The notes under the pieces: generated by a model | The model's input: only the letters and a program-made list of their open reading frames with translations | Told to the model about the DNA's origin: nothing | Databases searched by the model: none | NCBI RefSeq assembly: GCF_036365525.1 | Contig: NC_090399.1 | Span: forward strand, 52,236,430 to 52,300,429 | Origin: Heterodontus francisci | Lineage: Eukaryota | Direction of reading: 5' to 3' | Length of the DNA: 64,000 bases | Made by a program: the position numbers and the translations under genes | Shown: one piece after another, positions 1 through 64,000 of the stretch | Layout of the letters: each line of letters starts with the position of its first letter | Position numbering within the stretch: the stretch's first letter is position 1

Positions 1-213
1 AGGTTCCAGAGTAATGACAAGTCCCAAGTCAATGACAGGTTCCAGCGTAGTGAAGAGTCCCAGGGCAGTGACAGATTCCAGAGTAGTGACAGTTCCCAGA
101 CTGGTGACAGTTCCCAGGGTCATGACAGGTCCCAGGGTAGTGACAGTTTCCAGGGTAGTGGCAGGTTTCAGAGCAATGACAGACCTCAGACTAGTGTCAG
201 ATCCTAGGCAGTG
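1..213. repeat. Degenerate 18-bp tandem repeat (truncated by window start)
   Basis: Repeating unit close to GTGACAGGTTCCAGAGTA, about 12 copies. Confidence 0.8.
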
Positions 214-789
214 ACTTGTGTGCTCGAATGCCTGAGGCTGAGTTACACCTACATTATTTAATCCCCTATGAACTCCCATCCCTCATTTTAATTTGGAAGC
301 ATTCAGAGTGAGGGCTCTGGCACAATGTGTACCTTACCCAAGTGGATAAATGTGGTGGGCATTGAAGCATATATATATATATTTTTTGAAGAGATTGTGC
401 TGCTGATAGCATGGCTTCCTTGTTTCATTCAGAATTCCTATTTGCAATATTGGTGACCTGCAAATCAGTCACTGGAGGTAAATCATGGGTTGCAGGACAC
501 CAGCAGTGCAACCTCCAAAACACCCTTTTCTTTTCACACCTATTGCTGCCTCATTAATCCATTAAATGCAAATATTGCACTGGTGTTTATTTTCAGAGAA
601 TAGAAATGAACAGCAGAATAGTTATGCTGAATCTGTACAGAATCTTAGTTAGACCACACTTAGAGTTCCTGTCTCCTTGTTACAGATAGGAACAGAAACA
701 CTGGCATAATCCATCCGGGCCGAATGTCCTATGTACATGCTGTGAATACAATGTTATTCCAAGCACACAAACGATCTTTTATTGATTTT

Positions 790-1101
790 TTTTAAATTTA
801 GAGATACAGCACTGAAACAGGCCCTTCGACCCACCGAGTCTGTGCCGACCAACAACCACCCATTTATACTAACCCTACAGTAATCCCATATTCCCTACCA
901 CCTACCTACACTAGGGGCAATTTACAATGGCCAATTTACCTATCACCTGCAAGTCTTTGGCTGTGGGAGGAAACCGGAGCACCCGGCGAAAACCCACGCA
1001 GTCACAGGGAGAACTTGCAAACTCTGCACAGGCAGTACCCAGAATTGAACCCGGGTCCCTGGAGCTGTGAGGCTGCGGTGCTAACCACTGCGCCCTGTGC
1101 C
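790..1101 (-). mobile_element. tRNA-derived V-SINE (HE1-like)
   Basis: Reverse strand reads GGCGCAGTGGTTAGC (A box) ... GGGTTCAATTC (B box), central V-domain-like GAGTTTGCAAGTTCTCCC...GGGTGCTCCGGTTTCCTCCCAC, and CR1-type tail GAAGGGCCTGTTTCAGTGCTGTATCTCTAAA. Confidence 0.85.
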
Positions 1102-1315
1102 TTGCTTACACTGGGAAAACAAAATGTCAGCTGTTGATCCTTTGTCAGAATGGAGAATTTCCAGATAAGAGAGCTCTTTTATGGAACTGAATAAAAAACA
1201 GGGACAGAGATAATCAGCAGAATGCCCTGGCAGATTTTTAAAAGAGATGAAACCTGTTAATGATCACCACAGTGAGGCAATGAAAGACATAAACAGGCAG
1301 TTGGAACAGTTGCTA

Positions 1316-2390
1316 TTTACAGTTCGGCTACAGGAGTTCAATGGTTGAGAAATGTCACTAAAATGTGAATAGACGCATATGAATGTGTGGTCAGATTGCA
1401 CCAGCTATCTCTTAACTAGTACATTCATGAAGTCACTCCATTGCCTCTGTGTTTCTGAATTTGGCTCCCAGTTTGTTTTAAGAGTTCAGTTAAAAGTCCT
1501 GTTGGTTCCTTGGAAATAAAGCTTGGTCCATTTGCGGCAACTGTCAATTTAAAAACTGCCTTCACAGTACAGCCGCTGGATCATTTAAATGCAGGCTTCT
1601 TTTAAGTTGAATGCGTTCTTCCTGAAAGACTGTTTACATAGTGTGCCGATGCAATGCTAACACAGAGACTGCAGCATGGCTGGTGGAAGGCTGCTGACTT
1701 TAAATGGGCCTTGCAGGATGCCCTGGAGCAACTCTGGGCCTTGAGGACCCACCTTCAGACTGCACCTGCAGTGCGTCAGCAATCCTAGTGACCTGCTGGA
1801 GGACAGATTGCTGGACTGCTGTGGGAGCCTGGGAGCCCCTTTGTGCACTGGTATTCACAGCCAGGATGGAGCAGTGTGAGCCTGCAGGGCATCAAGCTGG
1901 ACTTGCATGGAAACAAACATGGATCTCATGACCTTAGTCTGAGCTTTCACTGCAGCACTCACCTCTCACAGCTTGTATGTATTATCAACTATTCAAATGT
2001 GGCAGGCAATTCACCCAAACACATTGCAACACACATTCTGACACACTTCCCTCAACTTGCAGCACAAGGCAGCCGACAATAGATGGCAGCAACAGAATAT
2101 CAATTTAAAAAAACAAACAAATAAAGGGTAAGAGTTTATGATCTGAAATTGTTGAACACAGTGTTGAGTCCAAAAGGCTGTAAAGTGTCTAATTGAAAGA
2201 TGAGGTGTTGTTCCTCGAGCTCACATTGAGCTTCAATGGAACCGTGTAGCAGACCAAGAACAGAGAGGCGAGTGTGGGAGTGGAGTGCAGAATTAAAATG
2301 ACAGATAAATGGAGGGTTGGGGTCACTGGACTGCGAACAGGACTAAGTCTTCTGCAAAGCGACCACCCAATTTGCATTTGGTCTCATGTC
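1316..2390 (+). repeat. Local duplication, copy 1 (about 1.1 kb)
   Basis: Near-identical to 5538-6625; the ORF track shows the same small ORFs offset by 4235 bp. Confidence 0.9.
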
Positions 2391-2760
2391 AGTTGCAGTG
2401 TCTGTTTTGCACAAACCATCATGTCAGTTACAGTGTCTGTTTCACACACACCATCATTTCAGTTAAAGTGCCCGTTCCGCGCACACCATCATGTCAGTTA
2501 CAGTGTCTGTTTCACAAGCAGCATAATGTCAGCTACAGTGTCTGTTTCACAACCACCATTCTGTCAGTTACTGTGTCTGTTCAACAAACACCATCATGTC
2601 AGTTACACTGTCTGTTTCACACACACCATCATGTTAGTTACAGTGTCTGTTCCACACACACCATCATATCAATTACAGTGTCTGTTTCACACACACCAGC
2701 ATGTCAGTTACAGTGTCTGTTCTACACACACCATCATGTCAGTTTCAATGAGTTTCTGTT
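2385..2760 (+). repeat. 35-bp satellite, short forward array
   Basis: Unit CATCATGTCAGTTACAGTGTCTGTTTCACACACAC. Confidence 0.95.
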
Positions 2761-2775
2761 CTTCATGTCATGCTA

Positions 2776-3797
2776 TGTGGAACAGACACTGTAACTGACA
2801 TGATGGTGTGTGTGGAACAGACACTGTAACTGACATTATTTTGTGTTTGGCACAGACACTGTAACTGACATGATGGTGCATGTGAAACAGGCACTGTAAC
2901 TGTCATGATGGTGTTTGTGAAACAGACACTGTAACTGACATGATGGTGCATGTGAAACAGACACTGTAACTGACATGATGGTGCATGTGAAACAGGCACT
3001 GTAACTGACATGATGGTGCATGTGAAACAGGCACTGTAACTGTCATGATGGTGTTTGTGAAACAGACACTGTAACTGACATGATGGTGCATGTGAAACAG
3101 GCACTGTAACTGTCTTGATGGTGTTTGTGAAACAGACACTGTAACTGACATGATGGTGCATGTGAAACAGGCACTGTAACTGACATGATGGTGCATGTGA
3201 AACAGGCACTGTAACTGTCTTGATGGTGTTTGTGAAACAGACACTGTAACTGACATGATGGTGCATGTGAAACAGGCACTGTAACTGACATGATGGTGCA
3301 TGTGAAACAGGCACTGTAACTGTCATGATGGTGTTTGTGAAACAGACACTGTAACTGACATGATGGTGCATGTGAAACAGGCACTGTAACTGTCTTGATG
3401 GTGTTTGTGAAACAGACACTGTAACTGACATGATGGTGCATGTGAAACAGGCACTGTAACTGACAAGATGGTGTTTGTGGAACAGACACTGTAATTGACA
3501 AGATGGTGTTTGTGGAACAGACACTGTAACTGACATGACGGTGCATGTGAAACAGGCACTGTAACTGACAAGATGGTCTTTGTGGAAAGACACTGTAACT
3601 GACATGACGGTGCATGTGGAACAGACACTGTAACTGACAAGATGGTCTTTGTGGAACAGACACTGTAACTGACATGACGGTGCATGTGAAACAGGCACTG
3701 TAACTGACAAGATGGTCTTTGTGGAACAGACACTGTAACTGACATGACGGTGCATGTGAAACAGGCACTGTAACTGACAAGATGGTCTTTGTGGAAC
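2776..3797 (-). repeat. 35-bp satellite, inverted array
   Basis: Unit GTGAAACAGACACTGTAACTGACATGATGGTG.., the reverse complement of the forward unit. Confidence 0.95.
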
Positions 3798-3799
3798 AT

Positions 3800-4700
3800 C
3801 AAAGCCAAGAGGAGATTGTTCGCTAGATGTGCTTCACTAAGGAGGTTCTCACAGAACTGTGCTACATCTTGCAAGTGAACCAGCAGACTCAGAACAGGGG
3901 GAGGACGGCCTTGCTAGTGGCTGTCCAGGGAACTATAGCCCAGTGAATTCTTCCAGGCTGACACAGGTGACATTGCCAACGTATTGAAGTTAGACATCTA
4001 TCGCTACATCCGGGATGTCACATAAGATCTGCATGTAAGGAGAGGGAGCTTAATTCCCTAATCAGAGAGAATCAGGAGGAGCAGGAGGAGCAGGCATTTA
4101 GTTCTTCTGGTGTAGCAGGCTTACCCATGGTGCAGGGAGCGATCAACTGCACATACATGATATTATGGCTGCTGCATCTGAATGGAGAAACATGCAGAAA
4201 TCATAAGGGGCTGCACTCACTGAACATGCAGCTGGTGTGCAACCATGCCCAGCACCTTCTTGTTGGTGAATGCCCATTATCCTGGCAGCAGACATGATGC
4301 TTTCATCCTGTGCCAGTCTTTAATCCCAGCTACCTTTGAGCCACCATGTTGAACTTGAGGGTGGCTGCTCAGTGACAAGGCCTATCTGCTGTAGACATGA
4401 CTGATGACCCCCCCCTGCAACTCTCACATAATGAGAGCCGTGCTGCAGTGAGGAAAGTCATAGAGCAGACCATCAGCATGCTGAGGCAAAGGTTCCTTTG
4501 CCTGGAGCACACGGGTGAGTCCATACAGTGCTTGTTGGAGCCTATCTCCGGATTCATGGCGATCTGCTGTGCCCCCTACAACATGACTATCATGAAGGCA
4601 CAGCCCTCACCAACAGGGCTTCTGTGACAACCTGAGGAGAAGGAGGAAGAAGATGAGGGAGAAGGAGGAGGCAGTCAGCACATCCGCATTCTGGACGGAT
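3800..4700 (+). mobile_element. PIF/Harbinger (HARBI1-like DDE) transposase remnant
   Basis: Frameshifted motifs VQGAINCT, RNHKGLHSLNMQLVC, YPGSRHDA, WLLSDKAY, HNESRAAVRKVIEQTISMLRQRFLCL, followed by an acidic GAG/GAA tail. Confidence 0.8.
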
Positions 4701-5537
4701 TATCTGTTACGGTATTGTGACACTCCAGTTCCCCTGAATGAGTCCCCAGATCACCATTGCTCAACTCTTCTTCATCTTACCTTCCCTCTGATACAGACCA
4801 TCTCAGCGTCCTCTTGGCCACAATCCTGAAGTAAAAGACGCCACAAAACAAACATTCTATACCAACATTATCCAACAACATACCCAATACTCCACACAAT
4901 ACCGAAATAATCGCCCTTGTGCATTCCCAGAATGTCGGTCTTACATGAACCTTTGCCTGTTCTTAAACTCTTAACTCTAAAGTCCAACCTCAACCCATTC
5001 AGGTGGAGAAAATACTCCAGGTTCATGGCTCAGTATATTCGGTATTCTTTTAACAGTTTATTTTGCCCTTGATAACTTACGAACATCAGTACCCTGCTCC
5101 CTTTAAGCTAAATCAATACGCACAAACACTGTCCCTTTATTTCTGAACTGTAATCATCCTGTCGATCACTCAGAGGAGTACGTTCCCATCTGTGTGAATG
5201 ATTAATCCCGCTCACAGTTCCCTTGCACATCGCTGCTCTTGTCCCTGAACACACATTTCGTATAGTAGAAAAATCACAACCATGACAATAATTAACATAC
5301 ACCCTTCCTGCTTTTGATTGTAACTACTTAAATCTTGCTACAATTCCACATCCTGGTCCCTGAACAGTGTATTACATATGAAGGTGTTTCAATGGGGAAG
5401 AATCTGTCTTATCAGCACCAAGAGATTGGTGATGAGTTTCATCCCAATGAAACAGTTTCTGGGATTAGCATTTACAAGGGATGTAGGTGTCCACCCAAAC
5501 ATACTGGAACCCTTGACTTGTTCGCTTGTAAGTACCG

Positions 5538-6625
5538 CTTACAGTTTGGCTACAGGAGTTCAATGGTCAAGATAAGTCACTTAAACCTGAATAGATGCAT
5601 ACCATTGGGTGGACTGATTGCACCAGCTATCTCTTAAGTAGAATATTCATGAAGACATTCCATTGCCTCTGTGTTTCTGTATGAATAATTTTATTTCAGC
5701 TCCCAGATTGTTGTAAGAGCTCAGTTAAAAGTCTTGTTGGTTCCTGGGGTATGAAGCCTAGTCCGTTTGTGGCAATTGTCAATTTACAAACTGTCTTCAC
5801 AGTACAGCTGATGGATCCTTTAAATGCAGGCTTCCTTTAAGTTGAAAGCGTTCTTCCTGAAAGACTGTCGACACAGTGTGCCGATGCAATGCTAACACAG
5901 AGACTGCAGCATGGCTGGTGGAAGGCTGCTGACTTTAAATGGGCCTTGCAGGATGCCCTGGAGCAACTCTGGGCCTTGAGGACCCACCTTCAGACTGCAC
6001 CTGCAGTGCGTCAGCAATCCTAGTGACCTGCTGGAGGACAGATTGCTGGACTGCTGTGGGAGCCTGGGAGTCCCTTTGTGCACTGGTATTCACAGCCAGG
6101 ATGGAGCAGTGTGAGCCTGCAGGGCATCAAGCTGGACTTGCATGGAAACAAACATGGATCTCATGACCTTAGTCTGAGCTTTCACTGCAGCACTCACCTC
6201 TCACAGCTTGTATGTATTATCATCCATTCAAATGTGGCAGGCAATTCACCCAAACACATTGCAACACACATTCTGACACACTTCCCTCAACTTGCAGGAC
6301 AAGGCAGCCGACAATAGATGGCAGCAACAGAATGTCATTTAAAAACACCAAACAAATAAAGGGTAAGAGTTTATGATCTGAAATTGTTGAACACAGTGTT
6401 GAGTCCAAAAGGCTGTAAAGTGTCCAATTGAAAGACGAGGTGTTGTTCCTCGAGCTCACATTGAGCTTCAATGGAACCGTGTAGCAGACCAAGAACAGAG
6501 AGGCGAGTGTGGGAGTGGAGTGCAGAATTAAAATGACAGATAAATGAAGGGTTGGGGTCACTGGACTGCGAACAGGACTAAGTCTTCTGCAAAGCGATTA
6601 CCCAATTTGCATTTGGTCTCATGTC
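5538..6625 (+). repeat. Local duplication, copy 2 (about 1.1 kb)
   Basis: Matches 1316-2390; both copies run directly into the 35-bp satellite. Confidence 0.9.
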
Positions 6626-9600
6626 AGTTGCAGTGTCTGTTTTGCACAAATCATGATGTCAGTTATAGTGTCTGTTTCACAAACACCATCATGTCAGTTA
6701 CAGCGTCTGTTACACAAACACCATCATGTCAGTTAGTGTCTTTTCCACAAACACCATAATGTCAATTATATTGTCTGTTCCACAAACACCATCATGTCAA
6801 TTACAGTGTCTGTTCAACAAACACCATCATGTCAATTATATTGTCTGTTCCACAAACACCATCATGTCAGTTACAGTGTCTGTTTCACAAACACCAAGAT
6901 GTCAGTTACAGTGTCTGTTCCACACACACCATCATGTCAGTTACAGAGTCTGTTCCACACAGACCAAGATGTCAGTTACAGTGTCTGCTCCACACACACC
7001 ATTATGTCAATTATATTGTCTGTTTCACAAACACCATCATGTCAGTTACAGTGTATGCTCAACAAACACCATCATGTCAGTTACAGTGTCTGTTTCATAC
7101 ACACCATCATGTCAGTTATGATGTCTGTTTCACAAACACAATCATGTCAATTACAGTGTCTGTTCCACAGGCACCATCATGTCAGTTACAGTGTCAATTC
7201 CACACAAACCATCATGTCAGTTACAATGTCCGTTCCACACACATCATGTTGTCATTTACAGTGTCTGTAACATAAACACTATCATGTCAATTATAGTGTC
7301 TGTTGAACAATCACCATCATGTCAGTTACAGTGTCTGTTCCACACACACCATCATGTCAGTTGCAGTGTCTGTACCACACACACGCATGTCAGTTACAGT
7401 GTCTGTTCCACAAACATCATCATGTCAGTTACAGTGTCTGTTTCACACACACCATCATGTCAGTTATAGTGTCTGTTCCACACACACCATCATGTCAGTT
7501 GCAATGACTGGACCACACACACCATCATGTCAGTTACAGTGTCAATTCCACACAAACCATCACGTCAGTTACAATGTCCGTTCTACACACACCATGTTGT
7601 CATTTACAGTGTCTGTAACACAAACTCTATCATGTCAATTATAGTGTCTGTTGAAGAATCACCATTATGTCAATGACAGTGTCTGTTGCACACAAACCAT
7701 CATGTCAGTTACAGTGTCTCATCCACACAAACCATCATGTCAGTTACAGTGTCTGTTCCACACAAACCATCATGTCAGTTAAAGTGTCTGTTCCACACAA
7801 ACCATCATGTCAGTTAAAGTGTCTGTTCCGCACACACCATATTATCATTTACAGTGTCTGTAACACAAACACCATCATGTCAATTATAGTGTCTTTTCCA
7901 TAGGGACCATCATGTCAGTTACAGAGTCTGTTCAACAAACACCATCATGTCAGTTATATTTTCTGTTCCACACACACCATCATGTCAGTTACAGTGTCTG
8001 TTTCACACCCACCATCATGCCTGTTTCAGTGTCTGTTTCACACGCACCATCATGTCAGTTACAGTGTCAATTCCACACACACCATCATCTCAGTTACACT
8101 GTCTGTTTCACACACACCATCATGTCAGTTACAGTGTCTGTTCCACACACACCATCATGCAAGTTGCAGTGTCTGTTTCACAAACACCATCATGTCAGTT
8201 ACAGTGTCAATTCCACAAATACCACCATGCCAGTTACAGTTTCAATTCCACACACACCATCAGGTCAGTTACAGTGTCTGTTTCACACACACCTTCATGT
8301 CAGTTACAGTGTCTGTTTCACACACACCATCATGCCAGTTGCAGTGTCTGTTTCACAAACACCATCATGTCAGTTATATTGTCAATTCCACAAACACCAT
8401 CATGCCAGTTACAGTGTTTGTTTCACATGCATCATCATGTCAGTTAGTGTCAATTCCACAAACACCATCATGCCAGTTACAGTTTCTGTTCCACAGGTGC
8501 CATCATGCCAGATAGAATGTCTGTTCGACAGGCACCATCATGTCAGTTACAGTGTCAATTCCACACAAACCATAATGTCAGTTACAGTGTCTGTTCCACA
8601 CACACCACCATGTCAGTTACAGTGTCTGCTCCACACACACCATCATGCCAGTTACAGTGTCTGTTCCACACACACCATCATGTCAGTTACAGTGTCTGTT
8701 CCACAAACACCATCATGCCAGTTACAGTGTCTGTTTCACACACACCATCATGTCAATTATAGTGTCTGTTGAACAATCACCATCATGTCAGCACAGTGTA
8801 TGTTCCACACAGACCATCATGTCAGTTGCAGTGTCTGTACCACACACAGACATGTCAGTTACAGTGTCTGTTCCACACACACCATCATGTCAGTTACAGT
8901 GTCTGTTTCACACCCACCATCATGCCTGTTTCAGTGTCTGTTTCACACACACCATCATCTCAGTTACAGTGTCTGTTTCACACACACCATCATCTCAGTT
9001 ACAGTGTCTGTTTCACACACACCATCATGTCAGTTACAATGTCTGTTCCACACACACCATCATGCCAATTACAGTGTGTGTTTCACATGCATCATCATGT
9101 CAGTTAGTGTCAATTCCACAGTCACCATCATGCCAGATAGAATGTCTGTTCAACAGGCACCTTCATGTCAGTTACCGTGTCTGTTCCACGCACACCATCA
9201 TGTTAATTGCAATGTCTGCTCAACAAGCACCATCATGTCAGTGACAGTGTTAATTCCACACACAACATAATGTCAGTTACAGTGTCTGTTTCACAAACAC
9301 CATCATGTCAGTTACAGTTTCTGTTCCACAGGCGCCATCATGCCAGATAGAAAGTCTGTTCGACAGGCACCATCATGTCAGTTACAGTGTCTGTTCCGCA
9401 GTCGCCATCATGCCAGATAGAAAGTCTGTTCGACAGGCACCATCATGTCAGTTACAGTGTCTGTTCCACACACACCATCATGTTAGTTCCAATGCCTGTT
9501 CAACAAACACCATCATGTCAGTAACAGTGTCAATTCCACACACACCATAATGTCAGTTACAGTGTCTGTTTCACAAACACCATCATGTCAGTTACTGTGT

Positions 9601-12600
9601 CTGTTCCACACACACCATCATGTCAGTTACAGTGTCTGTTTCACAAACACCATCATGTCAGTTACTGTGTCTGTTCCACACACACCATCATGTCAGTTAC
9701 AGAGTCTGTTTCAAACACACCATTATGTCAGTTGGAGTGGCTGTTTCACTTGCACCGTCATGTCAGTTATAGTTTCTGTTTCACACGCACCATCATCTGA
9801 GTTACAGTGAATGCTTCGCGCTCACCATTATGTCAGTTACAGTGTCTGTTTCACAAACACCATCATGTCAGTTACAGTGTCAATTCCACAAACACCATCA
9901 TGTCAATTACAGTGCCTGTTCCAAGAACACCATCATGTCAGTTACAGTGTCAATTCCACACACACCATCATGTCAATTACAGTGCCTGTTCCAAGAACAC
10001 CATCATGTCAGTTACAGTGTCCGTTCCACGAACAACATCTTGTCAATTACAGTGTCTGTAACACTAACACAATCATGTCAGTTACAGTGTCTGTTTCACA
10101 CCCACAATCATGTCTATTTCAGTGTCTGTTTTACACACATCATCATGTCAGTTACAGAGTCAATTCCACGCACACCATCATCTCAGTTACATTGCCTGTT
10201 TCACACACACCATCATGTCAGTTACAGTGTCTGTTCCACACACACCATCATGTCAGTTACAGTGTCACTTCCACAAACACCATCATGCCAGTTACAGTGT
10301 CAATTCCATACACACCATCATGTCAATTACAGTGCCTGTTCCAAGAACACCATCATGTCAGTTACAGTGTCCGTTCCACAAACAACATCTTGTCAATTAC
10401 AGTGCCTTTAACACAAACACCATCATGTCAGTTACAGTGTCTGTTTCACACCCACCATCATGCCTGTTTCAGTGTCTGCTTCACACGCACCATCATGTCA
10501 GTTACAGAGTCAATTCCACACACACCACCATGCCAGTTACAGTGTCCATTCCACACACACCATCATGTTAGTTCCAATTTCTGTTCAACAAACACCATCA
10601 TGTCAGTTGCAGTGTCAATTCCACACACACCATCATGTCAGTAACAGTTTCTGTTCCACAGGCGCCATCATGCCAGATAGAATGTCTGTTCGACAGGCAC
10701 CATCATGTCAGTTACAGTATCTGTAACACAAACACCATCATGTCAGTTACAGTGTCTGTTTCACACCCACCATCATGTCTGTTTCAGTGTCTGTTTTACA
10801 CACATCATCATGTCAGTTACAGAGTCAATTCCACGCACACCATCATCTCAGTTACATTGCCTGTTTCACAAACACCATCATGTCAGTTACAGAGTCAATT
10901 CCACAAATACCATCATGCCAGTTACAGTTTCAATTCCACACACACCATCATGTCAGTTACTGTGCCTGTTTCACAAACACCATCATGTCAGTTACAGTGT
11001 CACTTCCACAAACACCATCATGCCATTTACAGTGTCAATTCCATACACACCATCATGTCAATTACAGTGCCTGTTCCAAGAACACCATCATGTCAGTTAC
11101 AGTGTCCGTTCCAGAAACAGCTTCTTGTCAAATACAGTGTCTCTAACACAAACACCATCATGTCTGTTTCAGTGTCTGTTTTACACTCACCATCATGTCA
11201 GTTACAGTGCGAGTTCCGAAGAAGGGTCACTGACCCGAAACGTTAACTCTGCTTCTCTTTCCACAGATGCTGCCAGACCTGCTGAGTGATTCCAGCATTT
11301 CTTGTTTTATGTCAGTTGCAGTGTCTGTTTCACAAACACCATCATGTCAGTTACAGTGTCTGTTCCACACACACCATCATGTCCGTTACAGTGTCTGTTT
11401 CACACCCACCATCATGCCTGTTTCAGTGTCTGTTCCACACACACCATCATGTCAGTCACAGTGTCTGTTTCACACACACCATCACGTAAGTTACAGTGTC
11501 TGTTCTACAAACACTATCATGTCCGTTACAGTGTCTGTTTCACACACACCATCATGTCAGTTTACTGTGTCTGTTTCACACACACCATCATGTCAGTTAC
11601 AGTGTCAATTCCACACACACCATCATGCCAGTTGCAGTGTCAATTCCACACACAGCATCATGTCAATTACAGTGTCAATTCCACAAACACCATCATGCCA
11701 GTTACAGTGTCAATTCCTCACACACCATCATGTTAGTTACAGTGTCTGTTCGACAGGAACCATCATGTCAGTTATATGTGTCTGTTCCACACACACTATC
11801 ATCTCAGTTACAGTGTCTGTTTCACGTACTCCATCGTGTCAGTTACAGTGTCTGTTCCACATGCACCATCATGTCAGTTACAGTGTCTTTTCCACACACA
11901 CCATCATGTCAGTTACAGTGTCTGTTTCACACACACCATCATGTGAGTTACAGTGGCTGTTTCACATGCACTGTCATGTCAGTCATACTGTCTGTTCCAC
12001 GCACACCATCATGTCAGTTTTAGTGTCTGTTCCACACACACCATCATGTCAGTTACAGTGACTTTTCCACACACACCATCATGTCAGTTCCAGTGTCTGT
12101 TTCACACACACCATCATGTAAGTTACAGTGGCTGTTTCACATGCACCGACATGTCAGTTATAGTGTCTGTTTCACATGCACCGTCATGTCAGTTACAGTG
12201 TCTGTCTCACACACAGCATCATGTTCGTTACAATGTTTGTTCCACAGGCACCTTCATGTCAGTTCCAGTGTCTGTTTTACACACATCATCATGTCAGTTC
12301 CAGTGTCTGTTTCACACACACCATCATGTAAGTTACAGTGGCTGTTTCACATGCACCGTCATGTCAGTTATAGTGTCTGTTTCACATGCACCGTCATGTC
12401 AGTTACAGTGTCTGTCTCACACACAGCATCATGTTCGTTACAATGTTTGTTCCACAGGCACCTTCATGTCAGTTCCAGTGTCTGTTTTACACACATCATC
12501 ATGTCAGTTCCAGTGTCTGTTTCACACACACCATCATGTAAGTTACAGTGGCTGTTTCACATGCACCGTCATGTCAGTTGCAGTGTCTGTTTCACATGCA

Positions 12601-14645
12601 CCGTCATGTCAGTTACAGTGTCTGTCTCACACACAGCATCATGTTCGTTACAATGTTTGTTCCACAGGCACCTTCATGTCAGTTCCAGTGTCTGTTTTAC
12701 ACACATCATCATGTCAGTTCCAGTGTCTGTTTCACACACACCATCATGTAAGTTACAGTGGCTGTTTCACATGCACCGTCATGTCAGTTCCAGTGTCTGT
12801 TTTACACACATCATCATGTCAGTTCCAGTGTCTGTTTCACACACACCATCATGTTAGTTACAGTGTCTGTTTCACACACACCATCATGTAAGTTACAGTG
12901 TCTGTTCTACAAACACTATCATGTCCGTTACAGTGTCTGTTTCACACACACCATCATGTCAGTTTACTGTGTCTGTTTCACACACACCATCATGTCAGTT
13001 ACAGTGTCAATTCCACACACACCATCATGCCAGTTGCAGTGTCAATTCCACACACAGCATCATGTCAATTACAGTGTCAATTCCACAAACACCATCATGC
13101 CAGTTACAGTGTCAATTCCTCACACACCATCATGTTAGTTACAGTGTCTGTTCGACAGGAACCATCATGTCAGTTATATGTGTCTGTTCCACACACAGTA
13201 TCATCTCAGTTACAGTGTCTGTTTCACATACTCCATCGTGTCAGTTACAGTGTCTGTTCCACATGCACCATCATGTCAGTTACAGTGTCTTTTCCACACA
13301 CACCATCATGTCAGTTACAGTGGCTGTTTCACATGCACTGTCATGTCAGTCATACTGTCTGTTCCACGCACACCATCATGTCAGTTTTAGTGTCTGTTCC
13401 ACACACACCATCATGTCAGTTACAGTGACTTTTCCACACACACCATCATGTCAGTTCCAGTGTCTGTTTCACACACACCATCATGTAAGTTACAGTGGCT
13501 GTTTCACATGCACCGACATGTCAGTTATAGTGTCCGTTTCACATGCACCGTCATGTCAGTTACAGTGTCTGTCTCACACACAGCATCATGTTCATTACAA
13601 TATTTGTTCCACAGGCACCTTCATGTCAGTTCCAGTGTCTGTTTTACACACATCATCATGTCAGTTCCAGTGTCTGTTTCACACACACCATCATGTAATT
13701 TACAGTGGCTGTTTCACATGCACCGTCATGTCAGTTATAGTGTCTGTTTCACATGCACCGTCATGTCAGTTACAGTGTCTGTCTCACACACAGCATCATG
13801 TTCGTTACAATGTTTGTTCCACAGGCACCTTCATGTCAGTTCCAGTGTCTGTTTTACACACATCATCATGTCAGTTCCAGTGTCTGTTTCACACACACCA
13901 TCATGTAAGTTACAGTGGCTGTTTCACATGCACCGTCATGTAAGTTACAGTGGCTGTTTCACATGCACCGTCATGTCAGTTGCAGTGTCTGTTTCGCATG
14001 CACCGTCATGTCAGTTACAGTGTCTGTCTCACACACAGCATCATGTTCGTTACAATGTTTGTTCCACAGGCACCTTCATGTCAGTTCCAGTGTCTGTTTT
14101 ACACACAGCATCATGTCAGTTCCAGTGTCTGTTTCACACACACCATCATGTAAGTTACAGTGGCTGTTTCACATGCACCGTCATGTCAGTTCCAGTGTCT
14201 GTTTTACACACATCATCATGTCAGTTCCAGTGTCTGTTTCACACACACCATCATGTTAGTTACAGTGTTTGTTCCACAAGGCAACTTCATGTCAGTTACA
14301 GTGTCTGTTTAACTCACACCATAATGTCAATTACAGTGTCTGTTTCACAAACACCATCATGTTAGTTACAGTGTTTGTTCCACAGGCACCATCATGTCAG
14401 TTACAGTTTCTGTTTCACACACACCATCATGCCAGTTGCAGTGTCAATTCCACACACACCATCATGTCAGTTACAGTGTCTGTTCCACACTCCCCATCAT
14501 GTCAGTTCCTGTGTCTGTTCCACACTCCCCATCATGTCAGTTACTGTGTCTGTTTCACACTCCCCATCATGTCATTTCCGGTTTCTGTTTCACACACACC
14601 ATCATTTTGGTTACAGTGTTTGTTCCACGTACACCATCATGTCAT
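6620..14645 (+). repeat. 35-bp satellite, about 8 kb forward array with higher-order structure
   Basis: Same unit as 2385-2760. Diagnostic variants recur at 210-bp spacing (12212/12422/12632) and about 1402-bp spacing (11501/12903). Confidence 0.97.
11211..11308 (+). mobile_element. Solo Penelope-like terminal fragment with hammerhead-like motif inserted in the satellite
   Basis: GAAGAAGGGTCACTGACCCGAAACGTTAACTCTGCTTCTC..AGATGCTGCCAGACCTGCTGAG matches the tails at about 42765-42860 and 58020-58150. Confidence 0.75.
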
Positions 14646-14789
14646 GGATTGTGGAAATGCACAATTATTCATCTCTGCCTTGTGCTCCTTGTATGCTGCT
14701 GACCATGTCTGGCCTCCATCGCTGTTTTCTCATTTCTTATCTGTGCTTTGCCTTGATTGCCCTCCATGGCCTCATTGTCAGAGGATGTC

Positions 14790-15305
14790 TCATGCTCTCA
14801 TCTTGCAAGGCCTCTCCCTCTGTACTGCGATTTTGTGTAGAACGAGGCACGTAACCCGGCCTGGTGCATATTGAAGGGCTCCACCAGAGCTATTGACGCA
14901 GCGGAACCGTACCTTGAGCATACCAAAGGCCTGTTCGCTGGTCACTCGAGTGGAGCTGTGGAAGGCCATGTACCGCTCTTCCACATCATTGCTGGGGTCA
15001 CTTACTAACGCCAGAAGCCAGGGCATCAATGGTAAACCTTATCCCCAAGAAGCCACCCCTCTAGGCAAGAAGGGCGATTGAGAAACAGTGGCACCTGGGA
15101 CTGGCGAAATATGTATGAGTCACGGCACCTTCCCAGGAAGTGGCACACACTTGTTGGAAGGCTTTCTGTGGTCGCACACCAGTTGGACTTTTATGGAATG
15201 AATCCCCTTTCTGTTTGTGAAGGCAGTTGATTGGTCTGAGGGAGCTTTGGTGGCCACATATGTGCAGTCGATCACACCTTGGACCTGTCTCAAGGCAGCA
15301 GGAGC
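14790..15305 (-). mobile_element. Second PIF/Harbinger transposase remnant
   Basis: Reverse strand VQGVIDCTYV, NRKGIHS, PGRCRD, LLGDKVY, TRVTSEQAFGMLKVRFRC..LQY. Confidence 0.8.
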
Positions 15306-16341
15306 AGGATTTTTAAAAATTCTTTCATGGGATGTGGGTGTCGCTGGCTAGGTCAGCATTTATTGCCCATCACTAATTGCCCTTGAGAAGGTGGTGGTGA
15401 GCTGCCTTCTTGAACCGCTGCAGTCCATGTGAGGTAGGTATACCCAAAGTGCTGTTAGGAAGGGAGTTCCAGGATTTTGACCCAGCGACAGTGAAGGAAC
15501 GCCGATATTGTTCCAAGTCAGGATGGTGTGTGACTTGCAGGGGAACTTGTAGGTGGTGGTGTTCCCATGTATTTGCTGCCCTTGCCCTTCTAGTTGGCAG
15601 AGGTCGCGGGTTTGGAAGGTGCTGTTGAAGGAGCCTTGATGCATTGCTGCAGTGTATCTTGTAGATGGTACACACTGCTGCCCCTGTGCATTGGTGGTGG
15701 AGGGAGTGAATGTTTGTGGATGGGTTGCCAATCAAGCGGGCTGCTTTGTCCTGGATGGAGTCGAGCTTCTTGAGTGTTGTTGTAGCTGCACCCATCCAGG
15801 CAAGTGGAGAGTATTCCATCACACTCCTGACTTGTGACTTGTAAATGGTGGAAACGCTTTGGAGAGTCAGGAGATGAGTTATTCGCCGCAGGATTCCCTG
15901 CTTCTGACCTGCTCTTGTAGCCGCAGCATTTATGTGGCTGATGCAGTTCAGTTGCTATTCAATGGTAACCCCCCACGATGTTCATAGTGGGGCATTCAGT
16001 GATGGTAATGCCCAGTTCTGAACTTCTGATGGAGGGAAGGTCATTGATGAAGCAACTTAAGATGGTTCGGCCTCGGACATACCCTGAAGTAGTCCTGCAG
16101 TGATGTCCTGAGTCTTAGATGATTGACCTCTAACAAACACAACCATCTTCCTTTGCGCTCGCTACGACTCCAACCAGCGGAGTTTTCCCCTGATTCCCAT
16201 TGACTCCAGTTGTGCTAAGGCGCCTTGATGCCATACTTGGTCAAATGCTGCCTTGATGTCAAGGGCAGTCACTTTCACCTCACCTCTGGAGTTCAGCTCT
16301 TTTAACCATGTTTGGATGAAGGCTGAAATGAGGTCAGGAGC

Positions 16342-16860
16342 AAGTCAGGAGTGCGATGGAATGCTCTCCACTTGCCTGAATGGGCGGAGCTCCAACAACT
16401 CTCAAGAAGCTCGACACCATCCAGGACAAAGCAGCCCACTTGTTTGGTACCCCATTCACAAACATTCACTCCCTCCACCACCGATGCACAGTGGCAGCAG
16501 TGTGTACCATCTACAAGATGTACTGCAATGCACCAAGGCTCCTTAGACAGCACCTTCCAAATCCGCGACCTCTACCACCTCGACAGACAAGGACAGCAAA
16601 TGCATGGGAACACCACCACCTGCAAGTTCCCCTCCAAGTCACACAGCATCCTGACTTGGAACTATATCGTCGTTCCTTCATTGTCGCTGGATCAAAATCC
16701 TAGAACTCACTTCCTAACAGCACTGTGGGTGTACTTACCCCAAATGGACTGCAGCGGTTCAAGAAGGCAGCTCACCACCAACTTCTCAAGGGCAATTAGG
16801 GATGGGCAATAAATGCTGGCCTGGCCAGTGATGCCCACATCCTATAAATGAATAAAAAAA
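16342..16860 (+). mobile_element. 5'-truncated copy of the same LINE family inserted in opposite orientation
   Basis: TTLKKLDTIQDKAA..., ends GGGCAATTAGGGATGGGCAATAAATG...AATAAAAAAA; the host element resumes at 16861. Confidence 0.85.
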
Positions 16861-17850
16861 GGCTGAGTGGCCCTGGTGGAATCCAACTGAGCAGCTATTG
16901 TTGAGTAAGTGTTGCTTGATAGCACTGTCAATGACACTTTCCATCACTTTACTGCGATCAGGAATAGAATGATGGGGCGGAAATTGACTGGGTTGGATTT
17001 GTCCTCCTTTTTGTTGACAGGACACGCCTGGGCAATTTTCCACATTGCTGGGTAGATGTCAGTATTGTACTGGAACAGATTGGCACAGCTAGATCTGGAG
17101 CATAAGTCTTCAGTACTATCCGGAATATTGTCAGGGCCCATAGCCTTTGCAGTATCCAGTGCCTCAGTCGTTTCTTGATATCACGTAAAGCGAATCGGTT
17201 TGGCTGAAGTCTGGCATCTGTGATGTTGGGGACTTCAGGAGGAGGCCGAGATGGATCATCAACTCGGCACTTCTGGCTGAAGATTATTGCAAATGCTTCA
17301 GCTTTGTTTTTTGTACAGATGTGCTGGGCTCCCCCATCATTGAGGAGGGGGATATTTGTGGAGCCACCTCCACCAGTTAGTTGTTTAATTGTCCACCACC
17401 ATTCACGGCTGGATGTGACAGGACTGCAGAGCTTAGATCTGATCCGTTGGTTGTGGGATCACTTAGCTCTGTCTATCGCATGCTGCTTACGCAGTTTGGC
17501 ATGCAGATAGCCCTGGGTTGTAGCTTCAACAGGTTGACACCTCACTTTGAGGTATGCCTAGTGCTGCTCCTGGCATGCCCTTCTGCACTCTTCATTGAAC
17601 CAGGGCTGGTTTCCTGGCTTGACAGTAATGGTAGAGTGGGGGATATGCCGGGCCATGAGGTTACAGATTGTGGTTGAGTACAATTCTGCTGCTGCTGATG
17701 GCCCACAGCGCCTCATGGATGCCCAGTTTTGCATTGCTAGATCTGTTCGAAATCTATCCCATTTGGCACAGTGATAGTGCCACACAACACGATGGAGGGT
17801 ATCCCTAATGTGAAGATGGGACATCGTCTCCACAAGGACTGTGTGGTGGT

Positions 17851-18437
17851 CTTTTCTTTTGGGCCTCCTTATCTCGAGAGACAATGGATACGAGCCAGGA
17901 GGTGGTCAGTGGTTTGTGAAGCAGCGCCTGGAGTGGCTATAAAGGCCAATTCTAGAGTGACAGGCTTTTCCACAGGTGCTGCAGAGAAATTTGTTTGTCG
18001 GGGCTGTTGCACAGTTGGCTCTCCCCTTGCGCCTCTGTCTTTTTTCCTGCCAACTACTAAGTCTCTTTGACTCGCCACATTTTAGCCCCGTCTTTATGGC
18101 TGCCCGCCAGCTCTGGCGAACGCTGGCAACTGACTCCCACGACTTGTGATCAATGTCACAGGATTTCATGTCGCGTTTGCAGACGTCTTTATAGCGGAGA
18201 CATGGACGGCCGGTGGGTCTGATACCAGTGGCGAGCTCGCTGTACAATGTGTCTTTGGCGATCCTGCCATCTTCCATGCGGCTCACATGGCCAAGCCATC
18301 TCAAGCGCCGCTGACTCAGTAGTGTGTACAAGCTGGGGATGTTGGCCGCCTCGAGGACTTCTGTGTTGGAGATACGGTCCTGCCACCTGATGCCAAGTAT
18401 TCTCCGGAGGCAGCGAAGATGGAATGAATTGAGACGT
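17851..18437 (-). mobile_element. RTE-clade LINE 3' fragment
   Basis: ORF 17906-18331 contains RRLRWLGHVSRMEDGR..GRPCLRYKDVCKRDMK and a C-terminal CxxC..H motif typical of RTE elements. Confidence 0.85.
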
Positions 18438-18629
18438 CACTCCTACCAATACTGTCATGGACAAATGCATCTCCAGCAGGCAGATTGGTGAGGACGAGGT
18501 CAAGTATGTTTTTCCCTCTTGTTGGTTCCTTCACCACCTGCCACACACCCAGTCTAGCAGCTATGTCCTTTAAGACTCAGCCAGCTCGGTCAAGTAGTGG
18601 TGCTACCGAGCCACTCTTGGATGGACATT

Positions 18630-20170
18630 TTGGGAAAGAGCTACAGAGGGGAGGTGAGGAAAAACTTTTACGCAGTGTGTAGCAATGACCATTCGCTGCC
18701 CATGATGGAGCTGGAAGTAGGGATGATGAACAATTTCAAAGAAAATTGGATAGGCACTTGAGAGAAATAAACTCACATGGCTACACGGGTCGAGCGGGGG
18801 ACTAGACAGAGTGGATAGCTCTACAGAGAGCTGGCATGAATTCAGTGGGCTGAATGGCCTCCTTCTGTGCCGTTTTGTCTCCATGACTCCATGATCTTTT
18901 GTCTTTTATTCACTGATTTACCCAGTTTACTGTGCACATTTTCTGTCATCCCATTGAATTCAGCGTTACCTAAATCTAGAATCTTAGTTGTTGTTTCATG
19001 TTTCTCCTTTTCAAACACTAGGTTGAACTTAATCATATTATTATCGCTATTTGATAAATGTTTATGTACAGTTACACTACTAACTAAAGCTAATGTGGTC
19101 TGTCATGTTTTGTTGGTTCTCGGAGATATTGTTTGAGAAAACTATTCCAGACATACTCAAGATATTCACGATCTTTCTAAGATGTATGAGTCACTTTATC
19201 CCAATGTGTAAGAAAGTTAAAATCCCCCATTAAAACCACACTGCCTTTCTTACATGCTTGTCTAATCTCAACATTTATACAATCTACAGTTGCTGTCAGG
19301 GGTCTATACACAGCTCCTACTGCAGTCAAATACTTTTCTATTTCTTAATTCTACCCATAAAGTCCCCACTGCCTGCTTATTTCACGTTACATCCTCTCTC
19401 ATCATTGAAGTGATTTCATCCTTAATCACGATGGTGACTCCTCCCACTCTACCATTTTCACTCTCTTTCCTGTCGGCTTTACACCCTGTTACATTCAGTT
19501 TCCAGTCCTGGCTTGTCTTGCAGTTATGTCTCATCATGATGAACATGTCATATCTTTCAATATGAACTTCTGCCTGCAATTCATTCAATTTCTTCCTTAT
19601 ACTCTGTGTGTTTGCATAAAAAACACTTATTTGGGTCACACAGCCTGACCTGTTCTTCTGCTCCAATGTTTTACACATATTTTTTCTTATTTCGCTCTCC
19701 TACTACAATAACTTTACATCTTCTATTTTCCCTTTACCTGTGGTGCCTAAAGCACAATTTCTGACTGTTAATCTACTCCAATCCTTTTTGTTTGTTTTCA
19801 ACCCATTATCTCTACATCTATTCCACCTGAACTCCTCCCCAACACTGACTAATTTAAAGTCCTACCCTGTTTATCCCTTCCACTCGGACTCTGGGCCCTG
19901 TCCAGTTCAGGCGAAGCCTGTCCTAATGGTACACTCCCTGCCTGTCCCAGTACGGGTGTTCATGTCCCATGAAATGAAACCTTTCTTTCTCACACCACTC
20001 CTTCACTCACGTGTTCATCTCCCTAATCTCCTTATCCCTATGCCAATTGTGCTTTAATAGAGCTACTAGTTCCTGGTACTCACCAAACAGGACTTCTTGC
20101 CAATTCTTCCCTATGTAGTTATTTCCAACATGGATCACAATGACTGGATCGGCCCCTCCCTCACCAAAAT
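18630..20170. mobile_element. Old CR1-like fragments (3' end on + strand at about 18630-18880; endonuclease/ORF1 region on - strand at about 18890-20170)
   Basis: YANTQSIRKKLNELQ (APE N-terminus-like) and CR1 tail GGGCTGAATGGCCTCCTTCTGTGC. Confidence 0.65.
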
Positions 20171-20249
20171 CCATTCATGCGAATTCGAGATGTCCCTTAC
20201 TCTGGCTCGAAGCAGGCAATAAATGTAGATGCAAGCGGGGTGGTGGGAA

Positions 20250-21765
20250 AGAGTGACCCCGGAGAGGGGAGTGGGGAAAGAGAGAGAGTGCGACCCCAGG
20301 GAGGGGAGTGGGGGAAGAGTGAGAGTGTGACCCCGGGGAGGGGAGTGGGGGAAGAGTGAGAGTGTGACCCTGGGGTGAGCGGAGTGGGGGAAGAGTGAGA
20401 GTGCGGCCCCGGGTGAGCGGAGTGGGGGAAGAGTGAGAGTGCGGCCCCGGGATGAGCGGAGTGGGGGAAGAGTGAGAGTGTGACCCCATGGTGGGGAGTG
20501 GGAGAAGAGTGAGAGTGTGATCCCAGGGTGGGGGGAGTGGGAGAAGAGTGAGAGTGTGATCCCGGGGTGGGGGGAGTGGGAGAAGAGTGAGTGTGAACCC
20601 GGGTGGGGGGAGTGGGAGAAGATTGAGAGTGGGACCCCGGGGTGGGGGGAGTGGGAGAAGATTGAGAGTGGGACCCTGTTGTGAGGGGAGTGGGAGAAGA
20701 GTGAGAGTGTGATCCCGGGGTTGGGGGAGTGGGAGAAGAGTATGAGTGCGACCCCGGGGTGGGGGGAGTGGGGGAAGAGTGAGAGTGTGACCCCGGGTTG
20801 GGGAGAGTGGGAGAAGAGTGAGAGTGTGATCCCGGGGTGGAGGGAGTGGGAGAAGAGTGAGAGTGTGACCCCGGGGTGGGGGGAGTGGGGGAAGAGTGAG
20901 AGTGTGACCCCGGGTTGGGGAGAGTGGGAGAAGAGTGAGAGTGTGATCCCGGGGTGGGGGGAGTGGGAGAAGAGTGAGAGTGTGATCCCGGGGTGGGGGG
21001 AGTGGGAGAAGAGTGATAGTGTGACCCCGGGGTGGGGAGAGTGGGAGAAGAGTGAGAGTGTGATCCCGGGGTGGGGGGAGTGGGAGAAGAGTAATAGTGG
21101 GACCCCGGGGAGGGGAGAGTGGGAGAAGAGTGAGAGTGTGATCCCGGGGTGGGAGGAGTGGGAGAAGTGGGAGAAGAGTATGAGTGCAACCCCGGTGTGA
21201 GGGGAGTGGGGGAAGAGTGAGAGTGTGATCCCGGGGTGGGGGGAGTGGGAGAAGTGGGAGAAGAGTATGAGTGCAACCCCGGTGTGAGGGGAGTGGGGGA
21301 AGAGTGAGAGTGTGACCCCGGGGAGGGGAGAGTGGGAGAAGAATGAGAGTGTGACCCCGGGGAGGGGAGAATGGGAGAAGAATGAGAGTGTGACCCTGGG
21401 GTGGGGGGAGTGGGGGAAGAGTGAGAGTGTGACCCCGGGGAGGGGAGAGTGGGAGAAGAATGAGAGTGTGACCCCGGGGAGGGGAGAATGGGAGAAGAAT
21501 GAGAGTGTGACCCTGGGGTGGGGGGAGTGGGGGAAGAGTGAGAGTGTGACCCCGGGGAGGGGAGAGTGGGAGAAGAATGAGAGTGTGACCCTGGGGTGGG
21601 GGGAGTGGGGGAAGAGTGAGAGTGTGACCCTGGGGTGGGGGGAGTGGGGGAAGAGTGAGAGTGTGACCCCGGTGTGAGGGGAGTGGGGGAAGAGTGAGAG
21701 TGTGACCCCGGGGTGGGGGGAGTGGGGGAAGAGTGAGAGTGCAGTCCCAGGGGAAGTGGAGGGGA
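20250..21765. repeat. 39-bp G/purine-rich minisatellite
   Basis: Unit GGGAGTGGGAGAAGAGTGAGAGTGTGACCCCGGGGTGGG; produces 13-aa periodic spurious ORFs. Confidence 0.95.
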
Positions 21766-22180
21766 GCGGGGTTTCGGGAGTCATGAGTGGGAATGCAGCC
21801 GCAGGGTGTGGGGGCAAAGTTAATATATTTTGCATTTACAATTGTGTGATTTTTTGTGCGAGTTCTATCAGTTTTGAGTAATTTACACTGAAACATCCAG
21901 TAGTCCTGGGCAGAAACTCTACATCAATGAGTTTACTGTGAGGGGGAAGCCCAGGATCCCAGTGTCTCCCCCTTTGTGATGGTCACTATATTAAAGGTGG
22001 TTTATAACTGTAACTTGTTGTGGTATAACTCCAGTCTGACCAGAGACAGTTTAACAGTTCCCAGTGGGAGTGGGACCAGTGTCAGTGTGTTTACTGTGAG
22101 GGGGTGGGGGGAGCCCAGGGTCCCAGTGTCTCCTCTTTTTACACTGGAGCTGGTCATGAGACCTGTTCAATCTCACTCTG

Positions 22181-22293
22181 AGTTTCTGTTTCAGTCTGAA
22201 ACTCAATCTGCCTGTATTCTGCTTCCTAGTAACTGGGAAGGAGGACTCTTTCTTTATCCCTTTCATTGGATATTTTTCAGTGTATTGACCAAT
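22181..22293 (+). promoter_or_regulatory. MHC-type proximal promoter: ISRE, X1-like box, Y/CCAAT boxes
   Basis: AGTTTCTGTTTC at 22181-22192 matches ISRE AGTTTCNNTTTC. CCTAGTAAC at 22225-22233 is RFX X1-like. ATTGG at 22265-22269 and CCAAT at 22289-22293. Order matches MHC promoters, 170-285 bp upstream of the ATG. Confidence 0.65.
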
Positions 22294-22464
22294 CATCCAC
22301 CAACTCATTCAACAGTTTATGTTCAGGAAATGATCAAAGTTCAAGTTCGACAGTAAGATCAAGTCTTGATGGATTTGTTGTGTTACCAGACTATGAACAG
22401 TAGTTGTGTCCCTCTCATGTTTTTTTCCCAGTCACTGATTGAATAGGGACAGTGGATTCCCAGA

Positions 22465-22516
22465 ATGTTACTGATTCTTTTCTCCATATCCCTGTGTTTT
22501 TCCTGGGTCTATCCCG
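22465..22516 (+). CDS. MHC class I-like exon 1, signal peptide MLLILFSISLCFSWVYP
   Basis: ATG at 22465, 17 hydrophobic codons, then G|GTAAGT consensus donor in phase 1. Matches the phase of the alpha1 acceptor (G+AC = Asp). Preceded by ISRE/X1/Y-like boxes. Linkage across 13.6 kb is inferred. Confidence 0.8.
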
Positions 22517-22669
22517 GTAAGTACAGGATTCAGCTTTCTATTCTCACTCTCTTGTCACTCTCATTTCTCCAGCTCAGATCCTAAGCAGGAAACTTCCTGG
22601 GATTTTACTGGGAGTAGGAGTGTCAGTGTCTGCAGGCAAAGTGTGTCGCAATGTTGTACTGACAGGCCT

Positions 22670-24390
22670 TTGTGTCTCTCTCTCTTTCTCACTCCCCGTG
22701 TGTGTGTCTCTCTCACTCCCCGTGTGTGTGTCTCTCTCACTCCCTGTGTGTGTGTCTTTCTCGTTCCCTCTGTGTGTGTCTGTCTCTCTCTCTCTCTCAC
22801 TCCCTGTGTGTGTGTGTGTGTGTGTCTTTCATAAGAACATAAGAACTAGGAGCAGGAGTAGGCAATTCAGCCCCTCGAGCCTGCTCCACCATTCAATACG
22901 ATCATGGCTGATCTCATCTCGGCCTCAACTCCACTTTCCTGCCCGTTCTCCATAACCCTTCAACCCATTACTAATTAAAAACTTGTCTATCTCCTCCTTA
23001 AATTTACTCAATGTCCCGGCATCCACCGCACTCTGGGGTAGTGAATTCCACAGACTCACGACCCTTTGAGAGAAGTAATTTCTCCTCATCTCTGTTTTAA
23101 ATCCCCTTATCCTAAAACTATGACCTCTCGTACACTCCCTGTGTGTGTCTGTCTCTCTCACTCCCAGTGTCTGTATGTGTGTGTCTCTCACTTTCTCTGT
23201 ATGTGTGTGTCTCTCACTCCCTGTGTGTGTTTCTCTCACTCCCAGTGTCCGTATATGTGAGTCTCTCACTCCCTGTGTGTGTATATGTCTCTTTCACTCC
23301 GTGTGTGTGTGTGTGTCTCTCTCTCACTCTGTGTATGTGTGCCCCTCTCTCACTCCCTGTGTGTGTGTCTCTCACTCCCTGTGTATGTGTGTGTGTCTGT
23401 CTCTCACTCCCTGTGTGTGTCTCTCTCTCTCTCACTCACTTTCTGTGTATGTGTGTGTCTGTCTCTCACTCCCTGTGTCTCACTCCCTGTGTGTGTATAT
23501 GTCTCCTTCACTCCCTGTGTGGGTCTCACACTGTGTGTGTGTGCATGTGTTGTGTCTCTCACTGACTGTGTGTGAGCGCGTGTGTCTCACTCCCTGTGTG
23601 TGTGTATGTCTTTAACTTCCTGTGTGTGTGTCCCTCTCTCACCTCATGTGTGTGTGTGTATATCTCTCCCTGTATGTGTGTCTCTCGCTCACTCCGTGTG
23701 TGTCTCTCTCACTCCCTGTGCATGCATGCATGTGCCTTTCACTTCCTCCGTGTGTCTCTCACTCCCTGTGTGTGTCTGTCTCTCCTTATCACTCCCTGTA
23801 TGTGTGTGGGTCTCTCATTCCCTGTGTGTGTCTTTCTCTCACCCGCTGTGTGTGTGTGTCTCTCTCTCACTCCTTGTGTGTGTGCCTCTCTCTCTCTCAC
23901 TCCCTGTATGTATGTGTGTGTCTCTCACTCCCTGTGTATGTGTGTGCATGTGTGTGTCTCTGTCTCACACTCCCTATGTGTGTGTGTCTCTCTCTCACAC
24001 ACTCATTCCCTGTGTGTGTCTCTAACTCCCTCTATGTGTATCTCTCTATCATTCCCTGTGTGTTTGTCTCTATCACTCCCTGTGTGTTTGTCTCTATCAC
24101 GCCTTGTGTGTTTGTCTCTGTCACTCCCTGTGTGTGCATGTGTGTGTGGGTGTCTCACTTCTGTCTGTGTGTGTCTCTTTCACTTTCCTGTGTCTGCGCG
24201 CATGTGTATGTCTCTCTCTGTCTCTCTCACTCCCTGTGTACATGTGGGTGTGTCTCTCTCATTCCATGTGTGTCTCTTTCATTTCCAGTGTGTGTGTGTG
24301 TGTGTGTCCAGCAGGCCCTGTGAGTTTGTGTGTGTGTGTCTCACTCCCTGTGAGTATCTGTCTCTCTCTCTCACACACACTCCCTGCCTG
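22670..24390. repeat. (GT)n/(CT)n compound microsatellite built on a CTCTCACTCCCTGTGTGTG motif
   Basis: Direct inspection; interrupted by a CR1 3' fragment. Confidence 0.9.
22828..23131 (-). mobile_element. CR1/HER1-like 3' end fragment
   Basis: CATAAGAACATAAGAA tail; reverse-strand EMRRNYFSQRVVSLWNSLP..KGYG. Confidence 0.85.
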
Positions 24391-24719
24391 CGTTTTTACT
24401 GGGATTGGAGGCAAACAAAAGTTTCTTTCTCCCACTGTTTGTTGCCCACAAGATTTAAAATGAGCTGATGGTTTCTGAGTCCCAGCTCCAGGTGTCTGTT
24501 TAATGTTTGATCTGAAAGGATTATACATATTGAATTGGCAGCTTCCGGAAACATTTTCTTTTTACCATAAAGAACCTTTCTGGTACCTGCCTGACTGTTG
24601 TTTTAAGGTTCATTGTGTTCAGCACTGCTTCCAGCTGCTGTTTGAGATACGGCTGCCTATTCCCTGGTGTGAATGCACTGTCTGGCTTTATTTCATAATT
24701 CCTGTCATTGATAATACAT

Positions 24720-25803
24720 AGAGTCATAGAGTTTTACAGCAGAGAAACAGGCCCTTCGGCCCAATGCGCCTGTGCCGACCATCAAGTACCCGTCCTAACT
24801 AATCCCATTTCCCCGCACTTGGCCCGTAACCTTGTATGTTATGGCGTTTCAAGTGCTTATCTAAATACTTCTTGAATGTCGTGAGTGTTCCTGCCTCTAC
24901 CATCGCTTCCGGCAGTGTGTTCCAGATTTCAACCACCCTCTGGGTTAAAAAATTCTTCCTCAACTCCCCTCTAAACCTCCTGCTCATTACTTTTAATCTA
25001 TGCCCCCTAGTTATTAACCTCTCTGCGAAAGGAAAAAGTTTATTCCCATCTATCCTATTAATACCCCTCATAATTTTGTATACCTCAATCAGGTCCACCC
25101 TCAGCCTTCTCTGCTCCAAGGAAAACAACCCCAGCCTAAACAGTCTCTCTTCATAGCTGAAATGCTCCAGCCCAGATAACATCCTGGTGAATCTCCTCTG
25201 CACCCTCTCCAGTGCAATCACATCCTTCCTATAGTGTGGTGCCCAGAACTGTACACAGTACTCCAGCTGTGGCCTAACCAATGTTTTATACAGCTCCCGG
25301 ATCTTATATTCTATGCCTGGCTAATAAAGGCAAGTATCCCATATGCCTTCCTAACTGCCTTTTCTACCTGTGCTGCTGCCTTCAGTGGTCTATGGACAAG
25401 TAAACCAAGGTCCCTCTGACCCTTTGTACTCCCTAGGTTCCTACCATCCATTGTATATTCCCTTGCCTTGTTAGACCTCCCAAAGTGCATCACCTCACAC
25501 TTCTCAGGATTTAACTCCATTTGCCACTGCTCCACCCACCTTACCAGCCCATTTATATCGTCCTGTAGTCTAAGGCTTTCCTCCTCACTATTTACGACAC
25601 CACCAATTTTCATGTCATCTGCAAATTTACTGCTCATACCTCCTATATTCATGTCGAAATCATTATTGTACACTACAAATCGTAAGGGTCCCAGCACTGA
25701 TCCCTGTGATACACCACTGGTCACAGGCTTTCAATTGCAAAAACAACCCTCGACCACCACCCTCTGCCTCCTGCCACTAAGCCAATTTTGAATCCAATTT
25801 GAC
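24720..25803 (-). mobile_element. CR1/HER1-like LINE, 5'-truncated
   Basis: SGVSQGSVLGP..KFADD; VRPQLEYCVQFWAP..QRVVEIWNTLP. Confidence 0.9.
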
Positions 25804-26474
25804 ATAGAGGATTGATTACTGGAGATCACTGTGTGGATGGGCTTCACTATGGTCAGATATTGGTGTTTGTAAATTTATGTGAATAAAATTGTTTATAGCA
25901 CAGAAAGAGGCCATTCTCCCAGTTGTGTCTGTGCTGGGCCTCTGAAACAACAATTTACCGAGAGCTACTGCCCACCTTCTCCCCATAGCCCTGCACATTC
26001 TTCCTTTTCAGGTAACAATCCGATTCTCTCTTGAATACCTCCATCACACTCTCAGGCAGTCCATTCCAGATCCTAACCAGTCGCTGTCTGAAAATGTTTT
26101 CCTCATGTCCCCGTTGCTTCTTTTGCCAATCACCTTAAATCGGTGCCCTCTTGTTCTCAATCCTCCAACCAATGGGAGCAGTCTTTCCCAATTTACTCTG
26201 TCCAGATCCCTTATGATTTTGAATATCTCTATTAAATCTCCTCTCAATCTTCTCTTCTCCAAGGGAAACAGTCCCAGCTTCTCCAATCTATCCATGTAAA
26301 TGAAGTTCCTCATCCCTGGAACCATTCTCGTGAATCTTTTCTGCACTCTCTCTAATGTCTACACATCTTTTCTAAAATGTGTCCCCAGAACTGGACACAA
26401 TGCTCCAGTTGAGGCTGAACCAGTGTTCTATACAAGTTTAACATAAGTTCCTTGCTTTTTTACCCTATGCTCCT

Positions 26475-27757
26475 ATGTTTTGTGAAGGGAAGGTCATGTC
26501 TTACCAACTTAATAGAATTCTTTGAGGAAGTGACAAAGTTGATTGATGAGGGAAGGGCTGTAGATGTCATATACATGGACTTCAGTAAGGCGTTTGATAA
26601 GGTTCCCCATGGTAGGCTGATGGAGAAAGCGAAGTTGCATGGGGTCCAAGGTGTACTAGCTAGATGGATAAAGAACTGGCTGGGCCCACAGGAGACAGAG
26701 AGTAGCAGTGGAAGGGAGTTTCTCAAAATGGAGACGTGTGACCATTGGTGTTCCACAGGGATCCGTGCTGGGACCACTATTATTTGTGATATACATAAAT
26801 GATTTGGAGGAAAGTATAGGTGGTCTGATTACCAAGTTTGCAGACGACACTAAGATTGGTGGAGTAGCAGATAGTGAAGGGGACTGTCAGAGAATACAGC
26901 AGAATATAGATAGATTGGAGAGTTGGGCAGAGAAATGGCAGATGGAGTTCAATCCGGGCAAATGCGAGGTGATGCATTTTGGAAGATCCAATTCAACAGT
27001 GAACTATACAATAAATGGAAAAGTCCTGGAGAAAATTGATGCACAGAGAGATTTGGGTGTTCAGGTCCATTGTTCCCTGAAGGTGGCAACGCAGGTCAAT
27101 AGAGTGGTCAAGAAGGCATACGGCATGCTTTCCTTCATCGGACGGGGTATTGAGTACAAGAGTTGGCAGGTCATGTTACAGTTGTATAAGACATTGGTTC
27201 GGCCACATTTGGAATACTGTGTGCAGTTCTGGTCGCCACATTACCAAAAGGATGTAGATGCTTTGGAGAGGGTGCAGAGGAGGTTCACCAGGATGTTGCC
27301 TGGTATGGAAGGCGCTAGCTATGAAGAGAGGTTGAGTAGATTAGGATTATTTTCATTAGAAAGACGGAGGTTGAGGGGGGACCTGATTGAGGTGTACAAA
27401 ATTATGAGAGGTATAGACAGGGTGGATAGCAAGAAGCTTCTTCCCAGAGTGGGGGATTCAATTACGAGGGGTCACGAGTTCAAAGTGAGAGGGGAAAAGT
27501 TTAGGGGGGATATGCGTGGAAATTTCTTTACGCAGAGGGTGGTGGGTGCCTGGAACGCGTTGCCAGCGGAGGTGGTAGACGCGGGCACGATAGCGTCTTT
27601 TAAGATGTATCTAGACATACATGAATGGGCAGGAAGCAAAGAGATACAGACCCTTAGAAAATAGGCGACAGGTTTAGATAGAGGATCTGGATCGACGCAG
27701 GCTTGGAGGGCCGAAGGGCCTGTTCCTGTGTTGTAATTTTTTTTGTTCTTTGTTTGT
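26475..27757 (+). mobile_element. Young 5'-truncated CR1 LINE
   Basis: 318-aa open RT C-terminal ORF 26708-27664 and 3' tail GGGCCGAAGGGCCTGTTCCTGTG. Confidence 0.92.
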
Positions 27758-29504
27758 AATGAAGCCTAGAATGCTGTGTGCTCTATAAACCACGCTCTCA
27801 ACTTGTCCTGCCACCTTCAATCACTTATGCACATATAGAGCCAGGTCGCTCTGCTCCTGCACCCTCTTTAGAACTGCACACTTTATTTTATATTGTCTCT
27901 CTGTGTCCTTCCTACCAAAAGGAATCATTTCACACTTCTCTGCATTAAATTTCATCTGCCACCTGTCTGCCCATTCCACCAACTTTTCTATGTACGTTTG
28001 AAGTTCTACACTATCCTCCTCACAGGTCACAATGTTTACAAGTTTCGTATCATCTGCAAATTTTGAAATTGTGCCCTGTACACCAAGGTCTAGGTCATTA
28101 ATATACATCAGGAAAAGCAAGGGTCCCAACACTGATCCCTGGGGAACTCCACTACAAACCTTCCTCCAGCCCGAAAAATACCCATTAATGACTACTCTTT
28201 GTTTTCTGTCACTCAGCCAATTCCGTATCCATGTTGCTACCGTCCCTTTTATTCCATCAGCTGTAACTTTGCTCAGATGTCTATTGTGTGGCAAAGTATC
28301 AAATGCCTTTTGAAAGTCCATGTACACCACATCAACAGTATTGCCCTCATCAACCCTCTCTGTTACCTCTTCAAAAAACTCCAGCAAGTTAGTTAAACAT
28401 GACTTGCCCTTAACAAATCCATGCTGGTTTTCCTTAATTAACCTGCATTTGTCCAAGTGACTTAATTTTGTCCCAAGTTATTTTTTCTCGAAGCTTCCCA
28501 CTACAAGAGTTAAACTGACTGGCCTGTAGTTGCTGGGTTTATCTGTACACCCTTTTTTGAGCAAACTTGACTGTAATTTTCCAGTCCTCGATCAGCACCC
28601 TTGAATCTAAGGAAGACTGGAAAATTATGGTCAGTGCCTCCGCAATTTCCACTCTCACTTCCCTCAGTATCCTTGGATACATGTCATCTGGTCCTGGTGT
28701 CTTATCACCTTTAAGTACAGACAGCCTATCCAGTATGTAGGCAGCCTATCCAATATCCAGGCAGCCTATCCAATAACTTCAACTTATCAATTTTAAACCC
28801 TTCAAATGTCTGAATTACCTCCTCTTTCACCATTACCTGTACAGCATCATCTTCCTTGGTAAAGACAGATGCCAAGTATTCACGTCAGCCATGGGCCCTG
28901 CCTTTATGTGTAAATCCCCGTTTTGGTCCCAAATCAGCCCCACTCCTTCTTTTACCAACTTTTTACTATTTATATGTCTATCAAAGACTTTTAGATTCCC
29001 TTTTATATTAGCTGCCAGTATGAAAATACTCTCTCTTTGCTTCTTTTATTGGCTTTTTCATTTCCCCTCTGAACCTTCCATATTTAGCCTGGTTCTCGGA
29101 TGTATTATCCACCTGATATCTGGCATAAGTGCACTTTTTCTTCTTCATCTTAATCTCTCTCTTTCATCATTAGTTTAGTAACAGTTTAGAAAACAGCATC
29201 CGCCTCTCCAGCGATGAGATTTTTTTCCTTAACGCCAGACGTCACTACGCAACCCGATCAGGTGACCAACATCCCAGCATGCAATTTAAAATTTGGATTT
29301 GTTTGCCCTTCTTGGGAATATACCTTGACTGTGCCCGAACTATCTTTTCTTTAAAGGCAGCCCATTGTTCAGTTACTGTTTTGCCTGCCAATCTTTGATT
29401 CCAATTTATTTGGCCCAGATCCATTTTTACCCCATTGAAGTTGGCTTCCCCCCAGTGAATTATTCTTACTCTAGATTGTTCCTTGTCATTTTCCATAGTC
29501 AACA

Positions 29505-29665
29505 TAAACTCCTTTCCCAACAGCACTGTGTGTGTACCTACCCCACATGGACAACAGTGGTTCAAGAAGGATGTTCACCACCACCTTCTCAAGGGCAATT
29601 AGGGATGGGAAATAAATGCTGGCATTGTCAGTGACATCCATATCCATGAACAAATAAAAAAATAT
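29505..29665 (+). mobile_element. Short 3' tail of the MEYSPLAWM-family LINE
   Basis: Matches 16705-16860. Confidence 0.75.
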
Positions 29666-31487
29666 AATGATCACTGTCTCCTAATTGTTCCTTTGCTGAC
29701 ACTTGATCCACTTGGCCCACCTCATTCCCAAGAACCAGGTCTAGCAGTGCCTCCTTTCTCATTGGACTGGAAGCATACTGCTGTAGAAAAGTCTCCTGAA
29801 TACACTCTAGCAGCTCTTGCCCCTCTATATCCTTTACACTACTGCTTTCCAATCTATATTCAGATAATTAAAATCCTCTATTATAACCACTCTATAATTC
29901 CTGCACCTTTCCTTGCAAATTTGTCCCTTTACATCTTTTCCACGAGTAGGTGGTCTATAGACTAACTGAGCAATGTAACTGCACCTTTTTTTATTCCTCA
30001 GCTCCAGCAAAATAGATTCTGTCCTTGACCCCTTTGGGTCATCCTCTCCCTCCAGCACTGCATTGCTCTCCTTAATCAAAACTGCCACCCCTCCCCCTTC
30101 CCTTCCTTTTCTATCTTGCCTGATAACCCTGTAACCAGGAATGTTTAACACCCAGTCCTGTCCTCCTTTGAGCTAGGTGGCTGTTACTGCCAAAACATCA
30201 TATTTCTATGTGGCTATCTGCGCCTGTAGCTCATCAGTCTTATTTGCCACACTCCGCACATTCACATACATGCATAACCCTAATTCAGACTTTATTACTT
30301 TCCCTCTTACTCTGACCCCACCTCATAATTTACTATTTCTTACTGTAATGCAATCTATCTCTCCCAATTCTCTTGCTGTTCCTGTTTTGTATGATCTCCT
30401 GATTCCCACACCCCTGCCAAGTTAATTTAAAACTTCCCCAATCGCACTAGCAAATTACCCCACAAGGAAATTTCTCCCAGCTCTGTTCAGGTGCAACCTC
30501 TCTGGCCTGTAAAGGTCCAATCTCATCCAGAACAGGTCCCAGTATCCCAGGAATATAAACCCCTCTCTCCTGCACCATCTCTCCAGCCATGCATTCATCT
30601 GCGCTATCCTCCTATTTCTATACTCACTTGTGTGTGGTACTGGAAATAATCTGGAGATTACTACTTTTGAGGTCCTGCTTGCTAATTTCTTACCTAGCTC
30701 ATGAAACACTTTCTCCAGGACCACATCCCTCTTCCCACCTATGTCCTTGATACCAATGTGGACCATGTCTGCTGGCTGTTCACCCTCTCCCCTCAGGGTG
30801 CTCAACAATCATTCAGTGACATCATTAGCCCTGGCACCGGGGAGGCAACACATCATTCTGGAGTCACGTCTGCAGCCACAGAAATGCCTGTCTATTCCCC
30901 TATCGGATTTCCTATTACTATTGCTCTTTCAGTATTCTTTGTGTCCCCCTGTGCAGCTATGGTGCCATGGCTTTGGCTCTGGCTGCAGTCCCAGATGAAC
31001 CATCACTCTCATCAGTATTCAGAACTGAATGCCAGTTAGAGAGAGAGACACACTCAGGGCACTCCTACACTAACTGCCTGTTTCTTCATAACTGCCTGAT
31101 AGTTACCCATTCCCTCTATCCCTGCATATTCTTAAGCTGCGGGGTCACATCATTTATAAACCTGCTGTTCACAAAGCTCTCAACCTCACGGATGCGCAAC
31201 GGTGACGCCAGCTGTTGCTCTAACCTCCGTAACCAGGAGCTCGAGCTGCTGCAACTGATGACACTTACTGTACATATAGGTATCCAGGGCACAAGTAGTG
31301 TCCTGGTGTTCCCACAGAGCACAGGATGTGCACTCCAGAGATCGAAGCAGCCCTGCCATTCCTCTACCTATTAGACAATAAACCTTGGTACCACTAATAA
31401 ACCTGGGTACCACTAATAAATAGCCGAGTGGAGAGAGAGAGGAAAAAAGAAAAAAATTAAAGGTTAAAAGTACTCACCAACCTGTTT

Positions 31488-34400
31488 CATAGAAACATAG
31501 AAAATAGGAGCAGGAGTAGGTCATTTGGCCCTTCGAGCCTGCTCCACCATGCATTATGATCATGGCTGATCATCCAACTCAGTAACCTGTTCCTGCCTTC
31601 GCCCCATACCCTTTGATCCCTTTAGACCCAAGAGCTATATCTAACTCCTTCTTGAAAACATTCAATGTTTTGGCCTCAACTGCTTTCTGTGGTAGCAAAT
31701 TCCACAGGCTCACCACTCTCTGGGTGAAGAAATTTCTCCTCATCTCAGTCCTGAAAGGTTTACCCTGTATCCTTAGATTATGACCCCTGGTTCTGGACTC
31801 CCCCACCATAGGGAACATCCTTCCTGCATCTATCCTGTCAAGTCCTGTTAGAATTTTATAGGTTTCTATGAGTTCCCCCTCACTCTTCTGAACTTCAGCG
31901 AATATAATCATAACCGACTCAATCTCTCCTCATATGTCAGTCCCACCATCCCAGGAATCAGTCTGGAAAACCTTCGCTGCACTTCCTCTATAGCAAGAAC
32001 ATCCTTCCTCAGATAAGGAGACCAAAACTGCACACAATATTCCAGGTGTGGCCTCACCAAGGCCCTGTATAATTGCAGCAAGACATCCCTGCTCCTGTAC
32101 TCGAATCCTCTCGCTATGAAGGCCAACATACCATTTGCTTTTTCTACCGCCTGTTGCACCTGCATGCTTACCTTCAGCGACTGGTGTACGAGAACACCCA
32201 GGTCTCACTGCAGATTCCCCTCTCTCAGTTTATAGCCATTCAGATGATAATCTGCTTTCCTGTTTTTGCTACCAAAGTGGATAACCTCACATTTATCCAC
32301 ATTATACTGCATCTGCCATGCATTAGCCCACTCACTCAACTTGTCCAAATCACCCTGAAGCCTCTCTGCATCCTCCTCACAACTCACCCTCCCACCCAGT
32401 TTTGTGTCATCTGCAAATTTGGAGATATTAGGTCTGATTAGGGATAGTCAGCATGGCTTTGTGCGTGGGAAATCATGTCTCACAAATTTGATTGGGTTTT
32501 TTGAGGAGGTGACCAAGAGGATTGTCGAGGGCAGGGCGATGGACGTTGTCTACATGGACTTTAGCAAGGCCTTTGACAAGGTCCCGCATTGTATGCTGGT
32601 CCAGAAGGTTTGAACATATGAGATCCAGGGTGAGCTAGCAAATTGGATACAAAATTGGCTTGGTGATAGGAGGCAGAGGGTGGTAGTGGAGGGTTGTTTT
32701 TCAGATTGGAGGCCGGTGACCAGCGGTGTGCCGCAGGGATCGTTGCTGGGCCCTCTGTTGTTTGTCATATATATTAATGACTTGGATGTGAATGTAGGGG
32801 GCATGATTAGTAAGTTTGCAGATGACACCAAAATTTGTGGTATATTGGTTAGTGAAGAAGGTTGTCTGAGGTTACAACAGGATATAGATAAACTGGGAAA
32901 GTGGGCAATGGATTGGCAAATGGAATTTAACGCAGACAAGTGTAAAGTGATGCATTTTGGGAAGTTAAACCAGGGCAGGACATAAACAGTGAACGGCACC
33001 CTGGGGAGTGTTGTTGAGCAGAGAGACCTTGGAGTGCAAGTACATAGTTCCCTGAAAGTGGCAACACAGGTGGACAGGATGGTAAAGAAGGCGTATGGCA
33101 TGCTTGCCTACATCGGTCAAGGCATTGAGTACAAGAGTTGGGACGTCACGTTACAGTTGTACATAACGTTGGTTAGGCCGCACTTGGAGTACTGTGTGCA
33201 GTTCTGGTCACCGCATTACAGGAAAGATGTGATTAAGCTAGAGAGGGTGCAGAAAAGATTCACAAGGATGTTGCCTAGTATAGAGGGCTTGAGTTATTCA
33301 GAGAGATTGGAAAGGCTGGGTCTGTTTTCCCTGGAGCGAAGGAGGCTGAGAGGGGACATGATAGAGGTATATAAAATTATGAGAGGCATAGGTAGGGTAG
33401 ATAGCCAGAGTCTGTTTCCCATGGTAGGGGTGACTAAAACTAGAGGGCATAGATTTAAGGTGAGGGGGTGGAGGTTTAAAGGGGATCAAAGGGGTACATT
33501 TTTCACACAAAGAATAGTGGGTATCTGGACTGAGCTGCCTGAGGAGGTGGTGGAGGCAGGAACAGTAGCAACATTTAAGAGGCATCTGGACAGGTACTTG
33601 AATGAGCAAGGCATAGAGGGATATGGAATTAATGCAGGCAGGTGGGATTAGTATAGATAGGCATTATGGTCGGTATAGACGCGGTGGACCAAAGGGCCTG
33701 TTTCTATGCTGTACGACTCTATGACTCTATTACATTTAGTTCCCTCATCTAAGTCATTAATGTATATTGTGAATAGCTGGGGTCCTAATACTGATGCCTG
33801 TGGTACCCCACTAGTCAATGCCTGCCATTCGGAAAAAGACACATTTATTCCTACTCTTTCCTCACTATTGCGTTAATTTCCTCTTTAATCAGCAATGCAA
33901 CTCCACCGCCTTTTGCTTTTTATCTGTCCTTCCTAAATACTGAATACCCCTGGACGTTCATTTCCCATCCCTGGTCACCCTGCAGCCATGTCTCTGTAAT
34001 CCCGACTATATCATAACCGTTTACATCTATTTGCGTGATTAATTCATCCACTTAATTGCGAATGCTCCACACATTAAGGCACAAAGCCTTAAGGCTTGTC
34101 CTTTTAACATTACTTGTCCCCTTCCCACTATTTTCCACTGTGGCCCTGTTTGATTCTGGCCCTTGATTTCTCTGCCTATCACTTTTCTTATTCCCCTTAC
34201 TGTTTTTTGTTCTGGTCTTTGATCCCCCCTCCTCTGATTCCTTGCAAAGGTTCCCATCCCCCTGCCATTTTAGTTTAAACCCTCCCCAACCACTCTAGCA
34301 AATACTCCCCCTCGGACATCTGTCCCGATCCTGCCCAGGTGTAACCTGTCCAGTTTGTACTGGTCCCACCTCCCCCAGAACTGGTCCCAATATCCCAGGA

Positions 34401-35760
34401 CTCTAAAACCCTCCCCCTCACACCATCTCTTCAGCCACGCATTCATCCGATATATCCTGCTATTTCTACTCTGACTTGCATGTGGCACTGGTAGTAATCC
34501 TGAGATCGCTACCTTTGAGGTCCTACTTTTCAACTTACTTCCTGACTCCCTATATTCTGCTTTTAGGACCTCATCCTTTTTTAAAATCTATGTTGTTTGT
34601 ACCAATGTGTACCACGACCACTGGCTGTTCACCCTCCCCCTTCAGAATGTCCTGTAACCGCTCTGAGACATCCTTAACCCTAGCACCAGGGAGGCAACAC
34701 ATTGTCCTGGAGTCTCTTTTGCAGCCACAGAAATGCCTATCTATTCCCCTTATAATCGAATCTCCTATAACTATTGCATTCCCACACTTTTTACTCCTCC
34801 CCTGTGCAGCAGAACCAACCGTGGTGCAACGATTTGGGCTGTTGCTGCTTTCCCCTGAGAGGCCATTCCCCCAACAGTATCCAAAGCAGTATATCTGTTT
34901 TGCAGGGGAATAGCCTCAGGAGATTCCTGCACTGCCTGCCTAGTCATCTTGCTCTGCCTGATGGTCACCCATTCCCGTCCTGCCTGTGGAGTCTGAGCCT
35001 GCGATGTGACCACCTCTCTATATGTGCTATCAACAATACTCTCCACCCACGGATGCTCCACAATGTCCCCAGCTGCCCCTCCAGCTCTGAAACCCGGGCT
35101 TCCAGGAGCTGCAGCTGGAGACACTTTCTGCACACATGCTGGTCCCGGGCACTGGAATTGTTCCTGGCTTCCGACATGGAGGACGAGGAGCACACCACGG
35201 CTTTGAGCTCTCCTGCCGTGACTTAACCCTTTAAATTAAATTAAACCTTCTGGAAGATCTTACTGTCCAATAATATCAGTTACTCTAGAGGCCTTCTTCC
35301 CTGGTCCTCGTTATTACAGAACTCCCTAAAAAAAACCACTACTTACTATATTTGAAATAAAGTTTAAACTTTTAAACTTTTCTTATCTGAGATACTTACC
35401 CAGTTATTTATAGCTATTCCTGAACAGCAGTGACTCATCAACCAATCACTTTGCAGTGACGTCACTGTTAGCTTTTTTTTTCAAAACTTCGACACGCTGG
35501 AAGAGGTCCGACTGCTCTCCGCTCCCGGAAAGTAAGAGACTGGGCCTCGATCCTCGGGCTCGATTTATAGGCTCCGCTCTCGGCGTTCTCCCCACAGGTC
35601 CGCTCCGCTCCCAGAAAGTAAGAGACTGGGCCTCGATCCTCGGGCTCGATTTATAGGCTCCGCTCTCGGTGTTCTCCCCACAGGTCTGCTCCGCTCCTCT
35701 CCGCTCCCCGAAGGTAAGAGCTGTTGGTCAGCTCTGAACCCACACACTATCTCCCTCTTT
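31488..35760 (-). mobile_element. Degenerate CR1 LINE (ORF1, start of ORF2, RT 3' part) with an internal deletion and a nested insertion
   Basis: ORF1 VCRKCLQLQLLEARVSELE and KVAISGLLPVP..WLKRWCEGEGF; RT VRPHLEYCVQFWSP; about 76-bp duplicated unit in the presumed 5'UTR at 35520-35690. Confidence 0.85.
32428..33730 (+). mobile_element. 5'-truncated CR1 LINE
   Basis: QHGFVRGKSCLTNL..FADDTK..QRIVGIW; ends in (GACTCTAT)n. Confidence 0.9.
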
Positions 35761-36148
35761 TCTAGTCCGCTGCTCTAGCTTTGCTCCCTCACAGGCACGC
35801 TCTTTTCTAATCCATCACTCTATCTATTAATTTAATGCAGTACTTATATTCCCCAAAACCAGTTAAATTACTGCCCTGTTTAGAGAGAAAAAAAAACTTA
35901 AAACTCACCAACCACCCGCCTGCCTGCTCACCTAATTACTGCTTCCGGGCTTCAGTTCTCACATCTCACTGCTGGTCTCCAGCTCCTTTCCTCTGAATAC
36001 TCCTTTTTTGTAAAAGGTCAGAGCAGCACCTCCTCCCTCACTGCACTGAATTCCCACACTTAACCAAATTCCCGAGCTGCACTCAGTCACCAGCTGCTAC
36101 CTTTGTGCCTGCTTACTTAACCTGTCCCTTTATTTGTTTGTTTTACAG

Positions 36149-36409
36149 ACAGTAATGTCTTTACTGTAATATATCTGGCAACCTCTGGCACGACTGAATT
36201 ACCTGAGTATGTTGGTGTGGGAATGATCAATGAGGTTCCAGTAGCTTATTACGACAGTGATACCCACCACATAGTCTCCCGGCAGCAGTGGATGACAGAC
36301 TCGTTTGATGCAGAGTACTGGGAATATCTCACAAATCGAGGGAATAAACATTGTGCAATTGCAAAGGAGAATCTGAATATGATAATGAAGGGGAGAAACC
36401 AGACATCGG
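36149..36409 (+). CDS. MHC class I-like exon 2, alpha1 domain
   Basis: ttttacag acceptor and G|GTAAG donor. Translates DSNVFTVIYLATSGTTELPEYVGVGMINEVPVAYYDSDTHHIVSRQQWMTDSFDAEYWEYLTNRGNKHCAIAKENLNMIMKGRNQTS, including the conserved N86 sequon NQT. Confidence 0.95.
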
Positions 36410-36749
36410 GTAAGATCAGCACTGCAGAATCTCCCACCTTCCCTTTTCCCTCCTCTCTCACTGTCCAAGGCCCCAAACACTCCTTACTCTTTCAATACAG
36501 TATACTGCATTTGCTGCTCACAATGTGGTCTGTATGAATGGTTAATTATGATGTTAAAGGTAAACAGCTGAAGGGCATTGTTCAATTCAGGATTTGAAGT
36601 GAATATAAAGAGAGTCTGTTGGATACAAGGGTGGTGATTGAACAGATATGTAATGCTGCATTCTGTGAATAAATTCAATATCAGGAATAGGATCTGTGTA
36701 TAGTTTCATTTTTCACCTGTTGGCATGGATCCAGTTAACATAGCAGAGG

Positions 36750-38990
36750 ATGGCTGCCAAGAAGATTGGAAACTAAGGTTTTTTTTTCTCAAACAGAGGG
36801 TTGTAATCGGAGTTATTTTTGAGAAGAATGCCTGAAACCAAGTATAGAGTGTCAGGCTGTGACTTCCCACCGATGTTCTCAGAAGCTGAACCTTATGACC
36901 AATGGGAAAATAAAGTAGATATGTGGTCACGGGTTCTGTCCTTACCAAAGAGAAACGGCCACAAACCGCACGAACGATTCAGCTTCCTTCTCTAGTGAAG
37001 ATCTGTGTGTTTGATCCTTTTTCAGTAGTCATGACAGTGAGTCAGCAATGTTCATTGTTCCAGCAATATGAACCACCTTGTACTTGTATTGCTGCAGTCT
37101 CAAAACTTATCTCTCAATTCGGGCACATGGTTTGGATCTGAGAGAATAAATCATCTGTAATGGATTGTGATCCATCGCTAATTCAAACTCGATGCCGAAC
37201 AAGTATGCATGGAATAGTGCACGTGCCCACACCAATCCTAGGCCTCTTTCTCCATCTGAGAATATCTCCTCTCTAAATCAGTCAGAGATATACTCACATA
37301 AGCAACGATTCTCGGGCCCTCAGCCTGCATTTGCACCAGTACTGCTCCTAATCCTACTGGACTAGCATCTGCAATGACTTTTGTTGCATTTGGATCACAG
37401 TATCCCAGGGTTTGAGCATTTGTCAAGCTGCCTTTCAAAGCTCTGGATGCAGCTTTCTGTTCTTCATCAAATCTGAGTCACTCTTTCTGGTTAACTTCCT
37501 CAATGGATCAGCAAGCAAAGTTTGGGATATACCTCGCACAATAGCTCACAAATTCCAGAAAACTTCTCACTTCACTAGAGTTTTGTGGTCCACTTGCCTC
37601 TGCTATTGCTTCTATTTTGTCTTTGGCAGGATTGATTCCACTGCACTTGAGTTTATGGCCCAAAAACTTTAGCTCTGTCATGTCCAGCTGCATTTACTGT
37701 AAATCCTGCTGACTGCAATCCAGCCAATACTAATCTCAGCCTCTCGTCATGTTTCTCTCTATTGGCTGCATGAGCAATGATGTCCTTAGAGATATTAACT
37801 GTTTCTAGGATCCTTTGTGTCACCTAGTGGATTTCATGTTGGTAAATCTCTGGTGCCACACTGATGTCAAATACCAATCTCTTGTATCACTAAAGTCCAC
37901 AATGAGTGACAAAAGTTGTCACCTTCCTTGAATCAGGATGGAGCTCCAGCTGGTGGTATCTTCATTTTAAGTCTAATTTGGAGAGTACCTTGCTTGAAAG
38001 ATTTCATCCACAGCGAGAATTGGGTGACATTCTCCCATTGCCGCTTTATTCACCTGTCATATATAGACACAGAATCTGATGTCACCATTTGGTTTAGGCA
38101 CTACCACAACAGGACTCGTCCACGGGATTGGTCCTTCAACTGACTCTATGGTATCTTGGTCAATCAGTCCCTTGATCTTTGCCTCAACTTTCCCTCTCAG
38201 ACCAAAAGGTGTTCTGTGTACAGGCTGAACTACAGGCTTCACGTTCTCATCAATTGTTAATTTCACTTGGTGGTTGTGCAACTTCACAATTCCTTGAAAC
38301 TCTGGTTCAACCACCTCTGGAAGCTCTGCATAGGATTTCACAGAATTCACTTTCAATCCAGTGTGGAGCACCCCCAAGTCTTGGCCTGCTTCTCAGCTCA
38401 GAAGAGGCTCACTATCCCCCTCAATAACTACACATTCTTCCTCTGCACTCTGATCCCCAGCTCTCACTCACTGTGAAACATACAACAGTATGAAGTGGGG
38501 TTTTAGATTAGTAAGGATAAAGCTTTTTGACACATTTTCGAGATGTGCACTTGATTCTCTTTGTCTTCAGTTCTTCCCAAAGTGCTCTGCTGATGACATT
38601 ACTTCACTGCCTGAATCTACAATAATACTCACTTCAACACCTCCAACAATCACTGGAACTTTCTCATGGTTGCTTCCATTGACAGAAAACATGCATCCAT
38701 GATTGCTATTCATGTCCTCACTCACTGCATCATCTTCAACTCATCTCACAGTTGTAATATTTCCATCTCCTTCCTTTACATGGTTTGCCAGGCTTCCCAC
38801 TTTGTTCAGCTTGGCAAAATGGTCTTTTCCCCCACATTTTCTGCATATCTTTCCTTGGCAGGACAGCGATCATCTCTTCCATAGTGCCCCAAGTTGCCAC
38901 ATCTGAAACACTCCCAGACTTTTGCTGTTTATGTTTACATGTACCTGGATTCCATTGTGTCACTCAATTAACCTCAGATTTTGTCGTACC
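36750..38990 (-). mobile_element. Gypsy-type LTR retrotransposon pol remnant
   Basis: Protease-like IIVDSG, RT EGPIPWTSPVVVVPKPNGDIRFCV, LKFLGH..EVRSFL, RNase H ADASPVGLGAVL..RRYSQMEKEA. Confidence 0.85.
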
Positions 38991-39002
38991 AATGATGGAA
39001 AT

Positions 39003-42000
39003 GGGAGGTGGTGGTGTAGTGGTATTGTCACCGGACTAGTAGCTTAGAGACCCAAGGTATTGCTCTGACGACGTGGGGTCAAATCCAACCATGTCAAAAG
39101 GTAGAATTTAAATTCAATTAATAAAAATAATTGGAATTATAAAGTTAGTCTAATGATGGCCATTGTTGCTTTTTGTAAAAACCCATCTGGTTCACAAATG
39201 TCATTTAGAGAAGGAAATCTGCTCTCCTTACCTGGTCTGACCTACAAGTGACTCCAGACCCACAGCAATGTAGTTGACTCATAAATGCCCTCTGAAATTG
39301 CCTAGCAAGCCAATCAATTGTATTTGACTGCTACAAGATCAATAAGGAATGCAACTGGACAGAACACCCGACATCCACACCCGAAATGACAACAACAAAC
39401 CCAGCCCTATTGACCATCCAAAGTTCTCCTTACTAACATCTGGGTGCTTGTGCCAAAGTTGGGAGAGCTGTCCCACAGAAAAGTCAAGCAACAGCCTGAC
39501 ACAGTCATACTCACCAAATCATACTTTACAGGTAATGTCCCAGACACCACCATCACCATCCCTGGGTATGCCCTATCTCCCCAGCAGGACAGACCCCGCA
39601 AAGGTGGTGGCACAGTGGTCTGCAGTAGGGAGAGAGTTGCCCTAACAGTCCTCAACATAGACTCCAGGTCCATGAAGTCTGATGGCATCAGGTCGAACAT
39701 GGGCAAGAAAACTTTCTGCTGATTACCACCTACTGCCCTCCCTCAGCTGATAAATCAGTACTCCTCCATGTTGAACACCACTTGGAGGAAGCACTGAGGG
39801 TGGCAAGGGTGCAGGATGTACTCTGGGTGGGGGACTTCAATATCCATCACCAGGAGTGGCTCGAAAGTACCACTACTGACCGAGCTGGCCAAATCCTAAA
39901 GGACATAGGTGGTGAGGGAACCAACAAGAGGGAAAAATATACTTGACCTCATCCTCACCAATCTGCCTGCCGCAGATGCATCTGTCCATGACAGTATTGG
40001 TATGTGTGACCACCACACAGTCCTTGATGAAGACCCCCATCTTCACATTGAGGATAACGTCCATCGTGTGTGTGGTACTAACACCGTGCTAAATGGGATA
40101 GATTTTGAACTGATATAGCAGCTAAAAACTGGGCATCCATGAGGCACTGTGGGCCAACAGCAGCAGCAGCAGAATTGAACTCAACCACAATCTGTAAATT
40201 CATAGCTCGGCATATTCCCCACTCTACCATTACCATCAAACTGGGAGGTTAACCCTGTATCAGTGAAGAGTGCAGGAGGGCATGCCAGGAGCAGCACCAG
40301 GCATAGCTCAAAATGAGATGTCAACCTGGTGAAGCTACAACACAGGACTATCTGCGTGCCAAACTGTGTAAGCAGCATGCGATAGACAGAGCTAAGCGAT
40401 CCCATAACCAACGGATCAGATCTAAGCTCTGCAGGTGGACAATTAAACAACTAGCTGGAGCAGGTGGCTCCACAAATATCCCCATCCTCAATGATGGGGG
40501 AGCCCAGCACATCAGTGCGAAAGATAAGGCTGAAGCATTTGCAACAATCATAAGTCAGAAGTGCCGAGTTGATGATCAATTGCAGCCTCCTCCCGAAGTC
40601 CCCAGCATCATAGATGCCAGTCTTCAGCAATTCAATTCACTCCGTGTGATATCAAAAAATGACTGAAGGCACTGGATACAGAAAAAGCGATGGGCCTTTA
40701 CAATATTCCGGCAATAGCACTGAAGACCTGTGCTCCAGAACTTGCCGGGCCCCTAGCCAAGCTGTTGCAGTTCGGCTACAACACTGACATCTACCCAGCA
40801 ATGTGGAAAATTGCCCATGCATGTCCTGTACACAAAAAGCAGGACAAGTCAATTACCGCCCCATCACTCTGCTCTCAAACATCAGTAAAGTGATGGATGG
40901 TGTCTTCAGCAGTGCTATCAAGTAGCACGTACTTAGCAATAACCTGCTCACTGATGCTCAGTTTGGGTTCTGTCAGGGCCACTCAATTCCAGACCTCATT
41001 ACAGCCTTGGTTCAAACTTGACCAAAAAAGCTGAACTCAAGAGGTGAGGTGAGAGTGACTGCCCTTGACATCAAGGCAGCATTTGATCGAGTATGGCATC
41101 AAGGAGCCCTAGCAAAACTGGAGTCAATGGGAATCAGGGGAAAACTTTCTGCTGGTTGGAGTTGCACCTAGTGCAAAGGAAGAGGATTGTGGTTGTTGGA
41201 GGTCAATCACCTCAGCTCCCGGATATCACTGCAGGAGTTCCTCAGGGTAGTGTCCTAGGCCTAGCCATCTTCAGCTGCTTCATCAATGACCTTCCTTCAA
41301 TCATAAGGTCAGAAGTGGGGATGTTCGCTGATGATTGCACAATGTTGGTAGGTAAATTGCCCATTATAAATTGTCCCTAGTATAGGTAGGTGGTGGGGAA
41401 ATATAGGGACAGGTGGGGATGTGGTAGGAATATGGGATTAGTGTAGGATTAGTATAAATGGGTGGTTGATGGTCAGCACAGACTCGGTGGGCTGAAGGGC
41501 CTGTTTCAGTGCTGTATCTCTAAAACTAAAATTAAATTAAACTAACATTCATGACTCCTCAGATACTGAAGCAGTCCGTGTAGAAATGCAGCAAGACCTG
41601 GACAATATCCAGGCTTGGGCTGATAAGTGGCAAATAACATTGGTGCCACATAAGTGCCAGGCAATGACCATCTCCAACAAGAGAGAATCGAGCCATCTCC
41701 CCTTGACATTCAATGGCATGATCATCGCTGAATCCCCCACTATCAACATTCTGGGGATTACCATTGACCGGAATCTGAACTGGAGTAGCCATATACACAC
41801 TGTGGCTACAAGAGCAGGTCAGAGGCTAGGAATCCTGCGGCAAGTAACTCACCTCCTGATTCCCCAAAGCCAGTCCACCATTTACAAGGCACATATCAGG
41901 AGTGTGATGGAATACTCTCCACTTGCCTGGATGGCTGGATCTCCAACAACACTCAAGAAGCTCGACACCATCCAGAACAAAGCAACCCGCTTGATTGGCA

Positions 42001-42015
42001 CCCCATCGACAAACA
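39003..42015 (+). mobile_element. Near full-length MEYSPLAWM-family LINE with tRNA-like 5' head
   Basis: A/B-box-like head at 39012-39086, APE (KQQPDTVILTKSY, GDFN), RT (DIKAAFD, AGVPQGSVLG, MFADDCT), SVMEYSPLAWM; 3' end cut by a Penelope insertion. Confidence 0.85.
41345..41545 (+). mobile_element. 3' half of an HE1-like SINE inserted in the LINE RT
   Basis: Reverse complement similarity to 795-945. Confidence 0.8.
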
Positions 42016-42860
42016 CGGCACCTTCCCCTTCAATCGCAGGAAGTGTAATACCTGCCCATTTACCTCCTCTCTCCTCACTATCCCAGGCCCCAAACACTCC
42101 TTTCAGGTGAAGCAGCGATTTACTTGTACTTCTTTCAATGTAGTATACTGTATTCGCTGCTCACAATGTGGTCTCCTCTACATTGGGGAGACCAAACGCA
42201 GACTGGCTGACTGTTTTGCGGAACATCTCCGCTCAGTCCGCAAGCAGGACCCCGAGCTTCCGGTTGCTTGCCATTTCAACACTCCCCCCTGCCCTCATGC
42301 TCACCTCTCTGTCCTGGGAAAACTGCAGTGTTCCAGTGAACATCAACGCAAGCTCGAGGAACAGCATCTCATTTTCCGATTGGGCATACTACAGCCTGAT
42401 GGACTGAACATTGAGTTCAATAATTTCAGAGCATGACGGGCCCCCCATTTTAATTTTTTTTTAATTTATTTTTTCTGTTTCTTTTTTTGTGTTAGTTTTA
42501 TTTTATTTCATCTTAGTTTGTTCAGTTTGCTTACCCACTTTACCCACAGCTTGTGGCTGTTCAATTTTCACTCTGTTAAAACCCTATCGGTACTAATGCT
42601 TTGTCTTTCAACGCACCATTAACATATTGTTTGCATTTGCTCCATGACTATCTGGTCAGCTATTCTGTGGCCTTGTCCTATCTGCACCTTCTCCTTTGTT
42701 ATCTCTTGCCCTACCCCCACTTTATTTGCTTGTAACCTTTCACATTTCTAATATTTGCCAGTTTTGATGAAGGGACACTGACCCGAAACGTTAACTCTGC
42801 TTCTCTCTCCACAGATGCTGCCAGACCTGCTGAGTATTTCCAGCATTTCTTGTTTTCATT
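42016..42860 (+). mobile_element. Penelope-like element 3' part: GIY-YIG endonuclease plus terminal repeat
   Basis: ORF 42107-42436 NVVYCIRCSQCGLLYIGETKRRL..EH..PVACHF..E..LI..L..LQPDGLN. Confidence 0.9.
42760..42796 (+). ncRNA. Minimal type I hammerhead ribozyme-like motif (variant core)
   Basis: AGTT-TTGATGA-A-GGGAC-ACT-GACCC-GAAA-CGTT-AACT in the Penelope terminal region. Confidence 0.5.
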
Positions 42861-42884
42861 CCTGCTCCTTATTCTTGTGTTCTG

Positions 42885-43260
42885 TCAGGTGGTAGGAGTT
42901 TAAGAGACAAAAAGCAAATTGTCTTAAAGTTACATCAACAATTTGCTCATCCCTCTTGTCATAGATTAAAAATCTTATTAAAAGATGCGGGGTGGCTGAT
43001 GATGAGTACAGAAAGCTTATATTGCAGAGATTAATGAAAACATTGATATATGCAAAAAGTATCAGAGGACACCATCATGGTCTGTTGTAGGTTTCCCATT
43101 AGCAAGAGACTTTAATGAAGTAGCGGCTAGGGATTTAAAAGGAGTGGGGCAAGTATAAAAGCATTTTCGTTTTGCACTTCATAGACATGGCAGCAAGATT
43201 CCGTCTTTCTACAGTGATACATAGTAAAGATAAAAGAGTGATTGTGCAGAAAGTCATGGA
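42885..43260 (+). mobile_element. Copia-like LTR retrotransposon integrase fragment
   Basis: LKLHQQFAHP..LLKDAG..ICKKYQRTP..VVGFPLARDFNEV..DL..LHFIDMAARF; cut off by the 32-bp satellite. Confidence 0.65.
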
Positions 43261-44290
43261 GGCATCCATCGCGGTGATGCCGGGCCGGCGCTGGGATGCA
43301 TCGCGGTGATGCCGGGCTGGCAGTGGCATCCATCGCTGCGACGCCGGGCCGACACTGGGATCCATCGCGGTGATGCGGGCCGGCGCTGGGATCCATCGCG
43401 GTGGTGCAGGGTCGGCGGTGGGATCCATCGCGATGATGCCAGGCCGGCGGAGGCATCCATCGCGGTGGTGCAGGGCCGATGGAGGCATCCATCGCGGTGA
43501 TGCCGGGCCGACACTGGGATCCATCGCGGTGATGCGGGCCGGCGCTGGGATCCATCGCGGTGGTGCAGGGTCGGCGGTGGGATCCATCGCGGTGATGCCA
43601 GGCCGGCGGAGGCATCCATCGCGGTGGTGCAAGGCCGGCGGTGGGATCCATCGCGGTGATGGCGGGCCGGCGCTGGGATCCATCGCGGTGATGCCAGGTC
43701 GGCGGAGGCATCCATCGCTGTGACGCCGGGCCGACACTGGGATCCATCGCGGTGATGCGGGCCAGCGCTGGGATCCATCGCGGTGGTGCAGGGTCGGCGG
43801 TGGGATCCATCGCGGTGATGCCAGGCTGGCGGAGGCATCCATCGCAGTGGTGCAGGGCCGGCGGTGGGATCCATCGCGGTGATGCCGGGCTGGCAGGGGC
43901 ATCCATCGCTGTGACGCTGGGCCGACGCTGGGAACCATCGCGGTGATGCGGGCCGGCGCTGGGATCCATTGCGGTGGTGCAGGGCCGGTGGTGGGATCCA
44001 TCACGATGTTTCCAGGCCGGCGGTGGGATCCATCGCGGTGATGCCGGGCCGGCGGTGGCATACATCGCGGTGATGCCAGGCCGGCGGTGGCATCCATCGT
44101 GGTGATGCTGGGCCGGCGGTTGCATCCATCGCGGTGATGCCAGGCCGGCGGTGGGATCCATCGCGAAGGTTGCGGGCCGGCGGTGGGATCCATCGCGGTG
44201 ATGCCGGGCCGGCGGTGGCATCCATCGTGGTGATGCCAGGCCGGCGGTGGCATCCATCGTGGTGATGCTGGGCCGGCGGTGGCATCCATC
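43261..44290. repeat. 32-bp satellite, GC-rich variant domain
   Basis: Unit GGATCCATCGCGGTGATGCCGGGCCGGCGGTG. Confidence 0.93.
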
Positions 44291-47200
44291 GCTGTGAGGC
44301 CGAGCCCGCGGTGAGATCTATTACTGTGATACCGAGCCCGCGGTGGGATCTATTGCTGTGATACAGAGCCCGCGGTGGGATCTATTAGTGTGCTACCGAG
44401 CCCGCGGTGGGATCTATTGCTGTGATACACAGCCCGCAGTGGGATCTATTAGTGTGATACCGAGCCTGCGGTGGGATCTATTAGTGTGACACCGAGCCCG
44501 CGGTGGGATCTATTGCTGTGATACAGAGCCCGCGGTGAGATCTATTGCTGTGATACCAGGCCCGCGGTGGGATCTATTGCTGTGATACAAAGCCCGCTGT
44601 GGGATCTATTGCTGTGATACAGAGCCCGAGGTGGGATCTATTACAGTGATAGTGAGCCCGCGGTAGGATCTATTAGTGTGATAATGAGCCCGCGGTGGGA
44701 TCTATTAATGTGATACCGTGCCCGCGGTGAGATCTATTGCTGTGATACCGGGCCCGCGGTGGGATCTATTACAGTGATACTGGGCCCGCGGTGGGATCTA
44801 TTACTGTGATACTGAGCCCGCGGTTGGATCTATTAGTGTGATACTGAGCCCGCGGTGGGATCCATTACTGTGATACTGAGCCCGCGGTGGGATCTATTAC
44901 TGTGATACCGAGCCCGCGGTGGGATCTATTACGGTGATACCGGGCCCGCGGTGGGATCTATTACGGTGATACCGGGCCCGCGGTGGGATCTATTACTGTG
45001 ATACTGAGCCCGCGGTTGCATCTATTAGTGTGATACTGAGCCCGCGGTGGGATCTATTACTGTGATACCGACCCCGCGGTGGGTCTATTACTGTGATACT
45101 GAGCCCGCGGTTGGATCTATTACTGTGATACAGAGCCCGCGGTGGTATCTATTGCTGTGATACAGAGCCCGTGGTGTTATCTTTTGCTGTGATACCGAGC
45201 CCGCACTGGTATCTATTAGTGTGATACTGAGCCCGTGGTGGTATCTATTGCTGTGATACAGAGCCCGTGGTGTTATCTTTTGCTGTGATACCGAGCCCGC
45301 ACTGGTATCTATTGCTGTGATACCGAGCCCGCACTGGTATCTATTGCCTGTGATACCGAGCCCGCACTGGTATCTATTGCTGTGATACCGAGCCCGCACT
45401 GGTATCTATTACTGTGATACTGAGCCCGCAGTGGGATCTTTTGCTGTGATACCGAGCCCGTGGTGGTATCTGTTGCTGTGATGCTGAGCCCGCGGTGGGA
45501 TCTATTACTGTGATACTGAGCCCGCGGTGGGAACTATTACTGTGATACTGAGCCCGCACTGGTATCTGTTGCTGTGATACTGAGCCCGCGGTGGGATTTA
45601 TTACTGTGATACTGAGCCCGCACTGGTATCTATTGCTGTGATACTGAGCCCGCACTGGTATCTGTTGCTGTGATACTGAGCCCGCGGTGGGATCTATTGC
45701 TGTGATACTGAGCCAGCGGTGGGATCTATTACTGTGAGACTGAGCCCGCGGTGGGATCTATTGCTGTGATACTGAGCCCGCAGTGGGATTTATTACTGTG
45801 ATACTGAGCCCGCACTGGTATCTATTACTGTGATACTGAGCCCGCAGTGGGATTTATTACTGTGAAACTGAGCCCGCACTGGTATCTGTTGCTGTGATAC
45901 TGAGCCCGCAGTGGGATCTATTGCTGTGATACTGAGCCAGCGGTGGGATCTATTACTGTGAGACTGAGCCCGCGGTGGGATCTATTGCTGTGATACTGAG
46001 CCCGCAGTGGGATTTATTACTGTGATACTGAGCCCGCACTGGTATCTATTACTGTGATACTGAGCCCGCGGTGGGATCTATTGCTGTGATACTGAGCCCG
46101 CGGTGGAATCCAATATTGTGATACTGAGCCCGCACTGGTATCTATTAGTGTGATACTGAGCCTGCAATGGGATCTATTGCTGTGATACCGAGCCCGCACT
46201 GGTATCTATTGCTGTGATACTGAGCCCGCACTGGTATCTATTGCTGTGATACTGAGCCCGCACTGGTATCTATTGCTGTGATACTGAGCCCGCGGTGGGA
46301 TCTATTGCTGTGATACTGAGCCCGCGGTGGAATCCAATATTGTGATACTGAGCCCGCACTGGTATCTATTAGTGTGATACTGAGCCTGCAATGGGATCTA
46401 TTGCTGTGATACCGAGCCCGCACTGGTATCTATTGCTGTGATACTGAGCCCGCGGTGGAATCTATTGCTGTGATACAGAGCCCTGGTGGTATCTATTGCT
46501 GTGAAACAGAGCCCGTGGTGTTATCTTTTGCTGTGATACCGAGCCCGCACTGGTATCTATTGCCTGTGATACCGAGCCCGCACTGGTATCTATTGCTGTG
46601 ATACCGAGCCCGCACTGGTATCTATTACTGTGATACTGAGCCCGCAGTGGGATCTTTTGCTGTGATACCGAGCCCGCGGTGGGATCTATTACTGTGATAC
46701 TGAGCCCGCAGTGGGATCTATTGCTTTGATACTGAGCCCGCGGTGGTATCTATTGCTGTGATACTGAGCCCGCACTGGTATCTATTACTGTGATACTGAG
46801 CCCGCAGTGGGATCTATTGCTGTGATACTGAGCCTGCAGTGGGATCTATTGCTGTGATACTGAGCCCGCAGTGGGATCTATTGCTGTGATACTGAGCCCG
46901 CACTGGTATCTATTACTGTGATACTGAGCCCGCAATGGTATCTATTGCTGTGATACCGAGCCCGCAGTGGGATCTATTGCTGTGATACTGAGCCCGCACT
47001 GTTATCTATTACTGTGATACTGAGCCCGCACTGGTATCTATTACTGTGATACTGAGCCCGCAGTGGGATCTATTACTGTGATACTGAGCCCGCAATGGGA
47101 TATATTGCTGTGATACCGAGCCCGCAGTGGGATCTATTGCTGTGATACTGAGCCCGCAATGGGATCTATTGCTGTGATACTGAGCCCGCGGTGGGATCTA

Positions 47201-50200
47201 TTGCTGTGATACTGAGCCCGCACTGTTATCTATTACTGTGATACTGAGCCCGCACTGTTATCTATTACTGTGATACTGAGCCCGCAGTGGGATCTATTAC
47301 TGTGATACTGAGCCCGCAATGGGATCTATTGCTGTGATACCGAGCCTGCAGTGGGATCTATTTCTGTGATACTGAGCCCGCAATGGGATCTATTACTGTG
47401 ATACTGAGCCCGCACTGGTATCTATTGCTGTGATACTGAGCCCGCGGTGGGATCTATTACTGTGATACTGAGCCCGCGGTGGGATCTATTGCCGTGATAC
47501 CGAGCCCGCGGTGGGATCTATTGCTGTGATACCGAGCCTGCAGTGGGATCTATTACTGTGATACTGAGCCCGCAATGGGATATATTGCTGTGATACCGAG
47601 CCCGCAGTGGGATCTATTGCTGTGATACTGAGCCCGCAATGGGATCTATTGCTGTGATACCGAGCCTGCAGTGGGATCTATTTCTGTGATACTGAGCCCG
47701 CAATGGGATCTATTACTGTGATACTGAGCCCGCACTGGTATCTATTGCTGTGATACTGAGCCCGCGGTGGGATCTATTACTGTGATACTGAGCCCGCGGT
47801 GGGATCTATTGCCGTGATACCGAGCCCGCGGTGGGATCTATTGCTGTGATACTGAGCCTGTGGTGGGATCTATTGCTGTGATACCGAGCCCGCGGTGGGA
47901 TCTATTGCTGTGATACTGAGCCCACACTGGTATCTATTACTGTGATACTGAGCCCGCACTGGTATCTATTACTGTGATACTGAGCCCGCAGTGGGATCTA
48001 TTGCTGTGATACTGAGCCCGTGGTGGGATCTATTGCTGTGATACTGAGCCCGCACTGGTATCTAATACTGTGATACTGAGCCCGCGGTGGGATCTATTGC
48101 TGTGATACTGAGCCCGCGGTGGGATCTATTGATGTGATACCGTGCCCGCGGTGGTATCTATTGCTGTGATACTGAGCCCGCGGTGGGATCTATTGATGTG
48201 ATACTGAGCCCGTGTTGGATCTATTGCTGTGATACTGATCCCGTGGTGGTATCTATTGCTGTGATACCGAGCCCGTGGTGGAATCTATACTGTGATACTG
48301 AGCCCGCGGTGGGATCTATTGCTGTGATACCGAGCCCGTGGTGGAATCTATTACTGTGATACCGAGCCCGCGGTGGAATCTATTACTGTGATACTGAGCC
48401 CGTGGTGGAATCTATTACTGTGATACCGAGCCCGCGGTGGGATCTATTGCTGTGATACCGAGCCCGCGGTGGGATCTATTACTGTGATACGGAGCCCGTG
48501 GTGGAATCTATTACTGTGATACCGAGCCCGCGGTGGGATCTATTACTGTGATACTGAGCCCGCGGTGGAATCTATTACTGTGATACTGAGCCCGTGGTGG
48601 AATCTATTACTGTGATACCGAGCCCGCGGTGGGATCTATTGCTGTGATACTGAGCCCGCGGTGGGATGTATTGCTGTGATGCTGAGCCCGCGGTGGGATC
48701 TATTACTGTGATACCGAGCCTGCGGTGGGATCTATTGCTGTGATACTGAGCCCGCGGTGGGATTTATTACTGTGATACTGAGCCCGCACTGGTATCTATT
48801 GCTGTGATACTGAGCCCGCACTGGTATCTGTTGCTGTGATACTGAGCCCGCGGTGGGATCTATTGCTGTGATACTGAGCCCGCAGTGGGATCTATTGCTC
48901 TGATACCGAGCCCGTGGTGGAATCTATTACTGTGATACTGAGCCCGCGGTGGGATCTATTGCTGTGATACTGAGCCCGCACTGGTATCTATTGCTGTGAT
49001 ACTGAGCCCGCGGTGGGATCTATTACTGTGATACTGAGCCCGCACTGGTATCTAATACTGTGATACTGAGCCCGCGGTGGGATCTATTGCTGTGATACTG
49101 AGCCCGCGGTGGGATCTATTGATGTGATACCGTGCCCGCGGTGGTATCTATTGCTGTGATACTGAGCCCGCGGTGGGATCTATTGATGTGATACTGAGCC
49201 CGTGTTGGATCTATTGCTGTGATACTGATCCCGTGGTGGTATCTATTGCTGTGATACCGAGCCCGTGGTGGAATCTATACTGTGATACTGAGCCCGCGGT
49301 GGGATCTATTGCTGTGATACCGAGCCCGTGGTGGAATCTATTACTGTGATACCGAGCCCGCGGTGGAATCTATTACTGTGATACTGAGCCCGTGGTGGAA
49401 TCTATTACTGTGATACCGAGCCCGCGGTGGGATCTATTGCTGTGATACCGAGCCCGCGGTGGGATCTATTACTGTGATACGGAGCCCGTGGTGGAATCTA
49501 TTACTGTGATACCGAGCCCGCGGTGGGATTTATTACTGTGATACTGAGCCCGCACTGGTATCTATTTCTGTGATACTGAGCCCGCACTGGTATCTATTAC
49601 TGTGATACTGAGCCCGCACTGGTATCTATTGCTGTGATACCGAGCCCGCAGTGGGATCTATTGCTGTGATACTGAGCCCGCGGTGGAATCCAATATTGTG
49701 ATACCGAGCCCGCAGTGGGATCTATTACTGTGATACTGAGCCTGCAATGGGATCTATTGCTGTGATACCGAGCCCGCACTGGTATCTATTGCTGTGATAC
49801 TGAGCCCGCGGTGGAATCTATTGCTGTGATACAGAGCCCGTGGTGGTATCTATTGCTGTGATACAGAGCCCGTGGTGTTATCCTTTGCTGTGATACCGAG
49901 CCCGCACTGGTATCTATTGCCTGTGATACCGAGCCCGCACTGGTATCTATTGCTGTGATACCGAGCCCGCACTGGTATCTATTACTGTGATACTGAGCCC
50001 GCAGTGGGATCTATTGCTTTGATACTGAGCCCGCGGTGGTATCTATTGCTGTGATACTGAGCCCGCACTGGTATCTATTACTGTGATACTGAGCCCGCAA
50101 TGGGATCTATTGCTGTGATACCGAGCCCGCAGTGGGATCTATTGCTGTGATACTGAGCCCGCACTGTTATCTATTACTGTGATACTGAGCCCGCACTGGT

Positions 50201-53200
50201 ATCTATTACTGTGATACTGAGCCCGCAGTGGGATCTATTACTGTGATACTGAGCCCGCAATGGGATCTATTGCTGTGATACCGAGCCCGTGGTGGGATCT
50301 ATTACTGTGATACTCTGCCCGCGGTGGGATCTATTGCTGTGATACCGAGCCCGTGGTGGGATCTATTACTGTGATACCGAGCCCGTGGTGGGATCTATTG
50401 CTGTGATACTGGGCCCGCGGTGGGATCTATTACTGTGATACTGAGCCCGCGGTGGAATCCAATATTGTGATACTGAGCCCGCACTGGTATCTATTAGTGT
50501 GATACTGAGCCTGCAATGGGATCTATTGCTGTGATACCGAGCCCGCACTGGTATCTATTGCTGTGATACTGAGCCCGCGGTGGAATCTATTGCTGTGATA
50601 CAGAGCCCTGGTGGTATCTATTGCTGTGAAACAGAGCCCGTGGTGTTATCTTTTGCTGTGATACCGAGCCCGCACTGGTATCTATTGCCTGTGATACCGA
50701 GCCCGCACTGGTATCTATTGCTGTGATACCGAGCCCGCACTGGTATCTATTACTGTGATACTGAGCCCGCAGTGGGATCTTTTGCTGTGATACCGAGCCC
50801 GCGGTGGGATCTATTACTGTGATACTGAGCCCGCAGTGGGATCTATTGCTTTGATACTGAGCCCGCGGTGGTATCTATTGCTGTGATACTGAGCCCGCAC
50901 TGGTATCTATTACTGTGATACTGAGCCCGCAGTGGGATCTATTGCTGTGATACTGAGCCTGCAGTGGGATCTATTGCTGTGATACTGAGCCCGCAGTGGG
51001 ATCTATTGCTGTGATACTGAGCCCGCACTGGTATCTATTACTGTGATACTGAGCCCGCAATGGTATCTATTGCTGTGATACCGAGCCCGCAGTGGGATCT
51101 ATTGCTGTGATACTGAGCCCGCACTGTTATCTATTACTGTGATACTGAGCCCGCACTGGTATCTATTACTGTGATACTGAGCCCGCAGTGGGATCTATTA
51201 CTGTGATACTGAGCCCGCAATGGGATATATTGCTGTGATACCGAGCCCGCAGTGGGATCTATTGCTGTGATACTGAGCCCGCAATGGGATCTATTGCTGT
51301 GATACTGAGCCCGCGGTGGGATCTATTGCTGTGATACTGAGCCCGCACTGTTATCTATTACTGTGATACTGAGCCCGCACTGTTATCTATTACTGTGATA
51401 CTGAGCCCGCAGTGGGATCTATTACTGTGATACTGAGCCCGCAATGGGATCTATTGCTGTGATACCGAGCCTGCAGTGGGATCTATTTCTGTGATACTGA
51501 GCCCGCAATGGGATCTATTACTGTGATACTGAGCCCGCACTGGTATCTATTGCTGTGATACTGAGCCCGCGGTGGGATCTATTACTGTGATACTGAGCCC
51601 GCGGTGGGATCTATTGCCGTGATACCGAGCCCGCGGTGGGATCTATTGCTGTGATACCGAGCCTGCAGTGGGATCTATTACTGTGATACTGAGCCCGCAA
51701 TGGGATATATTGCTGTGATACCGAGCCCGCAGTGGGATCTATTGCTGTGATACTGAGCCCGCAATGGGATCTATTGCTGTGATACCGAGCCTGCAGTGGG
51801 ATCTATTTCTGTGATACTGAGCCCGCAATGGGATCTATTACTGTGATACTGAGCCCGCACTGGTATCTATTGCTGTGATACTGAGCCCGCGGTGGGATCT
51901 ATTACTGTGATACTGAGCCCGCGGTGGGATCTATTGCCGTGATACCGAGCCCGCGGTGGGATCTATTGCTGTGATACTGAGCCTGTGGTGGGATCTATTG
52001 CTGTGATACCGAGCCCGCGGTGGGATCTATTGCTGTGATACTGAGCCCACACTGGTATCTATTACTGTGATACTGAGCCCGCACTGGTATCTATTACTGT
52101 GATACTGAGCCCGCAGTGGGATCTATTGCTGTGATACTGAGCCCGTGGTGGGATCTATTGCTGTGATACTGAGCCCGCACTGGTATCTAATACTGTGATA
52201 CTGAGCCCGCGGTGGGATCTATTGCTGTGATACTGAGCCCGCGGTGGGATCTATTGATGTGATACCGTGCCCGCGGTGGTATCTATTGCTGTGATACTGA
52301 GCCCGCGGTGGGATCTATTGATGTGATACTGAGCCCGTGTTGGATCTATTGCTGTGATACTGATCCCGTGGTGGTATCTATTGCTGTGATACCGAGCCCG
52401 TGGTGGAATCTATACTGTGATACTGAGCCCGCGGTGGGATCTATTGCTTTGATACCGAGCCCGTGGTGGAATCTATTACTGTGATACCGAGCCCGCGGTG
52501 GAATCTATTACTGTGATACTGAGCCCGTGGTGGAATCTATTACTGTGATACCGAGCCCGCGGTGGGATCTATTGCTGTGATACCGAGCCCGCGGTGGGAT
52601 CTATTACTGTGATACGGAGCCCGTGGTGGAATCTATTACTGTGATACCGAGCCCGCGGTGGGATCTATTACTGTGATACTGAGCCCGCGGTGGAATCTAT
52701 TACTGTGATACTGAGCCCGTGGTGGAATCTATTACTGTGATACCGAGCCCGCGGTGGGATCTATTGCTGTGATACTGAGCCCGCGGTGGGATGTATTGCT
52801 GTGATGCTGAGCCCGCGGTGGGATCTATTACTGTGATACCGAGCCTGCGGTGGGATCTATTGCTGTGATACTGAGCCCGCGGTGGGATTTATTACTGTGA
52901 TACTGAGCCCGCACTGGTATCTATTGCTGTGATACTGAGCCCGCACTGGTATCTGTTGCTGTGATACTGAGCCCGCGGTGGGATCTATTGCTGTGATACT
53001 GAGCCCGCAGTGGGATCTATTGCTCTGATACCGAGCCCGTGGTGGAATCTATTACTGTGATACTGAGCCCGCGGTGGGATCTATTGCTGTGATACTGAGC
53101 CCGCACTGGTATCTATTGCTGTGATACTGAGCCCGCGGTGGGATCTATTACTGTGATACTGAGCCCGCACTGGTATCTAATACTGTGATACTGAGCCCGC

Positions 53201-55578
53201 GGTGGGATCTATTGCTGTGATACTGAGCCCGCGGTGGGATCTATTGATGTGATACCGTGCCCGCGGTGGTATCTATTGCTGTGATACTGAGCCCGCGGTG
53301 GGATCTATTGATGTGATACTGAGCCCGTGTTGGATCTATTGCTGTGATACTGATCCCGTGGTGGTATCTATTGCTGTGATACCGAGCCCGTGGTGGAATC
53401 TATACTGTGATACTGAGCCCGCGGTGGGATCTATTGCTGTGATACCGAGCCCGTGGTGGAATCTATTACTGTGATACCGAGCCCGCGGTGGAATCTATTA
53501 CTGTGATACTGAGCCCGTGGTGGAATCTATTACTGTGATACCGAGCCCGCGGTGGGATCTATTGCTGTGATACCGAGCCCGCGGTGGGATCTATTACTGT
53601 GATACGGAGCCCGTGGTGGAATCTATTACTGTGATACCGAGCCCGCGGTGGGATTTATTACTGTGATACTGAGCCCGCACTGGTATCTATTTCTGTGATC
53701 CTGAGCCCGCACTGGTATCTATTACTGTGATACTGAGCCCGCACTGGTATCTATTGCTGTGATACCGAGCCCGCAGTGGGATCTATTGCTGTGATACTGA
53801 GCCCGCGGTGGAATCCAATATTGTGATACCGAGCCCGCAGTGGGATCTATTACTGTGATACTGAGCCTGCAATGGGATCTATTGCTGTGATACCGAGCCC
53901 GCACTGGTATCTATTGCTGTGATACTGAGCCCGCGGTGGAATCTATTGCTGTGATACAGAGCCCGTGGTGGTATCTATTGCTGTGATACAGAGCCCGTGG
54001 TGTTATCCTTTGCTGTGATACCGAGCCCGCACTGGTATCTATTGCCTGTGATACCGAGCCCGCACTGGTATCTATTGCTGTGATACCGAGCCCGCACTGG
54101 TATCTATTACTGTGATACTGAGCCCGCAGTGGGATCTATTGCTTTGATACTGAGCCCGCGGTGGTATCTATTGCTGTGATACTGAGCCCGCACTGGTATC
54201 TATTACTGTGATACTGAGCCCGCAATGGGATCTATTGCTGTGATACCGAGCCCGCAGTGGGATCTATTGCTGTGATACTGAGCCCGCACTGTTATCTATT
54301 ACTGTGATACTGAGCCCGCACTGGTATCTATTACTGTGATACTGAGCCCGCAGTGGGATCTATTACTGTGATACTGAGCCCGCAATGGGATCTATTGCTG
54401 TGATACCGAGCCCGTGGTGGGATCTATTACTGTGATACTCTGCCCGCGGTGGGATCTATTGCTGTGATACCGAGCCCGTGGTGGGATCTATTACTGTGAT
54501 ACCGAGCCCGTGGTGGGATCTATTGCTGTGATACTGGGCCCGCGGTGGGATCTATTACTGTGATACTGAGCCCGCGGTGGGATCTATTGCTGTGATACTG
54601 AGCCCGCGGTGGGATCTATTGCTGTGATACTGAGCCCGCACTGGTATCTATTGCTGTGATACCGAGCCCGTGGTGGGATCTGTTACTGTGATACCGAGCC
54701 CGTGGTGGAATCTATTGCTGTGATACTGAGCCCGCGGTGGGATCTATTGCTGTGATCCTGAGCCCGCGGTGGGATCTATTACTGTGATACTGAGCCCGCA
54801 CTGGTATCTATTGCTGTGATACTGAGCCCGCAGTGGGATCTATTGCTGTGATACTGAGCCCGCGGTGGGATCTATTACTGTGATACTGAGCCCGCACTGG
54901 TATCTATTGCTGTGATACTGAGCCCGCGGTGGGACTTATTACTGTGATACTGAGCCCGCAGTGGGATCTATTGCTGTGATACTGAGCCCGCGGTGGGATC
55001 TATTGCTGTGATACTGAGCCCGCACTGGTATCTATTGCTGTGATACCGAGCCCGTGGTGGAATCTATTACTGTGATACTGAGCCCGCGGTGGGATCTATT
55101 GCTGTGATACCGAGCCCGCGGTGGTATCTATTGCTGTGATACTGAGCCCGCGGTGGGATCTATTACTGTGATACTGAGCCCGCACTGGTATCTGTTGCTG
55201 TGATACTGAGCCCGCTGTGGGATTTATTACTGTGATACTGAGCCCGCGGTGGGATCTATTCCTGAGATACTGAGCCCGCACTGGTATCTATTGCTGTGAT
55301 ACTGAGCCCGTGGTGGGATCTATTGCTGTGATACTGAGCCCGCGGTGGGATCTATTGCTGTGATACTGAGCCCGCAGTGGGATCTATTGCTGTGATACTG
55401 AGCCCGCACTGGTATCTATTGCTGTGATATCGAGCCCGTGGTGGAATCTATTACTGTGATACTGAGCCCGCGGTGGGATCTATTGCTGTGATACTGAGCC
55501 TGCGGTGGGATCTATTGCTGTGATACCGAGCCCGCGGTGGTATCTATTGCTGTGATACTGAGCCCACACTGGGATCTA
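44291..55578. repeat. 32-bp satellite main array (about 11.3 kb) with 990-bp and 4125-bp higher-order duplications
   Basis: Unit GGATCTATTGCTGTGATACTGAGCCCGCGGTG; variant monomers recur at offsets of 990 and 4125 bp. Confidence 0.97.
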
Positions 55579-55641
55579 CTCACGTAATAAAGGGACTTTT
55601 TCCATTAACAATCAATTTTTGAATTTCTGTTGACTTGACAG

Positions 55642-55917
55642 GAATTCACACTTTCCAATGGATAAGAACTGTTGAGATCACTGACAACGGCTCCATTAAG
55701 AGATCGATGCGTTTTGGATATGATGGAAAGGATTATATTAGTTTAGAACCTGACAGAATGAAATGGGTTGCAACCAATCAGAATGCAGTGAAGACCAAGG
55801 AGAAATGGGATTCTGATGAATCCTGGAACAATTATTGGAAATGGAATTTGGAAGTAGAACTTGTTGAACGTTTAAAACTACGTTTACACTTTGGAAAGGA
55901 ATATCTCCAAAGGAAAG
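55642..55917 (+). CDS. MHC class I-like exon 3, alpha2 domain (no cysteines)
   Basis: ttgacag acceptor, G|GTATT donor, 276 nt. Translates GIHTFQWIRTVEITDNGSIKRSMRFGYDGKDYISLEPDRMKWVATNQNAVKTKEKWDSDESWNNYWKWNLEVELVERLKLRLHFGKEYLQRK. Confidence 0.95.
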
Positions 55918-56034
55918 GTATTTATTTCAGTTTTTACCCCATGTTCTGATCTAACATCACTAATCTATGAATCCATTATCCTGTTCCATTCAGTGTTTGT
56001 GTATTGTTTGTGTTTTTATCCTTTCCCATTACAG

Positions 56035-56313
56035 TTCAGCCTGAAGTGTTCATCTCCAGAAGTGACCCCAATAGTCAGTACAAGCCTCTCACTCTCTCCT
56101 GCCTGGTTACTGGATTTTATCCTGTAGTCATTGAGGTGAACTGGCTAAGGAATGGAGAGGTAATGTCTGAGAGTCAATCCTCGGGGGTGCGACCGAACCA
56201 CGATGGGACCCATCAGATCCAGAAAGAGATTGAAATAAATGCTGGGGAAGAGGATCAATACTCCTGTCGAATTGATCACAGCAGCCTGGCAGAGGCCAAG
56301 CTCTCTCAGTGGG
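56035..56313 (+). CDS. MHC class I-like exon 4, alpha3 (Ig C1-set) domain
   Basis: Polypyrimidine tract plus ttacag acceptor, G|GTAAG donor. Translates VQPEVFISRSDPNSQYKPLTLSCLVTGFYPVVIEVNWLRNGEVMSESQSSGVRPNHDGTHQIQKEIEINAGEEDQYSCRIDHSSLAEAKLSQW, with both Ig cysteines and the core Trp. Confidence 0.97.
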
Positions 56314-57371
56314 GTAAGGAACTGCCCTGGATGTGTGTGAGAGGAGAGACAGAGAATGAGAGAGAGAGTGGGTGTGAGCGAGAGGGGAGAATGAATGAGA
56401 TATAGATTGTAATGGACAGGAGAAACTGAGACTGTGGCAAGGAAACAGATTCAAAAAAATGAATAGAAGAGTGGAACTGGGTAAATTAAAATAAAAGACA
56501 TCACCAAGCAAATAATATTTTTGGATTTATCCCATGTTTGGCTGCAGGAGTTTTGAACTGACTTACATTGCTATGTTGCCGTTAAAGTAAATTTAGCAGA
56601 CAAGTGGTTAAATCCACCCAGCGAACAAGCTTTCTAGGAAAACTTGTTCGATCAGCAACTGGGATTTTATAAAGTGGCTGTCTGAATTGTGTTTTTCACA
56701 AACCACATCAGTTGGAGACATGGGGATTTCTTGGTACTGTGCTGACAAACACACATCCAATATTACGATGGCCTCAACCCCCAGAGCAAAGCACGAGGTG
56801 GCTGCTCGGAGCCCAGAAATTAGAACGTGGGGCAAGTTTTGCTTGGTTTCTCCAGTAGCTGGTGAGTGTTCTACTTTTGTCTTCAAGCTAGGAGACTGTA
56901 ACTTGCTATCACTTTACTAAATCAGTAACTAGTTAACTAATCAAATAAATAATAAGTTTCAACAGATATGGCAAGGCAGGTGGTGTGCCATGACTGCAAC
57001 ATGTGGGAGTTTGTGCAAAGTATTGCAGCCTTGGACAACCATATCTGCGCTAAGTGCCTGCAGTTTGAGCAAATCAGGCTCAGAGTTGAACTAAAGTCCA
57101 AGTTGCAGACATTGCAGAGTATCAGGGAGAGGTGGGGGTGGTGGTGCGGGGGGCAGTGTGGTGGTGTGGGGAGTTACCTGGACATTTTATTCAGGAGGCA
57201 GTCACATCCCTTAGGTTAAGTAGAACTTTAAAGTTGGTCAATGGTCAGGGACCGGAGGATGTGATTGAGTGTCAGGCAGGTATGGGGATCCAGGATGTAG
57301 TGATGAGGGAGCCTCGGCCCTTGACTTTGACCAATGGGTACGAGGTATTTGCTACCTGTGTAGATGAGAAC

Positions 57372-58155
57372 AAGGCCCCAAACACTCCTTTCAGGTGAAG
57401 CAGCGATTTACTTGTACTTCTTTCAATGTAGTATACTGTATTCGTTTCTCACAATGTGGTCTCCTCTACATTGGGTGACCGCTTTGCAGTGCGAAAGCAT
57501 GACCCCGAGCTTCCGGTTGCTTGCCATTTTAACATCTACCCCTCCCCCCCTCCCCGCCGCTCTCATGCTCACATCTCTGTCCTGGGAAAACTGCAGTGTT
57601 CCAGTGAACATCAATGCAAGCACAAGGAACAGCATCTCATCGACTGATTAGGCACACTACAGCCTGAACATTGAGTTCAATAATTTCAGAGCATGACAGA
57701 CCCCCCTTTTTATTTTTAGTTTTTTTTTCTTTAATTTTTTATTTCTTTATTTTATTTTAGTTTATTTCTACTGTGCCCAGTCACTGCTTTTTTCATGTTT
57801 GTACTTGGGGCCAGGGCTGTTCATTTTACAGTCAATTGACACCCTCTCTGTACTAACGCTTTGTCTTCCAGCGCACCATTAACATACCGTTTGCATTTGT
57901 TCCATGACCTTCTGGTCAGTTCTTCTCTGTGACCGGGTCCTATCAACACCTCTTTTGTTATCTCTTGCCCCACTGCCGCTTTACTTGCTTGAAACCTTTT
58001 ATATTTCTAATATTTGTCAGTTCTGAAGAAGGGTCACTGACCTGAAACATTAACTCTGCTTCTCTCTCCCAAGATGCTGCCAGACCTGCTGAGTATTTCC
58101 GGCATTTTTGTTTTTATTTCAGATTTCCAGCATCTGCAGAATTTTGCTTTTCTTT
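57372..58155 (+). mobile_element. Second Penelope-like GIY-YIG fragment plus terminal repeat
   Basis: Collinear with 42084-42860 but more decayed. Confidence 0.88.
58019..58055 (+). ncRNA. Minimal hammerhead ribozyme-like motif
   Basis: AGTT-CTGAAGA-A-GGGTC-ACT-GACCT-GAAA-CATT-AACT; canonical CUGANGA and GAAA boxes. Confidence 0.5.
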
Positions 58156-60264
58156 TAGTATAGTTAGGGGGATAGGTTCAGTTCTCTGCAGCTGTGACTG
58201 GGAGTTCCAAAGGTTGTGATGCCTGCCTAGTGCCAGTGTTAGAGGCATTTCCTCATAGCTGGAGATGGACTTGGAGTCGGAGGGGGAGGATCCAACTTTC
58301 GTGGCCCACATAGAAAGAACTAGGAGTGATGTTCTGCTGAGAAACTTTGAGGAGTTAGGATCCAAATTAAAATGCAGAATCTCAAAGATTATAATCTCTG
58401 CATTATTACCTTAACTACATGCCAATTGGCATAGAGTCAAGCAGATTCCAGAATTAAGCATGTGGCTCCGAGAGTGGTGTGGCAAGAAGGGGTTTGCTTC
58501 ATGGGGCACTGGCACCAGTAGTTGGGAAAGAGGGAGCTGTTGCATTGGGATGGAATGTGCTTCAACCAGGCTGGGACCAGTGTCCTGACGAATTGTATAA
58601 CTAGGGCTGTGGATAGGGTTTTAAACTAACAAAGGGTTGGAAGGGTTCAGGTGAAGGAAGATTTAGAAATCTGAAGAGAAAAGTCGAGCCAAAAGAGCAG
58701 TGTAGTGATTTGGGTAAAGACAAACAGAGTAGGACAGGAAGTGACAGAGTTTAACGGCAATAGTGCATCAGTGAATAAGGTCCATGCAAAGAATAGTCGT
58801 AAAAAAATATAATTAACATCTCTTTATCTGAATGGGTGAAGCATTCGTAATAATGTAGATGAACTCATGGCATGAATAGAGATAAAGGGTTTTGTTCTAA
58901 TCACCATTACAGTGACATGGTTACAAGGTGACCAAGATTGGGAAATACGTTTTCCAAGGTACACAAGATTTCGAAAAGACAGACAGAATGGAAAAGGAGG
59001 AGGAGTAGCCCTATAGTAAAGGATGACATAAGGACAGTATTGAGATAGGATCTTGGCTCAGAGGATCAGGAAGTAGAATCAGTATAGGTGGAGATTAGGA
59101 ATAACAAGGGTCATAAAACGCTCGTGGGAGTAGTTTATAGGCCCCCTAATAGTAGTTATATAATTGGACAGAGTATTAAGCAAGAAATAATTGGACACTG
59201 TAATAAAGCCAATCTAATAATTGTGGAGCATTTTAATCTTCATATGGACTGGACAAATACAAATTAGCAAAGGTGATCTGGAAGATGAGTTTGTAGAATG
59301 CTGTCCCAACAGTTTCCTGGAAAAATACATCGTGGAACCAAACTTGGAGTAAACCTATTTTATATCTTGTATTGTGCAATCAGGTGGCTTTAACTAGTAA
59401 TCTCATAGTAAAAGATTGGCTTGGATAAAGTAATTATAATTGAATTGGATGTGCTCTACAAGGAACACAGAAAGTTAGCATACAGGTACAGCAAGCAATT
59501 AGGAAGGCAAATGGAATGTTGGCCTTTATTGTAAAGGATTAGAGTACATGAATAAGGAAGTCTTGCTACAATAGTACAGGGATTTGGTGAGACCACCCCT
59601 GGAATACTGTGCGCAAGGATGAAATACTTACATTGGAGGCAGCACAGCGAAGGTTCACTATGTTGGTTTCTCAGGTGAGAGGGTTGTCCGATGATGAGAA
59701 GCTGAGTAAATTGGGCCTATACTTTCTGGAGTTTAGAAGTATGTGAGGTGGTCTCATTGAAACATACAAGATTATGAAGGGGCTTGATATGGTAGATACT
59801 GAGGCATCGTTTCCCATGGCCGGGGAATCTAAAACATGGCAGCACAGTCCCAGGGCAAGGGGAGGATCATTTAAGGACTAAGATGAGGAGACATTTCTTC
59901 ACTCTGTTTACCACAGAGGGCAGTGGATTCTCCATCACTGAGACAGATTTTTGGTCTCTCAGGGAATCAAGGGATCTGGGGAGTGGGCAGGAAAGTGGAA
60001 TTGAAGCCCAAGATCAGCCATGATCAGCACCTTTCCTACTTACTCGGGTTGTTTGCCCAATCAGCCTCGTGTCCCTCTGTCCCAGCTCAGAACTGCCTGA
60101 TCTGATCCTCATTTCACCGTCAGCATAACCCCAGTGTGCTCCTCCTCAATCCCTCTTCTAGAGGCAGATTTTCTTCATTCTCTGAAAGGCAATATGGCAA
60201 ATTAGATCACAAACCCATGATAAAACATATCTGATTGTCAATTGAAATTGTTGTAATGGAATCC

Positions 60265-62045
60265 AAAGGGGGTTTGATAGAGGGGTTCTCTAATGGGTAA
60301 TAATCCAGGGGGGTTTGACAGAGGGGTTCTGTAATGAGATATAATCCAGGGCGGTTTGACAGAGGGGTTCTGTAATGGGTAATAATCCAGGGAGGTTTGA
60401 TAGAGGGGTTCTCTAATGGGTAATAATCCAGGGGGGTTTCATAGAGGGGTTCTCTAATGGGTAATAATCCAGGGGGGTTTCATAGAGGGGTTCTCTAATG
60501 GGTAATAATCCAGGGGGGTTTCATAGAGGGGTTCTCTAATGGGTAATAATCCAGGGGGGTTTGATAGAGGGGTTCTCTAATGGGTAATAATCCAGGGGGG
60601 TTTCATAGAGGGGTTCTCTAATGGGTAATAATTCAGGGAGGTTTGATAGAAGGGTTCTCTAATGGGTAATAATTCAGGGAGGTTTGATAGAAGGGTTCTC
60701 TAATGGGTAATAATTCAGGGGGTTTGAAAGAGGGGTTCTCTAATGGGTAATATTCCAGGGGGGTTTGATAGAGGGGTTCTCTAATGGTTAATAATCCGGG
60801 GGTTTGATAGAGGGGTTCTCTAATGGGTAATAATTCAGGGAGGTTTAATAGAAGGGTTCTCTAATGGGTAATAATTCAGGGAGTCTAAAAGAGGGGTTCT
60901 CTAATGGGTAATAATCCAGGGCGTTTGATAGAGGGGTTCTCTAATGGGTAATAATCAAGGGGGGTTTGATAGAGGGGTTCTCTAATGGGCAATATTCCAG
61001 GGGGGTTTGATAGAGGGGTTCTCTAATGGTTAATAATCAAGGGGGTTTGATAGAGGGGTTCTCTAATGGGTAATATTCCAGGGGGGGGGGGGGTTGACAG
61101 AGGGGTTCTCTAATGGGTAATAATCTAGGGGGTTTGATAGAGGGGTTCTCTAATGGGTAATAATCCAGGGGGGTTTGATAGAGGGGTTCTCTAATGGATA
61201 ATATTCCAGGGGGGTTTGACAGAGGGGTTCTCTAATGGGTAATATTCCGGGGGGTTTGATAGAGGGGTTCTCTAATGGGTAATAATCCAGGGGGGTTTGA
61301 TAGAGGGGTTCTCTAATGGATAATATTCCAGGGGGGTTTGACAGAGGGGTTCTCTAATGGGTAATAATCTAGGGGGTTTGATAGAGGGGTTCTCTAATGG
61401 GTAATAATCCAGGGGGGTTTGATAGAGGGGTTCTCTAATGGATAATATTCCAGGGGGGTTTGACAGAGGGGTTCTCTAATGGGTAATATTCCAGGGGGTT
61501 TGATAGAGGGGTTCTCTAATGGGTAATAATCCAGGGGGGTTTGATAGAGGGGTTCTCTAATGGATAATATTCCAGGGGGGTTTGACAGAGGGGTTCTCTA
61601 ATGGGTAATATTCCGGGGGGTTTGATAGAGGGGTTCTCTAATGGGTAATAATCCAGGGGGGTTTGATAGAGGGGTTCTCTAATGGATAATATTCCAGGGG
61701 GGTTTGACAGAGGGGTTCTCTAATGGGTAATATTCCGGGGGGTTTGATAGAGGGGTTCTCTAATGGGTAATAATCCAGGGGGGTTTGATAGAGGGGTTCT
61801 CTAATGGATAATATTCCAAGGGGGATTGACAGAGGGGTTCTCTAATGGGTAATGTTCCGGGGTGGGGGGTTGATAGAGGGGTTCTCTAATGGGTAATAAT
61901 CCAGGGGGGTTTGATAGAGGGGTTCTCTAATGGGTAATATTCCAGGGGGGTTTGACAGAGGGGTTCTCTAATGGGTAATAATCCAGGGGGTTTGATAGAG
62001 GGGTTTTCTAATGCTTAATAATCCAGGGGGGTTTGATAGAGGTTG
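60265..62045. repeat. 41-bp G-run satellite
   Basis: Unit GATAGAGGGGTTCTCTAATGGGTAATAATCCAGGGGGGTTT; about 122-bp trimeric higher-order unit from about 61190. Confidence 0.95.
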
Positions 62046-62087
62046 TTTTTGGGCTGGTGAGACATGAAATGATGGCACTGGAGATTG

Positions 62088-62260
62088 ACTGGTCAGCCCC
62101 GAGACACTGGGACTGGGGGATGGGGGATGGGCTGGTCAGCCCCGAGACACACTGGGACTGGGGAATGGGCTGGTCAGACCTGAGACACTGGGACTGGGGG
62201 ATGGGGGATGGGGGATGGGCTGGTCAGCCCCGAGACACACTGGGACTGGGGGATGGGGGA
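62088..62260. repeat. Short G-rich tandem repeat (about 4 copies, about 40-50 bp)
   Basis: GAGACACTGGGACTGGGGGATGGG..CTGGTCAGCCCC. Confidence 0.75.
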
Positions 62261-63077
62261 AATTAATATCCTGAGAAAAGTTTGTAGAAACATCCCAATA
62301 ATTCTATGCATTAAATTCAGTCAGGAGGTAGTCATGTTCATGACACATGCAGTGAGTGTGACAGAACTGAGTGATAAATACAAGTATGTGTGCACAATGA
62401 ATAGTTAAGAAAGAACTCTCAGATAAATGTAACACATTTCCAGTCTGTTACACTTACATTGAGGGAATTTGAAGCAATCTTGTTCAGAGCAAATATTTTG
62501 CAGCTGATTAATGCTCATAGACACTTCATTTCCCACAATCACTAAACAGAGAATGTCAATCATTTAAAAGATGCAGAGAGACTCCCAACAATAGAAATAA
62601 CTTCACAAACAATCTTAGAAAACATTAAAGAGAAGCCAGACCTTTCTTCCTGGTTTCTGACCTAAAGCCCCCAGAGCTAACAATCTATTCAGTTTCAAGC
62701 TAATTCCAATCTCAGAATTCTCTGAATGTGCAGCAATGAGTCTGTGTTTACTTAATAACCATTAGATTTTGTGGCTTAAGTGGACACAGCTGCACATGAA
62801 CAGAGCAATTCGCAAGGAAAGACTTACATTTTCATAGCGTCTTTCATTAACTCAGAATATCCTAAAGCTCTTTACAGCTTTTTGAAGTGTAGTTACTGCT
62901 GTAATATAGGAAATGCATCAGAATATTTACACACTGCAACCTCCCACAAACATTAATTTAATAGTGACTGGAAAATATTTTGGCCAGGACAGCAGGGAGA
63001 ACTTCCCTGCCCTTCTTCGAAATAGTGCCATGGGATATTTAAATCCATCTGAGAGGGCAGACTGGGGCGTATTTTAA

Positions 63078-63556
63078 CAAAGTGATTACTGACAACGCAG
63101 CCAGCAGCTTACGTCATCCGACTGCGCCAATCTGCGCACATGCGTAGTTTGGTCCCTACCCTCTGTGCATGCGCTGCATTCCTCAGTGCCAGGACTGGTT
63201 GGCGCATGCGCAGATGACATCATCATGTAACGTGGGCAGATGGGGTTGCCGTGCCCGCCCGCTCACTGCCCCCCTCCCCGACCGCACGCTCACCGCCCTC
63301 TTGCCACACCCCCGACCGCTGGCTCGCCCGCCCGCCCGCTCGCCCCCTCCCCTCCCTGGCCCACTCGCGCTCTCCCCTCCGGCCATTGTGTGCTGCCATG
63401 TGTTTAGGTTGTCATCATGTGATTATTTGAGCAGTGCCATCTTTAACCCTGGCAGCTGCCTGACATTGCAGACTGTGACGTTTTAGTGGCACAGGCTGCT
63501 TTTGTGCATGTGCCATTGCAGCGCCACCTGGTGGTGGCATTGTCAGCAAATGCAGC
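63078..63556. mobile_element. 479-bp CpG-rich insertion flanked by 10-bp direct repeat CGTATTTTAA
   Basis: Direct repeat at 63068-63077 and 63557-63566; imperfect subterminal inverted repeats CTGACAACGC / GCATTGTCAG. Confidence 0.7.
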
Positions 63557-63592
63557 CGTATTTTAATGTCTCGTAGAACGATGGCAACTGAT

Positions 63593-63843
63593 AGTGCGGC
63601 ACTCCCTCAGTACTGACCCTCCGACAGTGCGGCACTCCCTCAGTACTGACCCTCCGACAGTGCGGCACTCCCTCAGTACTGACGCTCCGACAGTGCGGCA
63701 CTCCCATGTACTGACCCTCCGACAGTGCGGCACTCCCTCAGTACTGGCCCTCCGACAGTACGGCACTCCCATGTACTGACCCTCCAACAGTGCGGCACTC
63801 CCTCAGTACTGGCCCTCCGACAGTGCGGCACTCCCTCAATACT
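63593..63843. repeat. 33-bp minisatellite derived from the SINE body
   Basis: Unit CAGTGCGGCACTCCCTCAGTACTGACCCTCCGA, about 7.5 copies. Confidence 0.9.
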
Positions 63844-64000
63844 GCAATGGAGTGTCAGCCTAGCTTTTGTGCTCAGAAGTCTAATTGTGCTCAGTTTTCC
63901 CTGTCCACAACGTCTCTCTTGACCCCTCCACTACCTGTGTGTTGCTAGTCCGAGATCCAGGGTGGAATTTTTACTTGCTGCTCGGGTGTGAATCTTGTCC

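What the first reader, a model, noticed from the sequence alone, without database searches (positions are those of the whole stretch)
36149..55917. One-sided groove: peptide N-terminal anchors lost, C-terminal anchors kept
Seen (manual HLA-A2 numbering): Y7 to V, Y159 to N, W167 to R, Y171 to R, with Y59 retained. At the other end T143, K146, W147 (TKEKW) and Y123 are retained, while Y/R84 is G. The alpha2 helix is aromatic-rich (WNNYWKW), and R99/R167/R171 add positive charge toward the A-pocket end. Beta2m-contact residues Q96, D119, G120 and D122 are kept. Known: Y7/Y59/Y159/Y171 bind the peptide amino group and 84/143/146/147 bind the carboxylate. Inference: a beta2m-associated molecule that may bind N-modified or N-extended peptides, or an anionic non-peptide ligand.
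Basis: partly seen in the sequence, partly recalled or inferred. Interest (0 to 1): 0.75.

Follow-up and report, generated by a model that had tools for sequence, protein, structure and literature searches.

The report
Conserved shark immune gene, arginine-lined groove
This is an intact, spliced horn shark non-classical MHC class I gene, likely of the published shark UEA family, whose ligand groove is almost unchanged across 11 shark species and has arginines where the peptide-start anchors normally sit, so it likely displays one fixed, negatively charged ligand rather than ordinary peptides.

Summary
The residue list is correct: V7, Y59, G84, R99, Y123, T143/K146/W147, N159, R167, R171. The gene is intact, spliced across a 19.2-kb intron, and equals a horn shark RefSeq model.

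It belongs to a multicopy family found only in sharks in our searches, lying beside UDA-like, UFA-like, UGA and beta2m genes. That fits published UEA (defining paper not held). This scan earlier filed a paralogue as UEA.

The window gene is a one-per-species orthologue in 11 sharks: 33 of 38 groove positions are invariant versus 84 of 141 elsewhere (p=0.001). Four of the five variable ones (80, 81, 84, 123) lie at the supposedly kept C-terminal end; T143/K146/W147 is a family-wide motif. So 'one-sided peptide groove' is only partly supported. The fixed, unusual part is the arginine-aromatic N-terminal end.

Best reading (0.45): a beta2m-bound molecule showing a fixed anionic non-peptide ligand, MR1-like in logic but not an MR1. 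Rivals: HLA-F-like open-ended peptides (0.25), closed groove (0.2). No ligand or cavity was tested. New member of a known kind.

The parts
22465..22516 (+). Leader (signal peptide) exon, coding part
   Evidence: tblastn of P0004; transcript-type contigs join it to alpha1 (loose end before 36148)
36149..36409 (+). Alpha1 exon: V7, Y9, Y59, Y62, R66, H70, unpaired C71, G84, N86 glycan motif
   Evidence: contigs of X1-X3 cover it with 0 differences
36410..55641 (+). Intron of 19.2 kb between the two groove exons
   Evidence: GT..AG; one 365-base contig of run X3 lies on both exons
44302..55565 (.). Tandem array inside that intron, 32-base unit, about 352 copies
   Evidence: TRF
55642..55917 (+). 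Alpha2 exon: Q96, W97, R99, V101, R115, D119, G120, D122, Y123, T143, K146, W147, W152, Y155, W156, N159, L164, R167, R171; no cysteine
56035..56313 (+). Alpha3 exon (Ig C1 domain, both cysteines). The transmembrane and last cytoplasmic exons lie just past the window end (L044:178-303 and 5471-5800)
   Evidence: alpha2-alpha3 joint skipping 117 bases and loose end into the transmembrane exon

Best explanation
It is an intact, spliced, non-classical shark MHC class I heavy chain, likely of the UEA lineage and predicted to pair with beta2-microglobulin, whose near-invariant groove likely holds one fixed anionic non-peptide ligand (a small metabolite or a lipid head group) in an arginine-and-aromatic pocket at the end where peptides normally start. 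Shown: gene structure, splicing, residue changes, orthologue conservation. Predicted: class I fold and beta2m interface. Inferred: R66/R99/R167/R171 with Y9/Y22/Y59/Y62/H70 would repel or displace a free peptide amino group and bind an acid or phosphate; F95/W97/F116/W133/W147/W152/Y155/W156 would narrow the rest of the cleft; the loaded molecule would be read by a conserved receptor.
For: Groove positions invariant in 11 species of 4 orders: 33 of 38, versus 84 of 141 other alpha1-alpha2 positions (Fisher p=0.001) and 56 of 93 in alpha3 (p=0.002); A/B end 18 of 19, C-F end 15 of 19; alpha1 helix 58-78 varies at 2 of 21 positions. The nine orthologues put in the tree form one group (SH-aLRT 95) with very short branches; with the sister genes and a Heptranchias gene the group has 99 and all carry R167/R171. 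Net +3 at the A end and 9 aromatics among 18 F-side positions, against 3-6 in classical-like, UDA-like and 49.68-Mb genes. R171 in 0 of 137 other class I domains. Precedents: MR1 keeps about 90% of groove residues between human and mouse and binds metabolites in an aromatic cradle with Arg9/Arg94, which bind the phosphate of PLP (PMC12058573, passages); YF1 (PMC2998441, passages). Beta2m: 0.89 vs best control 0.14, contacts agree at least 92%, partner pLDDT at least 92; the mark was reached by 51 of 78 solved microbial and 2 of 108 mismatched pairs, and by 71 of 105 eukaryotic solved and 2 of 126 unrelated pairs.
Against: No ligand, cavity or electrostatic map was obtained; the tools return no coordinates. 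Invariance fits any fixed function, including a closed groove or one fixed peptide. The A/B versus C-F difference (18/19 vs 15/19) is small and was not tested for significance. T143, K146 and W147 are invariant in all 11. Invariant E163 and E166 could neutralise the arginines. The Lys that MR1 uses for Schiff bases is absent (I45; equivalence recalled). Species are related, so positions are not independent and the p-values are optimistic; the groove list is from recalled HLA-A2 structure. The predicted platform overlays classical class I best (rmsd 2.0 over 170 residues to 1TMC; 3.0 to EPCR). The beta2m pass may reflect solved shark complexes (6LUP, 8GM8, 9CH4). Basic grooves can bind acidic peptides (chicken BF2*04, recalled).
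Confidence: 0.45

Rival explanations
1. HLA-F-like peptide binder: peptides are held by their C-terminus at T143/K146/W147 and leave the groove at a blocked A end, or carry a blocked or acidic N-terminus that the arginines hold.
For: T143/K146/W147 invariant in 11 of 11; Y62 with R167/R171 could wall off the A pocket as W62 does in HLA-F (PMC7725694, PMC6525141, passages); platform most like classical class I.
Against: Position 84 is not Tyr/Arg and 80, 81, 84, 123 are four of the five variable groove sites; the same F-side motif sits in fast-changing paralogues; W152 and W156 (79 and 80 of 80) with W97 and F116 would crowd the cleft (inferred); YF1 keeps basic residues there without peptide.
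Confidence: 0.25
2. Closed or self-filled groove: the arginines pair with E163/E166 and the tryptophans fill the cleft, and the molecule acts as a ligand for a conserved receptor, as HFE or MIC do.
For: E163 and E166 invariant; 14 of 22 helix-top positions invariant in nine orthologues; loss of the alpha2 disulfide would let the helix shift inward (inferred); HFE is among the tied top fold matches (Z 22.5, rmsd 5.2, 259 aligned).
Against: Small residues at 7 (V), 24 (G), 34 (A), 67 (G), 74 (A) would open space under the arginines (inferred); helix-top invariance (14/22) is near background (59/102); the fold Z values are tied and distorted by alpha3 placement.
Confidence: 0.2
3. CD1-like binder of long hydrophobic lipids, as reported for shark UFA/UGA and in line with the hydrophobic groove recalled for UEA as a whole.
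For: Family lies in the same cluster as UFA-like and UGA genes; UGA 9CH4 is a tied top fold match (Z 22.8, rmsd 4.9, 258 aligned, 34% identity); PMC12562908 reports lipid binding by UFA/UGA as personal communication.
Against: The A end of this gene is polar and basic, not aliphatic; identity to UFA 23% and UGA 34%; both have separate candidate orthologues in this genome.
Confidence: 0.1

Closest known systems
Shark non-classical class I lineage UEA (Almeida et al. 2021, PMC8454915; not held, abstract recalled; described in PMC10751288 and PMC12562908)
   Same: Multicopy, hits only in sharks, MHC-linked, four copies directly beside the UDA-like gene and near beta2m, peptide-end anchors not conserved, several sublineages.
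   Different: No labelled UEA sequence could be compared. This copy is one-per-species with a fixed groove that is basic at the A end rather than simply hydrophobic; in horn shark it lies past beta2m between two class II A/B pairs, 2 Mb from the main cluster.
MR1 (mammals)
   Same: Near-invariant groove across species; arginines plus aromatic residues at the A-side pocket.
   Different: About 29-30% identity; no Lys at the Schiff-base position; no alpha2 disulfide; arginines at different positions; member of an expanded family. Works-like only.
HLA-F
   Same: Aromatic residue at 62; C-terminal-side motif present.
   Different: Here Y7, Y159, Y171, W167, position 84 and the disulfide are all replaced; peptide binding untested.
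Chicken YF1*7.1
   Same: Classical-looking platform with basic residues kept at the F end yet non-peptide ligand.
   Different: YF1 is polymorphic with a hydrophobic A pocket; this gene is conserved with a basic A end.
Shark UFA (8GM8) and UGA (9CH4)
   Same: Same MHC-Ib region, low copy, solved with shark beta2m.
   Different: 23% and 34% identity; other horn shark genes match them better.

Membership tests
MHC class I heavy chain | Leader, alpha1, alpha2, alpha3, transmembrane exons in phase 1 and class I fold | tested here: met
MHC class I heavy chain | Beta2m contact residues and pairing | tested here: met
   Q96, D119, G120, D122 kept; prediction 0.89 vs control 0.14, may be by likeness to solved complexes
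Classical class Ia (UAA) | Y7, Y59, Y/R84, Y123, T143, K146, W147, Y159, Y171 conserved | tested here: not met
   5 of 9 kept
Classical class Ia (UAA) | C101-C164 disulfide | tested here: not met
   V101, L164
UEA | Multicopy family | tested here: met
   6 alpha2 and alpha3 copies on C29 plus one alpha1 on C130; many per species
UEA | In the MHC-Ib cluster with UDA, bounded by beta2m/brd2 and hsd17b8/rxrb (PMC10751288 section 9) | tested here: met
   Family copies at 50.10-50.31 Mb, UDA-like gene 50.07, beta2m 50.73; white shark member LOC121291255 is in that cluster. The window gene itself is at 52.27 Mb, beyond beta2m. brd2 and hsd17b8 not located here.
UEA | Present in sharks, absent from rays and chimaeras (recalled) | tested here: inconclusive
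   70 of 71 hits and 72 of 72 are named sharks, one unnamed; these searches are word-limited and do not prove absence
UEA | Invariant peptide-end residues not conserved (recalled) | tested here: met
   Of 80 non-identical family sequences (isoforms included): Y7 0, Y59 34, R84 17, Y159 15, Y171 53
UEA | Three sublineages (recalled) | tested here: inconclusive
   Two well-supported low-copy groups (99 each) plus an expanded, unresolved remainder on 87 columns
UEA | Clusters with labelled UEA sequences and sister to dogfish UCA | not testable with these tools
   Paper not held; 'UEA' absent from the supplement of PMC10751288; no labelled UCA sequence found
UDA | Single copy with nearly all peptide anchors kept (recalled) | tested here: not met
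   A separate gene at 50.07 Mb has that pattern, 25-26% identical to this one
UFA / UGA | Orthology to 8GM8 or 9CH4 | tested here: not met
   23% and 34% identity; L007 matches 9CH4 at E 1e-31 and L019 matches 8GM8 best at E 7e-14
UBA | UAA-derived multicopy cluster away from the UDA cluster | tested here: not met
   Genes at 32-42 Mb keep both cysteines and group with classical-like genes, apart from this family; their UBA label comes from earlier scan notes
MR1 | Lys43 Schiff-base residue | tested here: not met
   I45 in all orthologues shown; position equivalence recalled
MR1 | Metabolite presentation to invariant T cells | not testable with these tools
   needs experiment

The most novel reading that the evidence does not exclude
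Sharks independently evolved an MR1-like sensor inside the UEA family: a single-copy, disulfide-free class I molecule, fixed across four shark orders, that presents one anionic microbial or self metabolite in an R99/R167/R171 pocket to an invariant shark T-cell or innate receptor.
Probability: 0.2. Interest if true: 0.8.

Novelty: new member of a known kind. Interest (0 to 1): 0.42.

Why it matters
No ligand for any UEA molecule turned up in the papers I could search, and lineage functions are described as unknown (PMC10751288 section 9). Most family members change fast, so they are poor targets. This one is fixed across four shark orders, which makes it the obvious member to express and elute. 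A metabolite ligand would show that MR1-type surveillance arose separately in the oldest jawed vertebrates with adaptive immunity. It is also a natural case of a class I platform kept without the C101-C164 disulfide.

Tried and rejected
Misalignment: rejected. Pseudogene or mis-joined exons: rejected; open frames, RefSeq model, one contig on both groove exons. The runs' RNA status is a guess by the tool and X1-X3 are one sample; no listed holder is on record as RNA. Horn-shark-specific oddity: rejected; only N159 and G84 are local, the other orthologues have Q159 and N/S84. UAA, UBA, UDA, UFA, UGA: rejected as above. Whole-model fold searches could not tell an open from a narrow groove, because alpha3 was poorly placed without beta2m (rmsd about 5-6 to class I chains). 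Cavity and electrostatics could not be computed (no coordinates). Papers not held: Almeida 2021 and 2020 and PMC5523829. Searches for a description of this sublineage found none, but the defining paper and its supplements were not visible and may describe it. Alpha2 tree is blurred by likely sequence exchange between paralogues, so alpha1 was used. Sequence look-up in earlier findings returned nothing. Nine partial or isoform rows were dropped by name before the tree, and identical or gapped rows by filter.
Full report
Observation. The coordinates span the alpha1 exon (36149-36409), a 19.2-kb intron and the alpha2 exon (55642-55917) of one class I gene; alpha3 follows at 56035-56313. The leader exon is at 22465 and the transmembrane and cytoplasmic exons lie just past the window. 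The alpha2 translation is 100% identical to a Heterodontus francisci RefSeq model (P0004, XP_067865875.1), whose alpha1-alpha3 equals my spliced translation. Contigs of three runs from one sample cover alpha1 without a difference and continue into the leader and alpha2; one 365-base contig lies on both groove exons, and the alpha2-alpha3 joint is seen. The tool only guesses that these runs are RNA. The register is secure: gap-free to 7CPO in alpha2, and classical-like genes of the same genome show the canonical tyrosines and cysteines in the same columns.

How unusual. Among 137 complete class I alpha1-alpha2 domains from the 147 library proteins analysed (P0112-P0258 of the 150 listed), 4 combine at most one N-terminal tyrosine with an intact 143/146/147 motif, none has R171 and none lacks a cysteine. 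The one-sided pattern is uncommon but not unique; the lost disulfide and R171 are the rarer marks.

Family. Two searches gave 71 and 72 proteins, all named ones from sharks. In this genome there are six alpha2/alpha3 copies. The order on contig C29 is: UGA orthologue 49.58 Mb, an unassigned gene 49.68, UFA-like 50.05, UDA-like 50.07, four family copies 50.10-50.31, beta2m 50.73, class II-type A/B exons 51.99/52.09, the window gene 52.27, its sister 53.42, class II-type A/B exons 53.99/54.04 (class II label from sequence likeness, recalled). PMC10751288 (section 9 read, passages, supplement searched and part 4 read) places single-copy UDA and multicopy UEA in the cluster beside beta2m, and a white shark member of this family (LOC121291255) is listed there. 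PMC12562908 (passages) names UBA and UEA as the two expanded shark families. UAA, UBA, UDA, UFA and UGA are each accounted for by other genes. UEA is therefore likely (about 0.85), by position, copy number and exclusion. I could not compare a labelled UEA sequence; what I say of Almeida 2021 is recalled from its abstract.

What is family-wide. Among 80 non-identical family alpha1-alpha2 sequences, isoforms included: Y7 0, C101 0, C164 6, W147 80, K146 75, T143 65, W152 79, W156 80, Y171 53, R171 21, R167 24, Y159 15. So loss of Y7 and of the disulfide and the aromatic alpha2 helix are family traits, whereas R167 with R171 marks mainly one branch.

What is special here. On an alpha1 tree of 89 rows and 87 columns, nine orthologues form a group (SH-aLRT 95) with very short branches; with seven sister genes, including one from Heptranchias, support is 99 (quick method, few columns). 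Across the 11 species, 33 of 38 groove positions are invariant, against 84 of 141 other alpha1-alpha2 positions and 56 of 93 in alpha3 (p=0.001 and 0.002; species are related, so these are optimistic). A second low-copy group of seven shows 19 of 38. The five variable groove sites are 80, 81, 84, 123 and 159. Four are at the C-terminal end. V7, Y9, Y59, Y62, R66, H70, R99, E163, R167 and R171 never change. A contig from a related organism (run X4) differs at five listed bases in alpha1, three synonymous and two in one non-groove codon.

Structure. AlphaFold2 on a 66-row family alignment gives the class I platform at pLDDT near 90, alpha3 lower. The platform overlays HLA alpha1-alpha2 at 2.0 over 170 residues; full-length matches are tied among UGA, HFE, H-2Kd and ZAG and do not tell the groove shape. 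With horn shark beta2m the complex scores 0.89 in three runs, best control 0.14, contacts agreeing at least 92%, partner pLDDT at least 92, with Q96 and D122 touching beta2m residue 58. Shark complexes of this kind are solved, so the pass shows likeness rather than binding.

Mechanism. A fixed groove points to a fixed function. The fixed and unusual end is basic and aromatic (net +3), which would not suit a free peptide amino group and resembles in logic the MR1 A' pocket (PMC12058573, passages). The kept F-end motif does not prove peptide binding: YF1 has Arg82 and Arg142 there, bound to acetate, with non-peptide ligands (PMC2998441, passages). I commit to a fixed anionic non-peptide ligand at 0.45. 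HLA-F-like C-anchored peptides (PMC7725694, PMC6525141, passages) stay at 0.25, since T143/K146/W147 are invariant too. A closed groove stays at 0.2, since E163/E166 could neutralise the arginines. A CD1-like lipid groove gets 0.1. None of these was tested directly.

Verdict. Real, intact and well conserved; likely a member of a published lineage whose loss of peptide anchors is already reported (recalled). The added value is that this orthologue is the fixed member, with an arginine pocket, and so a good target for ligand elution. Whether Almeida 2021 or its supplements already describe this branch I could not see. Novelty: new member of a known kind. Interest 0.42.

Noticed in passing
G000:C29:49682145-49690294 (L033, L009): A single class Ib gene between UGA and the UFA-like gene. 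Its alpha2 scores best against MR1 (E 3e-14, versus 3e-11 for UGA); its alpha1 shares a helix motif with UGA. Possibly a UGA paralogue or an unnamed lineage.
   Followed up: partly
G000:C29:51.99-54.04 Mb: The window gene and its sister lie between two class II-type A/B exon pairs, on the far side of beta2m from the Ib cluster; the white shark table lists no Ib gene between class II and B2M.
   Followed up: partly
window 36352-36354: Unpaired C71 on the alpha1 helix, invariant in 11 of 11 orthologues of a platform that has lost its usual disulfide; role unexplained.
   Followed up: no
L021 (G000:C29:53438497) versus window 55642-56313: The sister gene is 95% identical in alpha2 and alpha3 but 75% in alpha1, and alpha3 is 93-98% identical among the six horn shark copies, suggesting exon-level sequence exchange. 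The sister has Y159 and H59.
   Followed up: partly
P0135 (Mustelus UDA-like), P0143: UDA-like proteins carry almost the same leader peptide as this family, which suggests a shared or exchanged first exon across Ib lineages.
   Followed up: no
window 55710-55712: Q115 is R in 70 of 80 family sequences; 115 is a beta2m- and CD8-side position in HLA (recalled) and lies in the predicted beta2m interface.
   Followed up: partly
window 43264-55565, 6619-14644, 20266-21741, 60268-62042: Large tandem arrays (32, 35, 39, 41-base units) in and around the gene.
   Followed up: no
L044:5471-5800; P0003: An unusually long acidic cytoplasmic tail (about 110 residues) and an annotated isoform without the transmembrane exon, which would be soluble.
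   Followed up: no
G000:C29:54595286-54595528 (L040): A class I-like alpha3 exon with an unusual end and no alpha1/alpha2 match nearby.
   Followed up: no

What the first reader, a model, noticed from the sequence alone, without database searches (positions are those of the whole stretch)
55642..55917. Intact-looking MHC class I-like gene whose alpha2 domain has lost BOTH cysteines of the canonical C101-C164 disulfide
Seen: the exon has no Cys. QWIRTVE stands where class I has QxMYGCD (C101 to V), and NLEVELVERL stands where class I has YLEGTCVEWL (C164 to L). Flanking motifs, exon length, splice sites and frame are intact. Known: this disulfide pins the alpha2 helix to the sheet and is conserved in classical class I, CD1, MR1, FcRn and HFE. 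Inference: paired replacement by two aliphatic residues looks like a selected hydrophobic contact rather than decay, pointing to a structurally divergent non-classical shark lineage or sublineage. It may still fall in a described family such as UCA or UEA; I cannot assign it by eye.
Basis: partly seen in the sequence, partly recalled or inferred. Interest (0 to 1): 0.88.

Follow-up and report, generated by a model that had tools for sequence, protein, structure and literature searches.

The report
Shark class I gene lacking groove disulfide
This exon belongs to an intact, transcribed non-classical MHC class I gene of the horn shark; its missing alpha2 disulfide is real, but it is the shared, ancient trait of a roughly 100-gene shark-only family (almost certainly the published UEA lineage), not a peculiarity of this gene.

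Summary
Window 55642-55917 (+) is a 276-nt, AG/GT-bounded alpha2 exon with no cysteine. Val (55671-55673) and Leu (55860-55862) occupy the columns that hold Cys101 and Cys164 in 138 of 147 other class I alpha2 domains.

The gene is Heterodontus francisci XP_067865876.1. Its leader, alpha1, alpha2 and alpha3 exons lie at 22.5, 36.1, 55.6 and 56.0 kb; the TM and tail exons lie beyond the window. Spliced RNA contigs cover only the exons and join alpha1-alpha2, alpha2-alpha3 and alpha3-TM. It is therefore not a pseudogene.

The trait is not unique to this gene. About 95 relatives in 13 shark species form one clade. None has Cys at 101 (Val in 65 of 69), while position 164 varies (L, F, Y, C, S, G, D). 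So the change was not a paired replacement. Leu164 is nearly fixed in this gene's sublineage (one member keeps Cys).

The family is shark-only, multicopy, far from classical UAA, and has three clades. That fits the described UEA lineage, but I could not read that paper or obtain named references.

Still of interest: this gene has 1:1 orthologues with 80-90% alpha1 identity across galeomorph sharks, a lone Cys in the alpha1 helix, and a long conserved cytoplasmic tail.

The scan also noted another disulfide-less class I gene 2.09 Mb upstream (s1-872061).

The parts
22465..22516 (+). Exon 1: start codon and leader peptide (17 codons + 1 nt), GT donor at 22517
   Evidence: tblastn of P0001/P0153; boundary and phase fixed; splice dinucleotides
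36149..36409 (+). Exon 2: alpha1 domain (261 nt). Carries the N-glycosylation site NQT and a lone Cys (TGT at 36352-36354) in the alpha1 helix.
   Evidence: Pfam MHC_I positions 16-90, E 8.6e-8; 100% match to P0001; the last 30 nt appear as the loose end of RNA contigs that abut the alpha2 exon
44176..55578 (.). 11.4-kb array of a 32-bp minisatellite (356 copies). It fills most of the 19.2-kb alpha1-alpha2 intron and ends 63 bp before the alpha2 acceptor.
   Evidence: Tandem Repeats Finder, score 15943
55642..55917 (+). Exon 3: alpha2 domain (276 nt), with no cysteine. This is the stretch in the finding.
   Evidence: exact match to residues 106-196 of XP_067865876.1
55671..55673 (+). GTT = Val in the Cys101 column (floor strand)
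55860..55862 (+). CTT = Leu in the Cys164 column (alpha2 helix)
56035..56313 (+). Exon 4: alpha3 Ig C1-set domain (279 nt); both Ig cysteines are present
   Evidence: Pfam C1-set E 3.5e-17; GT..AG joint 55917|56035 in RNA contigs

Best explanation
The exon is the alpha2 exon of an intact, transcribed, non-classical MHC class I heavy-chain gene of the horn shark (RefSeq isoforms XP_067865876.1 and P0153). It belongs to a shark-specific multigene family, most likely the published UEA lineage. In that family the alpha2 disulfide, which is ancestral to both class I alpha2 and class II beta1, was lost once at the family's origin (Gly100-Cys101 became Thr/Ser-Val). The helix partner at 164 was thereby freed and diversified. 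It became fixed as Leu in almost all members of this gene's sublineage. Shown here: gene structure, splicing, family-wide distribution of the trait, deep orthology, and a confidently predicted canonical class I fold. Inferred: Val101 on the floor strand and Leu164 on the helix pack as a hydrophobic contact that replaces the covalent staple. Also inferred: the molecule is a membrane-bound class Ib protein whose groove has lost most residues that clamp a peptide's N-terminus (Tyr7 to Val, Tyr159 to Asn, Tyr171 to Arg, Trp167 to Arg; Tyr59 kept). It keeps Thr143, Lys146 and Trp147, so it probably binds something other than a conventional 8-10-mer peptide. Its long, conserved acidic cytoplasmic tail suggests specialised trafficking.
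For: Exon anatomy and Cys-free translation. Class I identity. Exact database protein and species. Ninety-five relatives in 13 shark species; the family is one clade (SH-aLRT 99, stem 0.86) separate from classical-type shark, chimaera and bony-fish class I. Position 101 is never Cys and position 164 is variable. The window gene sits in a starred 13-row clade whose topology follows shark phylogeny, with Leu164 in all 13. Alpha1 is 80-90% identical to orthologues but 45-52% to same-genome paralogues. RNA contigs cover the exons only, with 0 mismatches in run X1, a GT..AG joint alpha2-alpha3, a loose end identical to the alpha1 exon end, and a loose end encoding the TM-exon start of P0153. The AF2 model has pLDDT above 90 over residues 21-290 and TM 0.88-0.92 to chicken BF2 and shark UAA 6lup. 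Peptide-anchor comparison against classical shark sequences. Literature: UEA is multicopy, MHC-linked and more ancient than UBA (PMC10751288, PMC12562908). The helix-to-sheet disulfide is inferred ancestral for MHC (PMC8236899), and teleost lineages keep it as a hallmark (PMC4364491).
Against: The name UEA rests on elimination. The UEA paper (PMC8454915) is not held, and no named UEA reference sequence was found. No coordinates of the model were available, so the Val101-Leu164 contact was not measured. A crude pN/pS of about 0.54 from 14 differences is not significant. Beta2m association, surface expression and ligand are all untested. The contigs are labelled 'RNA?' by guess; their RNA nature is inferred from exon-only coverage and splice joints.
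Confidence: 0.8

Rival explanations
1. A young pseudogene or decaying class I copy whose cysteines were lost by drift.
For: The gene has giant satellite-filled introns. Many paralogues exist, and some family models are fragmentary.
Against: All four exons in the window are open with canonical splice sites. Spliced transcripts exist with 0 mismatches. Intact orthologues at 78-87% identity occur in at least 9 species spanning four galeomorph orders plus Heptranchias. The alpha3 cysteine pair is kept in essentially every member. The fold is predicted with high confidence.
Confidence: 0.03
2. The family is a shark class I lineage that has not been described, distinct from UEA, UCA, UDA, UFA and UGA. 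In that case the family-wide loss of the disulfide would be unreported.
For: No database name or accessible text links these proteins to UEA. Whether the UEA paper mentions the alpha2 cysteines could not be checked.
Against: The family matches the published UEA description. It is multicopy, shark-only and far from UAA (about 35% identity), with three major clades. The same chromosome reportedly carries class II. The other described shark lineages are single- or low-copy (UDA, UFA, UGA), UAA-derived (UBA) or restricted to dogfish (UCA, from my memory of the paper's abstract). A bamboo-shark protein from the 2018 genome (GCC21421.1), the species used in that paper, sits in the 90% cluster of this gene's orthologue.
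Confidence: 0.12
3. The disulfide loss is adaptive rather than a compensated neutral loss. On this view, removing the staple gives a more flexible or wider groove for bulky or hydrophobic ligands. It might also free folding from the redox steps of the peptide-loading complex.
For: The loss is ancient and was never reverted at position 101 in about 95 genes. Gly100, which together with the disulfide shapes the local strand geometry in classical class I (PMC8236899), is also replaced. Half of the eight peptide-terminus anchors are replaced.
Against: Position 164 tolerates Ser, Gly and Asp as well as large hydrophobics, which looks like relaxed rather than directional constraint. The AF2 model superposes on classical structures at 2.1-2.7 A. 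No functional data exist.
Confidence: 0.3

Closest known systems
Shark non-classical class I lineage UEA (Almeida et al., J Immunol 2021; summarised in PMC10751288 and PMC12562908)
   Same: Shark-only, highly multicopy and old. Far from classical UAA. Loss of most invariant peptide-terminus residues. Three sublineages, matching the three major clades. MHC chromosome.
   Different: No difference was demonstrated. Assignment is by elimination, because no named reference sequence or paper text could be obtained. Whether the paper reports the missing alpha2 disulfide is unknown to me.
Classical shark class I UAA (Triakis scyllium P0249/P0250; nurse shark structure 6LUP)
   Same: Same exon plan. 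Collinear alpha1 and alpha2 without indels. Same predicted fold (TM 0.90). N86 glycosylation site. Tyr59, Thr143, Lys146 and Trp147 are kept.
   Different: 31-41% identity per domain. UAA keeps Gly100-Cys101 and Cys164 and all terminus anchors (Tyr7, Arg84, Tyr159, Tyr171, Trp167). UAA has a short cytoplasmic tail.
Expanded class Ib families of other ectotherms (Xenopus XNC / mhc1-uba; teleost L lineage)
   Same: Large, species-specifically expanded non-classical families with non-peptide-type, often hydrophobic grooves. Some members are deeply conserved.
   Different: These are independent origins. Grimholt et al. state that the teleost S and P lineages keep the alpha2 cysteine pair as a hallmark (PMC4364491). 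The cysteine status of the L lineage and of XNC was not checked.
MR1 / CD1 (conserved monomorphic class Ib)
   Same: One-to-one orthologues with unusually high alpha1 conservation across very old splits. For CD1, a cytoplasmic tail that suggests specialised trafficking.
   Different: No specific sequence relationship: MR1 structures score lower than classical ones (TM 0.80). MR1 chains align with both Cys.

Membership tests
MHC class I heavy chain (Pfam MHC_I + C1-set) | alpha1/alpha2 peptide-binding superdomain recognised by the family profile above the curated cut-off | tested here: met
   alpha2 scores 58.6 bits and alpha1 32.4 bits against a cut-off of 28.3. 502 PDB class I chains match at E<=1.
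MHC class I heavy chain (Pfam MHC_I + C1-set) | Membrane-proximal Ig C1-set alpha3 domain with its cysteine pair; exon-per-domain structure with phase-1 introns | tested here: met
   C1-set E 3.5e-17. Cys at alpha3 positions 22 and 77, and all junctions AG/GT in phase 1.
MHC class I heavy chain (Pfam MHC_I + C1-set) | Conserved alpha2 intradomain disulfide Cys101-Cys164 | tested here: not met
   Val and Leu occupy these columns. This is a hallmark rather than a formal criterion; the predicted fold is nonetheless canonical.
Classical (class Ia) MHC class I | Invariant residues binding the peptide termini (Tyr7, Tyr59, Tyr/Arg84, Thr143, Lys146, Trp147, Tyr159, Tyr171) | tested here: not met
   Only Tyr59, Thr143, Lys146 and Trp147 are kept. 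The others are Val7, Gly84, Asn159 and Arg171, by collinear alignment to classical-type shark class I sequences (Triakis P0249, Mustelus P0252).
Classical (class Ia) MHC class I | High allelic polymorphism and ubiquitous expression | not tested
   Contig data cannot show alleles or expression levels.
Shark UEA lineage | Clusters with named UEA reference sequences in alpha1-alpha3 trees | not testable with these tools
   No named UEA sequence could be retrieved, and the paper is not held.
Shark UEA lineage | Large multigene family | tested here: met
   At least 5 distinct Heterodontus proteins lie on the same 74.47-Mb record. There are 10-18 clusters per species in Chiloscyllium, Hemiscyllium, Cetorhinus and Carcharodon.
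Shark UEA lineage | Present in sharks (Selachii) but not in rays or chimaeras | tested here: met
   All hits above 50% identity come from 13 shark species, including the squalomorphs Heptranchias and Pristiophorus. Callorhinchus appears only at 31% and has both Cys; no ray appears. Caveat: the search is limited to annotated proteins in the collection.
Shark UEA lineage | Distinct from, and older than, the UAA/UBA group; three sublineages | tested here: met
   The family clade has SH-aLRT 99 on a stem of 0.86. Three major clades hold 13, 19 and 31 rows. Correspondence to the published sublineages is assumed, not shown.
Shark UEA lineage | MHC linkage (class Ib cluster next to the class II region, flanked by brd2/b2m and col11a2/rxrb) | not testable with these tools
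   Only unverified scan notes exist, placing class II and other class I exons on the same chromosome. The flanking genes could not be examined.

The most novel reading that the evidence does not exclude
Within the big disulfide-less family, this gene's orthogroup may be a shark counterpart of MR1/CD1-type monomorphic presenting molecules. It consists of single 1:1 orthologues with 80-90% alpha1 identity from Heterodontus to catsharks, a fixed Val101/Leu164 pair, a lone alpha1-helix Cys and a roughly 110-residue conserved acidic cytoplasmic tail. A TM-skipping soluble isoform is predicted in three species. On this reading it has one ancient conserved ligand and a dedicated trafficking route, and this has not been singled out in the literature.
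Probability: 0.2. Interest if true: 0.6.

Novelty: new member of a known kind. Interest (0 to 1): 0.3.

Why it matters
The helix-to-sheet disulfide is one of the most conserved features of MHC molecules. It is shared by class I alpha2 and class II beta1 and is inferred for their common ancestor. A whole family of about 100 expressed genes has lived without it since before the crown-shark radiation. That shows the MHC fold does not need the staple, and it offers a natural experiment on groove stability, chaperone and redox dependence, and ligand type. For this particular gene the added value is modest. It documents the horn-shark member and shows that Cys101 went first, with position 164 drifting afterwards. 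It also points to one unusually conserved orthogroup worth functional study.

Tried and rejected
As a substitute I classed 14 listed differences between the window's alpha2 exon and a diverged transcript contig (4 synonymous, 10 non-synonymous; pN/pS about 0.54). That is too few differences, and the partner is of uncertain orthology, so no conclusion follows.

2. Reading the UEA and UDA papers: neither is held. A supplement search of PMC10751288 for UEA or accession numbers came back blank. Cluster names carry only automatic 'F10 alpha chain-like' labels.

3. TM and tail exons: tblastn of P0153 found none in the window, so they lie beyond 64000.

4. Extra alpha2-like exons or pseudo-exons in the 19-kb intron: none were found.

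5. Pseudogene reading: rejected (see rivals).

6. 'Paired, co-selected replacement': rejected, because position 101 is invariant while 164 varies.

8. I first took PDB 7cpo for a shark structure; it is Anolis.

Exons were searched by reference, and the identical database proteins P0001 and P0153 were used instead. Leader and alpha1 were concatenated only inside a local script, to fix the splice phase.

Full report
OBSERVATION. Window 55642-55917 (+) is bounded by AG (55640-41) and GT (55918-19). Read from 55644, it gives 91 codons without a stop and without a single cysteine. Pfam MHC_I matches it over profile positions 93-179, the alpha2 half, at E 7.7e-16. phmmer finds 502 solved class I chains. 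In the printed alignments the Val of 'QWIRTVE' lies on the Cys of 'YGCE' and the Leu of 'LEVELVE' lies on the Cys of 'LEETC'. The best-scoring chain, 7cpo, is Anolis class I; the shark structure is 6lup. The two codons are GTT at 55671-55673 and CTT at 55860-55862. To judge rarity I searched the exon against 1.84 billion representative proteins. Of 147 near-complete alpha2 domains in the best 150 hits, 138 have both cysteines, 6 lack one, and 3 lack both. Those three are this gene and two shark relatives.

THE GENE. The exon is 100% identical to residues 106-196 of XP_067865876.1, 'class I histocompatibility antigen, F10 alpha chain-like isoform X2' of Heterodontus francisci (P0001, 399 aa). 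Mapping P0001 and isoform X1 (P0153, 439 aa) back on the window gives four exons:
- leader, 22465-22516
- alpha1, 36149-36409
- alpha2, 55642-55917
- alpha3, 56035-56313
All have AG/GT borders in phase 1. The connecting-peptide/TM exon and the exons for a roughly 110-residue cytoplasmic tail are not in the window. Alpha3 is a C1-set domain (E 3.5e-17) with both Ig cysteines. The 19.2-kb alpha1-alpha2 intron is mostly an 11.4-kb array of a 32-bp minisatellite (44176-55578) that ends 63 bp before the alpha2 acceptor. I sent no joined model of my own to any search. Exons were searched by reference, and the identical database proteins were used where a full-length query was needed. The only joining was leader plus alpha1 inside a local script, to fix the splice phase.

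EXPRESSION. Thirteen public runs hold the exon's words. Contigs of four of them were laid on 55570-57000. In run X1 they cover 55641-55917 and 56033-56313 with 0 mismatches and give zero depth in the flanking and intervening intron bins. A joint skips 117 nt with GT..AG ends, which is the alpha2-alpha3 splice. The loose end before 55641 in runs X3 and X10 is identical to window 36377-36406, the end of the alpha1 exon, so the 19-kb intron is removed. The loose end after 56313 in X1 encodes the start of the TM exon of P0153. The runs are only guessed to be RNA, but exon-only coverage with three correct junctions shows it. Contigs cannot give expression levels.

THE TRAIT BELONGS TO A FAMILY. A search with residues 20-291 of P0001 returned 112 proteins at E<=1e-10. 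About 95 of them, at 51-87% identity, come from 13 shark species: Heterodontus, two Scyliorhinus, Mustelus, Carcharodon, Cetorhinus, Stegostoma, two Chiloscyllium, Hemiscyllium, Rhincodon, Heptranchias and Pristiophorus. Classical Triakis class I follows at 36% and Callorhinchus at 31%. No ray appears. In the alpha2 alignment no family member has Cys at 101. In 69 complete ectodomains position 101 is V 65, I 2, A 1, L 1, with five changes on the tree including the basal one. Position 164 is L 23, F 20, Y 6, C 5, S 5, G 4, D 2 and singletons, with 20 changes. The alpha3 pair is kept in 69 and 68 of 69. A maximum-likelihood tree separates the family from classical-type shark, chimaera and bony-fish sequences (SH-aLRT 99, stem 0.86) and shows three major clades of 13, 19 and 31 rows. 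So Cys101 was lost once in the family's ancestor, together with the preceding Gly100, which is Thr, Ser, Asn, Ile or Lys here. The orphaned position 164 then diversified. This contradicts the 'paired replacement' reading. It is compatible with a hydrophobic 101-164 contact in those sublineages that carry Leu, Phe or Tyr.

THIS GENE'S ORTHOGROUP. The window gene lies in a starred 13-row clade (SH-aLRT 98) within the 19-row clade (95). All 13 rows of the inner clade carry Leu164; in the 19-row clade one member keeps Cys164. Within the inner clade the branching follows shark relationships: Heterodontus, then Mustelus, Carcharodon and Scyliorhinus, then Stegostoma and Chiloscyllium. Branches there are short (0.03-0.10). 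Per-domain identities are telling. Alpha1 is 80-90% identical to the orthologues of the two Scyliorhinus, Mustelus, Carcharodon, Stegostoma and Chiloscyllium, but only 45-52% to the Heterodontus paralogues P0164 and P0165. Alpha3 is 94-98% identical to those paralogues and 82-89% to orthologues, which indicates concerted evolution of alpha3 within a genome. Alpha2 is intermediate. The orthogroup also shares a lone Cys in the alpha1 helix (TGT at 36352-54; HLA position about 71). In the galeomorph members it shares a long acidic cytoplasmic tail with conserved blocks. TM-exon-skipping isoforms are predicted in Heterodontus, S. torazame and Rhincodon. Intact orthologues across four galeomorph orders, plus a Heptranchias member, argue strongly against neutral decay. 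A crude pN/pS of 0.54 from 14 differences is uninformative.

STRUCTURE AND GROOVE. AlphaFold2 with an 83-row family alignment predicts residues 21-290 at pLDDT above 90, including the whole alpha2 domain; the tail is disordered. Foldseek places the model on chicken BF2 (TM 0.90-0.92, rmsd 2.1-2.7 A) and shark UAA 6lup (TM 0.90). MR1 scores lower, at about 0.80. The gene is collinear with classical-type shark class I sequences. By that alignment it keeps Tyr59, Thr143, Lys146 and Trp147 but has Val7, Gly84 (Asn in orthologues), Asn159, Arg167 and Arg171. This agrees with the scan note on a one-sided groove (s1-872084). I infer a class Ib molecule that does not clamp peptide N-termini. Its ligand is unknown.

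WHAT IT IS CALLED. Described shark lineages are UAA (classical), UBA (multicopy, UAA-derived), UCA (dogfish only, from my memory of the abstract), UDA, UFA and UGA (single or low copy) and UEA (multicopy, more ancient, in the class Ib cluster next to class II) (PMC10751288 and PMC12562908). From my memory of the Almeida et al. 2021 abstract, UEA is shark-only, lacks the invariant terminus-binding residues and has three sublineages. The family found here fits UEA on every point I could test. A 2018 bamboo-shark protein (GCC21421.1) sits in the 90% cluster of this gene's orthologue. I could not obtain the paper or any named reference, so I give the assignment about 0.85. I cannot say whether the missing disulfide is stated in print, though it would be obvious in any alignment figure. 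Background: Wu et al. infer the helix-to-sheet disulfide for the ancestral MHC domain (PMC8236899). Grimholt et al. call the alpha2 and alpha3 cysteines hallmarks kept in the teleost S and P lineages (PMC4364491).

VERDICT. I rate it as a new member of a known kind, interest about 0.3. The residual interest lies in the family-wide dispensability of the staple, the order of events (101 first, 164 later), and the very conserved orthogroup with its unusual tail. The scan independently noted another disulfide-less class I gene 2.09 Mb upstream on the same chromosome (s1-872061) and a class II alpha1 exon 1.6 Mb downstream (s1-872062). I did not verify either.

Noticed in passing
window 44176-55578: An 11.4-kb array (356 copies, 89% matches) of a 32-bp minisatellite fills the alpha1-alpha2 intron and stops 63 bp before the alpha2 acceptor. 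The 19-kb intron is nevertheless spliced correctly.
   Followed up: partly
window 2384-14644 and 20266-21741: About 9.4 kb of a 35-bp satellite lies upstream of the gene in three arrays (2384-2744, 2775-3786, 6619-14644); the middle array is in inverted orientation. A 1.5-kb G-rich 39-bp repeat ends about 720 bp before the start codon. Both give long spurious ORFs in several frames.
   Followed up: no
window 22181-22293: An exact ISRE-type core (GAAACAGAAACT on the minus strand, 22181-22192) lies about 280 bp upstream of the ATG. It is followed by ATTGG (22265-22269) and CCAAT (22289-22293). This layout recalls class I promoters. These are consensus matches only; no TATA box was found.
   Followed up: partly
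window 36352-36354: A lone Cys in the alpha1 helix (about HLA position 71) is conserved in the orthologues from Scyliorhinus, Mustelus, Carcharodon, Chiloscyllium and Heptranchias but absent from paralogues. It could be a site for dimerisation or for ligand or partner bonding.
   Followed up: partly
window 56035-56313 versus P0164, P0165: The alpha3 domain is 94-98% identical among Heterodontus paralogues, while alpha1 is only 45-52% identical. This indicates within-genome homogenisation (gene conversion) of alpha3, and to a lesser degree of alpha2.
   Followed up: partly
beyond window end (P0153 residues 290-439; P0001, P0155, P0167): The orthogroup has a roughly 110-residue acidic cytoplasmic tail with conserved blocks, including a C-terminal ...ETTQSLLRH shared with Scyliorhinus. 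TM-exon-skipping (potentially secreted) isoforms are predicted in three species.
   Followed up: partly
window 60260-62042 and 63593-63844: Further minisatellites (41/122-bp and 33-bp units) lie in the intron downstream of alpha3. Reverse-transcriptase-like ORFs (for example 32359-33648 on +, 24802-25730 on -) lie in intron 1.
   Followed up: no
P0005 (Cetorhinus), P0011: Some predicted family isoforms join alpha2 directly to the connecting-peptide/TM region and so lack alpha3 altogether. Whether this is real exon skipping or an artefact of the gene models is unknown.
   Followed up: no
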